The translations under genes were made by a program, and so were the position numbers. Positions 1 to 64,000 of a stretch of DNA of 64,000 bases are shown here, piece after piece. The notes under the pieces were generated by a model that was not told the DNA's origin, did not search any database, and saw only the letters and a list, made by a program, of their open reading frames with translations. Position 1 is the stretch's first letter. Every line of letters starts with the position of its first letter. Source of the stretch: Rebecca billardiae RCC1528 (lineage: Eukaryota > Protista > Haptophyta); the NCBI GenBank assembly GCA_965240325.2, contig OZ251231.1:2046001-2110000 (forward strand), given 5' to 3'.

Positions 1-339
1 ACCCTGGCCGAGGAACCCGCTGCCAACTGAGCCCGTACCCATCGCGGCCGCTGATGCCGCGTCCGGATGCGGCGGGTGCGACGGGCCAGCAGCGTGCGAT
101 GCGCTCAGATCCAGCCAGAACTGGTCATCAGAAGAGAGCTCGCCGATGATCGCGCCCAGGTCAATACCAGGGAACGGTGACGTCGTCGGCTTCGCCGCCG
201 CGTCTGCCGCGCGATGGCGCGACTCGCCCGCGTGCATCGCGTGCGTCTCGTTCATCGGCACCCTATCGGCAACGGAGCTCCGGACTGGCGGAGCAAGCAC
301 TATATGGATCTGTAGATTCTGGGATCCATCGGATCCCAT
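1..339 (-). CDS. Possible 5' part of a gene running off the left edge (hypothetical protein)
   Basis: Open minus-strand frame from ATG 339 (or ATG 255) to base 1 with no stop: MGSDGSQ...MNETHAMHAG...FPGIDLGAIIGELSSDDQFWLDLS...GFLGQG. Divergent from the gene at 1017. No recognisable domain. Confidence 0.35.
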   Translation of the reverse strand, partial: MGSDGSQNLQIHIVLAPPVRSSVADRVPMNETHAMHAGESRHRAADAAAKPTTSPFPGIDLGAIIGELSSDDQFWLDLSASHAAGPSHPPHPDAASAAAMGTGSVGSGFLGQG

Positions 340-1016
340 TGGTCAATCAAGCAGGGCTTGGAGCACGTTGGTTCTCCGCTCCGGCTGGTTCCGACGCCGG
401 AGCGATGACGGTCGTCACGCTCGGGATGCACGGCATCTCGCGCAGACCACAGGCACGGTGGCGGTCGAATTCTGCGATCAAAGAGTCCACACAATCGCGC
501 AAAGGGTACGCTGGAGCGCGAGGCTGCTTGTCACCCAGTGCCGTCGCGACTGACTCTCGGCCCGCTTAGACACTAGACAGCCATCACTGAAGCCAAAGGT
601 TGCAACCGATCGGCCCGGGCAACGGCGGGCTCGCGAGGAGCAGATGAGCAGAGCGCCGCTATCAAAGGCTGGGCCGATGCGCTTTCCCGTGATGATCAGC
701 CAGGACCCGGGCGCGAGTGGGGTTGCCGATTACTTACATCTTGGCGGTCAGCAGGCACTGGCAGTTGCCTGCAAACTAATCTATCAGCCTGCCGAGGCCC
801 AGGCCAGCTGGTAGCAGTGTAACAGACCGAGTCGGCCTCGGCACTAAGTGCGCCCATAGCACTCACCTCGTCCGGCCACGGATCGCATCACTGCTACAAT
901 CACTCCTGTGACACGGACCGGACAGCTCATCAGCTCTTGGACGGTTTCACTCAGGTCTACCGCCAAAAATTCGGCGTCTCAGCACCGCAACGATGGCCGT
1001 CTGATCAGCCCAAGCC

Positions 1017-2978
1017 ATGGACCTCGCCTCGCTCACGGCGTATCCTGAGCGGGCGAGCAGGCTCGGGGACGACGATCTCGCTCAGGCTGAGCAGCTGCTT
1101 CGCGCGCGTGTGCAGGCCTACGAGAGTCAGTTCCGGCAGCAGAACCGCAGGCCGCCGCGAGCTGATGAGCTCGCGCCGGTAATGGGCGACATGCGCGCGC
1201 TGGTGGCCGTGCGCAAGGAGCGCAAGGAGCGCGGTCGCCTCGTCGGCTCGCCGTCGTCGGCTTCGCTCAACGGCCCCGCTACGAGTGCCTCCACCCCAGC
1301 CGGCGGCGTCGGTGGCCGCTCCGCCGCGGCGGTCACAGCCGGTACCGATGCAGCGGCTCTGCCCTCACCTCCCATCCACGTGGGCGACATCGAGCCGTCG
1401 CTCTACGACGTGACCTCGCAGTGGCTGTACAGCCTGTACGAGAGCAGCCCGTTCGGCCCGAGCAAGAAGGGTGCGCAGGGCTCGGGGCACGCCCACAACG
1501 GCGTCGCTGGCCCCGGGGTGATCGTGCCGGCAGACCCTGGGCCCGGACCGGGCGCGGGCGCGGGCGTGGATGCCGCGCCGGCCGCTCAGCTGTGGCGATC
1601 GGACGGGGCCGAGGACCCCATCGGCGCTGCGACGCGCAGCCCTCGGGAGAGTGGGGAGCGGCTCGCGCCTTCGCCCGCCGGCGGCCCCGTCGACGCCGCC
1701 AGCGCGAGCGGCGCGAGGCGCGAGCCCTCGGAGGGCCGCGGTGCGCGGTACAGCGAGCACCCGCAGGTGCAGGAGATGATGGCGACGCTCAAGCTGCAGT
1801 CGGCGTTCCGAGGGCACGCGGTGCGGCGGCTGGTCATGTCGGGCTCGCCGCCCGGCGCGCCGGGCGCCGACTCGGTGCAGCCCAGCGCGCGCTCCTCCGA
1901 CCGGCTGAGCCAGCTCTCCGAGCGGCGCAACCAGGCGATCGCGCAGATCAAGGTGCCGATGGAGCTGGTGGTCGACCGCACCGACTGCCTCGCCGCGCTC
2001 TTCTTCAACGAGCGGAGGGTGCGCTGGCTGGTGTGGATGGTGCAGACGCCGCACCTCTCCGCGCTCACCGTGCTCATGTCCTTCGGCTACTCCGCGCACC
2101 AGCTGCTCCTCTTCTGGCTCGACGACGACATGCCGATCTTCATGGCGGTCAACTTTGCGGTCGCGAGCTTTTGCATCTCGGCGCAGGTGCTGACGATGAA
2201 CAATGCGCTCGCCATCCTCGCGCACCGCGTGTTCGAGGCGTGGCTGAACTACTTCAACGTGGCGCGCTTCTCGTTGGCGCTGGTCGTCACCTTCAAGCAC
2301 TTCTGGTACAAGGTCTACCTGGTGCCCTCGCTGGCGGGCGCCATTCTGCTGTGGAACTCTGCGGACGCGGTGCGCGCGGCCGCGTCGCGCGCGGCCGCGT
2401 CGCGCGCGCGCCGGCGGAGGGGGCTGGGCGCTCACAGCTCCTGCCCCGTGCGGTCGCCCTGCGATCACGCCGCCCCGCAGATGCAAATGCCGCGCTGGCT
2501 GCGCGAGTACATCGGGTACTGGCTGCTGGTGTACTGGGGCGTGCTCATCTACTGCAACTCGCGGCTCATCATGTTCGAGGAGGTCACCACCGTGCTGCCC
2601 GGCTTTGCGTACCGCGTCTCCGCCAACGACCACCTGAACAGTGCGCTGCTCGTGCTCATGGCGTTCGTGGCGAAGGACGTGGTGCTCGAGATGGTCTTTC
2701 CCGGCTGCTGCAAGATCATCAAGCGCAAGGTGCGCAAGCGGTACGAGCGCAGGAGGATCGCGGCGGTGAAGGGCGTGCAGCGGATCGTCCGCACGGCGCT
2801 GCGCCCAGGGCGCCGGTTCAGCTCGAAGGGCAAGGACACGGACACCGGGCCGCGCCCAGGCGCGCGGGACGACTCGGCGCATCCGCAGAGCGTCGCGCGC
2901 AAGGCGGCGGGCGGCGCCGCGTTGGTGACGACCGCCGCAGCCGCCGCCGCGGGCGCTGTCGCCAGCACTCTCCGATGA
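1017..2978 (+). CDS. IQ-motif-containing multi-pass membrane protein (hypothetical); exons 1017-2369, 2481-2978
   Basis: IQ-like motif KLQSAFRGHAVRR followed by about 7 hydrophobic segments. An in-frame 111-nt GT..AG intron (2370-2480) removes a low-complexity Ala/Arg stretch and joins NSADA|MQMPRW. Confidence 0.7.
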   Translation: MDLASLTAYPERASRLGDDDLAQAEQLLRARVQAYESQFRQQNRRPPRADELAPVMGDMRALVAVRKERKERGRLVGSPSSASLNGPATSASTPAGGVGGRSAAAVTAGTDAAALPSPPIHVGDIEPSLYDVTSQWLYSLYESSPFGPSKKGAQGSGHAHNGVAGPGVIVPADPGPGPGAGAGVDAAPAAQLWRSDGAEDPIGAATRSPRESGERLAPSPAGGPVDAASASGARREPSEGRGARYSEHPQVQEMMATLKLQSAFRGHAVRRLVMSGSPPGAPGADSVQPSARSSDRLSQLSERRNQAIAQIKVPMELVVDRTDCLAALFFNERRVRWLVWMVQTPHLSALTVLMSFGYSAHQLLLFWLDDDMPIFMAVNFAVASFCISAQVLTMNNALAILAHRVFEAWLNYFNVARFSLALVVTFKHFWYKVYLVPSLAGAILLWNSADAVRAAASRAAASRARRRRGLGAHSSCPVRSPCDHAAPQMQMPRWLREYIGYWLLVYWGVLIYCNSRLIMFEEVTTVLPGFAYRVSANDHLNSALLVLMAFVAKDVVLEMVFPGCCKIIKRKVRKRYERRRIAAVKGVQRIVRTALRPGRRFSSKGKDTDTGPRPGARDDSAHPQSVARKAAGGAALVTTAAAAAAGAVASTLR

Positions 2979-3277
2979 CACGGCGCGAGCAGTTCAGACT
3001 GCGCCATGGAAACATTGCGGCACGCAACGGCCCCGCTTCTCAAGCTGCTCTGAGATCACCTCTCAGATTGTAGTACTGGGGGGGACTACGTACCCGCATA
3101 GCGGCATCCACCATCTGCGCCGACGGCGATTGGCCAGAAAGTGTCTTTGCAGTTAGCCGGACGGCTTGCCCCCTCGCCCGCGCGGGCGCGGCTCGGCCGC
3201 GACGCCTCCGCGCACACAGCCCGAGCACAGCGAGGCAGCGAGCCGAACGGCCTTACGGTACCGCCTCCGAGGTCGAG

Positions 3278-4217
3278 ATGAAGCTCGTGGTGCTCGCGCT
3301 CGTCGCCTGCTTCGCCGCGGCGGACGCGAAGGGTGTGTGCAACGACCTCCACCGGGACTGCGCCAACTGGGCGAAGAGCAAGCACTGCTCGGGCAAGAAC
3401 AAGGAGTACATGATGGGCGCGTGCCCTGTCTCGTGCGGCATTTGCCAGTTTGAGTGCAAGGACAAGGACGACAGCTGCGCGTCGTGGGCGAAGCTGGGCG
3501 AGTGCGAGAAGAACAAGCAGTCGATGCTCACCCTCTGCCCGACGAGCTGCGGCATCTGCACGCCCGTGTGCAAGGACCTGACGCCGGACTGCAAGAACTG
3601 GCACTCGTCCGACCCGCGCTACGACCAGTGCGTGAGCAACCCCGAGTTCATGATGCGCAACTGCCCGGTACGCCGCGCCACCCGGATGGACTTTTCCGCG
3701 CGGGTGATCGCGCCCGCCCCCTCGCCCTCACGCGCTCGCCTCTCGCCTCGCCATCTGTCCGGCCTTCCCGCGCGCGCGCGCCCCCCATCCGCAGGAGACG
3801 TGCGGCACCTGCACGTCGACGTGCAAGGACATGCACGCGGACTGCCCGGGCTGGACGGCGAGCGGCGAGTGCCACTCGAACGCCGGGCACATGTACATGA
3901 AGTGCCCGCACTCGTGCGAGGTGTGCAAGTCGTCCGCGCGCAACGAGTGCCACGACTTCAACTCGACGCAGTGCGACATCTGGGCCAAGGCGGCCGAATG
4001 CCACAAGAACCCGTTGACTGTGATCCCGATGTGCCCGGAGTCGTGCGGCGTGTGCAGCACTGTCTGCATGGACCGCGACGAGTCGTGCCGCCCGTGGGCA
4101 ATCGCCGGCGAGTGCGAGAAGGAGTCGTCGAAGGCCTTCATGATCAAGACGTGCCCGGCGGCATGCGGCCTGTGCCACGAGCTCGAGAAGCTCGGCGCGA
4201 CCAAGGACGAGCTGTGA
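3278..4217 (+). CDS. Secretory-pathway protein with six ShKT domains and C-terminal KDEL (270 aa); exons 3278-3667, 3795-4217
   Basis: Signal peptide MKLVVLALVACFAAADA. Six C-x-D...C-x-x-W...C...M...CPxxCxxC repeats. GT..AG intron 3668-3794 restores NCP|ETCGTC. Ends TKDEL*. Confidence 0.9.
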
Positions 4218-4596
4218 GCCGGCTGAGGCCACTCGGGACCTTGGCGCGAAGCAGGACTCGGCCGCGGCTGGCGTAGCTGCTCGCCCTGTGCGAGGCCGAC
4301 CCTCTTGGCTTCGCCGCGGGCCCGGCGGACTCATCCACCGGCGGACCCACCGCAGGCCCGGCGGACGCGTCCGCGCGGTCCCGCAAATGACTGCCTCCGC
4401 GGCGTACCGACCCGGTAGCCGACGCCGACGTTCTGCCGCGCCGCGCGCGGGCGCCGCCGCAGCCGACTGCTGTTCCGGTTCGACCGTCCGTCAACTCACT
4501 AATGTTCAGTATTCTACTGTCTAATAATAGTTCCGTTGACAGTCGTACAGCAACACGCAGAGTGCCCGCGGAGTCACGGAATCAGGGCTCAGGCGG

Positions 4597-7500
4597 TCAT
4601 GCGGGCGGCACGTGCAGCTGCTCGCGCAGCAGCGCGGGCGCCAGCTCCTCGTACGCGCCGTGCTCAGCCCCGATCGCCGCGGTCACGTCCACATTCTCAA
4701 CCACCAGGCTCGGCACTGCGACCGCACCCGCCGGCGGGGGCGACGCGACGTGGCTCCAGCGGTGGCGTCCGCGGAGCAGCGTGTCGCGCGTGCTGTACGC
4801 GTTCACGAGCCGGCCGGCGACGGCGGGCCACACGCGCTCCCATCGCTCCGCCTTTGACGTGGCGGCCGCGCCGAGCAGCGCCACGTCCTGCAGCGCGCCG
4901 CGCGCGCCGCGCTCGGCCAGCTGCGCGCAGCAGCTGAAGACGACGCGCGCGCCGAGCGAGAAGCCGATCAGCGAGACCGGCCGGCGGCCGAAGACGGCGC
5001 CCTCGAGCAGGTCGGCGAGGTGCGCGCCGGCGAGCTTGGCGCGCGCGAGGCTGGTGGTCCACGCGCTGCCCGCGCGCACGGCTTGCGGCGCGGACAGCGC
5101 GCTGGGCAGCAGTGCCGTCGCCGAGCGCGCGCCGCCCGCCGCGCCAGCCCTGGCCGCGGCCGCGCGCGGCAGCGAGGCGCCGACCTGTGCCGCCTGCTCG
5201 TCCCACTCCAGACACCAGACGTCGCATCGGCCGAGGGCAGCCGCGAGCGCGCGCCACGGCCGCGCGAGCGCCGCCTCCGTCGGCTCGCCCTCCGCCTCGG
5301 CGCGCGCCCCAGCCGAGCCGCCGCAGAAGCCGGAGACGCAGAGCAGCACCTCCAGCCCTCGCCCCTCAGACACGCGCCGCAGCCGGAGCCGGCCGAAGCC
5401 GCTCGGGCGGAACTCGAGGAGCGAGCGCTCGGCCGTGGCGCCGAGCAGCGGCCGCGCGCGCGGGAGGAGGCGCGTGGCCGCGCGGCTGGCGGCGCTGCCC
5501 TCGGCCACGCCGCCCGCCGTGAGCGCGGCGACCTCCACCACGAGGGCGTCCGCCTCGGCCGCCACCGCGCCCCAGCGCACGCCGAGCACTGATGCCGCGC
5601 GTCGCAGCAGCAGCACCGCGCGCGCGTCCGCCACACCGCACAGCGTCCACTCGCCCAGCACCTGCGCCAGCGCGCAGCGCGCGAGCGGCGCGTCGTCGGC
5701 GTGCGCGGCGCACGTCGAGCCGCGCGCCGGGCGCGCCTCGCGCGCGCACAGCTGCGCGCGCGCCGCCGCGCACGCCTGCGCGTACTCAGGCGGGCGCATG
5801 GGCGGCAGCGCGGCCGCGGCGCCGCGCGCGCTCGGGTCGCCCGCCGCCTCGCCGCGCACGCGGCACAGCCCCGCGCGCGCCGCGCGGAGCAGCTGCTCGT
5901 GCCACTCCGCCGAGGGCCACCTCTGCGCGCCCTCCGAGAGGAGGCAGGCGAGCAGCTCAGCGGTCGCGCGCGCTGCGGCCGCACCGATCACCGCCGCCGC
6001 CTCGGGTGCCGCCGCCGCCGCCGCCGCCGCTGCAGCAGGGTCGTCTGGCAGCGGCGCTGGCGGCGGCGGCGCTCGGCGGGCGGTCGGCGGCGGGAGTGGC
6101 GTGGGCGCGAAGGAGGCCAGCGCACGCACGTGCTGGGCGTCCGCATCCTCCGCGCCAGAGCTGCCCGAATCGGAGCCCCACTCCTCGGCCGCTCCCACAG
6201 CCGCCGCACCCAGGCCGTGAGCGGGCGGCGGGTGCGGCGGCAGCTGCAGCGCTGCGCGCACCGTCTGCGCGCACGCTGCCGCGGCCGCACCCTCGTGGGC
6301 TGGGGCGGCGGCGGCGGCGACGCAGCCAGGCGCGTCTGAAGCCGGTGTGAAGTGGGCGTAGAGGATGGCTGGCATCTCGGCGAGCGCATCGTCGTCGCCC
6401 GCGCGGCAGCCGCCGTCGCTGCTGCTGCCGCCGCCCTCCTCCGCCCCGCCCCCTGTCGGCACCCCCGCCGCAGCCGTGCCCGCGCGGCAACGGCCGTCGC
6501 TGCTGCTGCCGCCGCCCTCCTCCGCCCCGCCCCCTGTCGGCACCCCCGCCGCAGCCGTGCCCGCGCGGCAACGGCTGTCGGCCGCGCGCGGCAGCTTCTC
6601 AGAGCCGCCCGAGCACTCGGCTGCCTCTGAGGGTGCTGGGGCGCCCTCGGCTGCGTCGCGGGGTGAGTCGGGTGCCGGCGCAGGCGCACAGCCTGCCGAG
6701 TCCCCGCCGCGCGGCCGCACACGCAGCCACACGCACACGCCGCCGCGCCCCGAGCCGGCTGCCCCCGTCACCCTCAGCTCGACACCGACTGCGCGCCAGC
6801 GCGCGGCGGCAGCCGGTGGGCGGCGCTGAGGGGCGGAGGTGGGCGGCGGGTGGGCGGCGCCGGCGGTAGCGCACGCAGCTCGGGCTGCGGAGGACGGCAC
6901 CGCGACACGCCGGCGCGGTCGTGCGCCACTGGGCTTGCGAGCCGCTGGCATCGGCACAGCGCCGACAGCGCCACCGCCGCCGTCGCCGCTGCCGCCGCCG
7001 CCACACTGCGCGCTCGGCCAATCAGGCGGCTGCGCGGGCGCCGGCTCGCGCTCGGCGGGGCGCGCTGCGCCCGCGGACGCGCCCAGCCCTGCACACGGGC
7101 CCCGCGCGCCCGCGCGCCCTCCCGGCAGTCCCGTGTGCGGCCCCGCCCGCCGCCAGCGCTCGAGCGGCAGCGGCGGGACGGGCGCGATGCTCCGGAGGGG
7201 CGACAGGTCCAGCTGCGCGCACGGCCGGACGGCTGCGAGCAGTCGCGCGCGGAGCGCGGGGCTCGCGCAGAGCGCGCCGTCCTCGTACGCGGCGTGGATG
7301 AAGGCGTCGAGCGCGAACACCTCCGCCAGCGCCGCGCCGAGCGCCCCCTGCGCGAGCGCCAGGCAGATCCACACGCTGGTGGCGTAGCTGGCGGCCGCGG
7401 GCAGCGCGCTGAAGAGACCAAAGCGCTGCATCTCGAGAAGGGCGGCGTAGTGCGAGTCGGCGGTGGTCGCGGCGGTGCGCGCGCGCTCGGCAAAGGGCGG

Positions 7501-7755
7501 CGCGCCGCAGCCGGCCGCGGCCGCGAGGACGGCGTCCAGCCACCGCGCCTCGGGCTCGCCGCGCAGCCAGCGGAGGAGCGCCGGCCGGCGCATGCCGTGC
7601 TCGAGCGCGAGCCGAACGGCGGCGACGACGACGCCGAGTTCGGGCGCTTGCTCGTAGCTCAATGCCGAGGCCGTCGGCTGCGCGGCTGCACGTCTGAGCA
7701 GAGCGCCGACGGCTCGGCTGACGTCATCCAGCAGCCGATTATCCCCCAAGCTCAT
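4597..7755 (-). CDS. RUN-domain-like N-terminus fused to a DUF726 (TMCO4/Mil1-like alpha/beta-hydrolase) C-terminus
   Basis: C-terminal GRRPVSLIGFSLGARVVFSC...DVALLGA...VAGRLVNAYSTRDTLL...VENVDVT...H is typical DUF726. N-terminal LALEHGMR...WICLALAQGAL...YEDGAL resembles RUN. Unrecognised introns are possible in the low-complexity middle. Confidence 0.75.
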   Translation of the reverse strand: MSLGDNRLLDDVSRAVGALLRRAAAQPTASALSYEQAPELGVVVAAVRLALEHGMRRPALLRWLRGEPEARWLDAVLAAAAGCGAPPFAERARTAATTADSHYAALLEMQRFGLFSALPAAASYATSVWICLALAQGALGAALAEVFALDAFIHAAYEDGALCASPALRARLLAAVRPCAQLDLSPLRSIAPVPPLPLERWRRAGPHTGLPGGRAGARGPCAGLGASAGAARPAEREPAPAQPPDWPSAQCGGGGSGDGGGGAVGAVPMPAARKPSGARPRRRVAVPSSAARAACATAGAAHPPPTSAPQRRPPAAAARWRAVGVELRVTGAAGSGRGGVCVWLRVRPRGGDSAGCAPAPAPDSPRDAAEGAPAPSEAAECSGGSEKLPRAADSRCRAGTAAAGVPTGGGAEEGGGSSSDGRCRAGTAAAGVPTGGGAEEGGGSSSDGGCRAGDDDALAEMPAILYAHFTPASDAPGCVAAAAAPAHEGAAAAACAQTVRAALQLPPHPPPAHGLGAAAVGAAEEWGSDSGSSGAEDADAQHVRALASFAPTPLPPPTARRAPPPPAPLPDDPAAAAAAAAAAPEAAAVIGAAAARATAELLACLLSEGAQRWPSAEWHEQLLRAARAGLCRVRGEAAGDPSARGAAAALPPMRPPEYAQACAAARAQLCAREARPARGSTCAAHADDAPLARCALAQVLGEWTLCGVADARAVLLLRRAASVLGVRWGAVAAEADALVVEVAALTAGGVAEGSAASRAATRLLPRARPLLGATAERSLLEFRPSGFGRLRLRRVSEGRGLEVLLCVSGFCGGSAGARAEAEGEPTEAALARPWRALAAALGRCDVWCLEWDEQAAQVGASLPRAAAARAGAAGGARSATALLPSALSAPQAVRAGSAWTTSLARAKLAGAHLADLLEGAVFGRRPVSLIGFSLGARVVFSCCAQLAERGARGALQDVALLGAAATSKAERWERVWPAVAGRLVNAYSTRDTLLRGRHRWSHVASPPPAGAVAVPSLVVENVDVTAAIGAEHGAYEELAPALLREQLHVPPA
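6397..6580. repeat. 81-bp tandem duplication (about 2.2 copies) inside the RUN/DUF726 gene
   Basis: The peptide CRAGTAAAGVPTGGGAEEGGGSSSDG(R/G) repeats. The nucleotide unit recurs at 6412 and 6493. Confidence 0.9.
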
Positions 7756-8439
7756 GAGTGGTGGCGGCGGCGGTGTTTGGCGGCCATCGTGAAGTCCGAT
7801 GACCGGGAACCGGAAGGAATCTTAGCTTCGAGTCCTTGATGACATGATGAGTTGGGGTCGCAAGAGCTATTCAATTGAGATTACCCAGGCCTGAGTAACG
7901 GCAGTATCTTCGCTTTCCGCCAATCAGCGGATTCAGCGCAGCTTTCGACGGCACCCGAGTCGAACGTTCACGTCGTTTTCGTGAAGTTGGTCGCATCTTT
8001 TATCTACTAGGTAAATACCCGCCCCAATAAAGGAAGAATCAAAATCGACGTAGCAGGTGTACAGTGTTTGCCAGTGTGACCCGCCATTCGGGCTCACAGA
8101 GGCGTTGGCGCGTTGCGACGAACGAGGTGAGCACCGTCGCAGCCCGCGCGCCGGTGCTGGCAGCGCGCGGACAGATAGGCCGAGCTGCGGCCGACGGCGG
8201 GCCGAGACAGTCGGCCTGCCGCCGCGCCGTCCGCCTTCGTGAGTTCGTCGGCCTGCCGCAATAAACACGGTGCCGAACTCACTGAGTGAACTCAGCGCCG
8301 GTCGGGCCGCGACAGCGAGGACGTGGGCCGCCCAGACATAGAGACTGCGGGATACCCGCTGTGAGCAGGCAAGCGCCAGACGTGTGCGCGCGCGAATACA
8401 GTCACGGTGCAGTCAGCGCCCGCGTGCTCGCCCACGGCG

Positions 8440-9368
8440 CTAGCGCACGCTCACCGACGCGGCCGGGGACGTGCCCGCCGCGGCCGCCGCCGCTGGCTGC
8501 CGCGTGAACGCTGGCGCTGCCTCCCTGCGGAAGTTCGCTCCACTCGCCCACAGCGGCAGGTGCGTGTGCTGCGACGGCCGCGCCGGCACGCTGCCAGAGC
8601 TCGCCACCGCGTGCGTGGCGACGGGGACCGCCTGCTTCGGCGTCATATCTGAGACGCTGGAGGTCGTGTCGGCCGCTGCCCTCGCGTCGTCCGCCGAGGG
8701 CTCGGCGCTCGACACGCCACGCGTGTGCTGCCACGGCGTCCACCGCTGGTGCGTCGGCTGCACCAGCGCCACGAGCATCTGCGCGTAATCCGAGTGCGCG
8801 AGGTGCAGCTCCCAGTTGAGCCGGAGGCACAGCTCGATCTCCAGCTTGTTCATCTCGGCGACGGAGATGCCACCCACCTGCGCCATGAAGGCGTTCGAGT
8901 GGAAGACGTCTGCACGGCGGCGGCGGCCGGCGCGCGAATGCACGGGGGGCGGCAGCCGAGTGAGCCGATGCCGCGCGATGGCGGGTGGGTGGGCGCAGGC
9001 GCGCGCGCGCGCTGGATCGCCTCGCGCCATGCGCACGCACCGTCGTAGAACTTGCTCGCCACGAGCACGGAGGTGATGACGAGCCGGTGCACGTTGTGCT
9101 GCGTCGGCAGGAAGGGCGCCTTATGCGCGCGGAACAGCCGGTCGAGGTAGACGAGCGCGACAATGTAGCACTCGTCGTGGAATTTGGTGTACTGCCGGAT
9201 ACGAGCCAGGTAGCGGTGCACCGAGATCGCCGGCGCCGCCACCGCGTCAAAGCTAGTGGGCTGCGACTGCCGCAGGTCGTGGTTGTGCCGCACGACCCGC
9301 TCCAGCGAGGCCGCAATCAGCGCCATCACGTCGGCGCTGGAGCCGAGGGCTGCGAGGGAGTCTGCCAT
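8440..9368 (-). CDS. Cyclin, U/P-type (PHO80-like), 265 aa; exons 9368-9041, 8909-8440
   Basis: PAISVHRYLARI...YIVALVYLDRL...NVHRLVITSVLVASKFYD|DVFHSNAFMAQVGGISVAEMNKLEIELCLRLNWEL. Intron 8910-9040 is GT..AG. Confidence 0.92.
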
Positions 9369-10595
9369 GGTCACGAGCTGTGCGAGACCACGCGGAGGTG
9401 GGGCTGCGTCACCTGGAGGCCAGTCCGTCTGCGTCACACCCTCTCCGGCGCGTCAGGCGCAGCCGGGGCACGATTCCACCTGCTTAGCCCGGAGTTGACG
9501 GCGCGGAAGCTAAGCTTGGCACTCCGTCCTGGTTGGGTGCGCACCCGCCGGCAAGCTTCCACGCATCACGAGCTGATTCCTAATTCGTCGGAGCCATGCG
9601 CCGGCTCTCACCACGCCCTTCTTCACAAGCCGAGCTGCAATAGCTACGAATAGGCCGGTGGACTTTGTGAGACTATGAGACCGGCCAGCTCAATAATTAA
9701 GTGTGAGTGGGTTCGAAAAGATCCTGCGCACGTGGCCGAGCCCTGCTCACCACTTGTAATTTTATGCGCGCCAATTAATTTCGTCCCCGTGGCCTTCCGC
9801 GTCTGTGAAGTCATTGTGACGAGGGATCCCCAGGATCTCTAATCACTGACCCAATGTTGTTGTCCGGATGTCGAGATTCCCTGAACGACCTATTGAAGCG
9901 GCTGGAGATCAAAGGAGATCGAGGGTAGCTTGTTTGCATTCGTCAATTACTTGTAGGGCGTCTTTCCTACCGTATTATTATCACCGAGTTGGCGGCGGCA
10001 GCCGGGAGCCTATTCACCAACCTGGGGATCTCTGACGGAGGAATCGGGCTGTCCGGATCGGGAGGGTCCGGCGCGAGTTGGAGTAGCGCGGACGGCGCAG
10101 GTCTCCTGATCGTCGTCGGCAGTGCCCGATCGTCGACACGAAGTCGGCGTTGGTGGCAGAGCATAGCCTTGAACCGCGATCAAAATGGCTCGAGCGCGCG
10201 GCCTTGAGCTCAGAGCTGCTGGAGCGCGATCAACCTGCGCTGTGGCTGTGCAGTCGGACTCAAGTCGGTGACGCGCGGCTCTAGTCTAGACTAGTGAGTA
10301 GTGGCATGCGACGACTAACCCCCCTGACCGATAGTGCACTATTTACAGTTTACAGAATAAGAGACGCACACAGCTCAGGCAGGCGAGATCGACGCCCGCC
10401 AACTGTCACCGCCCACAGTACCGAAGTGACGACGACTACTACTGTAGTTACTTGCCCTCGTCCTTCGTGACGTTCCAGACGCTCCTGTCACCTGACGCTC
10501 GTGACATTAGCTCCGATGACTCAGATGACTAGATGAGCCTAACAGAGTCTCACTCTCACAGAGTCAACTGAGTGCAGTAAAATTATACACTACAG

Positions 10596-10752
10596 TTTTT
10601 TGTTTTAACGTGCGTAAGGCTCACGGTGCGGCAGGTTGCCGCGCCATCCTTCATCGCCACGCTCTCCGAAGAGAGACCTGGCGGAAACTGGTTTGAACCC
10701 ATGACCTCAGACGCAAGAGCACGCCAGTACTCCCACTCGGCCATAGACCGGC
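10596..10752 (-). mobile_element. tRNA-derived SINE-like element (or tRNA pseudogene with a structured 3' extension)
   Basis: Minus strand reads GCCGGTCTA-TGGCCGAGTGG (A box)...GGTTCAAACC (B box)...CCGCCA. Then come a CTCTC-TTCG-GAGAG hairpin, a long imperfect hairpin and the A-rich tail TTAAAACAAAAAA. There is no proper acceptor stem. Confidence 0.6.
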
Positions 10753-11166
10753 GTCGTAGTCTGAATTACATCAGGCCCTTATGATAATCATCAAATCGAT
10801 CTGCCCGCGTATTCGACGGTCACGTCGACTCCGGAGTCGACGTCGCCCTGTACTACTATGCTGCTATATACCGTCCGTGTCCGCCGTGCGGCTGTGCTGC
10901 TGTCAATTGTCTCAATTGACGATGTCGACAATCGATGATGTAAGTTGTTACCGCCTTTCGTCAATATAAGCCATTAATTATTTAAAAATTAAGCCATGAT
11001 TTGATTTTTGACCGGTGACCGCGGTGACGACGGTACTCACGACGGCCCCGCGGCCGCGTCCGGATCGGCCGCGGCCGCGCTGACGTATCATTCGGTGGCG
11101 TGACTCAGTCGGGCCGGGCCGCGTGCGCGACCTGCGTGGGTGCGCTAGCGCCTCACTTGTCACTCC

Positions 11167-12573
11167 TCAGCCGTCAATCAGCCGGCCGGACCAGTCGATG
11201 GCCCATCTCGAGAGCGTCCAGTACAGCAGCGCGTGCCGCAGCACGTACGTCAGCCCATCGAGCGCGTCCGCCGGCCACTGGCCCGCCAGAGCGTCGCCGA
11301 GCAGCGACTCGAGGGAGATCCACCAGTCCACGCCGCCGAGGGCGAGGTAGAGCGGAAGGGCCGTCAGCTCGACCGGCGGCGGCCGAGCGGGCGCGCGCGG
11401 CGCGTCGCCGCGTGGCGGCGCGGCGGCGTCGGCTCCGCCGCCGACGTCCACGGAGAACGCGGGCCGCCAGCGCACGTGCGTCACGCGCGCGCTCGGCAGC
11501 GCGTCGAGCAGCCCGGCGACGATGCCTGCCGGGCCCTCGAAGTGTGAGGGCCCGTAGAGCAGGGCCGCGCGCTTCGGCGCGCGCGCGGCGCCCCGCGCGT
11601 CCACCCCGCGGCCATCGGCCGCGCGCTGCTGCGCAGCAGGGGCGCCGTCCACAGTGGCTGGGGCGCAGCCGAGCGCACGCGCGACGGCGCCGACGGCGGC
11701 GTCGTTGCGCTGCCGAACGCGCGCATCGACCCGCGCGCCCGCGCCGCCGCCCCCACCGAAGCCGCCGAACGCGCCCGGCGCGCCGCCACCCCCGTCCGAC
11801 GCGCTGCTCAGCAAGACTTGCGCAAACGCCAGCCGCTGCGCGGACGACAAGTCGAGCTGCACGAGCGCCTGCGCGAGCGGGGCGAGCAGCGGGGAGAGCT
11901 GCGGGCGGGCGCGCGACCACGACCAGTCGAGCACCGTGAGCGAGAGCTCGGGGCACGGCACGAGCCAGACCAGCGCGCGCAGCAGCTGCTGCCACGCGGG
12001 CGGCCCGTCGCGCGCGCGCGCGGCGCCGAGCGCCGCGCCGCGCGCCGCGCCGCGCGTGAGCGTGCGCACGACCTCGCCGACGGTGCCCTGGGCCCACGGC
12101 GCGGCAGCCGCGGAGGCCGGCGCGAGATCCTCGACCGGCACATCGGCCACGCTCGAGAAGCGCGCGCTCGCGCCGTACGGCAGCGCCTCGAGCTGGTGCG
12201 CCAGGCCGAGCCTCCGCGCGAGCTGCGCCTGCGACGCGGACGGCACCATCGGCGCGCGCGCGCGCAGCACGCCGTTGGGGTCGGGCTCAAGGTTCGAGCG
12301 GCTCGTGATGAGCTCGACGAGCACGACGTCCGAATCCTCCGTGTCCGCCACGAGCGACGCGTAGTACGACGGCTCGGCGAGGTGCACGGTGCCGAGGAGC
12401 TCGAGGTGCGACCTCTCGCTCCCCTCGCCCCAGCTGATACTCACGTCGGCGGTCTGCAGCTCGTAGCGGCCGCGCGTGGGCGTGTGCAGGCGGACGAAGC
12501 TGCGCGGCAGCGCGGGCATCGCGCTCGCGCCGGCGAGTAGCGCGCTTGCCCACGCGGCGCGAAGCGCAGCCAT
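11167..12573 (-). CDS. Conserved hypothetical protein (TraB/GumN-like N-terminal motif) with signal or plastid-type leader and C-terminal TM helices
   Basis: Leader MAALRAAWASALLAGASA. Motifs LELLGTVHLAEPSYY...DVVLVELI, RNDAA and ALLYGPSH. Hydrophobic C-terminus. An upstream in-frame ATG lies at 12594. Confidence 0.65.
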   Translation of the reverse strand: MAALRAAWASALLAGASAMPALPRSFVRLHTPTRGRYELQTADVSISWGEGSERSHLELLGTVHLAEPSYYASLVADTEDSDVVLVELITSRSNLEPDPNGVLRARAPMVPSASQAQLARRLGLAHQLEALPYGASARFSSVADVPVEDLAPASAAAAPWAQGTVGEVVRTLTRGAARGAALGAARARDGPPAWQQLLRALVWLVPCPELSLTVLDWSWSRARPQLSPLLAPLAQALVQLDLSSAQRLAFAQVLLSSASDGGGGAPGAFGGFGGGGGAGARVDARVRQRNDAAVGAVARALGCAPATVDGAPAAQQRAADGRGVDARGAARAPKRAALLYGPSHFEGPAGIVAGLLDALPSARVTHVRWRPAFSVDVGGGADAAAPPRGDAPRAPARPPPVELTALPLYLALGGVDWWISLESLLGDALAGQWPADALDGLTYVLRHALLYWTLSRWAIDWSGRLIDG

Positions 12574-12868
12574 GGCGAACCCGCCGCGCCCCATCGGTCC
12601 TCGCGCGTGGCGGCGAAACCTGCGCGCGCGCTAAAAAGTGCGCTGAAAACTCGAGACAAGCAAACTCCAATCCAACGGTTGGCAAGGTGCGTAGCGCGCT
12701 TTCCGTGCACCGGGCCGCGCGCCCCGCGCGGCACACGCTTGCGCACGCCCGCGCGCCCGAGAAGTACAGTCCCCGCGTGGGCTCGGCCTCCATCCCGCTT
12801 GCAATCGAGGCGGACCAGGCGGCAGGCGCGTTCGCTTGGACCTGGGGTGTCAGCGGCGCCTCCGCACG

Positions 12869-15516
12869 ATGCGGGGCCGCCTCGCGCTGCTCGCGGCGGC
12901 GTGCGTCGTGGGGGCAGCGGAGGCGCGGTGCCGGCACGGCCGGTGCGCTCCGCCACCCTCGCCCTCGCCCAGCCCTCAGCCCACTCCCGAGCCTCCGGTC
13001 AGCACCTGCCGGCACAAGCGCCACTGCAGGCAAGCGCCGTCGCCGAGCCCGGCGCTGGCCGCGCCGAATGCGAGCGACTCGTCGCCTGCACCGGCAGAGC
13101 CGCCGTGCAGAGGACGGCGCTGCCGCCACAGGGGCCCATCGCCCGTCGCGCTGAGCCCGCCATCGCCGCCCCACCCTCCGCCATCTGAGGCCAGCTTGCA
13201 CGCGCACGACCGGCGCTGGCTGCGACGGCACCGGCACGACCCGCACCCGGTAGCTCCCGCTCCGGCCGCATCGCCGTCGCCGCTCGCCGTCGTGGCGGCC
13301 AGGTCACCCCCCTCGCCGCCACCGCTGCCGCCTGTGGTCCGATGGCCGCCTCCGCCGTCGCCATCGCCGCCGCCGCCGCCGCGCTCGCCGCCGATCCCAC
13401 CTCCGCCTGTCGTGCTGGCACCGGCTGCGTCGCCGCCGCCCGCTCCACTCGAGGACGGCCTGACGTACCGGCTGGTCTCGGCCGCGTCGTCGTGCGGCCG
13501 GCTGGTCTCCACGCACGCCTTCAGCGCGGATGAGTGCCAGCGCATCGTGCTCAAGCGGTACCAGGGCGGCGCTGAGTTCTTCTCGTTCAGCCGGCGCTGG
13601 GCGTACTGCCTGGCCTGCACGCGCGCGCAGTTCGACGCGGGGCGCGAGTACCACGCGACCTTCGACACGTACGCGATCTACGTGGGCGCGGTCTCGCCGT
13701 TCCCGCCGTCGCCGAATCCGGCGCCGCCGCCGCCGCCTGCCCCGCCGCGGTCGCCCCCGCCGAGCTCTCCGCCGCCGCCATCGCCGCCATCGCTGCCGCC
13801 GCCACCAATCCCGCCGCTGCCGCCGCTGCCGCCGCTGCCGCCGAGCTCGCCGCCCTCGCCGCCCTCGCCGTTTCCGCCGCCCAGCCACCCGCCGCCGCTG
13901 CCGCCGCCGTCGCCCCTGCAGTACCGCGAGATCCTGCGCCGGCACGGCTGCGGCCGCATCCTCTCGATGGACGAGCCGGACGAGGAGTCGTGCCGCGCGG
14001 TCGTGCTGCAGCGCACGCGCTGGGCGGAATGCCAGCACTTCGCCTACAGCCGCTCGCGCCACCTCTGCTTCGCGTGCACCGAGGCGGAGGTGCACGGCAA
14101 GACGTTCCACCCGGGGTACTCGATCTACCGGATCCTTGACGCGGCGGCGAGCCCGCCGCCCTTCCCATTGCACCCGCCGCCGCCGAGCCCGCCCTCGCCG
14201 AGCCCGCCGGCGCCGCCGCCGCGCCCAGAGCCAACGCCCCGCCCACGGCCGGGCCGACACGCCCACGCCCGGCCCACGCCCACGCCGCGGCCCACGCCCA
14301 CGCCACACGCGCGCATGCCCACCCGTGCGCGGCTGCCCACGCGAGGCGCGCGCAGCCCGCCACCACCCCCGCCGGCGCCTGCACCGCCGCAGCCCCCGGG
14401 CGCCCTCAGCTGCCGCACGGCGCGCGACGGAGGTGCGCACCGCGACGCGACGCGTGCCGGACGCGGCGCGCCCGCGCGTGCCGCGCGCGCCCGGATCGGC
14501 GCGCGGCGTGCGCGCTGCGCCGGCCGCGCTTCTGACCAGCCGACGCGTGCCGCGCGCGCCGCCGCGCCGGCAGACACGGTGCTGCTCCCCGAGCACCACG
14601 ACGTGCTGCTCGTGTACAGCGCGCAGCACGGCCGGTGGGAGACCGTTTGCGGCGGACTGCGGCAGGACCAGAGGCGCGCGGCGGACGTGGCGTGTAGGGC
14701 GGTGGGCTACGCGCAGGGGCAGTCGAGGCTGATGATGTGAGCGCTTGGCGCACGCGCGCGGGCCCGCCTCGGCGCGTCATGCGGCCGCGCCGCGGGTGGC
14801 CGCCCGCGCCTGCCCCACGGCCGCCCGGGGCCCACCTCGCTCACGCCGCGCGCCCGCCGCCGCCGCCGCCCCGCGCCGAGCCCAGGACCCGCAGTGACAG
14901 CTCGCTCACGCCACGCGCGCCCATCTCGTGCCGCTCTGGCAAGGAGTCGAGCCTGCTCGAGTGCGGCAAGCGCTCGGGTGGCTCGTGCAGCTGGCGCGGC
15001 GTGATGGCCGTCAAGTGCAAGGGCAGCCAGGACGCGCCGGCCTCTCAGCCGTGCGTGCCGCCAGAGGTGCTGGAGGCGTTGCCGCTGCGCGCTGAGACAG
15101 CGCGCGCCGCGGCCCGGGCCGGCGGGGGCGAGGCAGCCGGCGCGCTGCGTGGCGGCGGGCAGGCGCTGCGGTTTGGTCGCGCAGCGCTGCTCGCGCTCGG
15201 TGTGCTCATCGTGGCTGCGCTGCTGGCCGCGCGTGGCAGCCCGCCCGCCTTGCGACGTCGGATGGCCGACGGCGTGACGCGTGCGCTCGCCTGGCCTCGG
15301 CGGCAGCAGGCGTGGCCGCTGCCAGCCGGTGCGAGGGAAGGAGGGCGGCGCGCACCCGCTGGCGCAGGCCGGGCAGGGCGAGACCCGCCCGCAGGCCCGC
15401 CTGCGTCCACGGTCGGGGGCGGTTCGCAGCCGCCATCGGCTCGTGCAGACCGGCGTCATCAGCATCATCCGCCGCCTCGTCATCAGTCTCCGCAGCAGCA
15501 GCTCAGGCTTCTGTAG
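12869..15516 (+). CDS. Pro-rich (extensin/pherophorin-like) type I membrane protein with two Cys-rich modules and an SRCR-like domain; probable introns 14433-14573 and 14737-14894
   Basis: Signal peptide MRGRLALLAAACVVGAAEA and SPn/Pn tracts. Two homologous Cys modules (SSCGRL...ECQRIV...YCLACT and HGCGRI...SCRAVV...LCFACT). SRCR-like GRWETVCG...AADVACRAVGY|...ISCRSGKESSLLEC...MAVKC. TM segment ALLALGVLIVAALLAA. Both introns are GT..AG and frame-consistent. Confidence 0.72.
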
Positions 15517-15535
15517 GCTGCGGACGCGATCATAA

Positions 15536-15538
<3 letters not shown>

Positions 15539-15590
<52 letters not shown>
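15539..15590. repeat. (AT)n microsatellite followed by a poly-G tract (15623-15640)
   Basis: Seen directly in the sequence. Confidence 0.97.
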
Positions 15591-15594
<4 letters not shown>

Positions 15595-16845
15595 TGCATA
15601 CCGCCACGTCGTTAATATATATGGGGGGGGGGGGGGGGGGATTGGTACAATAACTGATTGTCTATGAGAGGACGACACGGACGCCAGGCGCCAGCGCCGC
15701 TCATCAGCTCCGCATCGCCCTCTACCGGACCATGGCCTCAACGAGCTGCTCCCGGACAAACAGTCCGTCCGGCTTTATTTTCTGTTACAGGCCAAAGATC
15801 TCCGATCGCCATCATCGGCTTCTCGGGCTCTGCAGCCGTGGCACGGGCATCCAGCCATGTCGCGTCCTGCGTCGCCGGCGGCTGCGGCTCGCACGCGGGT
15901 GGCGCGTCGCGTGCACCGACCAACATCTTTCGGCAACCGCATCTGCTGCCGCTCGCCTTTGCATGAGGACACGTAAATCCCACTGAGTAGGAACACACGC
16001 AGCTGCCTCTGCGTGCCCACCTTCGGCCATCATTTGGCGTCGGCGTTCGCGAGGACGGCTAGACATATATATATTATACTAATCTGGCAGCCTGGCCTAG
16101 CGCCAGGACAGCAGCTGTGCTGAGGATGAACTTAGCAGTGCGACGCTCGCTTGCCGGTCTGCACACGACTGACTTGATAATAAATAAGAAAACGCGCTCG
16201 GCGCGTCTCCCCCGCTCGGGCTCGGCGAGCGACGGAGTCGATGGCTCGGGCAATGGGGCAACTGCCTTTTTGTGAATTGTGTACGCCCGGCGGGTACGGC
16301 GCCTTCCGCGCGACGCTAGCCGCGTCCCTTTCACGTGCGGCCTGCGGCGCGCCCGTTTTGCCCGGAGTCCCGGACGTTCACTGTCCGGCTCAGCCGGTGC
16401 GGCTGCAGATTAGTAAGTTACCACGAGCCTTCGGTCGTTATCACCACAATATTGATGATGACGATGTAGGCTCCGCGTGGTGACGACTCGGTGTCTCGCG
16501 GCCGGAGCTGCTGATCGACGGATTCGATGGTGCTGCATGACGCTAACCTATAAGCTGCTATAGATGGTCGTCGCGTCCATCATCATATCGGCGTAATGAC
16601 GACGTGCTGCACATCAGAGTCAGCGCACATGGCATCATCATCATGCTACTGTGATGACATCGTCGTCCGCATCGTCCGAATGATGACGATGACAATATGT
16701 CAGCCAGCACTTCAGCAGCAGCGCATCGTCAATGACGATTCATAATATGTATCACAATCATCATCACATACGTCACAGCGCATGATCGGACGATCGGATT
16801 GACGACGAGCTTATTGATGATGATGACATACACAGGCACACACAC

Positions 16846-16847
<2 letters not shown>

Positions 16848-16885
<38 letters not shown>
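16848..16885. repeat. (AG)n microsatellite
   Basis: Seen directly in the sequence. Confidence 0.97.
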
Positions 16886-16886
<1 letters not shown>

Positions 16887-17165
16887 AGCTAGAGAGAGAG
16901 CTCATATATATATCATATTGATATTGCTATGATATATTGATATGTACGCGTATGTATTGTCTGCGCCGCTGCTGATTCTGCATGATGCGGCGCTGAGGCG
17001 CGCAACGTACTTCCGTCCTGATCCGGCGGAGTGACCCGGGCGGATCGAGTGATCGGCGCGGCGCTGCTGATCCCGCCGCCTTGCGCCGCGCGCGTCAGTC
17101 GTCAGGCGATCGAGAACTCTCAGACGTGATGTGTGCGCATCAGATGAGCCGCGCCGACGTCACGC

Positions 17166-19755
17166 TCAGCCGGGGAACTTGCTCATCACGCGCTCCGCCT
17201 CCATGCGCTCGTCCGGGTCGTTGAAGCCCGCGAATTGCCTCCCGATCAGGTCGAGCTTGGGCGTGTCCCACATCGAGTGCGCGGCCATGCGCTCAAACTG
17301 GCCGGTGGCGATCAGGCACTCCTCGTCGTCGAGGTCGCACGCCGCGCTGTGCCCGGCGGCGAGCTGGTCGAGGAACATGTTGGCGTAGAGCGAGGTCGAG
17401 TTTGTGAGCAGCTGCCAGTGCGGCCCGCGCTCGACGATCTCGCCGTGGTTGATCACCAGGATCTCGTCCGCGTCGATCACGGACGAGAGCTTGTGCGCGA
17501 CCACGACCACCGTCTTGTCTCGGTTGAAGTCGGCGAGCGCGGCGCCGACGCCCTGCTCGGTGATCGAGTCCATCGCGGAGGAGTGCTCGTCGTACAGCAC
17601 GACGGGCGCGTCGCAGAGCATGGCGCGCGCGATCGCGATGCGCTGCCGCTCGCCGCCCGACATCTGCCCGCCGCGCTCCCCCACGCGCGTCTCGTACCCG
17701 TCCGGCTTGGCGTCGATGGCGTCGTGCAGCCCCGCGCGCGCAGACGCCTCGCACAGCTGCTCGTCTGATGCGCTCAGGTTGCCTGCGCGACCACGGGCGC
17801 GCGCGCGCGCGGCGCGCCGGGGTCGGCTCGGCCTCGCCCCGCCCCGCCCGCGCGCCCGCCCGCGCCCGCCGCACCGCGCGCACGCACCGTAGCGGATGTT
17901 GAAGCCGACCGTTTCGTCAAACAGCACGGTGTCCTGCGGCACGAGAGAGACCGCGCGCCGCACGGACGCGGGGTCGACCCTGGCCAGGTCCTGCCCGTCG
18001 ATGAGCACGCGGCCGGCGAGGGGCTCGTAGAAGCGGCCGATCAGCTTGAGCACGGTCGACTTGCCCGAGCCCGACGAGCCCACGATCGCCACCTTCTGCC
18101 CGCGCCGCACCGAGAAGGAGATGTTGCGCAGCATGCCAAACTGGGCGCCGAGCGACGCCGCGGCCGAGCCGCGCAGCGCGCCTGGCCGCGGGTAGGCGAA
18201 GGTGACGTCGTCGAACTGGACGAGGCCGTCGGTCACGCGGAGAGGCGGGAGCTGCCGCGCCCCCGCCTCCGCCTCGCGCGCGCGCCCCCGCTCGTGCAGC
18301 TGCAGCACCGGCCCCATGTCCACGATCGCCTGGCGGATCTCCTGGTAGGTGAAGGACAGTGAGGTTAGAGGCGTGTACAGCTGCAGCAGGACGCCGTTGA
18401 TGGCCGTCACGTCGCCGATACTCATGCTGCCCGCGAAGACGCGCGCGGAGGCGGCGCCCATCACGAGCGAGAGGGCGGCCGCGAACAGCGCCGTCTGCGC
18501 GCGCCGCGCGGCCCGCGGGGCCGGGGGAGTGTGAGCCGCGGCGCGCGGCGCCGGGGCCGGCACGGCTGTTGCGCGGCGCGGCGCGCGGCGCGCGGCGAGG
18601 CGCGGGCGGGCGGGCGGCGCGCGGCGCGGCGCGGCGCGCGGCGCGGGCGGGCGGGCGGCGCACCTGGCCGATGTTGAGGAGCGAGATGACGCGCACCGCC
18701 TCGACGTTGGTCCGCTCGATCTTCGAGAGCACGCCGTCGTACCGCCGCACCTCGAACCTCTCGTTGGTGAACCAGCCGACCGCCTCGTGGTTGACGAGCG
18801 AGTTGAAGAGCGTCGACTGCAGCGTGTTCTCGTGCGCGTTCAGCCGCGCCTGCACGACGGCGCGGCGCTCGGAGACGCGCAGCGTCCACGCGACGAAGGC
18901 GAGGCACATCCCGCCGCTCGTGAGCCAGAACACCGGCTCGTACCGCGCGCCCATCATCCGCACGACCAGCAGCAGCTCGAGCAGCGTGGGCACGATGTTG
19001 AAGACGGTCAGCCGAATCAGCATGGTCATCGCGCGGTGCGCGCGCGTGAGCTGCTGCGCGGTCTCGCCGGTCGAGCTCGTCGCGTGCCACGCCATGCCGA
19101 GCGCGTGCACGTGCGCGAACGAGTCGCGCGCGAACGCCCGCACCGCGCGCTGCCCGATCGGCACGAAGACGAGGTAGCGCAGCTCCTGCAGCGCCGTGTA
19201 CAGCATGCGGCTCAGGCCGTACACGGCGAAGAGGGCGAGGGGCGCGGCGGCGAGGGCGTGCGAGGGGGAGGCGAGCGCGTCGATGCCGCGCTTGAGCATG
19301 AACGGCACGCGCACGAGGCACAGCTTCGCCGCGAAGAGCAGGCTGAGCGAGAAGACGAGCCGCGCCTTGGCCCAGTGCGCGCCGCTCGGCCACAAGTACC
19401 GGCACACGATGCGCATGCACGCGAGCGCGTCGCTCAGCTGCGGCGCGGGCGCGGCGAGGCCGTCGAGAGCGGCCGTGCCTGGCGCGACCTCGCCTCGCGC
19501 GGCGCCATCGCCGGCGCCATCGCCGGCGGCAGCCACGCTCGGGAGGGCGCTGCTCCACGCGATCCCAGGCCGGCCGCGCGTCGCGCGCAGCGGCGGCCAG
19601 CGCGTGCGCGCGGCCACACCACGCGGAAATGCGGACGACGCATCGCACCCACCGAGAGCCACCACGCCCACGGCGGCGAGCCACGCCCACACCCAACCGC
19701 CCCCTCGCGCGCGTCGCGAGGCGGTGCGCCGCGCGGGCCTGGGGAGCACCGCCAT
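17166..19755 (-). CDS. ATM1: ABCB-type half transporter, ATM1/ABCB7/HMT1-like, ~771 aa; exons 19755-18664, 18494-17888, 17782-17166
   Basis: TMD with FNIVPTLLELLLV and SLLNIGQ|TALF. Walker A GSSGSGKST, Q-loop VPQDTVLF, signature MSGGERQRIAIARA, Walker B VVLYDEHSS, H-loop VAHKLS. Both GT..AG introns are frame-consistent. The N-terminal leader has a hydrophobic stretch. Confidence 0.9.
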
Positions 19756-19821
19756 CGCCGAGCAATATCGCGATTGGCGAAAGGCCCTCATCAGAAACTC
19801 GCATGCACAGTGCACGCGTGC

Positions 19822-19858
19822 GGAACTTCGCGATAAAGCTGCTTTATCGCGAAGTTCC
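19822..19858. promoter_or_regulatory. Perfect 37-bp palindrome in the divergent ABC transporter/desaturase intergenic region
   Basis: GGAACTTCGCGATAAAGC-T-GCTTTATCGCGAAGTTCC (18-bp arms, 1-nt centre). A regulatory role is inferred only from position. Confidence 0.6.
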
Positions 19859-20131
19859 ATGGTCGGGCGAACGGTCGCAAATGCGCCGGCTCTTTCCATA
19901 TTCGTCACGTTTGAACTTGTAATGAGGCCGGGTATCATCAAGAGGGACGAATTCATTGCAGCTGCACGCGCGTTCTGACGTGGCGATGGCGCGAAAACCC
20001 ATGTTTGCCATCGCCGAATCGCATCGAATCGCCGTGTCAAGTGCGCATCCAAACCCGCGCGTGATCCAGCAGGTCGACGCTTCGTCGGCGCGCGTCGTGC
20101 ACGCACACGCAGCTCACACACTCGCGTAGCT

Positions 20132-21597
20132 ATGCTCCACGCAGTATGCGCCTGGTCGTCGGTGCTGCTTGCCGCGTCGCTCACAGCGCCACGCCCGCCG
20201 GTGCTCTCGACGTCCGCGCCCGCAACTGCGCTCAAGCCGCGCGTGGCGCCCAAGGGCACCAACGAGCTGCGCGTGCGCATCGACGACCAGTGGTTCGACC
20301 TGACGAAGTGGCGCGCGGCACACCCTGCGGGCGATCACTGGATTGATCTGTACAACCAGCGCGACGCGTCGGAGGTCTTCCACGCCTTCCACTCCGTCGA
20401 CGCGCGCACGCGCATGCTGCCGCGACTGCCGCGCGTCGCGGACGAGTCGGAGGTGGAGGCGCTGGACGCGGCGTGCGCGCCCGTCACGCCGCTGCAGCGC
20501 GAGTTCCGCGAGCTGCGCGACCGGCTCGAGGCGGAGGGGTGGTGGAAGCGCGAGCCGCTTGCGGAGGCCACCGCGCTCGGGCTGTGGGCACTCGCGATCG
20601 GCGCCGGTGTGACGTTTGCGTGGTCGGCGGTGCCGATCGTGAACACGCTGTTTGCGGCGCTCACGCTCGCGTCAGCCAACACGATGGCGGGCTGGCTCGC
20701 GCACGACTACGTGCACGGGAAGGACCGGTTCTGCGACGTGATGCGCCCATTCGGCGGCATCGCCGCCGGCCTCTCGACCACGTGGTGGTCGAACAAGCAC
20801 AACCTGCACCACGCGCTCACCAACGAGGTCGGCGTTGACGAGGACCTGATGGTCGACCCGGCGCTGTGGCTGTGGGCGCCGAACGAGGAGACGGACAAGC
20901 CGTGGCGCAAGTGGCAGCACCGGTACGTGCTGCTGCCCTTCTCGCTGCTCTTCCACATCTGGCGCCTCGACTCGCTCAAGGTCGCGTGGGAGCGGCGCGC
21001 GGAGGCGAGCGTGCGCGACAAGGAGTTGCTGCCGCTGGGCGCGCACTACCTGCTGCTGCTGGCCGCGTGCCACGGCTCGCTGCCGCTGCTGCTCGGCACG
21101 GTCTCGCTCTCGGGGATGATCACGGCGATCATCGTCACGGTGAGCCACCAGTCGGAGGAGCTCTTCTTCGAGCACGAGCCCGACTGGGTCGCCGCGCAGC
21201 TCAAGTCGACGCGCGACGCCGTCACGTCCAACCCCTTCTCCGAGTGGATCTGGGGTGCGTCCGTGCACGCGCGCCCGACGCGCGACGGCGCGCCCGTGTG
21301 CGCGCGCGTGCGTGCGCGCGCCGGGCTGACTGGCGCGTCGGCCGCCCCGCTGCGCCCCGCGGCGGCGGCGCAGGCGGCATGAACTACCAGGTCGAGCACC
21401 ACCTCTTCCCCACCATGCCGCGCAGCAAATACCCGCGGCTCACGCGCGTGCTGCGCAGCTGGTGCGAGGAGCGCGGCATCGAGTACCGCGTGGACAGCGA
21501 GCTCGACATCATCAAGCGTAACCTCGACATGTACAAGGGCATCGCAGAGGCGCCCATCGACCCGGACGCGCCCGCCGCCAAGCCCGCCGCCGCGTGA
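20132..21597 (+). CDS. Cytochrome b5-fused front-end fatty acid desaturase, probably plastid-targeted (Delta6-like), 448 aa; exons 20132-21254, 21374-21597
   Basis: b5 heme motif HPAG. His boxes HDYVH, HNLHH and QVEHHLFP. Intron 21255-21373 restores IW|GGMNYQ. Signal peptide plus Ser/Thr/Pro/Arg-rich transit-like leader. Confidence 0.93.
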
Positions 21598-22147
21598 GCG
21601 CAGGCGTGCGGCTAGAACGGATGGCGGCGAGTGCGGCGGCAGCGCGAACGGCCGGCGCGCTGCTGGCCCGCCCTCCAACACACGCGCTCGCGCCAGGGCT
21701 GTGCGGCTCCGCATCGCGCGCCATCGATACGTATGGCGACGTGGATCCCCGAGCAGGTCGGTTGCCGAGTCGCTGCGGCGCCGGGGCCGCCGCCGAGGAC
21801 CTTGATTACAATGTAGCCAGAGCGACGCTGCCGTCGGCGTCGGACAGACGGTCGGTCGCTGTGATGATCGTCTCAGTTTCTGACTCGACCTCGATTAGTC
21901 GATTTGCTGAAACGGGGATGACGAGAATAAAAGGTCCCAAGGAGAACCGGCACTCCGCTGCCGCTCTGGCCCCCTGTCGCTACTCATCTTGCTGGACGGG
22001 AGCATGAGCTCTTCTTCCGGCGTGTGATGGGACTCGTCTCGAACCTCCACCCGCGCGCGGCCGCGGCGCAGGTGGGCGTCAGCGGCGTCCTCCACACATC
22101 GAGTTCGGACGCGGGGCCGCCCGACCGCGGACGCGGGGCCAGAGACC

Positions 22148-25100
22148 ATGGCATGGGGGCGCGTGCTCCTCGTGCTCGGGCTCGCCGCGACGTGCGCACC
22201 CGCCCGCGGCTTCGAGGGCTCGGCCCAGCCGCTCAGCGACGCAGGTGCCACCGTCGGCAGCGAGGTCGAGGCGGTGCCGGCACTGTATGGGCCGCACGTG
22301 CCGTTCAACGCCGACTTTGACCGCAGGGCGACGGCGGTGAGCCCGGCGGACGGGTGCAGCATGCTCACCACCGACCAGTCCGCGCTGCACAACGCCACCG
22401 CCATCTTCGACCTGAGCAGCTCATGCCTCGCGCTCGACGCGGCGCTGCGCGCGCAGCAGCGAGGCGCGGCCGCGGCCCTCTTTGTCGACGAGGACGGCGC
22501 GCGGCTGCGGCGCTCGAACCTGGGCTTCCTCTCGCACCAGTCGCCGCGCGTGCACGAGCTGCACATCCCCGTCATGCTCGTCGGCCACGCCGCGCGCTCC
22601 GCCCTCCGCGCCGCGAGCCGGCTGCGGCTCAAGCTGCGCGCGTATGAGCTGGCGGACGGCGTGCCGCACCAGCACTCGCTCGAGGCGGAGCGGGACGCGT
22701 TCTTCACGTACACGCTGGCGAGCGCGACGAACATGACCGTGGTCGTCTTCGCGCAGACCGGCGACCCCGACATCTACGGCAACCGCGGCGCCGCGCTCGG
22801 CGACGTGCAGCTGCCGCCCGAGACGTACGTTGCGCAATACCGCGCGGCGCACGCGGGCGACGACCTGCTGACGATCAGCGCGGCGCCGGCGAGCGCGTAC
22901 GTGTTCGGCGTGAACGCGCACGAGACGACGTCGTTCACGATCCAGCTCGCCACGGGCAGCCACGAGCTCGAGCTCCCCAGCGGCCAGCCCACGCGCGTGA
23001 CGCTGCGCCGCGGCCAGTACCGCTACCTGAAGCACTCGGTCGGCAACGGCCGCTCGGCGCCGCGCGTCCGGTTCCTGCTCACGGAGTACACGGGCCGCGC
23101 GCGGATGTGGGTGTGCTCGCGGCTCGTGCCCAACCCGGACGCGCACGACCCGGACGGCGCGTGCCGCTGGGGCCTCGAGCTCTCCCAAGACGCGCGCATC
23201 GTCGACATCCCCGCGTCCGACCCGCACGCGGCGCGGCCGGGCGAGGCTTACCACGTGGTGCTGCTGGCGACCACCAACACCTCCGCGTCCGTGGTCGCGG
23301 TGCGGGACAGCGAGGCGGTCTCGCTGGTGGACGGCTCGCCGCAGGTGGGGCGCGTCGGGCCGAGCACGCGCACGAACACGTACACGCTGCACCGCAACGC
23401 CAGCGCCGCGCTCGAGGTGCTCGTGCAGCCGACCGTCGGCGACCTGATCGCGCGCGTCGCCGACGGCTCGCGCGAGTGGACGCTCGGTCAGAACCAGAGC
23501 TACCGGCTGTACAAGGGCGCGGAGGAGCTGCACGGCGAGCGCGTGACGGTGACGGTCTCGGCGCTGGGCCCCGACTTCGGCACCGCGCAGTACAGCCTCA
23601 CCGCCTCCTCCGGCGGCATGGCGATCACGCTCGAGGACGGCGTGCCTCACCTCGAGACGGTGGGCGCGGGCGGGTGGGAGGTGTTCCGCGTGTATGTGCA
23701 GGACCCGTTCACCGACCTCAGCGTGATCGTCACGCCGCTCTCGGGCAACCCGGACGTGTACGCGTCGCACGTGCACGAGCGGCCGAACGCGACGCACCAC
23801 GAGTTCGCCGCGACGAGCACCGGCCGCGACGTGATCACCATCGCGCACACGTCCGCGCCGATGCGCGCGTGCACCGCGGACGCGGACGCGGGCTGCGTCT
23901 TCTTTGTCGCCGTCGAGGGCGCGGCGGAGGATGGCTCGACGTCGACGTTCACCATCTCGGCGCAGATCAGCGTGGCGAACTCGGGGCTGCACGTCGACGA
24001 GCCCGCCGCCGTCGCGGGCAGCCTCGTCTTCTCCAACGCCGTCTTCGGCCCGCCGCTCCTCTTCGAGGAGCCGTCGCGCGCGCTCGCGGCCGTCGAGCCG
24101 CGCGACGGCTGCGCCGAGCTGTCGGCACGCTCGCTCGCGGACAAGGTGGCGCTGGTCGAGCGCGGCACGTGCATGTTCACCGAGAAGGTGCTGCACGCGC
24201 AGCAGAAGGGCGCGAGCGCGGTGATCATCACGAACGACGTGGACGGCCCGCCCGTGCCGATGGGCGTCGCCGACCCGGCCGACGCGTCGGCGCTGCACAT
24301 CCCGGCTGTGATGGTCTCGCGCGCGGACGGCGAGCGGCTGCGCGCGCAGCTCGCGGCGGGGCGCACGGTGCAGGTGACGCTGGAGCAGCCGGGCGACCGG
24401 CCGGTGGTGCTCGTCGACGGGATGCCGCAGCACGGCAGCCTCGCCGCGCACCAGATGAAGTACTTCAAGTTCGACGTCGGCGCGGGCCACGCGGACGTGA
24501 CCTTCACCGTCACGCCCGAGGTGGGCGACCCCGACCTCTTCGTCTCGATCGACGGCTTCCCGCCGACGCAGTCGCACTCGGACTGGGCGTCGACGTACTC
24601 GGGCGAGGACGCGCTCACCGTGTCCCACACCGACGCGATGTACTGCACCGAGTGCACCTACCTCGTCGGCGTGTACGGCTGGACGTCCACCAACTTCTCG
24701 ATCGTCGCGTCCACGTCCGCGGCGATCATCAGCCTCGAGCTCGGCATGCCGCTCACCGAGTTCGTGCCCGCGGGCGGCGCCGAGTTCTTCAAGGTGGTGC
24801 GGTACGACCCGGGCGCGGCGCTGCGCATCGTGTGCACGCCGATCACGGGCGACCCCGACCTCTGCGTCTCGACCACCACCGAGCGCCCCTCGAGCGAGGA
24901 CGACACGTGCACGTGGGTGTCGGGCGACTGGGGCGCCGACTCGATCGTGATCTCGGCCTCAGACCCGCACAGCAGCACCGGACCGTTCTACATCGCGGTC
25001 GAGGGGTACTCGAACACGACGTTCACGCTGCTCGTCTCGCAGGTGAGCCCGGCGTCGCTGCAGACGCTCGTCGCCGGCCGGCCGCAGTCCGTCGCCCTCG

Positions 25101-28100
25101 CCGAGGACGAGTGGCAGTACTTCCGCTTCGTCGCGCCCGCGAACGCGAGCGCGGTCTCCTTCTCGACCACGCCCGAGTTTGGCGACCCGGACGTGTACGC
25201 GAACGCGGGCGTGGCCGACCTGCCCGACCGCTCGTCGTACCACTTCCACTCGGCCGGGATGGGGGTCGACGTGGTGAGCGCGCGGCACGGCGACCCCCGC
25301 TTCTGCGCGAGCTGCACGTACATCGTCGGCGTCTTCGGCTTCAGCGAGACCAACTTCACGCTGCTCGCGACCGCGGACGTGGACAGCGGCGGCAGCGGCC
25401 GCGCGGGCGAGACGATGACGCTGCTCACCGACCGGCGGCCGCTCGAGGGCGTGGTGGCGGAGAGCGCGTACCGGTACTACCGCTTCCCGGTTGACTTCAC
25501 CGACCGCGCGGTGAACGTGACCGTCACGGCGTTCAGCGGCGACCCCGACATCTTCGCCTCGTTCGAGCTCACGCACCCGAGCGCGCAGCAGCACACGTTC
25601 AGCTCGACGCTGATCGGCCTCGACCACCTCGTCGTCTCGCACTTCTCGCCGCACTTCTGCACGTCGGGCAACTGCTCGCTGTACATCGCCGTGTACGGCG
25701 CGACCGAGTCGCGGTACACCATCGTCGCGGCGCAGTACAACGAGAGCCGGCTCATGCTCGTCGACGGGCAGCCGCAGCACTCGATGCTCGTCGAGGACGC
25801 GTGGCAGCACTACTCGTACACGCCCGCGCGCTACTCGTCGGTCGTGCGCTTCAGCGTCACGCCGTCGTTCGGCGACCCCGACCTGTACGTGAGCACGCGC
25901 GGGCCGCCGAGCGACGACAGCTACGAGTTCTCCTCCGCCGCGGGCGGCGGCGACGAGATCGTCGTCACCCCCGCGAGCGTGCACTGGTGCCGGCCGCCGT
26001 GCGTGTACCACGTGGGCGTGAAGGCGTGGACGGCGACCAACTACACAATCGTCGCGTCGGCGAACGCGACGCAGATCGTGCTCGAGGACGGCGTGCCGCA
26101 CGTGGGCTCGGTGCAGCGCAACGCGACGCAGTTCTTCAAGATCTACGTCGAGGACGCCGGGTCCGACCTCGACCTCATCGCCACGCCGCTCACGGGCAAC
26201 CCCGACCTGTTTGTGTCGCACGTGCACGCGCGGCCCAACGGCACGCACCACGAGTTCAAGTCGACGAGCCGCGAGCGCGACGTCGTGCACGTCGAGCACA
26301 CGGACGCGGCGATGCGCGACTGCACGGCGGGCGGCGCGCGCTGCGTGTTCTACGTCTCCGTGTACGGCGCGGGCAACGCCACCTCGTCCTTCCAGCTGAT
26401 CGGCACGCTGCACACCTCGAACCGCGGGCTGCGCGTCGACTCGCCCGCCGACGTTGCGGGCGAGTACGCCAACCGCGCCGCCACGTTCGGCGAGGCGGCG
26501 CCCTTCGAGGGGGAGTCGATGCGGCTGGTGGCGACGTCGCCCGAGGACGCGTGCTCGGAGCTCAGCGGCGCGCCCGCCGCGCTCGCGGGCAAGATCGCCC
26601 TCGTGCGCCGCGGCGAGTGCGTCTTTGTCGAGAAGGTGAGGCGCGCGCAGCGCGCGGGCGCGGCCGGCGTGATCGTGGACAACAGCGCGGGCACGGTGGG
26701 CGCGCTCTTCATGGCGACGCCCGAGGGCGAGGAGATGGCCGCGGCGGACGTGTCGATCCCGTCGGTGATGGTCTCGGCGGACGACGGCGCGCGCATGCGC
26801 GCCGCGCTCGGCCGCGGCGCGGTGCACGTCACCCTGCAGCAGCCGGGCGACCGGCCGCGCATGCTGGTCGAGGGCCTGCCGCAGCACGGCACCTCGCGCC
26901 CGTACGAAATGGTCTACTACAAGATGTACGTGGGCGACCACCACCACGACGTGAGCTTCTCGCTGACGGCGGAGGTGGGCACGCTCGACCTCTACGTGCG
27001 CGCCTCGACCTCGGCCGACGGGCTGCCGCCCACGCAGACGCACCACGACTGGGCGGCGCGCTCGCCCGCCGACTCGGTCACGGTGCGCGTGAGCGAGGCC
27101 AACTTCTGCGACCACTGCTACTACTACGTCGGCGTGTTCGGCCAGACGGCGGCGAACTACAGCATCGTCGGCGCGACGTCGGAGGCGACGCTCACGCTGC
27201 AGCTCAACATGCCCACGACCGAGCACCTCGAGACCGACGAGTACGAGTACTTCAAGGTGGTGCTGCCGGACCGGTCGCACGCGGTGCGCATCACGATCAC
27301 GCCGATCACCGGCGACCCCGACATGTACGCGAGCACGTCGGTGCGGCAGCCGAACGCGACGCACCACACGTGGTCGGCGAACGCGTTCGGCGAGGACACG
27401 CTCTACATCACCGGCTTCGAGCCCGACGACGAAGCGGTCTACGTCGGCGTCACCGCCTTCGCCAACTCGACGTTCACGATCCTCGCGAGCGCGGGCGAGG
27501 ACGAGTGCACGACGCTCGTGAGCGGCCAGCCGCAGCAGCTCTCGGTGCCGTCGGGCGACTTCCGCTGCTTCACGATCAGCGTGGGCGAGGACGCGACGCA
27601 GCTCACCGTCGGCGCGACCCCCGCCTTCGGCGACCCCGACCTCTACATCACCAACGACGGGCTGCGCCCGAGCGAGTACCACTTCCAGTGGCACAGCACG
27701 CGCACGGGCGGCGACGAGGTGCACGTGGACACGCGCTCGGGGCGGGGCTGCGTGGGCTGCCGGTACACGGTGGGCGTGCACGCGTTCACCGCGACCAACC
27801 TCACGCTGCAGGCCACCGTCTCGACCAACGCGTCGCACGTCGGCCACCGCATCCTCTCCGAGGGGCGGCCGCTCGTGACGACCATCGACGCGGGCCAGAC
27901 CGCCTTCTTCGAGTACCCGCTCGACTCGGACGCGCACGACCTCGACGTGCGCTTCTCGCGCTTCTCGGGCGTGGCCCACCTGTACGCGTCGTTCGCGACG
28001 CCGACGCCCGGCCCGGCCGGCGCGCAGTGGGACGTGCTCTCCGCGCTCTTCAACGCCAACACGGGCTTCACCGTCGCGCGCGACGACCCGCGCCGCTGGG

Positions 28101-31100
28101 CGTGCGCCGGCCAGCCGCCGTGCCCGCTCTACCTGGCGGTCGAGGCGCCGCAGCCGTTCAACGCGACGGTCTCGCTGCTGATCGCCGAGGCGAGCGAGGT
28201 GGCGGTCGTGTCGCTCGTCGACGGCCGCCCGCAGAACGACAACCTCGACAGCGGCCTCTACCGCTACTACAACGTCACCGTCTCGTCGGCGGAGGCGACG
28301 TCGCTCTCGGTGGCAGTGACGGCGCTCTCGGGCGACCCCGACCTCTTCGTGAGCAACGACGGCACGCTGCCCACGGCGGAGCACGCGATGTGGTCGCAGA
28401 CGTACTCGGGCGGCGACTCGCTGCGCATCTCCTCGACCGACGTGCACTGGTGCTACGACTGCAAGTTCACCATCGGCGTGTTTGCGTGGACGGCGAGCAA
28501 CTACACGCTGGTCGCCGCGGTCGGGACGGAGGCGCGCGCGCCCGCCGTCACGCTGCAGGACGGCACGCCGCGCACCGACTCGATCGTCGGCGCGGCGGGC
28601 GACGCGCGGTTCTACGCGTTTTACGTGGACTCGCGCGACGCGTCCGTCACGGTCACCGTCACGCCCTTCGTCGGCGACCCGGACATCCTCGCGTCGTTCA
28701 ACGACACGCGTCCGACGTGGGACTCGAGCGGGCACGTGTTCAGCTCGACCGCGGCGGGCGCGGACGTGCTGCGCATCTCGCACTTCGACCCGCACTTCTG
28801 CCCGCGCGTGCCGTGCATGCTGTACATCGGCGTGAGCGCGTACAGCGGCAACAGCACCTACTCGATCGTCGTGACGCAGAGCGACGAGACCGCGCTCACG
28901 CTCGTGGACGGCGTGCCGCAGCGCCGCTCGCTGCGCGCGGGCGAGTGGCAGTACTTCACGTACGCGGTCGGCGACGCGCCGCGCCGCGTGAGCTTCACGG
29001 TGACGCCGTCGTTCGGCGACCCGGACCTGTACGTGACGAGCGACGGCACGTTCCCCTCCGAGGAGCAGTACACGTGGATGCGCTCGAGCTCGGGCGGCGA
29101 CTCGATCAGCGTGTCCGAGGACGACCCGCACTGGTGCGCGCGCTGCTCGTACCACATCGGCGTGCGCGCGTTCAGCGCGACCAACTTCTCGCTCACCGCC
29201 TCGACGGCGAACGTGCTCACGCTGCTCGAGGACGGCGTGCCGCTGCTCGACGCGGTGGGCGACGCCGAGTGGGCCCACTTCCGCGTGTACGTCGACGAGC
29301 CCGACACCGACCTGCTCGTGCTGCTCACGCCGATGGGCGGCAACCCCGACCTGTTTGTGTCGCACGTGCACGCGCGGCCCAACGGCACGCACTGCGAGTT
29401 CAACTCGACGAGCAACGGGCGCGACCTGGTGCGCGTGTCGCACAACTCGGCGGCGATGCGCGACTGCACGCGCGACGGCGCGCCCAAGCGCTGCACCTTC
29501 TACGCCTCCGTGTACGGCGCGGGCCCGAGCTCCTTCGCCATCATCGCCGAGCTGCAGCGCGTGCGCGCCGGGCTGCGCGTCGACGAGCCCGAGCCGATCG
29601 CGGGCAACCTGCTGTTCACGCCCGCGGTCTTCGGGCCGGCGCTGCCGTTCGAGGGCGAGTCGCGCGTGGTGAAGACGGTGACGCCGCGCGACGCGTGCGC
29701 CGAGATCCGCGGCGTCTCCCTCGCCAACCAGATCGCGCTCGTCGACCGCGGCGGCTGCTTCTTCACCAACAAGACGCGCAACGCGCAGGCGGCGGGCGCG
29801 GCCGCGGTCATCGTCGTCAACAACGAGCCCGGCGAGGCGGTGCGGATGGGCGCGACCTCGACCGCCGAGGCGGCGGGGCAGCGCATCCCCGCGGTGATGA
29901 TCTCGCTCGACGACGGCGCCATCCTGCGCACGCGCATCGAGATGGGCGAGCGCGTGCGCGTCACGCTGCAGCAGCCGGGCGACCGGCCCGTCACGCTCGT
30001 GGACGGGCTGCCGCAGCGCGGCCAGGTCGAGGCACACGAGATGAAGTACTACAAGTTCGGCGTGGGCGAGGGGCACGCCGACGTGACGTTCACCGTCACG
30101 CCCGAGGTGGGCGACCCCGACCTCTTCGTCACCGCGGGCGAGACGCCGCCCACCCAGTCGCAGCACGACTGGGCGGCGTCTCGCTCCGGCGAGGACGCGG
30201 TCACGATCCGCGCGGGCGAGCCGCGCGCGTGCACGGCGTGCACGTACATTGTGGGCGTGTACGGCTGGACGCCGAGCAACTTCTCGGTGGTCGCGTCGAC
30301 CGCGGCGGCGGTGATCACGCTCGAGATGGGCCTGCCGCTCACCGAGCAGCTCTCGGCGCACGAGACCGAGACCTTCCGCGTGCTGGTTGGGCCCGGCTCG
30401 AGCGGGCTGCAGCTGGCGCTCACCGCGCTCACCGGCGACCCCGACATGTACGTCTCGACGAGCGCGCAGCGGCCGAGCGCGGAGGAGCACACGTGGTCGA
30501 GCGTGGCGAGCGGCGACGACGTGCTCACCATCCTGCCGACCGACGAGCACTTCCTCCCCGACGGCGGCGTGTACTACGTGAGCGTGAGCGCCTTCTCGAA
30601 CACGACGTTCACCATCTCGGCGAGCGTGTCGTCCGACCTCTGGCTGCTGCACGGCCGGCCGCAGCGGATGAGCCTCGCGCCGTCGCAGTGGCAGTACTAC
30701 CACTTCTACGCGGCCGCGGGGCAGAGCGAGATCACCATCGTGTGCACGCCCTCCTTCGGCGACCCCGACATGTACGTGAGCGCGGGGTACGACCACCCGA
30801 CGCGCGAGGCGCACACGTGGAAGGCGACGGCGTCGGGCGGCGACCTGCTCACGATCAGCAGCGCAGACCCGGCGTGGTGCGCGCCGCCGTGCGCGTACAC
30901 GGTGGGCGTGTACGCGTGGGCGGCGACCAACTTCACCGTCGTCGCGATCGGCGACAACGCCACCGCCGCCGCGCACGCCGGCCGCTGCGTCGGCTCTCGC
31001 GAGATGGACCTGATCGCGGGCGTGGCCGTGTACGGCGTGGCCGCGGCCAACGGCACGCGCTGCTACCGCGTGCAGGTGGACACGTTCGCGCAGCCGGTGC

Positions 31101-34100
31101 GCGTGGCGCTCACGGCGTTCAGCGGCGTGGCGCGCATCGACGCGGGCTTCGCGCCGGCGAGCGGCGCGCCCTCCGAGCGCGCGTCGGCGCTCTCGAGCTC
31201 GACGGGCTCGTCGCTCACGCTCGTGCCCGACTGCGAGCCCGGCGGCGGCGGCGGCGGCGGCGCGCAGCTCGGCGGCTGCATGCTGCACATCACGCTGACC
31301 GCGCTGAGCGACTGCTCGTTCTCGCTCTCGGCGTCGCAGGACGAGACGACGCGCGCGGTCGCGCTGGTCGGCGGCCGGCCGCAGTACGGCACGCTCAGCG
31401 CGAGCTCGTGGGCGTATTACTCGTTTGCCGCGCCCGCGCGCGGCGGCGGCGGCGGCGCGGTGCCAATCACAATCGCGCTGATGCCGCTGTTCGGCGACCC
31501 GAACATGTACGTGAGCGCGGCGGGCGGCGCGACGCCGACGGAGTCCGCGCACACGTGGGCGTCGAGCGCGGCGGGCGGCGACTACCTGCTCATCGGCGCG
31601 GACGACCCGCACGCGTGCGCGGGCGCGTGCACGTACACAATCGGCGTGCGCGCGGGCTCGGACACCAACTACTCGATCACCGCGCACGCGCACGGCGAGG
31701 TGGTGACGCTGCAGGAGGGGGTGCCGCTCACGGGGCTCGCGCCGGCGCGCGCGTGCGCGCACTTCGTGCTGCGCGCCTCGCAGCCGCACTCCGCCGTGCT
31801 CGTCTCGCTCACCGCGCTCTCCGGCCACCCGGTGATCTACGTGGCCGACCGGCCGCAGCCGTCGCCCGCCAACCACCTGCCCAACGGCACGATGGCCGTG
31901 CGCTCGTCGTCGGCCGAGCTGCGCGTGCCGCTCGACGAGTCGCGCGCGGTGGACAGCTACGTGGGCGTGTGCGCGGGCGCGGACGCGCTGCCCGCGCGCT
32001 TCGTCCTCGGCGCGCGGCTGCACGCGGACGAGCCCCCGCGGCTGCTCGACGGCCAGCCGTTTGCGTCGGCGGTGGGCACGTCCATCGCCTCGTTCCGCAT
32101 CGCAGTCGGGCCGCACGCCGAGCGGCTGCAGGTGGTGGCGACGCCGCGCTCGGGCGACCTGTCGCTGATGATCTCGAGGCGCGGCGAGGGGCACGACGCG
32201 CCCTCCGCCGGCGCCGCGGCGTACGACCGCGCCACGTGGCGCTCGCACACGCCGGGCGTCAACTCGGTGGGCGCGTGGCACACGGACAGCGGCTGGTGCA
32301 ACGACTGCGAGCTCGTGATCAGCGTGCAGGGGCACCCCGCGGCCAACTTCACGCTGCTCGCGACGCTCGAGCGCGCGTACACGCTGCGCGACGGCGAGCC
32401 GCAGCTCGCCGAGCTCACGCTCCTCGGCGAGGCGCGCCACTCCTCGCGCAGCGCCTACTTCGCCTTCTCCGTCGACCAGCCGGTCGGGTTTGCCGTGATC
32501 GTGACCGTGTACGCGGGCGAGCCTGACGTGTTCGTCTCGGCGACGGACCCGCGCCCGTCGGCGTCGTCGTTCACGTGGCAGCCGGCGAGCGCGTTCGACC
32601 AGGGCGCGGGCGGCATCCGGCAGGTCGTCGTCTCCCCCGACGACCCCGCCTTCTGCTCCGCGTGCACGTACTACGTCGCGGTGCGCGCGTACGCCTCGTG
32701 CCGCGTCGCCGTCACGGCCGTCTCCGACTCGAGCGCGACCGTGGCGCTGATGAACGGGCTGCCGGTGAAGCAGGCCGCGGCGGGCGGCGAGTACCGGTAC
32801 TACACGTTCGACCTCGCCGAGGGCGACGGCGACATGACCGTCAGCGTGCAGCCCGAGGTGGGGCAGCTCGACCTCGACATCTACGTCACCGCGGACGGCT
32901 CGCTGCCGAGCCGCGACCATTGGCAGTGGGTGTCGGCGCTGCGGCTGGACGACGAGGACCAGGTGACGGTGCGGAGCAGCGACGCGCACTACTGCGCGGG
33001 GTGCACGTATAACATCGCCGTCTTCGGCGAGGCCGCCTCCACGTACACCATCGCCGCGACCACCTCGCGCGGCACGACGCTGCTACCCATCGGCCTCACG
33101 TCGCAGCAGAGCGTCGCGCAGGGCGCGGCCGCGTTCATGGTGGCGCAGCTCGACCCGCAGGGGGAGGAGGTGTCGGTGGCGGTCGTCTCGCGCCGCGCGC
33201 CGATCCGCGTGTACCTCTCCACCGTCAACCCGCAGCCCTCCGAAGCCTTCCACAAGGCGCAGTTCGACGCGGAGCCGCTCGGCGCGGTCGGGCGCTACGT
33301 GCTGAGCGCGCGCACGCTCAAGCAGTGGTGCCCGCCCGCCGTGCTCTCCGGCGGCTTCTGCCCGCTGTACATCGGCGCGTCGAGCGACGCGGCGGAGGCG
33401 GCGGCCTTCTCGATCACGGTCGCGCAGGGCGGCGGCACCGTCCTCATCCCCGGGCTGCCGCAGGCCTCGGCCGTGGTGGACGCGCGCCCGACCTTCTTCT
33501 CGTTCGGCGTGCCGGGCGGAGAGAAGGTCGATGCGAGCGTGAGCGTCTCGCTCGGTGTGGACGGCGGGCGCGACGGCGGCGCCGGGCTCGTGCGCGTGCT
33601 CGTGCGGAAGGAGCGGTTCGCCGAGGAGCGCGCGGACGCGCACTGGTCGGCGCACGCGCAGATCCAGCACCACGCCGTCGTCAGCGTCGACATTGCAGCG
33701 GTGCGCGCGCGCGCGCCGCGGCCGCGAGCCGCTGCGCGCACTGCGCCGCGCCGTGCCGAGCCGCCGCGCCTGAGCGTCGCGCCGCCCCCGCCCGGCGCCG
33801 ATGCGCGCGCAGGACGACCCGAAGGCGTGCGCCGACTGCACGTACTACGTGACGGTGCTCACGAGCAGCGGGCAGCCCGTGCCGTTCGACGTGACCGTCT
33901 CGAACGCGCGCGGGCACACGCTGCTCACGAGAGGCGCGCTCGTGCGCTCGACGGTGGAGAGGGACGAGTCGGCGCTGTTCAAGACGTACACGTACGCGGG
34001 GTGGGACAAGGACCTCGTCATCACGGTGCGCGCCGAGCGCGGGCGCCGCCCGCGGCGCGGTGGCCGCGCGGAGGGCGGGCCACCGCCCGCGCGGCGGCCG

Positions 34101-35597
34101 CGGCCGCCCGGCTGCGCGGCGCGCTCTCACGGACCCGCGCGCGCCCGACCCTCCGCGCGCGCGCGGCACAGGTGACGCCGTGCAGCGGGGACCCGGACCT
34201 GTACGCCTCAGACATGGTGCCTAGGCCCTCGAAGGACAACTACAAGTTCGCGCACGCGGAGGTGCGCGCGCGCGCGCGCTGCCCCGCGCGCGCGCAGCCG
34301 TCCGCCCCGCGCCGCGGCGGCGCGCAGCCCGCCAGCCGCTCAGCCGCGCGCTGCGCCGCTCCTGTGCACCGCGCGCGCCCGGCTGGCTCCGCCGCGCGCA
34401 GGTGAACCACGTCGAGAGCCTGCACCTCTCCGCGCGCGACGACCGGCTGGGCGACGTGCTCTACCTCAGCGTCTTCGGCGCGCTCAGCTCCTCGTTCACG
34501 ATCGGCGCGGACGACCACGCGGCGGGCGGCTCCGCGCTGGGGCACGGCGAGGAAGGAGCGCTGCTCGCGCTGAGCGAGCCCTCCGCCTCGGCGGTCGCGG
34601 TGTCGTGGGCGGCCGCCGTGCCGCCGGAGGGGGTCGAGCCGGCGTCGATCTCGTACGAGCTGCTGCTCGCCGAGCACGCGGCGGACAAGCGCGTGCCCGT
34701 CCTCTTCACGCAGTGCGGCATCGACGAGTCTGCGCGGCTGATCGGCAACCTCACCGGGCGCGACGCGGACCGCGAGGGTCGGCTCAGCTCCAAGGTGAAG
34801 AAGCTGCAGCCGGGGACCAAGTACCAGGTGCGCGCGCGAGGGCGCGGCGGGCGCGCCGCCGCCCCGGAGCGCGCGCCGCGCCCCGCCCGCCCGGCTGGCC
34901 GTGCACGCGCCGCGGCCGGCTGCTGCGTGTGGTGTGCTCAGCGCGCACGCCCTGCGTCGGCGCGCGCACGCGCGCGGCGCGTGCGCAGGTGAACGTGCGC
35001 GCGACGCTGCCCTCGGGCGGGCGCCCCCTGCTCTACCGGCCGATGGTGTTCACGACACTCGAGCGGCCGGCCATCGGCGCGGGCGGGGTCGCCGCGATCG
35101 TGCTCGCGAGCCTGCTCGTGTGCGTGCTCGGCACCCTCGGCTGCCTCGTCGTGCGCCGGCGCAAGCAGCTCGCCTCGCTCTCGCTACTCGGCGACGATGA
35201 GGCGGCCCGGCAGGCGGACGCGGCCGAGACCTTCTCTGCGCTGGTCGCGTCGCCGCTGCAGGCGGGCGGCGCGGGCATGGAGGACGCGTCTCTGCTGCCG
35301 CTCTTTGCGCAGGGGCGCGGCGCGCCGGAGCACGTCGCGAGCCCGCTCGCCATCGCGGAGGAGGAGGTCGGCGCATCTGACGCTGCGCCCCTCGTCGTCT
35401 CCGACGTCGTCGCGGCCGATCCGCTCGCAGCGGTCGCGCCCTCAGGGGCGGCGCAGGCCGCGGCGCTGCCGCTGAGCGAGGTAGCGATGGGTTCCGACGA
35501 CGACGACGACGACGATGCCGGCGACGCAGACGGTGGCGCCCTGGCCGGCGATCGCGACCAGCTCGTGCAGAGCGCAGCAACCGACTCTGCTGCATAG
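22148..35597 (+). CDS. Giant (~4,296 aa) type I membrane protein: signal peptide, ~30 PPC-like beta-sandwich repeats, 4 PA domains, FN3-like domain, TM, acidic tail; exons 22148-33700, 33813-34025, 34172-34261, 34402-34827, 34989-35597
   Basis: Repeated (G)DPD(L/M/I)(Y/F)V cores with CxxC-xY-xxGV. PA motifs KVALVERGTCMFTEKVLHAQQKGASAVII, KIALVRRGECVFVEKVRRAQRAGAAGVIV and QIALVDRGGCFFTNKTRNAQAAGAAAVIV, plus a degenerate N-terminal copy. FN3-like VAVSW...LQPGTKYQ|VNVRA. TM VAAIVLASLLVCVLGTLGCLVV-RRRK. Four frame-consistent phase-0 GT..AG introns. Confidence 0.88.
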
Positions 35598-36288
35598 TCA
35601 GAGTGCCGCGCGCGACCGCGCTGACCACTGACCGTGACGACGGCGACGTATTTCTGACGTCATGAACAAAGCGCGCGATGATCGATTAAGACTGATGCAT
35701 AGATATATACATGATGACGCGAGATAGCGCGTCGCAGAGCTCAGCGCATCAGCATGCTGCGCAGCATATATATCATCGCCATCATCATGCACGGCAGCAG
35801 CCCGCATCTCACGGAGTAACTAGGCCTAGGGGCACTAGGGCCAGGGGACCCTACTGAGTACTGTCTAGGCATACCGTGACGTGCCGTCCTGTCGTGCCGT
35901 CGTCGTCGTCGTTACGGTCATCATCGTCGTCGTCGTTATCGATCATCGTCGCGCGTAGCAGACGAATATTATCGTCACGTACTATACGTACTATATCGAT
36001 ACCAGCATATCATCATCGATATATCGCGGGTCGCTGACCAGACGCTACAGCCGCGTTATATTCCGCCCGCGTATAGTATATATATAGAAGCAACCTGCTG
36101 CACGGTCGTACGGTGGCCCGGCCCGGCGCCACGCCCGGACGACGCAACGGTATATATATATATACGAAGCAGTGTGCTGCCATGGAGAGTCGCGCTGCTG
36201 AAGTCACCTGAAGCCAGCTGACGGCGGCGCCGCGAGCGGCCCACGCACGGGCATCATCGCTCATATTGGCTCGGACGAGCAGCAGCTC

Positions 36289-38504
36289 CTAGAGCAACAC
36301 ACCGCCATTCAAATGCTTGCCGTTGAGCTTTGACTTTGAGCCTGCGACGCCGCTTTGCAGCCGGCGCTGCGCGTTGCGCCATGCGATATAGCCAACGATC
36401 ACAGTCACCACGATGGGCGAGAGCCCGATGAGCCAGCCCAGGATGGTTGTCCACAGCGGGGCCTCGCTCGAGGCATCGCGCCTGAAGGCGCTCACGACCG
36501 ACATGGTGCCGAGCACCGCGCAGAGCGGCATTGTGACGTACGTCCACGCGGCAGTGAGCCAGCGCGGCAGCTGCGTGCCCGTCTCGTCGCGCACGAGCGA
36601 CACGAAGCCGCTGATGCCGTGGATGTGGATGATGGCGAAGAGCTGGCAGAAGCAGGTGACGTACACGCTGATGAGGCAGGAGTACCCATCGAAGATGGCG
36701 ACCATCTCGACGCCTCCGCGCGTCGTGCAGCTCAAACCGATGACCAGGCCGACCGCGCACACGACGGCGATGCCCTGGCCGAGCCGCTTGCCCTGGAAGA
36801 TGCGCCAGCCGCGCTCGACAAACGCCGAGATGCCCACCTCCAGCTGCCCCATCTGGCTGTCGATCGCCAGCGAGATGACCATCAGGAAGAAGAGGACCGC
36901 AAAGACGTGCGCGCCCGGGAGCAGCGCGAGCGCGGTCGGGTACGCGATGAAGGCGAGGCCCGGGCCGCTGAGCGCGAGCTCGCTGACCGGGACGCCCGAC
37001 ACGTGCGCCAGGTGGCCGAGCACCGAGAAGACGACGAAGCCGGCGAAGACCGAGGTCGCCGAGTTGATCAGCCCGATGCACAGCCCGTCGCGGAGGAACT
37101 TGGTGTCCTTGGGCACGTACGACGCGTACCCGATGTGCGTGCCAAAGCCCGGGCCGAGCGAGAAGAAGATCTGGGTCGTGGCGCTCGCCCACACCTGCGC
37201 GCGCGCGCACGGGCCCGCGTGAGGGCGCCGCCGCACCGCAGGCTCAGCGCGGCGCATCAGCCCAACAGGCTGACCGGAGTGTTGGGCGTCGCAGCCCAGC
37301 AGGCCACGCGCGTGCGCAGCGCAGCCAGCGGCTCCGCTCCGCTCCGCTCCGCTCCGCTCCGCGCACCTGCATGTTGCCCAGCTTGGAGAAGTCAGGCGTC
37401 ACGTAGTACATGATGCCCTCGCTGGCGCCCTCGAGCGTCACGCCGCGGAAGAAGAGGATGACGAGCACGACGTACGGGAACGTGGCGGTGAAGAGCACCA
37501 CCTTGCCGGACGACTCGATGCCGTTGTGCAGCGCCCCCCATGCCATCACCCACGCCGTCACCAGCGCGACGGTGAGCGGCCAGTTCGGCGCCAGCCACCC
37601 CGACTCGGAGAGGGCGACGTGCTGCGTCACGCACGACTCCCAGTAGTCCGACGCGGGCAGGAAGGACTCCGAAGACGTCGGCATGCACGCGGCCGAGTTG
37701 GCGCGCGTCCACGGCAGCGGCGAGCGGAAGCTGGCCACGAGGTAGTACAGCGTCCACGCGATGATCACATTGTAGTACACGGCAACGTTGAACGCGGTCA
37801 ACGCCGCGCCCCAGCCGACGCCGGTCAGCCGCTTGTCGAACTTGCCCCACACCCGACTCGCCGACACCTGGAACACCTGCCCCACGCACAGCTCGAGCAC
37901 GAAGAGCGGGATGCCCACCAGCACGAGCGCGAGCAGGTACGGCACCAGGAATGCGCCGCCACCGTTCCGCATGGCGAGCATCGGGAAGCGCCACACGTTG
38001 CCCTGCCGCGGACGACCGGGGCAGCGGGGGCGAGGTTGGTGCGAATGGTATCAGCTGGCACGGGCGGCGCGCGGGGCTCGGCGTGGCGCGCGTGCGCGCG
38101 AGCTCGCGCACCAGGCCGACGGCAAAGCCGACCACGCTGAGCAGGTATTCGATCTGACTACCCCACTGCGGCCGCTGCTCGCCGCTCTCCTCCTCGTCGA
38201 CGTCGAGCGCGAGGAACGCCGTGCTCGAGTGCGCGTGGAGGACGTGCTCGTGCCGGCGCTCCTGCGTGACGTGCGGCATATACTCGATCGTGTGACGCCG
38301 CGGGCGTGGGGGCGGGGGCTGCTTGGTGGCCTCCAGCTGGACGTCCGGGACGAGCGAGGGCAGCTGGGGGGCGGACATGCATGTGGGCACTCCCGAAGTG
38401 GCTGCGGCATCTCCGCCGGCCTGACGCGCCGCGAAGACGAGCCGGGACCACTCGTCCTGGGTCACGTCCGCCTTCGCCAGGGCCGCCGCGAATGCGGACG
38501 ACAT
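36289..38504 (-). CDS. Sodium:neurotransmitter symporter family (SLC6/NSS) transporter, ~644 aa; exons 38504-38112, 38002-37367, 37194-36289
   Basis: RPQWGSQIEYLLSVVGFAVGL|GNVWRFP...NGGGAFLVPY, TATFPYVVL, Q|VWASATTQIFFSLGPGFG, SGPGLAFIAYP, LAIDSQ. Both GT..AG introns are frame-consistent. Confidence 0.95.
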
Positions 38505-38688
38505 CGCGTCGATCGTCTTCGTGAGACCGGGCGGTCAAGGGCGTGCGACACGGGACCGGCGCGCGGCAGCGCTAAATCAGCCCGGGCTGATTTAAGCTTA
38601 TCTCAGCCCGGGCTGATTTAAGCCCTTAAATCAGCCCGGGCTGAGATAAGCTCCGCGCGAGCTTATCTCAGCCCGGGCTGAGATAAGC

Positions 38689-41600
38689 TCAGGCGAGTGA
38701 GGTGCCCCGGGCACCTCAAGCGCGCGTTCGCGCAAAAGTCCGCACCGCCGATTTTTCACAGTGGGCGGCAATTTCTGGCGCGCTATTTTCTGATTTTCCG
38801 CCGTGCGTGGCGCCGCCGCGTCGCGCGCGCTCTCGACGCGCGCGAGCTGCGCGCGCGTGGCGGCGGGTTTGGCCGCGCGGCACTGGGACGGCTGGGTCCG
38901 CACGGCCGAGGAGGCCACTCTTGCCGCGGTGGTCGTGGCGCGGGGACGTCTCCGCCGCTCGCAAACCTCCCGCGAGCGCCTCGCGCCGCCTCGCGCCGCC
39001 TTCACGCCGTCTCCGCGCGCCAACTGCACGCTCTGGACGCCTCGGCGGCAGAGACGCGCGCGGCGCGGTTGTGTGCCGCGTAGACTGGGCCCATGCGCGT
39101 CCGCTGCCGGTGCGCCCCGACCACGCGCGCGCGCATCCCAGACCTCTCGCCTCACGCGTCGCCGCCGAGCACGGCCGTGCACCGCAGTCCGCCGTGGTGC
39201 CGCCCGCGCGGCCGAGCGAGCAGGCGGCGCGTTGTGGAGCGTGTGACGCGCGAGGCGGGAAGGCTTCAGAGCGCCCGAGCCACCGCCGACCGGCGGCGCG
39301 CACGCGATTGGCTCGAGCCATGGGCGCCGACGGCGCGCGCGCGCGCTGAGCCAGCTGAAGACTTGTGCGCCATGGCACGGCAGCCGCCAATCGCGGCGCG
39401 CGGGCGTGCTGTGCGGCAGGCGCGCTCGGTGCGGGCGCTTCGGGGCGTGGCCTCACGAGAACGGAGCCCCTGGAAGCGCGACGCCTGTGAGCTCGCCCCG
39501 GCCCGTGTGAGTGTGCGCGCATCTGTCAGGGATCGGCACACGCAGCAGCACGGGGTGGCCGTCGTCATGAGCCATGGCCTGGTCACTGCCGCGCTGGGTG
39601 TCGACCAGGCACAAAGAACAAGCGAGCATGCGCACTTTTGAAGTTCTCGCATGCGTGGTGCGGCGCTGTGCGTGCACGATCATGCTGGTGCATGCGAGAC
39701 CATTCAGCAGGGCTGTGCGCGTTATTGATCTCCGTACCGGCAGAAGGCTGGCATCCCGGTGTCCAACGCTGCACCTACGCTGACACCTTGAGACGCTCTT
39801 GTCAGCCAGAAACGCGCGCTTCGAGCGCCGCGTGCCCAGGTAGCACGACCCACTACTTCCTGGCTTACGTCAGCCCATGTCGGATGACCTGAGCAGCAGT
39901 TGGCGTCATCGCGCGCGGGGGCGCGCGCAAGCCGGCTCTCAATCTGCCCGACGTGCGAGGGCGTCGGGCGGGGGCGTGTGCGCACGAATCGAGTGTCAGC
40001 AGCAGCGCTCGCTCGCGCTCACCGGCGAGAGACGTCTGCTCGCAAGTCGTCTGGGTCAGCAGGCTACCAGCCGTGATAGACGTTGCAGCAGATGGGTTGG
40101 AAGGCTCCACCGCACGCCGGGCACCAGGAGGGCGTGAGCGACCGCAACCGCAGCCGCGCCTGCGTCCGCGAGAGGGCTGAGCACCTGGACCTGGCGCGTC
40201 GCCCTGTCTGGGCGTTGGACCAGATGTCTGTACCCCGCCCTCAGCGTCGCGCGCGGGCTCTGAGCCTGCTGGCGTCTCAACGGCCTACTCGTCCGCGCTG
40301 TTGTCGCCATCATCGAGGGAATCACGACCGTCGGCCAGATCGTCGAGCTCGAGCGTGGCAGCCCATCGGGCCACCGTCTTCCTCGTCACCCATACCGACC
40401 ATACCGGCCTCCCGCTCGCCACCCTGAGCTATGCGCCTTCGACAGAGCTCTCGCGCGCGCACGCCATCACAAAAGGCTGGCACCCCACCACCCTTCAGGG
40501 CTGCCGGGAACTTGCTGGTGAGCAGTGGGTCTGCGCAGACGCGGCTGCTCCCCGACCGTGCGCCGTGAGTGAGAGAGCTGCCGTGGCGCGCCCGCCTCGG
40601 AGTGAGCAGGCCAGCAACACTGCAGCCATAGCTCTGTGCGCTTCTGACACTGGAGGGCTACGACTTCTGACCAGTAGAGTCGCTCTCTCTGTCAATGGAA
40701 GCACGTGGCTGGCATCGGACAGACGCTCAGATGAAACGCGTCAGGCAGCATGCGAATGCTCGCATCCGTGCGCGCAAGCGCACGCGGGCCCAGGTAGCGC
40801 CAGAAGCCATATAACTACTCTTCACGCGGCGCTGTTGCCGTGTGTCGTGGCGCGCTCAGCGCGGCAGTGACCAGGCCATGGCTCATGACGACGGCCACCC
40901 CGTGCTGCTGCGTGTGCCGATCCCTGACAGATGCGCGCACACTCACTCGGGCCGGGGCGAGCTCACAGGCGTCGCGCTTCCAGGGGCTCCGTTCTCGCGA
41001 GGCCACGCCCCGAAGCGCCCGCACCGAGCGCGCCTGCCGCACAGCACGCCCGCGCGCCGCGATTGGCGGCTGCCGTGCCATGGCGCACAAGTCTTCAGCT
41101 GGCTCAGCGCGCGCGCGCGCCGTCGGCGCCCATGGCTCGAGCCAATCGCGTGCGCGCCGCCGGTCGGCGGTGGCTCGGGCGCTCGGAAGCCTTCCCGCCT
41201 CGCGCGTCACACGCTCCACAACGCGCCGCCTGCTCGCTCGGCCGCGCGGGCGGCACCACGGCGGACTGCGGTGCACGGCCGTGCTCGGCGGCGACGCGTG
41301 AGGCGAGAGGTCTGGGATGCGCGCGCGCGTGGTCGGGGCGCACCGGCAGCGGACGCGCATGGGCCCAGCCTACGCGGCACACAACCGCGCCGCGCGCGTC
41401 TCTGCCGCCGAGGCGTCCAGAGCGTGCAGTTGGCGCGCGGAGACGGCGTGAAGGCGGCGCGAGGCGGCGCGAGGCGCTCGCGGGAGGTTTGCGAGCGGCG
41501 GAGACGTCCCCGCGCCACGACCACCGCGGCAAGAGTGGCCTCCTCGGCCGTGCGGACCCAGCCGTCCCAGTGCCGCGCGGCCAAACCCGCCGCCACGCGC

Positions 41601-41764
41601 GCGCAGCTCGCGCGCGTCGAGAGCGCGCGCGACGCGGCGGCGCCACGCACGGCGGAAAATCAGAAAATAGCGCGCCAGAAATTGCCGCCCACTGTGAAAA
41701 ATCGGCGGTGCGGACTTTTGCGCGAACGCGCGCTTGAGGTGCCCGGGGCACCTCACTCGCCTGA
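38689..41764. mobile_element. Nested non-autonomous DNA transposon with 908-bp TIRs and a 4-bp TSD (AAGC)
   Basis: 38689-39596 is the near-perfect reverse complement of 40857-41764. AAGC lies at 38685-38688 and 41765-41768. Removing the element and one AAGC rebuilds a left TIR matching the outer element's right TIR. Confidence 0.88.
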
Positions 41765-42519
41765 AAGCGCTTATCTCAGCCCAGCGGCTCGCGACTCGGC
41801 CGCCGTGGACTCGGAGCGCACGTCGCGCGGTGCGGCCCGCCCGCTCCATGGCTGCACGCGCTGCTGTGTCTTCGGTGGCCACAGGGTGAAGTGCGCTGAG
41901 TATAGTGGCGGGCCCAGCTCCACCCACCCCCTTCTCCCTGGCCCGCCCCGCCTGCCCTCGCCCGCATCGGATGCCTTCCTCGCGCATGCAACGGCCTCAG
42001 CCAACGCCATTGTTCCACCATCGATTCCACCATCGACGGTCGCGGGTACTTGTACGTCGTGTACTGTACATGTGTGTCATGTGTAATCGCACGCATGTGG
42101 CCACGGCCCACGTGCACCTGTCTGCCGTGTGCCGTCGCCCTTGTACCGCGTTGCCCTTGTACCGTTCGCGCGTTGCGGCATGTGCTTGCCCAGCTTGGCA
42201 TACTTGCCGGTCACGCTCGACGCTGGATCAGCCAGTCATCGCGATCCCGTCAGATCGAAACGGTCCCTTCGCGCGGCGCACTACTCTGCGCGGCGGCTGC
42301 CGGTTCATGACCGAGCTTGGACCATCAGCTGACAGCTGTGGTGTGCGGCTCGCTGCGTCTCAAGCGTGGCAGGCGCTTCGGCAGAGTAATACACTGTCGA
42401 CGGTCGTGGCGCCGCAGCTGGTGGGCTCACCGGCGCCGTCGCGCTCGCAGCTTTCGGCGCGCTTGGCGAGCACGCCAAGGTCGCCGCGCGCACCGTGGTC
42501 CGCGTGCACACAACGGCCG

Positions 42520-43060
42520 CCGCGCGCGCCGCAGCCGTCTTGCGCGCCGCAGCCGGCGAGCGCGCCGCGGCCGGCGAGCGCGCCGCGGCTGCTGAGCGCG
42601 CCCGGCCGGCGAGCGCGCCGCGGCCGGCGAGTGCGCCGCGGCCGCTGCGCGCGCCCGGCCGGTGAGCGCGCCGCGGCTGCCGCGCGCCGCGCGGCTGGCG
42701 ATTGCGCCGCGGCTGCCACGCGCGCTGCGGCCGGTAAGCGCGCCACGGCGGCAGACAGCGTAACTCGGCCGTCGCGCCCGGCCGGCGAGCGCGCCGTGGC
42801 TGCTGCGCGCGCCGCGGCTGCCGCGCGCGCCGCGGCCGGCGAGCGCGCCGAGGCCGACCAACGCGCCGCGACCGCCCCGCGCACGGCGACCGAAGGCGAG
42901 TCTGTGGCGGATAGCGAGCTTGCCGCTGCGGCTAGTGAGCGCGCCGCAACCGGCGCGGATGGATGGTGCAGCCGGGGCTTGCGCCACCGCAACCGGTGAG
43001 CAGGCCGCGCCAGCATGCGTAGGTATTGGCGAGCGCGCCACCGCAACCGGCGAGCGCGCA
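42520..43060. repeat. Degenerate GC-rich minisatellite (CCGGCGAGCGCGCCGCGG-like unit) inside the outer transposon
   Basis: Many imperfect copies of (c)cggcgagcgcgccg(c/t)gg. Confidence 0.65.
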
Positions 43061-45038
43061 CCGCACGGGCCACAGATGCCCATTGGTCCAACGCCGCAGG
43101 TGCCCATCAAGCCTGGCGCCAACACGTGACAGTTGCGCGATGAGGCTGAGCGTGCTCGCCGGCCGCTGCGCGCTCACTGGCCGCGGCGGCGCGCTCGCTC
43201 GCTATCCGCCACAGACTAGCCTTCGGTCGTCGCGCACGGCCGCGGCGCGCTGGTCCGCCGCGGCGCGCGCGGCAGCCACGGCGCGCGCGGCAACCGCGGC
43301 GCGCGCGGCGGCCACCGCGCGCGTGGCGCATGCGGCGGCCGCTGCGTGCGTGCGGACCGCGGCGCACACCGCAACCTTAGCTTGCTGTCCGTGCGCACCA
43401 GCCCCTGAGCCGCGGCACGCGCTGCGAGCTTGGCGTGCTCGCCGTGCGCGCCGACAGCTGCGGGCGTGCCGGCGTCGGCGCGCCCACTAGCCGCAGCGCC
43501 ATGATCGTCCATGGAGCTGCGCCGGTGCCCATGCCTGTGCCGCTGGCACCGGTACGCCCGCGCGCGGCGGCCGCGGTGGCAACGTTCAGCACATTTTGAA
43601 CAACGTGCAATGGCAACAGCACACAACCGACTGTAGCGCACGGGCCGTGTTCACCCGCGTGCGACTACGCGCGGACATGGTCAACTGGCGAACGTCGATG
43701 GTGCGTCCATGGTGTTGGCTGCATGCTTCTCATGCGGGCAGCAAGTCCACAAGCCGAGTTGCCGCCGTGGAGTTGCATGCGCGAGGAAGGCATCCGATGC
43801 GGGCGAGGGCAGGCGGGGCGGGCCAGGGAGAAGGGGGTGGGTGGAGCTGGGCGCCCGCCACTAGACTCAGCGCACTTCACCCTGTGGCCACCGAAGACAC
43901 AGCAGCGCGTGCAGCCATGGAGCGGGCGGGCCGCACCGCGCGACGTGCGCTCCGAGTCCACGGCGGCCGAGTCGCGAGCCGCTGGGCTGAGATAAGCGCT
44001 TATCTCAGCCCGGGCTGAGATAAGCTCGCGCGGAGCTTATCTCAGCCCGGGCCGATTTAAGCGCTTAAATCGGCCCGGGCTGAGATAAGCTTAAATCGGC
44101 CCGGGCTGATTTAGCGCTGCCGACCGGCGCGCGGCGCGAGCGCGAGCTCAGAGTTCGCCGGAGATGCCGCCGTGCGTGCCGGTTCGTCGTTCGCATCCGA
44201 TTTTTTTCGCGCCGATTTTACCACGACGATGTGCAGACTATGTCCTATGCCGCGCTCTTTCCGCATCACCTGCGTTCGTCCATGCGTGACCGCCGTGAAC
44301 CTGCTGCTGACAGTGCTGATGGCCTCACCCCCAACGCAGCTTCGTGCTTCTCTGCGGCGCACCAGCGGGCTCCTAGTAACTCAGCTTCGAGAAGCACACG
44401 CTCCACTGAGCACGCCAACGTGGCCGCCCGGCACAACAGTATGCGGCCTCAGTATGTACTATGTGACTACTAAGCTACTATGAGCAAGTGGGCGACTCAT
44501 CAGCAGCATCCGTTGTCCGAGTCCGCGGCTACTAGTACTACGTCTACTGGCGCGGTGGATTATTTGTAATCTTAGCCCGCGGGCAGCCGGGCACAGGCCA
44601 CGCAAGGGGCAGCCGGCAGGCGCCAGGCGGCGCACCGGCGCGCAGCCTTGCAGGCGGCTCTCAGCCGGGCAGACTCAGGAGCTGGTAAGAGTGGTGCCAG
44701 GCGCCGCGGCGGCTCTCAGCAGACGGCAATCTGGACCTGGACTCTGGAGACTGGGCGCGCTCTCCCGCTCTCCGAACTCGTTGGACTCTGGTCCTGGAGG
44801 GCGGAGGTCACTTATAGGTCATGCAGACTTGCATGATGATTGATGTCCGAGTTCGGAGTTGATGACGACTGAGTGACAGTGTCGTCACTGACTACGTACG
44901 ATTTAATTAACTTTCGACTATATCATCATGAGCAGATTATCATCACCGCGGCGCTATGAGTATATATATCCGCTGATGCTGCCAGTATAGTAGTAGACGA
45001 TATATATCGATTTTAAAAGTGCTGGGATCCGTGGGTCA

Positions 45039-46265
45039 TCACGCGCTTGCCCTGGCACCTCTGATGGCCGTCTCCGAGTCAGCGTCACAGGATTCAGACG
45101 ATTCGGCAGCCAACGCGTCGCGCACTTCGCCAATCACCTCGTCGAGCAGCTCGCCGCGCAGCATCCGGTCGATGCCGTGCGTGGTGAGCCCGCAGCGGTG
45201 GTCGGTGATGCGATCCTCCGGGAAGTTGTACGTGCGGATGCGCTCGGAGCGCCCGCTCCCGCCGATCTGCCCGCGCCGGTCGGCCGTGCGCTCGGCTGCC
45301 AGCCTCTCCTCCTCGGCCGCCAGCAGCCGGCTGCGGAGCATCTTGATCGCCTTGGCGCGGTTCATTGTCTGCGAGCGCTCGTCCTGGCACTGCGCCACCG
45401 TGCCCGTGGGGATGTGCACCACGCGCACCGCCGAGTCCGTCGTGTTCACGTGCTGCCCGCCCGCGCCGCTCGCACGGCACGTCTCGATCCGCAGGTCGGC
45501 GTCGCGCAGCTCGACGTCGGCCTCCTCCGCCTCGGGCAGCACGGCGACCGACGCGGTGCTGGTGTGGATGCGGCCCATCTTCTCGGTGGCGGGCACGCGC
45601 TGCACGCGGTGCACGCCCGCCTCGTACCGCAGCATCGGCAACGCGCCCGGGCCACGCAGCAGCGCCGCCGCCTCCTTGAAGCCACCGGTCGGCGCCTCGC
45701 TGCGGCCGAGCACCTCGACGCTCCAGTCGCGCCGCTGCGCGTAGAGCGTGTACATGCTGAAGAGCTCTCGCGCGAAGAGCGCGGCCTCGTCGCCGCCCGC
45801 ACCGGCACGCACCTCCACGACCGCGCCGCTCACCGCGTTCTCGGAAGCGCTGGCGGAGCGGTCGAGCTCCTCGAGCACATTCGACGCGCTGCCCGCGAGC
45901 GCCGCGCGCGCGCGCTCCAAGGCGTCGAGCTCCTCACGGGCGAGCTGGCGCATTTCGGCGTCGGACTCGTCCGCGAGCAGCTGCTCCAGCTGTGAGGCCT
46001 CGTCTGCGCTGGCGGCGAGCTGCTCGTGCAGCTGTGCTGCGTCTGCAAGGCGCGCGGCCTCCTGCGCAAGCCGCACGTACTTTGCTGACGAGAAGTCGGT
46101 CGTCGCCGCTATTTCTGCCTGCAACTCGTCGTGCCGCCGAGCCACGTTGGCGAGCCGCGTCGTGATCGGCTCGCCGCCGCCTAGATCCGATAGTGCGCGA
46201 GCGCATGCCGCCCTCGCCGCCGGCCGCGCCCGCCGCGCCGCGCGCGCCATCATGCCGAGCATCAT
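45039..46265 (-). CDS. prfA: Organellar (probably mitochondrial) peptide chain release factor 1
   Basis: [40 protein letters not shown] (PxT motif), [37 protein letters not shown]. Arg/Ala-rich presequence. Confidence 0.96.
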
Positions 46266-46663
46266 CGTCGTGATTTCGTCCTGCGATTGATTTCTCTACA
46301 CGGCCCTCACAGTAATTGTTTTCCTGGGCACAAAAGAGAAAAAAAGCCTGGCGACGACGACGGTCGATCTGCGAACGTGCGGAATAATCACAGAAAGTTC
46401 TATCGTCGTAAACGTGCGCTAATGGGCTTGCACTCACGGTGGGTACCCGTCTGTAGCTCACCCAATCACAGCCCGGCCTGAAGAAGCCTTATGCGACGAA
46501 ACGAAAAAGTGCGCCCAACCCACAACCCGCCTTTTCAACTTTGCCGACCACGCCCGGCGGGCGTCGCGCGTGGCTTTTGCGGCCCGGGGAAGGAGGAGCC
46601 ACACGGCCGAAGCCGCCCGCCCGCAGGGCGCGCCCCGAGTGGTCGACAAGCCACGCGTGCGCT

Positions 46664-49138
46664 ATGTCGGGCGCGGACTTCACCACAATCCTCCAAATCG
46701 CCGCCTTCTTGCTCGCGCTGTACGCCTCGGGCCAGGTGTGCAAGCGTGTTGCCGTGAGCGCGGTGATTGGCGAGATCCTCGTCGGCGTGCTGCTCGGCCC
46801 CTCCGTTGCGAACTTAGTACCGTTCCCCGCAGTGTTCGAGCTGGCGGGGGTATTTGGCGTGACGCTCATGATCTTCGAGTCGGGCCTGCACGTCGACTTC
46901 CACACACTCCGGCAGGTCGGCGCGCGCGCGACCGCGGTGGCCGTCCTCGGCACGCTCCTGCCGCTCTTCTCGGGGCTGCTGATGATGAACGCCTTCTCGC
47001 CCGAAGAGTTCCCGCTCTGGCCGACGGGCCTGGCCGTGGGCGTGTCGCTCGCGCCCACCTCCGTGGGCATGGCCCTCAAGATGCTCGGCGAGGCCAAGCA
47101 GCTTGACGCGGACTTTGGGCAGCTCATCGTCGCCGCAGCGTTTGTGGACGACATCCTCTCGCTGGTCGCACTGACGATGCTGCTGGAGATCGGGTACGCC
47201 GAGCGCAGCGGCATCCAGCTCGGGCCCTGGAACGTCATGCAGCCCCTCGTGCTCTCCCTTCTCTTCTGCTTCTTCGGCTGCGCCCTCGCGCTCCCCATCA
47301 AGCGGCACACAAACGACCCGCCGTTCAAAAAGTATGCGCTCTGCTTTGTGGGCTTCTGGCCGTGGGCCGTGCCCATCATGGTGGAGAAGCTGTCGACGTG
47401 CAACAAGATCACGCTCGTGCGCCGGGAGAGCGTGGTGGCCCAGCGCGAGCGCGCCGCCGACGCCGAGCGCGAGCTCGCGCTCGCCAAGCCCATGTCGTAC
47501 GGCGGCGACACGAAGGACTCGTCGTCGCACGGCGGCGCCGACGACGTGTCCCTCGGCAACCCGACCGTGGACGAGCCCGAGGTGCGGCGCGTGCGCTCGC
47601 TCGGGGACGTGCCGACGCGCGCGCCCGCGCGCTCGCTCGGCGACGTGTCGAGGCCGCACGGGGACGTGCCGAAGCGCGCGCCCGCGCTGGCGAAGGGGAT
47701 CTCGTCGCCGCCGGGCTTCGACCACGCCGAGGTCGTGGCGGCACTCGGCGCGGGCGCGCACCCGTCCGCCAGCCTCTCGAAGCACACGTCGGCCGACAAC
47801 GCGTCCATCCGGTCGGCGCACGACGGCTCGTTCAACCACGAGCCGCCGGTGATCGGCACCAACGTGAGCGCCGCGTCGGCGATCGACGAGACGGGCGAGG
47901 ACGACGAGGAGCAAGAGAGGGACGTCCGCGCGCGCCAGTCCTTTGCCGCCTCGCCGCGGCACCGCCCGATCCACGCCATGTCCGAGTCGATGCTCGACAT
48001 TGGGAACGACGGCCACCTGCACATGCACCATGGGCACGAGGACAAGGGGCTGCTCGCGCTCGTGCCGCGCACCTACCACCGCAGCAGCGTGCGCCGCATG
48101 AGCTACATCCACCACGAAGATGTGCACATGCACGAGCGCATCGTCGAGCTCACGCCTGACAACCGGAGCAAGCTCGCCATCATGTTCATCATCCTGCTCG
48201 CGTACGGCACGATTGCCAACTTCATCGGCTCGCACCTGCTCGGCGCGTTCGTGGGCGGCATGTCGTTCGCCTTCATGGACGACGCGCTCGAGCTGTGGCA
48301 CTCGCAGGTCAAGCGGATCGCGCACTGGCTCGTGCGGCTCTTCTTTGGCGCGACCGTCGCGTTTGCCGTGCCCATCGCGGCCATGCTCAACGCAGAGGCC
48401 ATCATGTTCGGCCTCGCGCTCGCCGCAGGGCCGACGTGCTTCTCCAAGATCGTCTCGGGCGTCGCCGCGGGCGCGCGCGACCGCTGGGTCGTCGGCGCCG
48501 CCATGGTCGGCCGCGGTGAGTTCGCGTTCCTCGTCGCGCAGACGGCGCGCGCGACGTTGCTCAACCCCGCGCCGGCGTCGTTCAACGGGCCTGCGCGCCA
48601 CCTCGAGCAGCACACCGGCGGCTACTGGTGCCTCCCCGGCACGTGCGGCGGCGGCGCCGTCGGCGGCGTGGGCGGCGAGGCCGGCGACTACCACCGGCTG
48701 CTCGCGGAGACCGAGTCGACCGAGCCGTTCGCGCACGGCGAGTACGAGGCGGGCGCGCAGTGGTGCGCGCACTTGGACGCGAGCGGTGCCAAGCACGCCA
48801 CGCCCCAGCCGGGTGTGCGCTACTGGGCCGTGGGCGGCCCATGCGACGCGCACGCGGACGAGTGCGACTGCAAGACCATGATGAGCCCGGCCGCCTTCTC
48901 CATCACCGTCTGGGCGCTCGTGCTGGCGTCGCTGCTCGCGCCGCTGCTCTTCGGCACGCTCCTGCGCCGGCGCAAGCGGCAGGAGGCGCAGCCGTGGACG
49001 GGCGACGAGAGATCACCGGGGAAGGCGCACCAGCGCGCCAGCCTCCTCAAGGACAAGTTCGTCGCAGGGCTGCACCTGCGCCGAGCCACCAACGACTCGG
49101 ACCACGCGGACGAGGCCGCTCAGACCGCGCACGTTTGA
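46664..49138 (+). CDS. CPA2-family cation/H+ antiporter with a large His-rich internal insertion (824 aa)
   Basis: IGEILVGVLLGP, LMIFESGL, APTSVG, IVAAAFVDDILSLV, LLGAFVGG, LFFGATVAF, MVGRGEFAFLVA. The ATG at 46664 is preferred over the track's non-ATG start. Confidence 0.9.
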   Translation: MSGADFTTILQIAAFLLALYASGQVCKRVAVSAVIGEILVGVLLGPSVANLVPFPAVFELAGVFGVTLMIFESGLHVDFHTLRQVGARATAVAVLGTLLPLFSGLLMMNAFSPEEFPLWPTGLAVGVSLAPTSVGMALKMLGEAKQLDADFGQLIVAAAFVDDILSLVALTMLLEIGYAERSGIQLGPWNVMQPLVLSLLFCFFGCALALPIKRHTNDPPFKKYALCFVGFWPWAVPIMVEKLSTCNKITLVRRESVVAQRERAADAERELALAKPMSYGGDTKDSSSHGGADDVSLGNPTVDEPEVRRVRSLGDVPTRAPARSLGDVSRPHGDVPKRAPALAKGISSPPGFDHAEVVAALGAGAHPSASLSKHTSADNASIRSAHDGSFNHEPPVIGTNVSAASAIDETGEDDEEQERDVRARQSFAASPRHRPIHAMSESMLDIGNDGHLHMHHGHEDKGLLALVPRTYHRSSVRRMSYIHHEDVHMHERIVELTPDNRSKLAIMFIILLAYGTIANFIGSHLLGAFVGGMSFAFMDDALELWHSQVKRIAHWLVRLFFGATVAFAVPIAAMLNAEAIMFGLALAAGPTCFSKIVSGVAAGARDRWVVGAAMVGRGEFAFLVAQTARATLLNPAPASFNGPARHLEQHTGGYWCLPGTCGGGAVGGVGGEAGDYHRLLAETESTEPFAHGEYEAGAQWCAHLDASGAKHATPQPGVRYWAVGGPCDAHADECDCKTMMSPAAFSITVWALVLASLLAPLLFGTLLRRRKRQEAQPWTGDERSPGKAHQRASLLKDKFVAGLHLRRATNDSDHADEAAQTAHV

Positions 49139-49974
49139 TGCGCCGCCCGCCGCCCCTGCTTCGGCTGAGGCTGCGGCTTCGAATGGCTCGGCCCCGCCGC
49201 TCGGCCGGGGTTGCGGCTGCCTCTGCCCCGCCGGCCGCTATTCGCGTGGGCGGTGCAGCTCGCCAGCGACCTTGTCGCGACGCCAGCATTCACCCAGCTC
49301 GACTTCGGGAGCGTCGGCAGCCTCAGCGCGAGCACGCTCTTGGGTCTTGGCAGCGCAGCCGCCGCAGTCGCGGCAGCCGCCCGGCGGCCCGGCTGCGCGA
49401 GCGCCCTGCGCCCCCCCCGGGGCCCCGTGCTGCGCGTCCTCATTGCGAGCCCCTGCCCGTGGCCCGTCTTCGCCTTCGGATGCGGGATGGACTGATGACT
49501 CTGATATGATCGGTGTACATGCCTCCTACTAAGCTGCTCGCGGCTCACTACTCTAGCCTACTGAGTGCCGGACGAAGTCGTCATCATTGTATAGTGTCTA
49601 CTGCAGCATGACTACTGTGTCTGCGCGCGTTGATGCTGTGCCGCGCTGTCGAGCGCAGTGCCAATGTGAATGGCACGCGGTGCGGATCGGTGAGCGACGG
49701 ACACTGTCACGGACGGTCGTGCGACGGCGGCGGCGCGGCGGAACGGACGAGGGACTCGGCTCACCCGAATTCGTTGCAATTGAAGACTGACGACTCCGAC
49801 CGTCGTCCCGAAGACGCTCGCACGGTGCGCGCCGTGGGTTTGACTGAGCGTCGCGAAGAGTTGGTAAGTTGGATCCTCGGCCCAGATCCAGCGCGCAGCG
49901 CCGGGAGCTGCAGTCCGCCGCGCAGCTGCCGAGTGTGTCCGCGGCGGGCGCCGCGCGGATCAATCGTCAATGAC

Positions 49975-51123
49975 TCACTTCGACTTCTTGGACTCCTTCT
50001 TGCCCTTGTCGGCCTTCTTGGGCGGCGGCTTGATGCCGACCGCCTTGCACGTGTACTTTGCGATCTGGTTGGCGAAGAAGACGATGAACACGCCGATCCA
50101 CTGGGTCTTCGCCATCGAATGCCTGAACCAGAGCACCGAGAAGAGCACGCTCACCAGCTTGCGGATTGTCGTCACCTTGGTGACGGTGAGCGCGCCAAAG
50201 TCGTGCTGCAGCTTGAAGATGAAGAGGTTGCCCGCCGCCATCGTCGCCGAGAAGATGGCCATCTCCTGCAACACCGACGGGTGGGTCACCACGAACTTCG
50301 AGAGCTCGGCGAGCTCGCCTGCGAGACGCGAGCGGGCAGGAGGCGCAGCGCAGGGGCGGCGGCTCAGCGCGGCGTGCGCGTGCTCAAGGCCTGACGCCGC
50401 TGCGCCGCCGCGCGGTCGCGCACCCGATGGCAAGATGAGAACGGTCGCGAAGAGCGCCTGCCACAAGTTCATGTTGAGCATGAGGTGGTACTCCGTCACC
50501 TTGTACTCCTTGGCGATCTTGTTCTGGTACGGGCCGTAGATGCCGTCGCAGATGAGCGCGAGGAAGACGAGCGTGAGCCCAAAGATGGTCTTCGCGTCGA
50601 GGTGGAACTCGTCGTCCTTCTTCTTGGGCTGCGCGAGGGTGAAGACTACGACGCCGAGGGTGAGTAGGATCACCGAGATCTTCTTCTCCGTCGAGTGCGT
50701 CTGCCCCGCGAGCAGCCGCTCCCCGAGCATCACGGGAATCGACTTGCACGACTTGCAGACGACCTGCAGCGGGAAGATGATGTATCGCAGCGCCTCGAGC
50801 CCAAACTTGTGCGCCCCGAGGTAGGCGAGCGAGGTGAGCAGCCATTCGCGCACGGGCACGCCACCCGTGATGCTCACTTTCCAGCCCTGCGTCAGCTTGA
50901 GCGCGATATACCCAACGACGGCGTTGCCGACCGACTGCACCAACACGAGTGACGAGGTGTGCGTGAAGCGGTCCTTGTTCGGGCCGTACCGGTGGCTAGT
51001 CAGCGTCTCCTGCGCCCAGCCAAAGGCGACGAAGGATACCCACACACCCGTCGAGAGGAAAGCGAGCTTGAGCAGGCTCCCACCCACGAGCCCGTCCTCG
51101 TTCAATTGTGTCGGCGCCCCCAT
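49975..51123 (-). CDS. SLC35B1: UAA-family transporter, SLC35B1/UTr1/HUT1-like (347 aa); exons 51123-50424, 50318-49975
   Basis: GWAQE, ALRYIIFPLQVVCKSCKSIPVM, DGIYGPYQ, FGALTVTKVTTIRKLVSVLFS. In-frame 105-nt intron 50319-50423. C-terminal KKSK* is a KKxx ER-retrieval signal. Confidence 0.92.
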   Translation of the reverse strand: MGAPTQLNEDGLVGGSLLKLAFLSTGVWVSFVAFGWAQETLTSHRYGPNKDRFTHTSSLVLVQSVGNAVVGYIALKLTQGWKVSITGGVPVREWLLTSLAYLGAHKFGLEALRYIIFPLQVVCKSCKSIPVMLGERLLAGQTHSTEKKISVILLTLGVVVFTLAQPKKKDDEFHLDAKTIFGLTLVFLALICDGIYGPYQNKIAKEYKVTEYHLMLNMNLWQALFATVLILPSGARPRGGAAASGLEHAHAALSRRPCAAPPARSRLAGELAELSKFVVTHPSVLQEMAIFSATMAAGNLFIFKLQHDFGALTVTKVTTIRKLVSVLFSVLWFRHSMAKTQWIGVFIVFFANQIAKYTCKAVGIKPPPKKADKGKKESKKSK

Positions 51124-51439
51124 GGTTGTCGGCGGACACAGTCACGTGCTGCCACGTCACGTCCAGTTCGTCGGCTTTGGTCGGTCTCGGCCTCTCGGGC
51201 GGGTATTTTGATGAGTGCTTTGAGCTTTCCAGCCACTTCCATCCTTCCAGATACGTAGCACGGAATTACGACGAATGGAGACGCTGATGACATGTCAGTA
51301 AAATACTTGAGAGCGCAGTCGCGCTTTTCACGGGGCGGACGCGGACGCCGCTCTGGCCCTCACTCGGAGATGTAGCTCTCCATGCGCGCGGTAGGTCCCT
51401 CGGAGCTGTGCGCCTGCGCCCCTTGCCGCCCTCGCCCGC

Positions 51440-54400
51440 TCACCCTCCTCGCTCGCCAGCGCTCCCAGTGGTCGTCCCAGCGCGGACTGCGATCGCGCTC
51501 AGCGCGGGGGCGCCGAGCGGCCCGAGGGCCGTCACCTCCTCAGCCTCGGCAGCGAGCGCGCGCTCCCACACGGCCACCACTGCGCGGTGCACGCGGCGCA
51601 CCGTGCGCTTGACCAGCCTCCGCGCTTGGCGGCGACGCTGTGCCTCCGCCACCGAGCCTTCCGCGTCGGCGGCTGCACCCGGCTCCCCTCCGTCGCCGTC
51701 GGCAGCAGCGGCCGTGTCTGGCCTGTAGGCAGCGGCGGCCTGCAGCCAGCGCTCCACCGCGGCGTGCGTGCCCACCTCGTCGCACAGCCAGAGCACGCGC
51801 AGCAGCCGCGCCAGAGCGCCCTCCACGCGCTCGCGCAGCGGCGGCGGCACGCAATCGTCGAGCGATGCAAACACCGCATACGCGCGCAGCGCCAGCCCGA
51901 TCGCGCCGGCCGCGTGCGCGCGCGCGCGGGGCCACGCGCCACGCGCCACGACCGCCGCCATCTCCAGCCCGCCGCTCAGCTCGCGCGCGCGCTGGGCCTG
52001 CTCCTGCCGGCTGCCGAAGCGGGAGGCGCGGCCGAGCGCGTCCGCGGCGTCGGCGGCGCTCGCCAGCGCGGTGGTCAGGGTCTCCTTGGCGCGCGCGCAG
52101 AGCACGCCGCCGCCGAGCGCGCCGAGCAGCTCGGGCGCGTGCTGGAGCCACGCGCCGCGCACGTGCTCGCGCGGCGCCGCCATCTGCAGCTCGCGCAGGC
52201 ACGTGTCGAGCAGCCGCGCATGCAGCGCCGCCGCCGCGCGCTCGTCCGGCGCGCGCGCGGCGGCGCGCGCGAGCGCGGGCAGCGCGCTGAGCCCGTGCTC
52301 CAGTACGTGGCCCGCGCGCACGGTGAGCGCCTGCGCGAGCGCGTGGCTGCACAGCTCGAGGTCCCACAGCAGCACCGGCGCGGCGACGCTGCGCAGCGCG
52401 TGCGCGAGCGCGCACACGGCGTGCGCGCGCGCGGGCAGGTGCTGCTGCTGCGCGTGCTGGGCGAGCATGCGCAGCGCGCGGCTCGGGGGCTCGGCGGCGC
52501 GCGCGCGGCTGCGCGCCGCGTCGCCCCCGAGGCCGGGTGGCAGCACGAGCGCGCCGCCGCCGCCACCGCCGCCGCCACCTTCGCCCACGGCGCCGAGGGC
52601 GGCGGCCTCGCGCGCCGCAGGCGGCACGCGCATGCCGCTGTCGTCGGCGCGCGGCACGGGCGTAGCCGCGAGCGCAGTCGCAGCCGCGGGGTCCTCGACG
52701 GAGGTGACGAGTGCGCTGAGGGCGTACACCCACCGGCTGATCTCCCACGCGTTGGGGCGGGCGGCTCCGCTCGCCGCGCCGCGCGCGCCGCTGCCGCCCT
52801 CCGCAGCCTCCAGCGCGCCCTGGCAGCGCGCGAGCGCGGGCGCAGCGCACGCCAACACAAGGGCCTCGGCCGCGGCGCACGGCGCGCGCGCAGCCGTTGG
52901 GCTGGCGCCATTCGCCGAGCCCGCGGCCGGCTGGCCGAGCAGCAGCGCGCAGAGCAGCGCCTCTCGCGCGTGCGCAAACGCACGCAGCCCACCGCCCGTG
53001 CCCTCCTCACCGCCGGCCGCGCCGCCGCCCCAGCCCGCATCGGGCAGCGGCTCGGCGCGCGCGCCGTCCGCGCCGTCCGCGTGCGCGCGGCCCCAGCGCA
53101 GCGCGGCCAGCGCGAGCATCGGCGCGCTCGCCACGCCGAGCAGCAGCCGCGCGCGCGTGCCCAGCGCCAGCGCCTCCGCCCCGTCTTGCGCGCGCGCCGG
53201 CGCCTCGGTCGCGCCCGCGCCCGCGCCGCCGCTCAGCCTCTGCAGCGCGCGCACCGCCGCGGCCGCAGCACCCATCTGAGCGTGCGCCGCGCGCGCGCAC
53301 GCGCGTAGCGCGCGCGCTGCGTGCGCCGCGCGCAGCGCGCGCGCCTCCTTGTCCTCCGTGCGCATCTGCGCGCCGTCCTCCCGCCACGTCGCCGCGTCGA
53401 TGGCGCGCACGCGCGCCGCGTCCGAGCGCACCGCCTCCGCCCAGCGCGCGCCCGGCCTGAGCGCCGCCAGCCGCGCGGGCGCGCACTCGACCGGAAGGGC
53501 GCACATGAACTCGAGCTCGCCGAGGCGCGCGCTCAGCGTGGTGCCCTGCAGCGCGTGCGCGGCGGGTGCGTCGAGGAGCGCGTGCGAGAGCTCGTCTGCG
53601 AGCGAGCGCAGAGCGGCGCGCAGTGCCGCCGTCTCTGCCGGCGGCGCCGCGCCGGCAGCCGCCGCCGCGTCGACAGCAGCGGCCGCGCCGATGCCGTTGG
53701 CGTCGTCGGGGGGCGGGCCGGCGCCATCGCCGGCGCTGTGCGGCGGCAGCGCGTCGAGTGCTGCTTGCAGCGCGAGCAGCAGCTGCCACTGCGCGCACGC
53801 GCCACCACGCCCGCGCGCACGCTCGAGAGCGCCGAGCTCGAGCCAGCGCACGCGCGCCGGCTTCCGCGCCATCGGCAGCTCAGCGCGTGGTGGCGCCGCG
53901 CTCACGGCGAGGCGCAGCGCCTCGCGCGCCGCGCGTGTGCGCGCCCGTGCGTGCGAGCCGCCGGCCGAGCTCGACGCGACGCGATTCCACCCGCCGCCCG
54001 CGCCGCCCGTGCTCGAGTCGTTGTCGCCCTCGGCCTCGCCCGCACGGCCTGTGCGCGCGCCCGCCCCGCGCGTGCCCACGCCATCGAGCTCAGCGTCCTC
54101 CGCGCCCGAGCTGGCCGGCGCGAGGATTGGGCCGAGGGCGACGAGCAGGGCGGGCATGCGGGCGGATAGCGCGCGCGCGCACGCGTCGCTCGCGCGGGCG
54201 GTCTGCGCCAGCCCGGCGACGGCGCGCACGAGCGCGTCCGCGTCGGCGGCGCTACGGCCGAGCACGTCCTCATCGACCAACGCCTCCCACGCGCCCTCTG
54301 CCTCGTGGGCGTGCGCGGCGAGGAGCGCGGCGCGTGCGCGCTCGTCGGCGCTGCCGGCGCTCCCCACGTCGCCTGCGACCTGCAGTAGCGCGAGCAGCAC

Positions 54401-54643
54401 CGCGCGCACCCACGCCGAGCGCGGCTGGCCGAGCACGATCTGCTCGGCGGCCTCGACGGCGGCCACGCGCACCTGCCACTGCGCGTCCGCGCATGCGCTG
54501 GCGACGAGCGGGGCCACGGCCTCTGGCGAGACGGCGGCTGTCTCGAGCGCGAGGCGGATCGCCGCCAGCGCCTCGGCGCGCTCGGCCCACTTGGACGCGG
54601 CCAGGCGCTGCGCCCACGCGCGCGCTGCTTCGTCAGCCGCCAT
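51440..54643 (-). CDS. HEAT/ARM-repeat protein, possibly TTI2-like (TELO2-interacting protein 2), ~1,067 aa
   Basis: N-terminal HEAT-like SKWAERAEAL...DAQWQVRVAAVEA. Ala/Leu-rich helical composition. C-terminal AWPRARAH resembles the TTI2 'WPR..H' motif. Introns cannot be excluded. Confidence 0.6.
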   Translation of the reverse strand: MAADEAARAWAQRLAASKWAERAEALAAIRLALETAAVSPEAVAPLVASACADAQWQVRVAAVEAAEQIVLGQPRSAWVRAVLLALLQVAGDVGSAGSADERARAALLAAHAHEAEGAWEALVDEDVLGRSAADADALVRAVAGLAQTARASDACARALSARMPALLVALGPILAPASSGAEDAELDGVGTRGAGARTGRAGEAEGDNDSSTGGAGGGWNRVASSSAGGSHARARTRAAREALRLAVSAAPPRAELPMARKPARVRWLELGALERARGRGGACAQWQLLLALQAALDALPPHSAGDGAGPPPDDANGIGAAAAVDAAAAAGAAPPAETAALRAALRSLADELSHALLDAPAAHALQGTTLSARLGELEFMCALPVECAPARLAALRPGARWAEAVRSDAARVRAIDAATWREDGAQMRTEDKEARALRAAHAARALRACARAAHAQMGAAAAAVRALQRLSGGAGAGATEAPARAQDGAEALALGTRARLLLGVASAPMLALAALRWGRAHADGADGARAEPLPDAGWGGGAAGGEEGTGGGLRAFAHAREALLCALLLGQPAAGSANGASPTAARAPCAAAEALVLACAAPALARCQGALEAAEGGSGARGAASGAARPNAWEISRWVYALSALVTSVEDPAAATALAATPVPRADDSGMRVPPAAREAAALGAVGEGGGGGGGGGALVLPPGLGGDAARSRARAAEPPSRALRMLAQHAQQQHLPARAHAVCALAHALRSVAAPVLLWDLELCSHALAQALTVRAGHVLEHGLSALPALARAAARAPDERAAAALHARLLDTCLRELQMAAPREHVRGAWLQHAPELLGALGGGVLCARAKETLTTALASAADAADALGRASRFGSRQEQAQRARELSGGLEMAAVVARGAWPRARAHAAGAIGLALRAYAVFASLDDCVPPPLRERVEGALARLLRVLWLCDEVGTHAAVERWLQAAAAYRPDTAAAADGDGGEPGAAADAEGSVAEAQRRRQARRLVKRTVRRVHRAVVAVWERALAAEAEEVTALGPLGAPALSAIAVRAGTTTGSAGERGG

Positions 54644-54795
54644 CGCGCTCGGACCCTGAGATCCGGAGACACCGCGGGCGGCTGCCCAGTCGCCGTCTCG
54701 AGCTCCGAGCGCTCTCGCCGGCCCTCGCCGAGGACGGACGAGCGGGGAGGAAGCCCGCGCGCAATTCCGCCAGCGATCGTCCACCGAGCGGCCCG

Positions 54796-56571
54796 ATGTG
54801 CGCGCGCCAGCTCCTGCTCGCCCTGCTCGGCGCGGGTGCGGTCGTCGGCGCGTCTGCGCTGCGCGTGGCCCCGCCGCCACGCCATCGCGTCAGCTCGCCG
54901 GCGCGCGCGCGGCTGGCCATGGGCGGGAGCGGCAACGAGCGATCGCTCGGCAAGCGGTACGACCTCGTCGTGCTCGGCGCCGGCCCGACCGGCATCACCG
55001 CGGCGGTGAAGGCGGCGCAGCTCGGCCGCTCGGCGATCCTGATCGACGACCCGGGCAGTGGCGCGAAGCTGCAGGTCGGCGGCCCTTCGGGCCTCTTCTC
55101 CAAGGCGCTGCGCGACGTGTCGAAGCGGCTGAACGTGCGCACGCTGCGCTCGATGGGCATCCTCGACTCGAGCATCTGGGCGCAGGCGCAGAGCCTGTGC
55201 AAGGAGATCGCGCTGGTGGAGACGCAGAACACGGTGCGCAAGCTGCAGCAGGCGGGCGTGCCGCGCATCCAGGGCGCCGCCGCCTTCGACCGCGTGGGCA
55301 GCGACGGCTCGCTCGTCGTGCGGTGCGCGATGCGCGACGGCTCGAGCCTGCTGGTGCGCGCCGAGCGCGCGCTCATCGCGACGGGCTCGCGCGCGTGGGC
55401 GGCGCCGGGGATCCCGCTGGACGGGCGGCGCGTGTTCGACTCGGACTCGATCAAGCGGCTCTCCTACCTCCCCACCTCCGTCGTCATCACCGGCTCGGGC
55501 ATCATCGCGATCGAGTTTGCCAAGATCTTCTCGGCGCTCGGCGCGCACACGACGCTGCTCGTGCGCGGCCCGTCGCTCGGGCGCTGCCTCGAGCGCTTCG
55601 GGATGGACGGCTCGTTCGGCGCAGAGGTGAAGCAGTCGCTCGAGGAGAGCGGGATCCAGCTCCTCTTCAACACCGAGGTCGTCCCGGACTCGTTCGACGT
55701 GCCCGCCTCGCTCGGGGCGCCGATCCGTCTGCGCGTGCGCTCGACCGCGCCCGCCGCGCCGTCGCCGCCGCCGCCGCCGCCGCCGCCAAGGTCGCCCTTC
55801 GACCTGCTGGGCGGCGCGCGCGCGCCGAAGGCGACGAGCGCGGAGAGCGCCGCGCCCGTGGAGCGCGAGCTCGAGTGCAGCTGCTACATGCTCGCTGCCG
55901 GGCGCGACGCGAACACGGCGAGCCTCAACCTCGGCGCGGTCGGTATCTCTGCTGACGGCCGCGGCAACGTGCAGGTGGACGAGCAGCTGCGCACGGCCTG
56001 CCGCCGCGTGTGGGCGGCGGGCGACGTGCTCGGCCCGCCCTCGCTCGCGTCGACGGGCGTGGAGCAGGCCACCGCCGCCATCGCCGCGATGTTCGCCGCG
56101 GAGGCCGAGGCCTCCACCACCGCCGCCAAAACCACCGCCGACCTCCGCCCCGAGTCGTTGCTCTCCTCGTCGGAGCGCTACCCGGTCGGCATCTGGACGA
56201 CGCCCGAGATGGCCTACTTTGGGAGGACGCTCAAGCGGGCGCGCGAGGACGGGATCGAGGGCGTGGAGGGCGTGGCGAGGTACTCGGACACGCTGCGCGG
56301 CCACGTGAACCGCTGCTCCATCGGCTCGGCCAAGCTCGTCGTCGGCGCGCCCGGCGGCGAGGTGCTGGGCGTGTTCCTCTTTGGGGACGAGGCGTGCGAG
56401 CTCGTGCACTACGGCATGGAGCTGGTCGTGAGCAAGCGCACGGTGTACGACGTGCGCGACACGATGTTCGCCGCGGTGACGTACCACGAGCTCTTCAAAA
56501 ACGCCGCAGAGGACGCGATCGCCAAGCTCGCCACACCCTCCGGGTCGGCGCGCGCGCAGTCGGACGAATGA
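54796..56571 (+). CDS. sthA: Soluble pyridine nucleotide transhydrogenase-like flavoprotein (SthA/UdhA) with bipartite plastid-type leader, 591 aa
   Basis: FAD motif YDLVVLGAGPTG. GGPSGLFSKALR without the CxxxxC disulfide. IATGSRA, FDSDSI..L..LP, ITGSGIIAIEFAKIFSALG, AAGDVLGPPSLASTGVEQ, YPVGIWTTPE. Signal peptide MCARQLLLALLGAGAVVGASA. Confidence 0.8.
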   Translation: MCARQLLLALLGAGAVVGASALRVAPPPRHRVSSPARARLAMGGSGNERSLGKRYDLVVLGAGPTGITAAVKAAQLGRSAILIDDPGSGAKLQVGGPSGLFSKALRDVSKRLNVRTLRSMGILDSSIWAQAQSLCKEIALVETQNTVRKLQQAGVPRIQGAAAFDRVGSDGSLVVRCAMRDGSSLLVRAERALIATGSRAWAAPGIPLDGRRVFDSDSIKRLSYLPTSVVITGSGIIAIEFAKIFSALGAHTTLLVRGPSLGRCLERFGMDGSFGAEVKQSLEESGIQLLFNTEVVPDSFDVPASLGAPIRLRVRSTAPAAPSPPPPPPPPRSPFDLLGGARAPKATSAESAAPVERELECSCYMLAAGRDANTASLNLGAVGISADGRGNVQVDEQLRTACRRVWAAGDVLGPPSLASTGVEQATAAIAAMFAAEAEASTTAAKTTADLRPESLLSSSERYPVGIWTTPEMAYFGRTLKRAREDGIEGVEGVARYSDTLRGHVNRCSIGSAKLVVGAPGGEVLGVFLFGDEACELVHYGMELVVSKRTVYDVRDTMFAAVTYHELFKNAAEDAIAKLATPSGSARAQSDE

Positions 56572-58850
56572 CCCGGTACACTGCGGTCCCGGTAGACTCC
56601 GTAGTAACGGCACTAACGGCCATCGTCTGAATCTCACGATGACGACATCACTGATCACATCGGCATCGCTGCTACTGCTGTACTTATCCGCCTGCATGAT
56701 GATAGCCTCGCGGGTCCAAACGCACTGGAGCACTTTCGGGGATTTTATCGCCAAATGAACGCGGGCCCCTAGGCACGCGCTCACACCCGGAAACAGCGTA
56801 ACAAATGGGCCCAGCCCGGGCGCAGCAAAAGTTTCGGCCTAAAAATCGCATCCGTGGCCCGTCGTGAGCGTGCGCGCGCGCGCCGCGGACAACTACGGAC
56901 ACATAGAGAATCGTCAGTCCGAATGTGGGTAAGTACTTAGCCTAAATGAGCCCAAACGCACGAACTTACTTATTAGCGTACGTCGAGGCGAGCATGAACC
57001 CTGGTACAGGCCATTAGGATGGGCTGTGGTCTGTGCGCAAGTGGCCGTACTCAACTACTGCAAGATCGACTATATTACCCATTTATACCCGCATATTATG
57101 GGCAATGTACCCGCATAAGTATGATTTCTGGACCTGTATAATTAAAATGCCACTATGTCGTTACATATTCGCCATAGGTGGGTAGCTGTCCCAGGCTGCA
57201 CGATTAGTGCGGCGCTCGGGGTGCAGTGGTCGGACGAGGCTCCGCCTGGCCTTCCGCGCACTCCTGCAGACAAGAAGAGGGCCGGACTCCCACCCGGCCA
57301 GGCGTGCGGCAGTCGGTCAGGTGCTGGACCTGGTCTGGAGACCATCTCCTGCGTAGCAACTGGCCGAGTGGCCGATCTGCGGCACAACGCGCGCCGCCGT
57401 GAGCCACACGGCAGGTTCGCAATGGATCCGGATCGCGTGTCCATGGCGGCGTGCATCGAGTATTTCAAGCTGTCAAGTCGCGTGCCACGCCCGCCCTTTC
57501 ACTTGGGGCATCAGTACTGCCTACAACGACGACATGTGCGTCCTTAGATGAGGCATAATCGCGATTCTAGCTGCCCGTCCAAGGGTCAGATCGCACGTCT
57601 TTGCTCGCCCGACAGCCTCAACGGCGGACTGATGTGATCCGCGGGTGACGATGCGACCGCTTCGAGTGCGCCTACGGCCACCACCGGGGTGGGGATCGTT
57701 CATGGGCACCCTCTGCGTGCCATGACATGCTCTGGCCTTGCGTGGTGACTTGGCCCACCGCGCGTAAACGGGAAAGACACCCGAGCACGTGCTTCCGAGC
57801 CACCCGAATGGCACAATGTGCCACCCATGGACACCAAACACGTGCCAGAGCGCGAGCCTTGCGTGCTGGAGTAGCCGCACGACACCAAGGAAGACGTATG
57901 AGCGCTCTCAACCATCTTCAAGCGACGACTCCGTCGACTCTGCCTCGCAGACCGCGGTACGATCCTCGACCTTGTGCTCGCAGCAAAGGCCATGACGGTA
58001 AAGCAGCACCCAGGCGATGGGAGTCAGCCGGCAGCCACTACACTGCGACTGTACACACCCAGCCCCGCAAGGCGAGCCATCCTGCTCGCCACCAGCCCGT
58101 CATACAGCTCCACGAGGAGCACAAATCGACAGCCGCCGCTCAGGACGACCCATGCGCAAACGTGACGGGACTGGCCGGATGAAGCGTAGGCGATGCGCAG
58201 CGCGCCCAACGCTGGTGGTGGCATCGAGTACATGCTAGGGGTAGGCGGTGGCCCACACGAGCCGTCGCGTGGCCCGCATATTACCCGAGGTGGCCCGTCT
58301 CGAAGGCGCCGCGCAACCCAGCAGGTGAGCGTTCGACGCGCGCCGTCAGGCGAGAAGTCGACCTGGCGACGGACCGCGGGCGGCGGAAGCAACGCAGACA
58401 TGTCGCTCAAGGTGTGCACGCACACCACCGGGGCACCCGAACGATGTGTCCAGCACTACACCTGACATGAGGCGGCGCAGTCGTCCAGTCGAGGCTCTCG
58501 AGCCCCTTCCCGACCTTCGTCGCGGCGAGCCGTCGGACGGCCGGTGGCGATTTTTGACGAGCGCGACGAGCGACTAGAAAAATCGGGAGAAATCAGGCGC
58601 CGCCCAAAATCCGAAAAGGCTTTTTCACTGGCGAAAATCGGGATGGACCAGGCTATTATTTATTGATGACGCCGCGCCCGCCGATCCGCGAGCCGCGAGA
58701 CGACGCCGACGGATACTGAGTCTGATGGACTCTGATGCCAGTTCGAGGATATCCGTGATTCCGTCCGCATCTGAGTGACTGACAGTCTGATACTCGAGTG
58801 TCTGACGCTCAGACGCTGATGATGAGACGACGGCGCTGAATATATATATA

Positions 58851-58885
58851 CCACGTCGTTAATATATATATATTTAACGACGTGG
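58851..58885. repeat. Inverted repeat CCACGTCGTTAA/TTAACGACGTGG around a (TA)n spacer
   Basis: Seen directly. The same CCACGTCGTTAATATATAT occurs at 15604-15622. Confidence 0.85.
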
Positions 58886-59511
58886 CAGCATCGGACAAGC
58901 GTCAGGCTCAGAGTGCAACAGACACATAGAATGCGTCCGCGCCTTCCGTCCAGGTCAGACAGTGCGCCACCCGCAGCCCTGCCCCCCTACGGGAGCGGGG
59001 CCGGGATGGAGCACCGCCTCGGCCTGGGGCACGCGGCGGCGACGGCAGATGCCGCCGCGGCCGAGCGCCTTCCGGAGCACTTGGATGAGGGTGAGGTCGT
59101 AGTCGATGTCGCCGCCCGCCGACCTAGCGGCGAGCAGCTCCGGCAAGCGGCAGCCGCGGCTGTCGCCCCCGTGCGCCCGCGTGGGCGCCTGGATGAGGAT
59201 GAGGTCGTAGTACGCGTCGCCGCGCGCCGGCCAAGCGGCGCGCAGCTGCAGAAGAGGGGCTTGGAGAGTGAGCGCGCCGCCTAGCGCGCTCTGGGCGATG
59301 AAGCAGATGAGGTGGTAGTCGATGTCGCAGCCCAGCCCGCCGGCGGGCTGCTGCAGATGCAGTGCTTGATGCTGGGGAACCTGGCCCCTGGGCGCGTCAC
59401 ACCCCGCACCCCCTGCCCCACCTAGGGTGGAGCGAAGGGCACGGAGGAGGCCAGCGCCAAGGGCCAGATGGGTGCAGCGGCGTCCACCTGCTGCATCGCC
59501 CCCCGAGGCGA

Positions 59512-59513
<2 letters not shown>

Positions 59514-59551
<38 letters not shown>
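59514..59551. repeat. (TA)n microsatellite
   Basis: Seen directly in the sequence. Confidence 0.97.
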
Positions 59552-59554
<3 letters not shown>

Positions 59555-59918
59555 GATGATGACGAATCATAATATTATTGCATGTCACGCGCTGACTAGC
59601 TTGTAGCAGTTGTCATAGCTAACAGCAGGCGTTGAGTCTTGAGAGAGAGATGAGCCAGAGAGATAATAACCGGACGACTCGGATGCTGCCGTTGATGCGA
59701 TGTCAAAGCGCCGCCGCCGCCGCCGCGGCCCGCGCCGCTCGGTGACGGTCTCGGACGCGTGAGCGTCGCGCCGTCGCGCGCGCCGGCGCGGCGGACGAAA
59801 CGGGGAAGTGCTCATTGTCTGCCAGACATCACCTGCGTAGCTTTAGTTGCCTGCTGGTGGAACCGCGTACGATGACACGGATGACAGCGCTGACAACACC
59901 TGTGCGGATTAGGCAGAG

Positions 59919-59973
59919 TCACCGCCGCTCACCGCGTCTCAACCGCTCGCGTCGCAGATTGGAGTCGCCCCTT

Positions 59974-60004
<31 letters not shown>

Positions 60005-61259
60005 CCTCGCTCCCCTCCCCGTCCCCGTACCCACCACCGCCGCTGCCGTCGGCGTTGTCATGGCTGCCGTGCGAGTGCCGCCGCCGGTGCGCCTCGTGCT
60101 TCTTGCGCCGGATCCGCGCTATCCTTTCCATCAGGCGCTGCTGGTGCTCCCAGTACGCGTGGTGGGCCTGGCTGTCGGAGTGCCAGCGCGAGCAGCGCGG
60201 GATCACGTACGTCGGGTACTTCTCGCGCAGGTAGCTCATGAACTGGCGGTACACCCTGTCGACGCGCATCCGGTCGCCGCTGTTCCACCGCAGCTTGTCC
60301 CGGCTGGACGGGTGCGGCATGTGGATCACAAACTCGTCGCGCAGCACCCAGAACTCGTACGCGGCGTACTGCAGGTGGATGGTCCACTGCACCTTGTTCT
60401 TGCCGTACCCGGTGAACGACTGGTTGAAGCGCGGCATCTCCGGCGTGAGCCGCACCATCACATACGGCTCGTACTTGTCGCTCGCAAAGCACGTGATGCG
60501 CCGCAGCGTGTCGCGCTGCCGCCACCACGCCGAGTAGTCTGTCGAGTCGTGCGTGTAGCAGCCGGCGCAGAAGGGCGCGCAGTGCTGCATCGCCGAGCAG
60601 TGCCTCAACGCCGCCTGGTCGACCGGCGAGTTGCGCACCGCCCGCGCGTAGCACAGCTCCGCCTCGCTCCTCTTCTGGGCCGTGCCAAGCTTCACAAACT
60701 GCGCAACCGAGTCGGCAGGCTCGTAGAGCGCGCGCCCCCGGCCGTGGCATTGCTGCTCGCCGTACTGGAAGGCGGGCGCGACGACGGCCACGTCTTCACG
60801 CGTGCCGTACGACGGCGACTCGACGACGCCCATCAGCGACGCCCACAGCCGCGGGCTTGGAAGGAAGTCGATGTCGCAGATGAAGATGTGTGTCGTCCTC
60901 GCAGCCGCAATCGCGACGTTGCGCATCCAGTTGATGGGGTAGCGCATGGCGCCGTGCCGAGATTGCGGGTACGTGAAGTACTGCACATGTAGCCGCGAGA
61001 CGTTGCCCCCATAGAACTGCTCGTACTCCTGGGCATTCAGCGTGGGCTTCTTGCTCTTAGGCAGCAGGACTGTCACAGAGATCGGGCCGGCCCAGCGCGA
61101 GGCGATCTTGCGCAGTGCGTGCAGGCGGTCCAGCGTAAGCGTACTGATCAGCGTCACGCCGTTCTGCTGCTGGACGCTCGGCGGCAGGGCGAACGCAGCG
61201 GCGAGTATGAAGAACAGTGCGACGCACGGGCCGCGGAGCGCGGCGCGCAGCCCCGCCAT
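59919..61259 (-). CDS. Glycosyltransferase family 49 (LARGE/B4GAT1-like), 446 aa
   Basis: N-terminal anchor. VTLISTLTLDRL...RWAGPISV, YPINWMRNVA, IFICDIDFLPS (DxD), YEPYVMV, PRFNQSFTGYGKNKVQW, FVIHMPH. Confidence 0.9.
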
Positions 61260-61746
61260 CGCATGCGCGGTTTTGACTTTTGATGACCGACAATGAAATA
61301 AAGGGGCGCGCGGCGAGGGCGCTCCCGACCGGCTGCTGGGCGTTCTCACGACGCCAGCAGCACTTTCCGCAACGGGTGTCCCAGACCCGCCCGTGCCCCG
61401 TCCCAACTTACGAACTGCTGGTCATCATGACTGATGACCGCGATCCTGATCCTGATCACCTGGCGGACGTGAGTCGACGGCTTACGGCATGCGCCATGCG
61501 CCACGATTCTGAGAGTGAGTCGCTGAGGACATCCAAATGCCCCGCACAGAGTCTCGATGAGTGTCCCCACTGCCGTCGTGTCAAAGTCAGGCAAGAAATC
61601 GGGGATGCGGCGGCATGCAGCAGCCGGCGGCGCGGGCTGTCAGCGGTCAGGCAGGCACGGTGCGCGGGATGAATCCCGACAGTGAGGCGCACACAGCTGG
61701 CAGCGGCGTTCTAGTAGGCTGGTGCGTGCGATGCTAGGCGGTGAGC

Positions 61747-62580
61747 TCACGGCGCTGCGCCCGTGAAATGGATGCGCGTCCTCTGCGCCGATCCATCCTG
61801 GGCCGCGCCGTTGCTCGCGGCGTGCTGCTGCAGGCTGCGGATGTACATGCCAGACGAGCACGTCAGGTACACGCACAAGACCACAATCAGGGCGACGTAG
61901 CGGAGGCTTGGCGAGCCCTCCCCGCCCTTCTCGCCATCGAGGTGGTAGCACATGAAGGCGATCCACCCGCCCAGGCCCAGCCATGAGAGCGCTGCGCCCA
62001 CGACCACCCACCTGGGCAGTTTCTTCTCCTTCTTGCAGCGCGCGCCTTCAAGCTCCGTCTCGTACGGCAACCGGTACGGCTCGTTGCAGATGGCGCACGT
62101 GAGCCGGCTCTGGACCGAGCGCGTGCGCTTGGTCATGGAGTGGTTGAGGTACTCCTCGAGGCACGTCTGGTGCACGGAGAGCGAGTGGCACGCGCACACG
62201 TTCCCCACCAGCAGCGGGGGTGTGGCCTCCATGCAAATGAAGCACACGCGCTGATTCACATCCTGCTGCGTGTCGGCCTGGCCTTTCACGCTGCGCTCGG
62301 CGGCGTCACCACCACCTGGGCTGACAGAGGGAGTTGTAGGAGCGTCCTCAAGCGCATGCGCCTCGGCGCTGTCGACGACGATCGCGATAGATTCCAGCGC
62401 GGCGGGTGCACGTGCGTGCGGCCCGTCGTCCTGCTCCTCGCCCGCCGCGGCCGCGTCAGCTGGCGCGTTCGCCCCCTCGAGGTCGCGCCCAGCGGCGACG
62501 GTCGCATCGTCTGCAGCCGGTACACCGTCTACGGCTGCTTCTCTTTCGTGTCGTGCGTCGCCCTCTTCGTCGGAAATCAT
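61747..62580 (-). CDS. RING-CH (MARCH-type) membrane E3 ubiquitin ligase, 277 aa
   Basis: CFIC...VCAC...VHQTCLEEYL...CAIC (C4HC3) followed by two TM helices. Confidence 0.88.
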   Translation of the reverse strand: MISDEEGDARHEREAAVDGVPAADDATVAAGRDLEGANAPADAAAAGEEQDDGPHARAPAALESIAIVVDSAEAHALEDAPTTPSVSPGGGDAAERSVKGQADTQQDVNQRVCFICMEATPPLLVGNVCACHSLSVHQTCLEEYLNHSMTKRTRSVQSRLTCAICNEPYRLPYETELEGARCKKEKKLPRWVVVGAALSWLGLGGWIAFMCYHLDGEKGGEGSPSLRYVALIVVLCVYLTCSSGMYIRSLQQHAASNGAAQDGSAQRTRIHFTGAAP

Positions 62581-63469
62581 CGTCGCCTAATGAGGTCAAC
62601 CGGTGGCAGGCTGCCAGGCCGGGCGGCCGGGGGGGTTGCGGTTGGCGACTGGCGAGGAAGAACTTCCGCGTCATCCTTCGTCGCGGCGAATAAATTGCTC
62701 GCGGAATCGCCGTCGGCCTAATATCCAAGACCTTGATAGATAGCAGTGATGTACTGATGTGGGTACCAGTGCGTTCGTCAATACGTTGACGGCACGACGC
62801 AACGACCCTTCCAAAGATCATCAGTAATCGATCGTCCCTTCTCTTTGTACGGCAGATTCAAGATCTGATGAGAGGACAAACGGCTGATGAATCGCGATGG
62901 CGGAACGCGCGCCCACCTTGGCAGTGGGAGTCGTAATGCGCTACCTCACCGAGGCCGTGGGTCGGGGGAGACATCTAGGTACCGCTTGCGCACCCACCGT
63001 GCACCCGATGGGAGTGATGCGGTGCGCGCTGCGGGCTGCTGAGTGCAGGCTCGGTGTTCGCTGGCGCGAGCGGCCACCAAGTTGCCAGGTGAGAGCGACC
63101 GTGAGTGCACGCCCTGTGAGCTGCGGATGGTAGCATGGCGCACACCACTAGATGCTAGTACTCACGGCACCCGACGCACGACAAGGCCCTGGTCACGCGC
63201 ACCGCGCGTTGCCACGACCTCACGCGCATTGATACGCGCGGGGACGGCCGGCGTCGTGCCGGGCGCGGCCCGCCGGACCGGCGGTCCGTGAGGTGACTCC
63301 GCGTGAGAGTCAGGTGGCTCGGCGGCGCGGTGCCATCTGCGACTGATGCTGCTCGGATCTACAATGTCATAATCAGCATCATCGTCGTCTAAAAAGTAAA
63401 ATGCTGACGATCACGGTCCGATGGCGCATACATACGTCTCACGCCCATCGGCGTCGCGTCAATCCGTCA

Positions 63470-64000
63470 TCATGACTTATTGGATCCCCTCGAGTTGGAC
63501 CTCGAGCGCGCGAAGGAGAGCTTTGGCACGAGCATCCGCGCCGCGGGCGCGTGCCCGCCGTACTCGCCGTTGCGGCGGAACGACAAGCGCGGACGTGCAG
63601 CCGCTTCCGCCCCGTCGTCGGGGCGTGACACCCTGGCGCCAACACCGCCCTGGCGCATGGACGGCGGCACGCCGCGCGCGGACGGCGGCGCGCCGCGCGC
63701 GGACGGCGGCGCACCGCGCGCGGACGGCGGCGCACCGCGCGCGGACGGCGGCGCGCCACCGTTGCGCGTGTAGCTGTCCGATCGCGCCATGCCGCCGTTG
63801 CGCGCGCTCGGCAGCCTCCCTCTGTCGTCCGCGTAGCGCGCGCTCTCGAGCACAGCCTGCGTGTGCGCCTCGATCAGCTCCTTACGCGCGCGCCCTTTGA
63901 GCTGCGGCGGCGTGTTGCGGAAGTTCTGCTGCGGCGAATCGTACGCGCCGTTCGCGCCGCCGCCGCCGTTGCGCATGCCATTGGCGCTGCCACCAGAGGG
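63470..64000 (-). CDS. 3' part of a gene entering from the right edge; low-complexity tail with PPSARG repeats
   Basis: Open frame to the stop at 63470 with GAPPSAR repeats. No recognisable domain in the window. Confidence 0.55.
   Translation of the reverse strand, partial: PSGGSANGMRNGGGGANGAYDSPQQNFRNTPPQLKGRARKELIEAHTQAVLESARYADDRGRLPSARNGGMARSDSYTRNGGAPPSARGAPPSARGAPPSARGAPPSARGVPPSMRQGGVGARVSRPDDGAEAAARPRLSFRRNGEYGGHAPAARMLVPKLSFARSRSNSRGSNKS
63659..63757. repeat. 21-bp tandem repeat (about 4.7 copies) encoding GAPPSAR
   Basis: Unit ggacggcggcgc(a/g)ccgcgcgc. Confidence 0.9.

What the first reader, a model, noticed from the sequence alone, without database searches (positions are those of the whole stretch)
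22148..35597. Giant ~4,300-aa surface or sorting receptor-like protein made of ~30 PPC-like repeats and four PA domains, with no catalytic domain
Seen in sequence: a signal peptide, about 30 repeats of ~110 aa with a GDPDLYV-type core, PA domains near 22.3, 24.0, 26.4 and 29.6 kb, an FN3-like domain, one TM helix, and an acidic cytosolic tail containing EDASLL, which fits the [DE]xxxL[LI] adaptor-binding signal. Established knowledge: PPC domains are usually appendages of bacterial secreted peptidases and collagenases, and PA domains bind ligands in subtilases, plant vacuolar sorting receptors and RMR proteins. I found no peptidase motif. Inference: this may be an undescribed multivalent endocytic or capture receptor, for example for prey, polymers or scale material in a mixotrophic alga. 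It is the best protein-level candidate for a new system in the window.
Basis: partly seen in the sequence, partly recalled or inferred. Interest (0 to 1): 0.8.

Follow-up and report, generated by a model that had tools for sequence, protein, structure and literature searches.

The report
Giant PPC-repeat, PA-domain membrane receptor gene
This is a real five-exon gene for a 4,296-residue, non-enzymatic, single-pass membrane glycoprotein of a haptophyte alga. It belongs to a large, unstudied protist family whose relatives carry the tail signals of receptors that shuttle cargo to lysosomes.

Summary
The gene has five exons (22148-35597, + strand) and encodes 4,296 aa. The parts in order are: signal peptide, 30 PPC-fold repeats, four PA domains (three strong, the first divergent), a membrane-proximal FN3-like domain, one TM helix and a 147-aa acidic tail. 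There is no catalytic domain and no room for one.

No RNA run was listed for this genome. The gene model rests on third-position GC of 98%, four uniform phase-0 introns, and a 4,308-aa orthologue. That orthologue lies on an mRNA-like contig of Pavlovales sp. CCMP2436 or a close relative. It is 48% identical, with every domain matched 1:1.

The protein is not an orphan. The repeat profile finds 4,784 clusters, more than 100 of them giant type I membrane proteins. They come from haptophytes, chrysophytes, chlorarachniophytes, Paulinella, Stentor, Naegleria, Acrasis and Ancyromonas, and every name on record is 'hypothetical' or 'uncharacterized' apart from one automatic 'PA domain-containing protein' label. 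Family tails are enriched in YxxPhi and acidic runs. [quoted passage not shown]

The best reading is a multivalent trafficking receptor. This is inferred, not shown. The closest studied analogue is Entamoeba CPBF.

The parts
22148..33700 (+). Exon 1 (3,851 codons): signal peptide, PA1-4, repeats 1-28 and the first part of repeat 29
   Evidence: The ORF has no stop, and codon-position GC is 0.66/0.53/0.98. It is 48% identical to orthologue P0256 over aa 19-3837.
22148..22213 (+). Signal peptide (about 22 aa; Met, then a basic residue, then a hydrophobic run)
   Evidence: Read directly from the translation. The orthologue P0256 has an equivalent N-terminus. No predictor was run.
22265..22657 (+). 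PA1, a divergent PA domain that lacks the RGxCxF loop
   Evidence: Pfam PA scores 18.3 bits, below the 23.9 cut-off. It aligns at 28-37% identity to PA2-4 and is 52% identical to the orthologue's PA1.
22658..23995 (+). PPC-fold repeats 1-4
   Evidence: Own profile, E 2e-11 to 4e-31; alignment A1.
23996..24418 (+). PA2 (RGTCMF loop)
   Evidence: Pfam PA 74.7 bits. The best PDB match is the PA domain of an M28 aminopeptidase, E 4.9e-9.
24419..26422 (+). PPC-fold repeats 5-10
   Evidence: Repeats 4, 10 and 18 are 50-57% identical to each other, and repeats 5, 11 and 19 are 50-65% identical, which shows a triplicated cassette.
26423..26872 (+). PA3 (RGECVF loop)
   Evidence: Pfam PA 72.2 bits. The best PDB match is the VSR1 PA domain, E 4.4e-7, with RGECVF aligned to RGDCYF.
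26873..29590 (+). PPC-fold repeats 11-18
29591..30004 (+). PA4 (RGGCFF loop)
   Evidence: Pfam PA 69.8 bits.
30005..33460 (+). PPC-fold repeats 19-28
   Evidence: Repeat 20 (30329-30661) folds as an 8-strand beta sandwich with pLDDT 93. It matches PPC, collagen-binding and GOLD domains in PDB and PPC clusters in the Atlas at TM 0.79-0.87.
33461..33938 (+). Repeat 29, split by intron 1 (33701-33812)
   Evidence: The two halves match profile positions 1-~68 and 69-110 in different reading frames. The orthologue is collinear across the junction.
33701..33812 (+). Intron 1 (112 nt, phase 0, GTGCGCGC...GCGCGCAG, 88% GC)
33939..34539 (+). Repeat 30, spread over exons 2, 3 and 4. It contains introns 2 (34026-34171) and 3 (34262-34401).
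   Evidence: Three profile fragments in three frames form one repeat after splicing. Exon 3 carries the GDPDLY core. The exon 2/3 junction matches P0001 residues 1917/1918.
34540..35060 (+). Membrane-proximal FN3-like domain with the family's invariant Cys-Gly, split by intron 4 (34828-34988)
   Evidence: The exon 4/5 junction matches P0001 residues 2089/2090. Alignment A3 of 31 family members shows C66 invariant. The model of the orthologue's domain has pLDDT 83 and matches FN3 structures.
35085..35153 (+). Transmembrane helix (23 aa), followed by RRRK
   Evidence: Hydropathy and the positive-inside rule, read directly. Conserved in P0256.
35154..35597 (+). Cytosolic tail (147 aa, acidic, no Tyr) and the stop codon. 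It holds LSLLGDDEA (35178-35204), EDASLL (35280-35297) and Ser-Asp7 (35493-35516).
   Evidence: The juxtamembrane RRRKQLASLSLL[GS]DDEA, VASPL and the Ser-acidic cluster are conserved in P0256; EDASLL is not.

Best explanation
This is one expressed-type eukaryotic gene of a haptophyte. The organism is probably a pavlovophyte, because the nearest orthologue is in Pavlovales sp. CCMP2436 or a close relative. The gene encodes a 4,296-aa type I membrane glycoprotein.

Shown here:
- The order of parts is signal peptide, then a ~4,090-aa lumenal or extracellular chain, then a membrane-proximal FN3-like domain, one TM helix and a 147-aa acidic tail that looks low-complexity.
- The chain holds 30 PPC-fold beta-sandwich domains with four PA domains interspersed.
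- A PPC-PA-PPC cassette was triplicated.
- There is no enzyme domain.
- The ectodomain has three times the expected number of N-glycosylation sequons, and most repeats have a conserved Cys pair.
- Every domain has a 1:1 counterpart in an orthologue that is 48% identical.

Inferred:
- The protein is a multivalent, non-catalytic binding receptor that moves through the post-Golgi and endocytic system.
- Its PA domains 2-4 keep the RGxCxF loop, which in plant VSR1 grips the C-terminal carboxylate of cargo. These domains, together with the PPC array, would bind protein or polymer ligands.
- Its tail would recruit sorting adaptors through the conserved juxtamembrane LSLL[GS]DDEA, the VASPL motifs and the Ser-poly-Asp cluster.

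The trafficking inference rests on relatives with the same repeat, FN3-like and TM design.
For: Gene model and coding. The orthologue P0256 is 4,308 aa on a 13,093-nt contig with the CDS at 70-12996, which looks like an mRNA. It is collinear through all four splice junctions, with four PA domains at the same places and 30 repeats.

Domain identities: Pfam PA 200.5 bits, PPC 62.8 bits, UPF0669 119.7 bits. The repeat model has pLDDT 93 and matches PPC and collagen-binding domains. The FN3-like fold is supported.

Lumenal or extracellular character: 40 sequons against 12.9 +/- 3.3 in shuffles. Seventeen of 28 repeats have a sequon at one aligned position, and 20-21 of 28 have the Cys pair.

Ligand-binding loop: RGxCxF is present in PA2-4 and in the orthologue. 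PA3 matches VSR1 PA best, at E 4.4e-7, with the loop aligned. The role of that loop is described in PMC8740768.

Family and trafficking: 4,784 clusters match, 631 of them at E<=1e-30. Most giants have a C-terminal TM. YxxPhi occurs in 117 of 145 tails against 54.3 +/- 5.8 in shuffles, and acidic runs in 33 against 5.0. Pfam Man-6-P_recep scores 30-48 bits (cut-off 25.4) on the TM and tail of eight relatives, with a shared IPNxEFWxDLP...DG...GYGAI pattern. VSR_TRX scores 62 bits in P0154.

No catalytic domain.
Against: No localisation, ligand or expression data exist for this protein. No RNA run was listed for this genome.

Its own tail has no Tyr, so it has no YxxPhi. It lacks the FW-type MPR tail. 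Its one canonical [DE]xxxL[LI] is not conserved.

The conserved LSLL lies only about 9 residues from the membrane and has no acidic residue at position -4.

Tails of the other haptophyte-branch members differ and share only a weak motif that I defined after seeing them.

The RGxCxF loop is also common in the PA domains of secreted peptidases, so it does not prove VSR-like cargo binding.

A rod of 34 domains conserved 1:1 would equally suit a structural surface protein.

Tyr and acidic tail signals also occur on ordinary endocytosed surface proteins.
Confidence: 0.5

Rival explanations
1. It is a cell-surface adhesin, capture fibre or coat protein. A long glycosylated rod, probably over 100 nm if extended, stays on the plasma membrane. 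It binds prey, particles, polymers or the cell covering from outside, with no cargo-sorting cycle.
For: The giant beads-on-a-string ectodomain keeps its domain number and order exactly between two species. In bacteria, PPC and collagen-binding-type domains bind insoluble polymers; the fold matches ColG/ColH collagen-binding domains. FN3-plus-TM anchors are typical of adhesion molecules. Many named taxa with relatives are phagotrophs or mixotrophs.
Against: Relatives carry MPR-type tails, C-terminal GYxxPhi and a VSR-type head, which point to internal trafficking. The family occurs in many protists without scales. There is no direct evidence either way for this protein.
Confidence: 0.25
2. It is a resident lysosomal or phagosomal membrane glycoprotein, LAMP-like in role. 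Its glycosylated lumenal array would protect or organise the membrane rather than carry cargo.
For: It has type I topology and an excess of sequons. Some relatives end in GYxxPhi (GYGAI, GYGSI), the pattern of lysosomal membrane proteins such as LAMP1; that comparison is from my own knowledge.
Against: Sequon density is only about 1 per 100 aa. This protein's tail is 147 aa long with no Tyr. Intact PA binding loops suggest ligand binding.
Confidence: 0.1
3. It is a precursor that is cleaved into soluble PPC or PA modules, giving secreted factors like the single-domain animal protein C6orf120. Alternatively it is a scaffold that holds separate peptidases.
For: The best Pfam repeat match is UPF0669/C6orf120. 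The PA domains resemble those of secreted M36, S8 and M28 peptidases.
Against: I saw no conserved inter-domain cleavage sites, although I did not search for them systematically. The TM, the FN3-like domain and the tail are conserved across the family, which argues for function as an intact membrane protein.
Confidence: 0.05
4. It is not a real gene but a chance ORF in very GC-rich DNA, or a decaying pseudogene.
For: Very long ORFs occur by chance here, including a 2,676-aa antisense ORF and a 2,241-aa ORF in another frame. No RNA run was listed.
Against: GC3 is 98% in the coding frame only. There are 30 significant repeats and PA hits. An orthologue 48% identical over 3,900 residues lies on an mRNA-like contig. 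The introns restore split domains.
Confidence: 0.02

Closest known systems
Entamoeba histolytica CPBF1-11 (cysteine-protease-binding protein family), receptors that carry lysosomal and phagosomal hydrolases
   Same: Both have a signal peptide, a large lumenal part, a single TM near the C-terminus and a cytosolic sorting tail. CPBF1 has a weak match to the PPC domain PF04151 (2.3e-3) and no known carbohydrate-binding domain (PMC3465781). It is the only studied eukaryotic receptor linked to PPC-like domains.
   Different: CPBFs are about 110 kDa with tails of 11-38 aa that end in YxxPhi. They have no PA domain. Their authors reported no homologues outside Entamoeba. Sequence kinship with this family could not be tested because no CPBF sequence was available to the tools.
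Plant vacuolar sorting receptors (VSR) and RMR proteins
   Same: Both are type I membrane proteins with a lumenal PA domain. PA2-4 keep the RGxCxF cargo-binding loop, and PA3's best solved match is VSR1 PA (PMC8740768). One family relative (P0154) has a PA plus VSR_TRX head.
   Different: This protein has no VSR_TRX domain, no EGF repeats and no RING-H2 domain. It has four PA domains embedded in 30 PPC repeats, and it is about 7 times longer.
Mannose-6-phosphate receptors (CD-MPR; CI-MPR with 15 repeated MRH domains) and Atg27
   Same: The design principle is shared: a chain of repeated beta-rich lumenal domains, one TM and a tail with acidic and Leu signals. Eight relatives match the Pfam CD-MPR and ATG27 models over the TM and tail.
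   Different: This protein has no MRH domain, and its own tail does not match the MPR model.
PPC and PA appendages of secreted bacterial peptidases (M36 fungalysin-type, M4, S8, M28; ColG/ColH collagen-binding domains)
   Same: The domain families and folds are the same. NCBIfam M36 models match the PA domains. PPC and collagen-binding folds match the repeat.
   Different: There is no catalytic domain. The gene is eukaryotic with introns. It has 30 copies rather than 1-3, and it is membrane-anchored.
Human C6orf120 (UPF0669, PF17065)
   Same: It gives the best Pfam score on the repeats, and it is an N-glycosylated secretory-pathway protein.
   Different: C6orf120 is a soluble protein with a single such domain (191 aa from my own knowledge). 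Only the central ~40 profile positions match in each repeat.
LRP1, megalin and SorLA (giant multi-ligand endocytic or sorting receptors of animals)
   Same: The likeness is in function only: receptors of over 2,000-4,500 aa with dozens of small binding modules, one TM and a tail with sorting motifs. This comparison is from my own knowledge.
   Different: The domain types are unrelated (LDLR-A, EGF, beta-propeller, VPS10). There is no homology.

Membership tests
[quoted passage not shown] | Sequence match above the Pfam gathering score | tested here: met
   62.8 bits against a cut-off of 25.9.
[quoted passage not shown] | Beta-sandwich fold of PPC and collagen-binding domains | tested here: met
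   The model has pLDDT 93. Foldseek hits include 5sv5 PPC and ColG/ColH collagen-binding domains. Atlas PPC clusters match at TM 0.79-0.87.
[quoted passage not shown] | Position C-terminal to a peptidase catalytic domain | tested here: not met
   No catalytic domain appears in Pfam or NCBIfam scans.
UPF0669 / C6orf120 (PF17065) | Match above the gathering score over the whole 185-position profile, in a small secreted protein | tested here: inconclusive
   The summed score is 119.7 bits, but the best stretch covers only profile positions 61-101. The protein is a 4,296-aa membrane protein.
PA domain (PF02225) | Match above the gathering score | tested here: met
   PA2-4 score 69.8-74.7 bits each. 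PA1 scores only 18.3 bits against the 23.9 cut-off.
Plant VSR | PA, VSR_TRX and EGF repeats, then a TM and a Tyr-motif tail | tested here: not met
   Only PA is present. There is no PF25011 or EGF hit, and the tail has no Tyr.
RMR | PA, TM and a cytosolic RING-H2 domain | tested here: not met
   No RING hit appears in exon 5.
Mannose-6-phosphate receptors (P-type lectins) | An MRH lumenal domain, and a CD-MPR-type TM and tail | tested here: not met
   This protein has no PF02157 or PF09451 hit. The hits occur only in eight relatives.
Entamoeba CPBF | Signal peptide, a single TM near the C-terminus and weak PPC similarity | tested here: met
   The CPBF features are taken from PMC3465781.
Entamoeba CPBF | A short tail (11-38 aa) that ends in YxxPhi | tested here: not met
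   The tail is 147 aa and has no Tyr.
Entamoeba CPBF | Detectable sequence homology to CPBF1-11 | not testable with these tools
Unnamed protist family of giant PPC-repeat type I membrane proteins (defined here) | A tandem array of the A1-type repeat, a membrane-proximal FN3-like domain with an invariant Cys-Gly, and one C-terminal TM | tested here: met
   There are 30 repeats. The LFTQCGI and YQVNV motifs of exons 4-5 correspond to the family consensus xYTxCGL and YxFNV. The TM is shown. Relatives are listed.

The most novel reading that the evidence does not exclude
The window gene is the haptophyte branch of an ancient family, possibly as old as the last eukaryotic common ancestor. The family would be giant cargo receptors built from PPC arrays, forming a further class of lysosomal, phagosomal or vacuolar sorting receptors beside MPR, sortilin/Vps10, VSR and LIMP-2. 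Entamoeba CPBF might be a reduced offshoot. Different lineages would have bolted on different modules: an MPR-type tail in Naegleria and Acrasis, a VSR-type PA-TRX head in one marine protist, and PPC-PA-PPC cassettes in haptophytes.
Probability: 0.2. Interest if true: 0.8.

Novelty: new variant of a known kind. Interest (0 to 1): 0.55.

Why it matters
How free-living protists and algae sort hydrolases and other cargo to lysosomes, phagosomes and vacuoles is known for only a few lineages. Here a widespread, unstudied family of very large membrane proteins pairs a repeated binding fold with recognisable sorting tails. That gives concrete genes to tag and knock down in tractable relatives and in haptophytes.

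For genome annotation, it shows that gene callers fragment these genes. The Pavlovales sp. CCMP2436 record holds a 262-aa piece of a 4,308-aa protein.

If the protein proves to be only a surface coat or adhesin, it is still the largest conserved surface protein described for a pavlovophyte, but of ordinary interest.

Tried and rejected
- RNA evidence: the look-up of sequencing runs listed no run for 32600-36100. Expression in this organism is untested.
- Hidden peptidase: none was found in Pfam or NCBIfam. The M36 model hits are confined to the PA insert.
- EDASLL as the key signal: rejected as a conserved feature.
- MPR-like tail in this protein: no hit. The resemblance of LVASPL to the MPR LVADG stretch is too weak to use.
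- Sequence search of the repeats against PDB: only 2luw at E 0.005 with the profile and nothing with the single sequence. The fold search was needed.
- Atlas feature searches gave only sub-threshold leads: 0.75 to a haptophyte cluster, and 0.82 to NDNF and FN3 clusters.
- Bacterial origin or contamination: rejected because of the introns, the GC3 pattern, the eukaryotic neighbour genes and the eukaryotic contexts of homologues.
- Recent tandem duplication: rejected, because repeats average 29% identity. Only the triplicated cassette reaches 50-65%, and it predates the split from the orthologue's lineage.
- Literature: no paper on the family turned up under C6orf120/UPF0669, PPC plus haptophyte, or the Pfam accessions. 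Trichomonas TBSR proteins (surface and phagolysosome beta-sandwich repeat proteins; PMC8717582) are an untested lead.
- Short relatives that looked CPBF-sized proved to be fragments.

Full report
**1. What is in the sequence**

The window averages about 70% GC. A 4,085-codon ORF runs 22148-34405 on the + strand. ORF length is not evidence in this DNA. A 2,676-aa antisense ORF and a 2,241-aa ORF in another frame overlap it.

The coding frame is fixed by GC at the three codon positions, 0.66/0.53/0.98, and by the domain hits described below.

After about 33700 the translation turns into Arg/Ala-rich read-through. Three-frame translation and a repeat profile show that the real protein continues in other frames.

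The spliced model is:
- exon 1: 22148-33700
- exon 2: 33813-34025
- exon 3: 34172-34261
- exon 4: 34402-34827
- exon 5: 34989-35597

This gives 3851+71+30+142+202 = 4,296 aa. All four introns are phase 0 and 112-161 nt long. They begin GTGCGCGC, end GCAG or ACAG, and are 88-90% GC. Introns 1-3 cut through repeats 29 and 30, and these become complete domains only after splicing.

**2. Domain anatomy**

Pfam on exon 1 gives PA (200.5 bits), UPF0669/C6orf120 (119.7), PPC (62.8) and DUF7590 (28.3). NCBIfam matches M36 metallopeptidase models only over their PA insert.

A profile iterated on the protein itself finds 28 repeats of about 110 aa in exon 1, with E-values 1e-11 to 1e-43. With the two split repeats the total is 30.

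The repeats average 29% identity. Their consensus is G-x-P...F...V...TP..GDPD.YVS...P...W.S..G.D...D..C...C.Y.VGV.A...F.

PA domains lie at aa 40-170, 617-757, 1426-1575 and 2482-2619. PA2-4 score 70-75 bits each and carry an RGxCxF loop. PA1 scores 18.3 bits, below the cut-off. It has lost that loop but aligns to the others.

The domains tile the chain with gaps of at most ~15 residues, so there is no room for a hidden catalytic domain.

Repeats 4, 10 and 18, which each precede a PA domain, are 50-57% identical to one another. Repeats 5, 11 and 19, which each follow one, are 50-65% identical. Repeats 6, 12 and 20 are 39-44% identical. A multi-domain cassette containing PPC-PA-PPC was therefore triplicated.

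Exon 1 has 40 N-x-S/T sequons against 12.9 +/- 3.3 in shuffles. Seventeen of 28 repeats have one at the same aligned place, and 20-21 of 28 have a Cys pair. Both features fit a lumenal or extracellular chain.

The TM helix (35085-35153) is followed by RRRK and a 147-aa tail with 27 D+E, 7 K+R and no Tyr.

**3. Structure**

Repeat 20, folded with the 28 repeats as its alignment, gives an eight-strand beta sandwich with pLDDT 93.
- Foldseek against PDB returns GOLD domains, the C-terminal beta-sandwich domains of subtilases, a PPC domain (5sv5) and ColG/ColH collagen-binding domains.
- The Atlas shape search returns haptophyte C6orf120/PPC clusters and bacterial PPC clusters at TM 0.79-0.87.

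The membrane-proximal domain spans the exon 4/5 junction, so I modelled it on the orthologue's contiguous sequence. The model has pLDDT 83 and is an FN3-type sandwich. Its Cys-Gly is invariant in 31 family members.

**4. Orthologue and gene-model support**

No RNA run was listed for this genome.

The word search found P0001 (2,284 aa, 51% identical). It is collinear with the last 1,844 residues of exon 1 and with exons 2-5. The exon 2/3 and 4/5 junctions fall between adjacent residues of P0001.

P0001's 90%-identity cluster holds two other members:
- P0256, 4,308 aa, on a 13,093-nt contig with the CDS at 70-12996. This layout looks like a full-length mRNA.
- A 262-aa NCBI fragment from Pavlovales sp. 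CCMP2436.

P0256 is 48% identical to exon 1 over aa 19-3837. It has PA domains at the same four places and 30 repeats. Each of the 32 domains measured in exon 1 has a 1:1 partner at 37-64% identity with few gaps. The architecture, including the triplicated cassette, is therefore older than the split of the two species and has been kept domain by domain.

The PPC-PA-PPC cassette aligns end to end with several other proteins:
- proteins clustered with a Prymnesium parvum entry (P0068, and P0231 at 3,572 aa)
- Calcidiscus leptoporus proteins (P0212, P0254)
- unnamed marine contigs

These alignments are 29-40% identical. This suggests a haptophyte branch that carries PA domains.

**5. The wider family**

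The exhaustive profile search finds 4,784 representative clusters at E<=0.001 and 631 at E<=1e-30. Among the best 150, most are giants with 10-24 repeats and a C-terminal TM. They include a tight group of about 2,500 aa with 21 repeats.

Named members come from chlorarachniophytes, Paulinella, Cafeteria, Spumella, Epipyxis, Chlorochromonas danica, Chrysoparadoxa, Stentor, Naegleria, Acrasis, Ancyromonas and the haptophytes. Every name on record is 'hypothetical', 'uncharacterized', 'predicted protein' or an automatic domain label. Genomic contexts of two homologues are eukaryotic.

No paper in the library describes the family.

**6. Functional clues**

a) Family tails. Of 145 tails, 117 contain YxxPhi against 54.3 +/- 5.8 in shuffles. 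Thirty-three have runs of four or more acidic residues against 5.0. [DE]xxxL[LI] is not enriched, at 15 against 17.1. The 21-repeat group shares a tail ending ...K-Y-S-x-L-L-x-E-D-E...Y-x-P-P.

b) MPR-type tails. Eight relatives, including Naegleria P0085 and Acrasis P0106, match Pfam Man-6-P_recep and ATG27 above their cut-offs. The match covers only the TM and tail part of the profiles. These proteins share IPNxEFWxDLPxLxxDG and a C-terminal GYGAI-type end. A di-aromatic motif in the CD-MPR tail is a known TIP47-binding signal for endosome-to-Golgi return (PMC2685784). That it is Phe-Trp in CD-MPR is from my own knowledge.

c) VSR-type head. P0154 has a PA plus VSR_TRX head in front of the repeats.

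d) PA3. Its best solved match is VSR1 PA (E 4.4e-7), with RGECVF aligned on the cargo-binding loop RGDCYF. In VSR1 the Arg of that loop binds the cargo's C-terminal carboxylate (PMC8740768). The same loop is common in peptidase PA domains, so this is permissive evidence and not proof.

e) This protein's own tail. It shares RRRKQLASLSLL[GS]DDEA, VASPL and a Ser-acidic cluster with the orthologue. EDASLL is replaced there by unrelated residues. A Phi-x-[AS]-P-L motif recurs in all six haptophyte-branch tails, with per-tail shuffle P of 0.001-0.075. I defined the pattern after seeing the tails, so it is only a lead.

**7. Interpretation**

Shown: the architecture, the lack of any enzyme domain, the secretory-pathway character, conservation, and family membership.

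Inferred: a multivalent binding receptor that cycles through post-Golgi and endocytic compartments.

I put this reading at about 0.5. A static surface adhesin or coat is at 0.25 and a LAMP-like resident protein at 0.1.

The closest studied analogue is the Entamoeba CPBF family of hydrolase receptors. These are type I proteins with a weak PPC match and YxxPhi tails (PMC3465781, PMC3285589). Kinship could not be tested here.

A recent preprint reports that the mannose-6-phosphate system is widespread in eukaryotes (10.64898/2026.10.22.760878). This family is therefore at most one more receptor class, not a replacement for a missing system.

**8. Surroundings**

Upstream on the + strand lies a cytochrome b5-fused fatty-acid desaturase (20132-21382). 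Downstream on the - strand lies an SNF-family transporter (36289-37257). Neither is related to the gene.

**9. Verdict**

The gene is a new variant, a PA-bearing 30-repeat haptophyte form, of a widespread but unstudied family. That family's design follows the known logic of repeat-built sorting and endocytic receptors. Interest is 0.55.

Noticed in passing
window 20132-21382 (+): The upstream neighbour is a cytochrome b5-fused fatty-acid desaturase (Pfam Cyt-b5 and FA_desaturase), of the front-end desaturase type.
   Followed up: partly
window 36289-37257 (-): The downstream neighbour on the opposite strand matches the C-terminal half of the sodium:neurotransmitter symporter family (SNF, 226 bits). 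It is probably one exon of a larger gene.
   Followed up: partly
window 24959-32989 (-) and 25801-32526 (+): ORFs of 2,676 and 2,241 aa overlap the gene in other frames. They have no domain support and follow from third-position GC of 98%. ORF length is not evidence of a gene in this genome.
   Followed up: yes
window 33701-33812, 34026-34171, 34262-34401, 34828-34988: All four introns share one signature: phase 0, 112-161 nt, GTGCGCGC at the start, GCAG or ACAG at the end, and 88-90% GC. This could serve as a splice-site model for the genome.
   Followed up: partly
relatives P0063, P0067, P0085 (Naegleria gruberi), P0087, P0106 (Acrasis kona), P0136, P0219, P0221: These PPC-repeat giants have a TM and tail that match the Pfam CD-MPR and ATG27 models. 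They share IPNxEFWxDLP...DG and a C-terminal GYGAI-type end, so they look like a fusion of a PPC array with an MPR-type sorting tail.
   Followed up: partly
relative P0154 (2,066 aa, marine metagenome): A VSR-type head (PA plus VSR_TRX, 62 bits) is followed by PPC-like repeats and a TM. This links plant-type vacuolar sorting receptor modules with the repeat family.
   Followed up: partly
L002 9482-20802: The gene caller split one homologue in two. P0003 (2,617 aa) continues in another frame (17368-20802) with more repeats, a TM and a tail. The join could be an intron or a frameshift.
   Followed up: partly
tails of the window protein, P0256, P0231, P0089, P0123, P0248: A Phi-x-[AS]-P-L motif (VASPL, LTAPL, MSSPL, MTAPL, MDAPL) recurs in all six haptophyte-branch tails. 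Per-tail shuffle P is 0.001-0.075, but I chose the pattern after seeing the tails.
   Followed up: partly
about 20 relatives of ~2,500 aa (P0024-P0062 and others): A tight orthologue-like group has exactly 20-22 repeats and a conserved tail: KNRKLTxELxIEMHDVPKxAxRKAxRGP ... KYSxLLxEDEE ... YxPP. The first part of this tail matches no motif I know.
   Followed up: no
cluster of P0001 and P0256: The NCBI record for Pavlovales sp. CCMP2436 holds only a 262-aa 'hypothetical protein' fragment (KAJ1629875.1) of a 4,308-aa protein, so genome annotations fragment these genes.
   Followed up: partly
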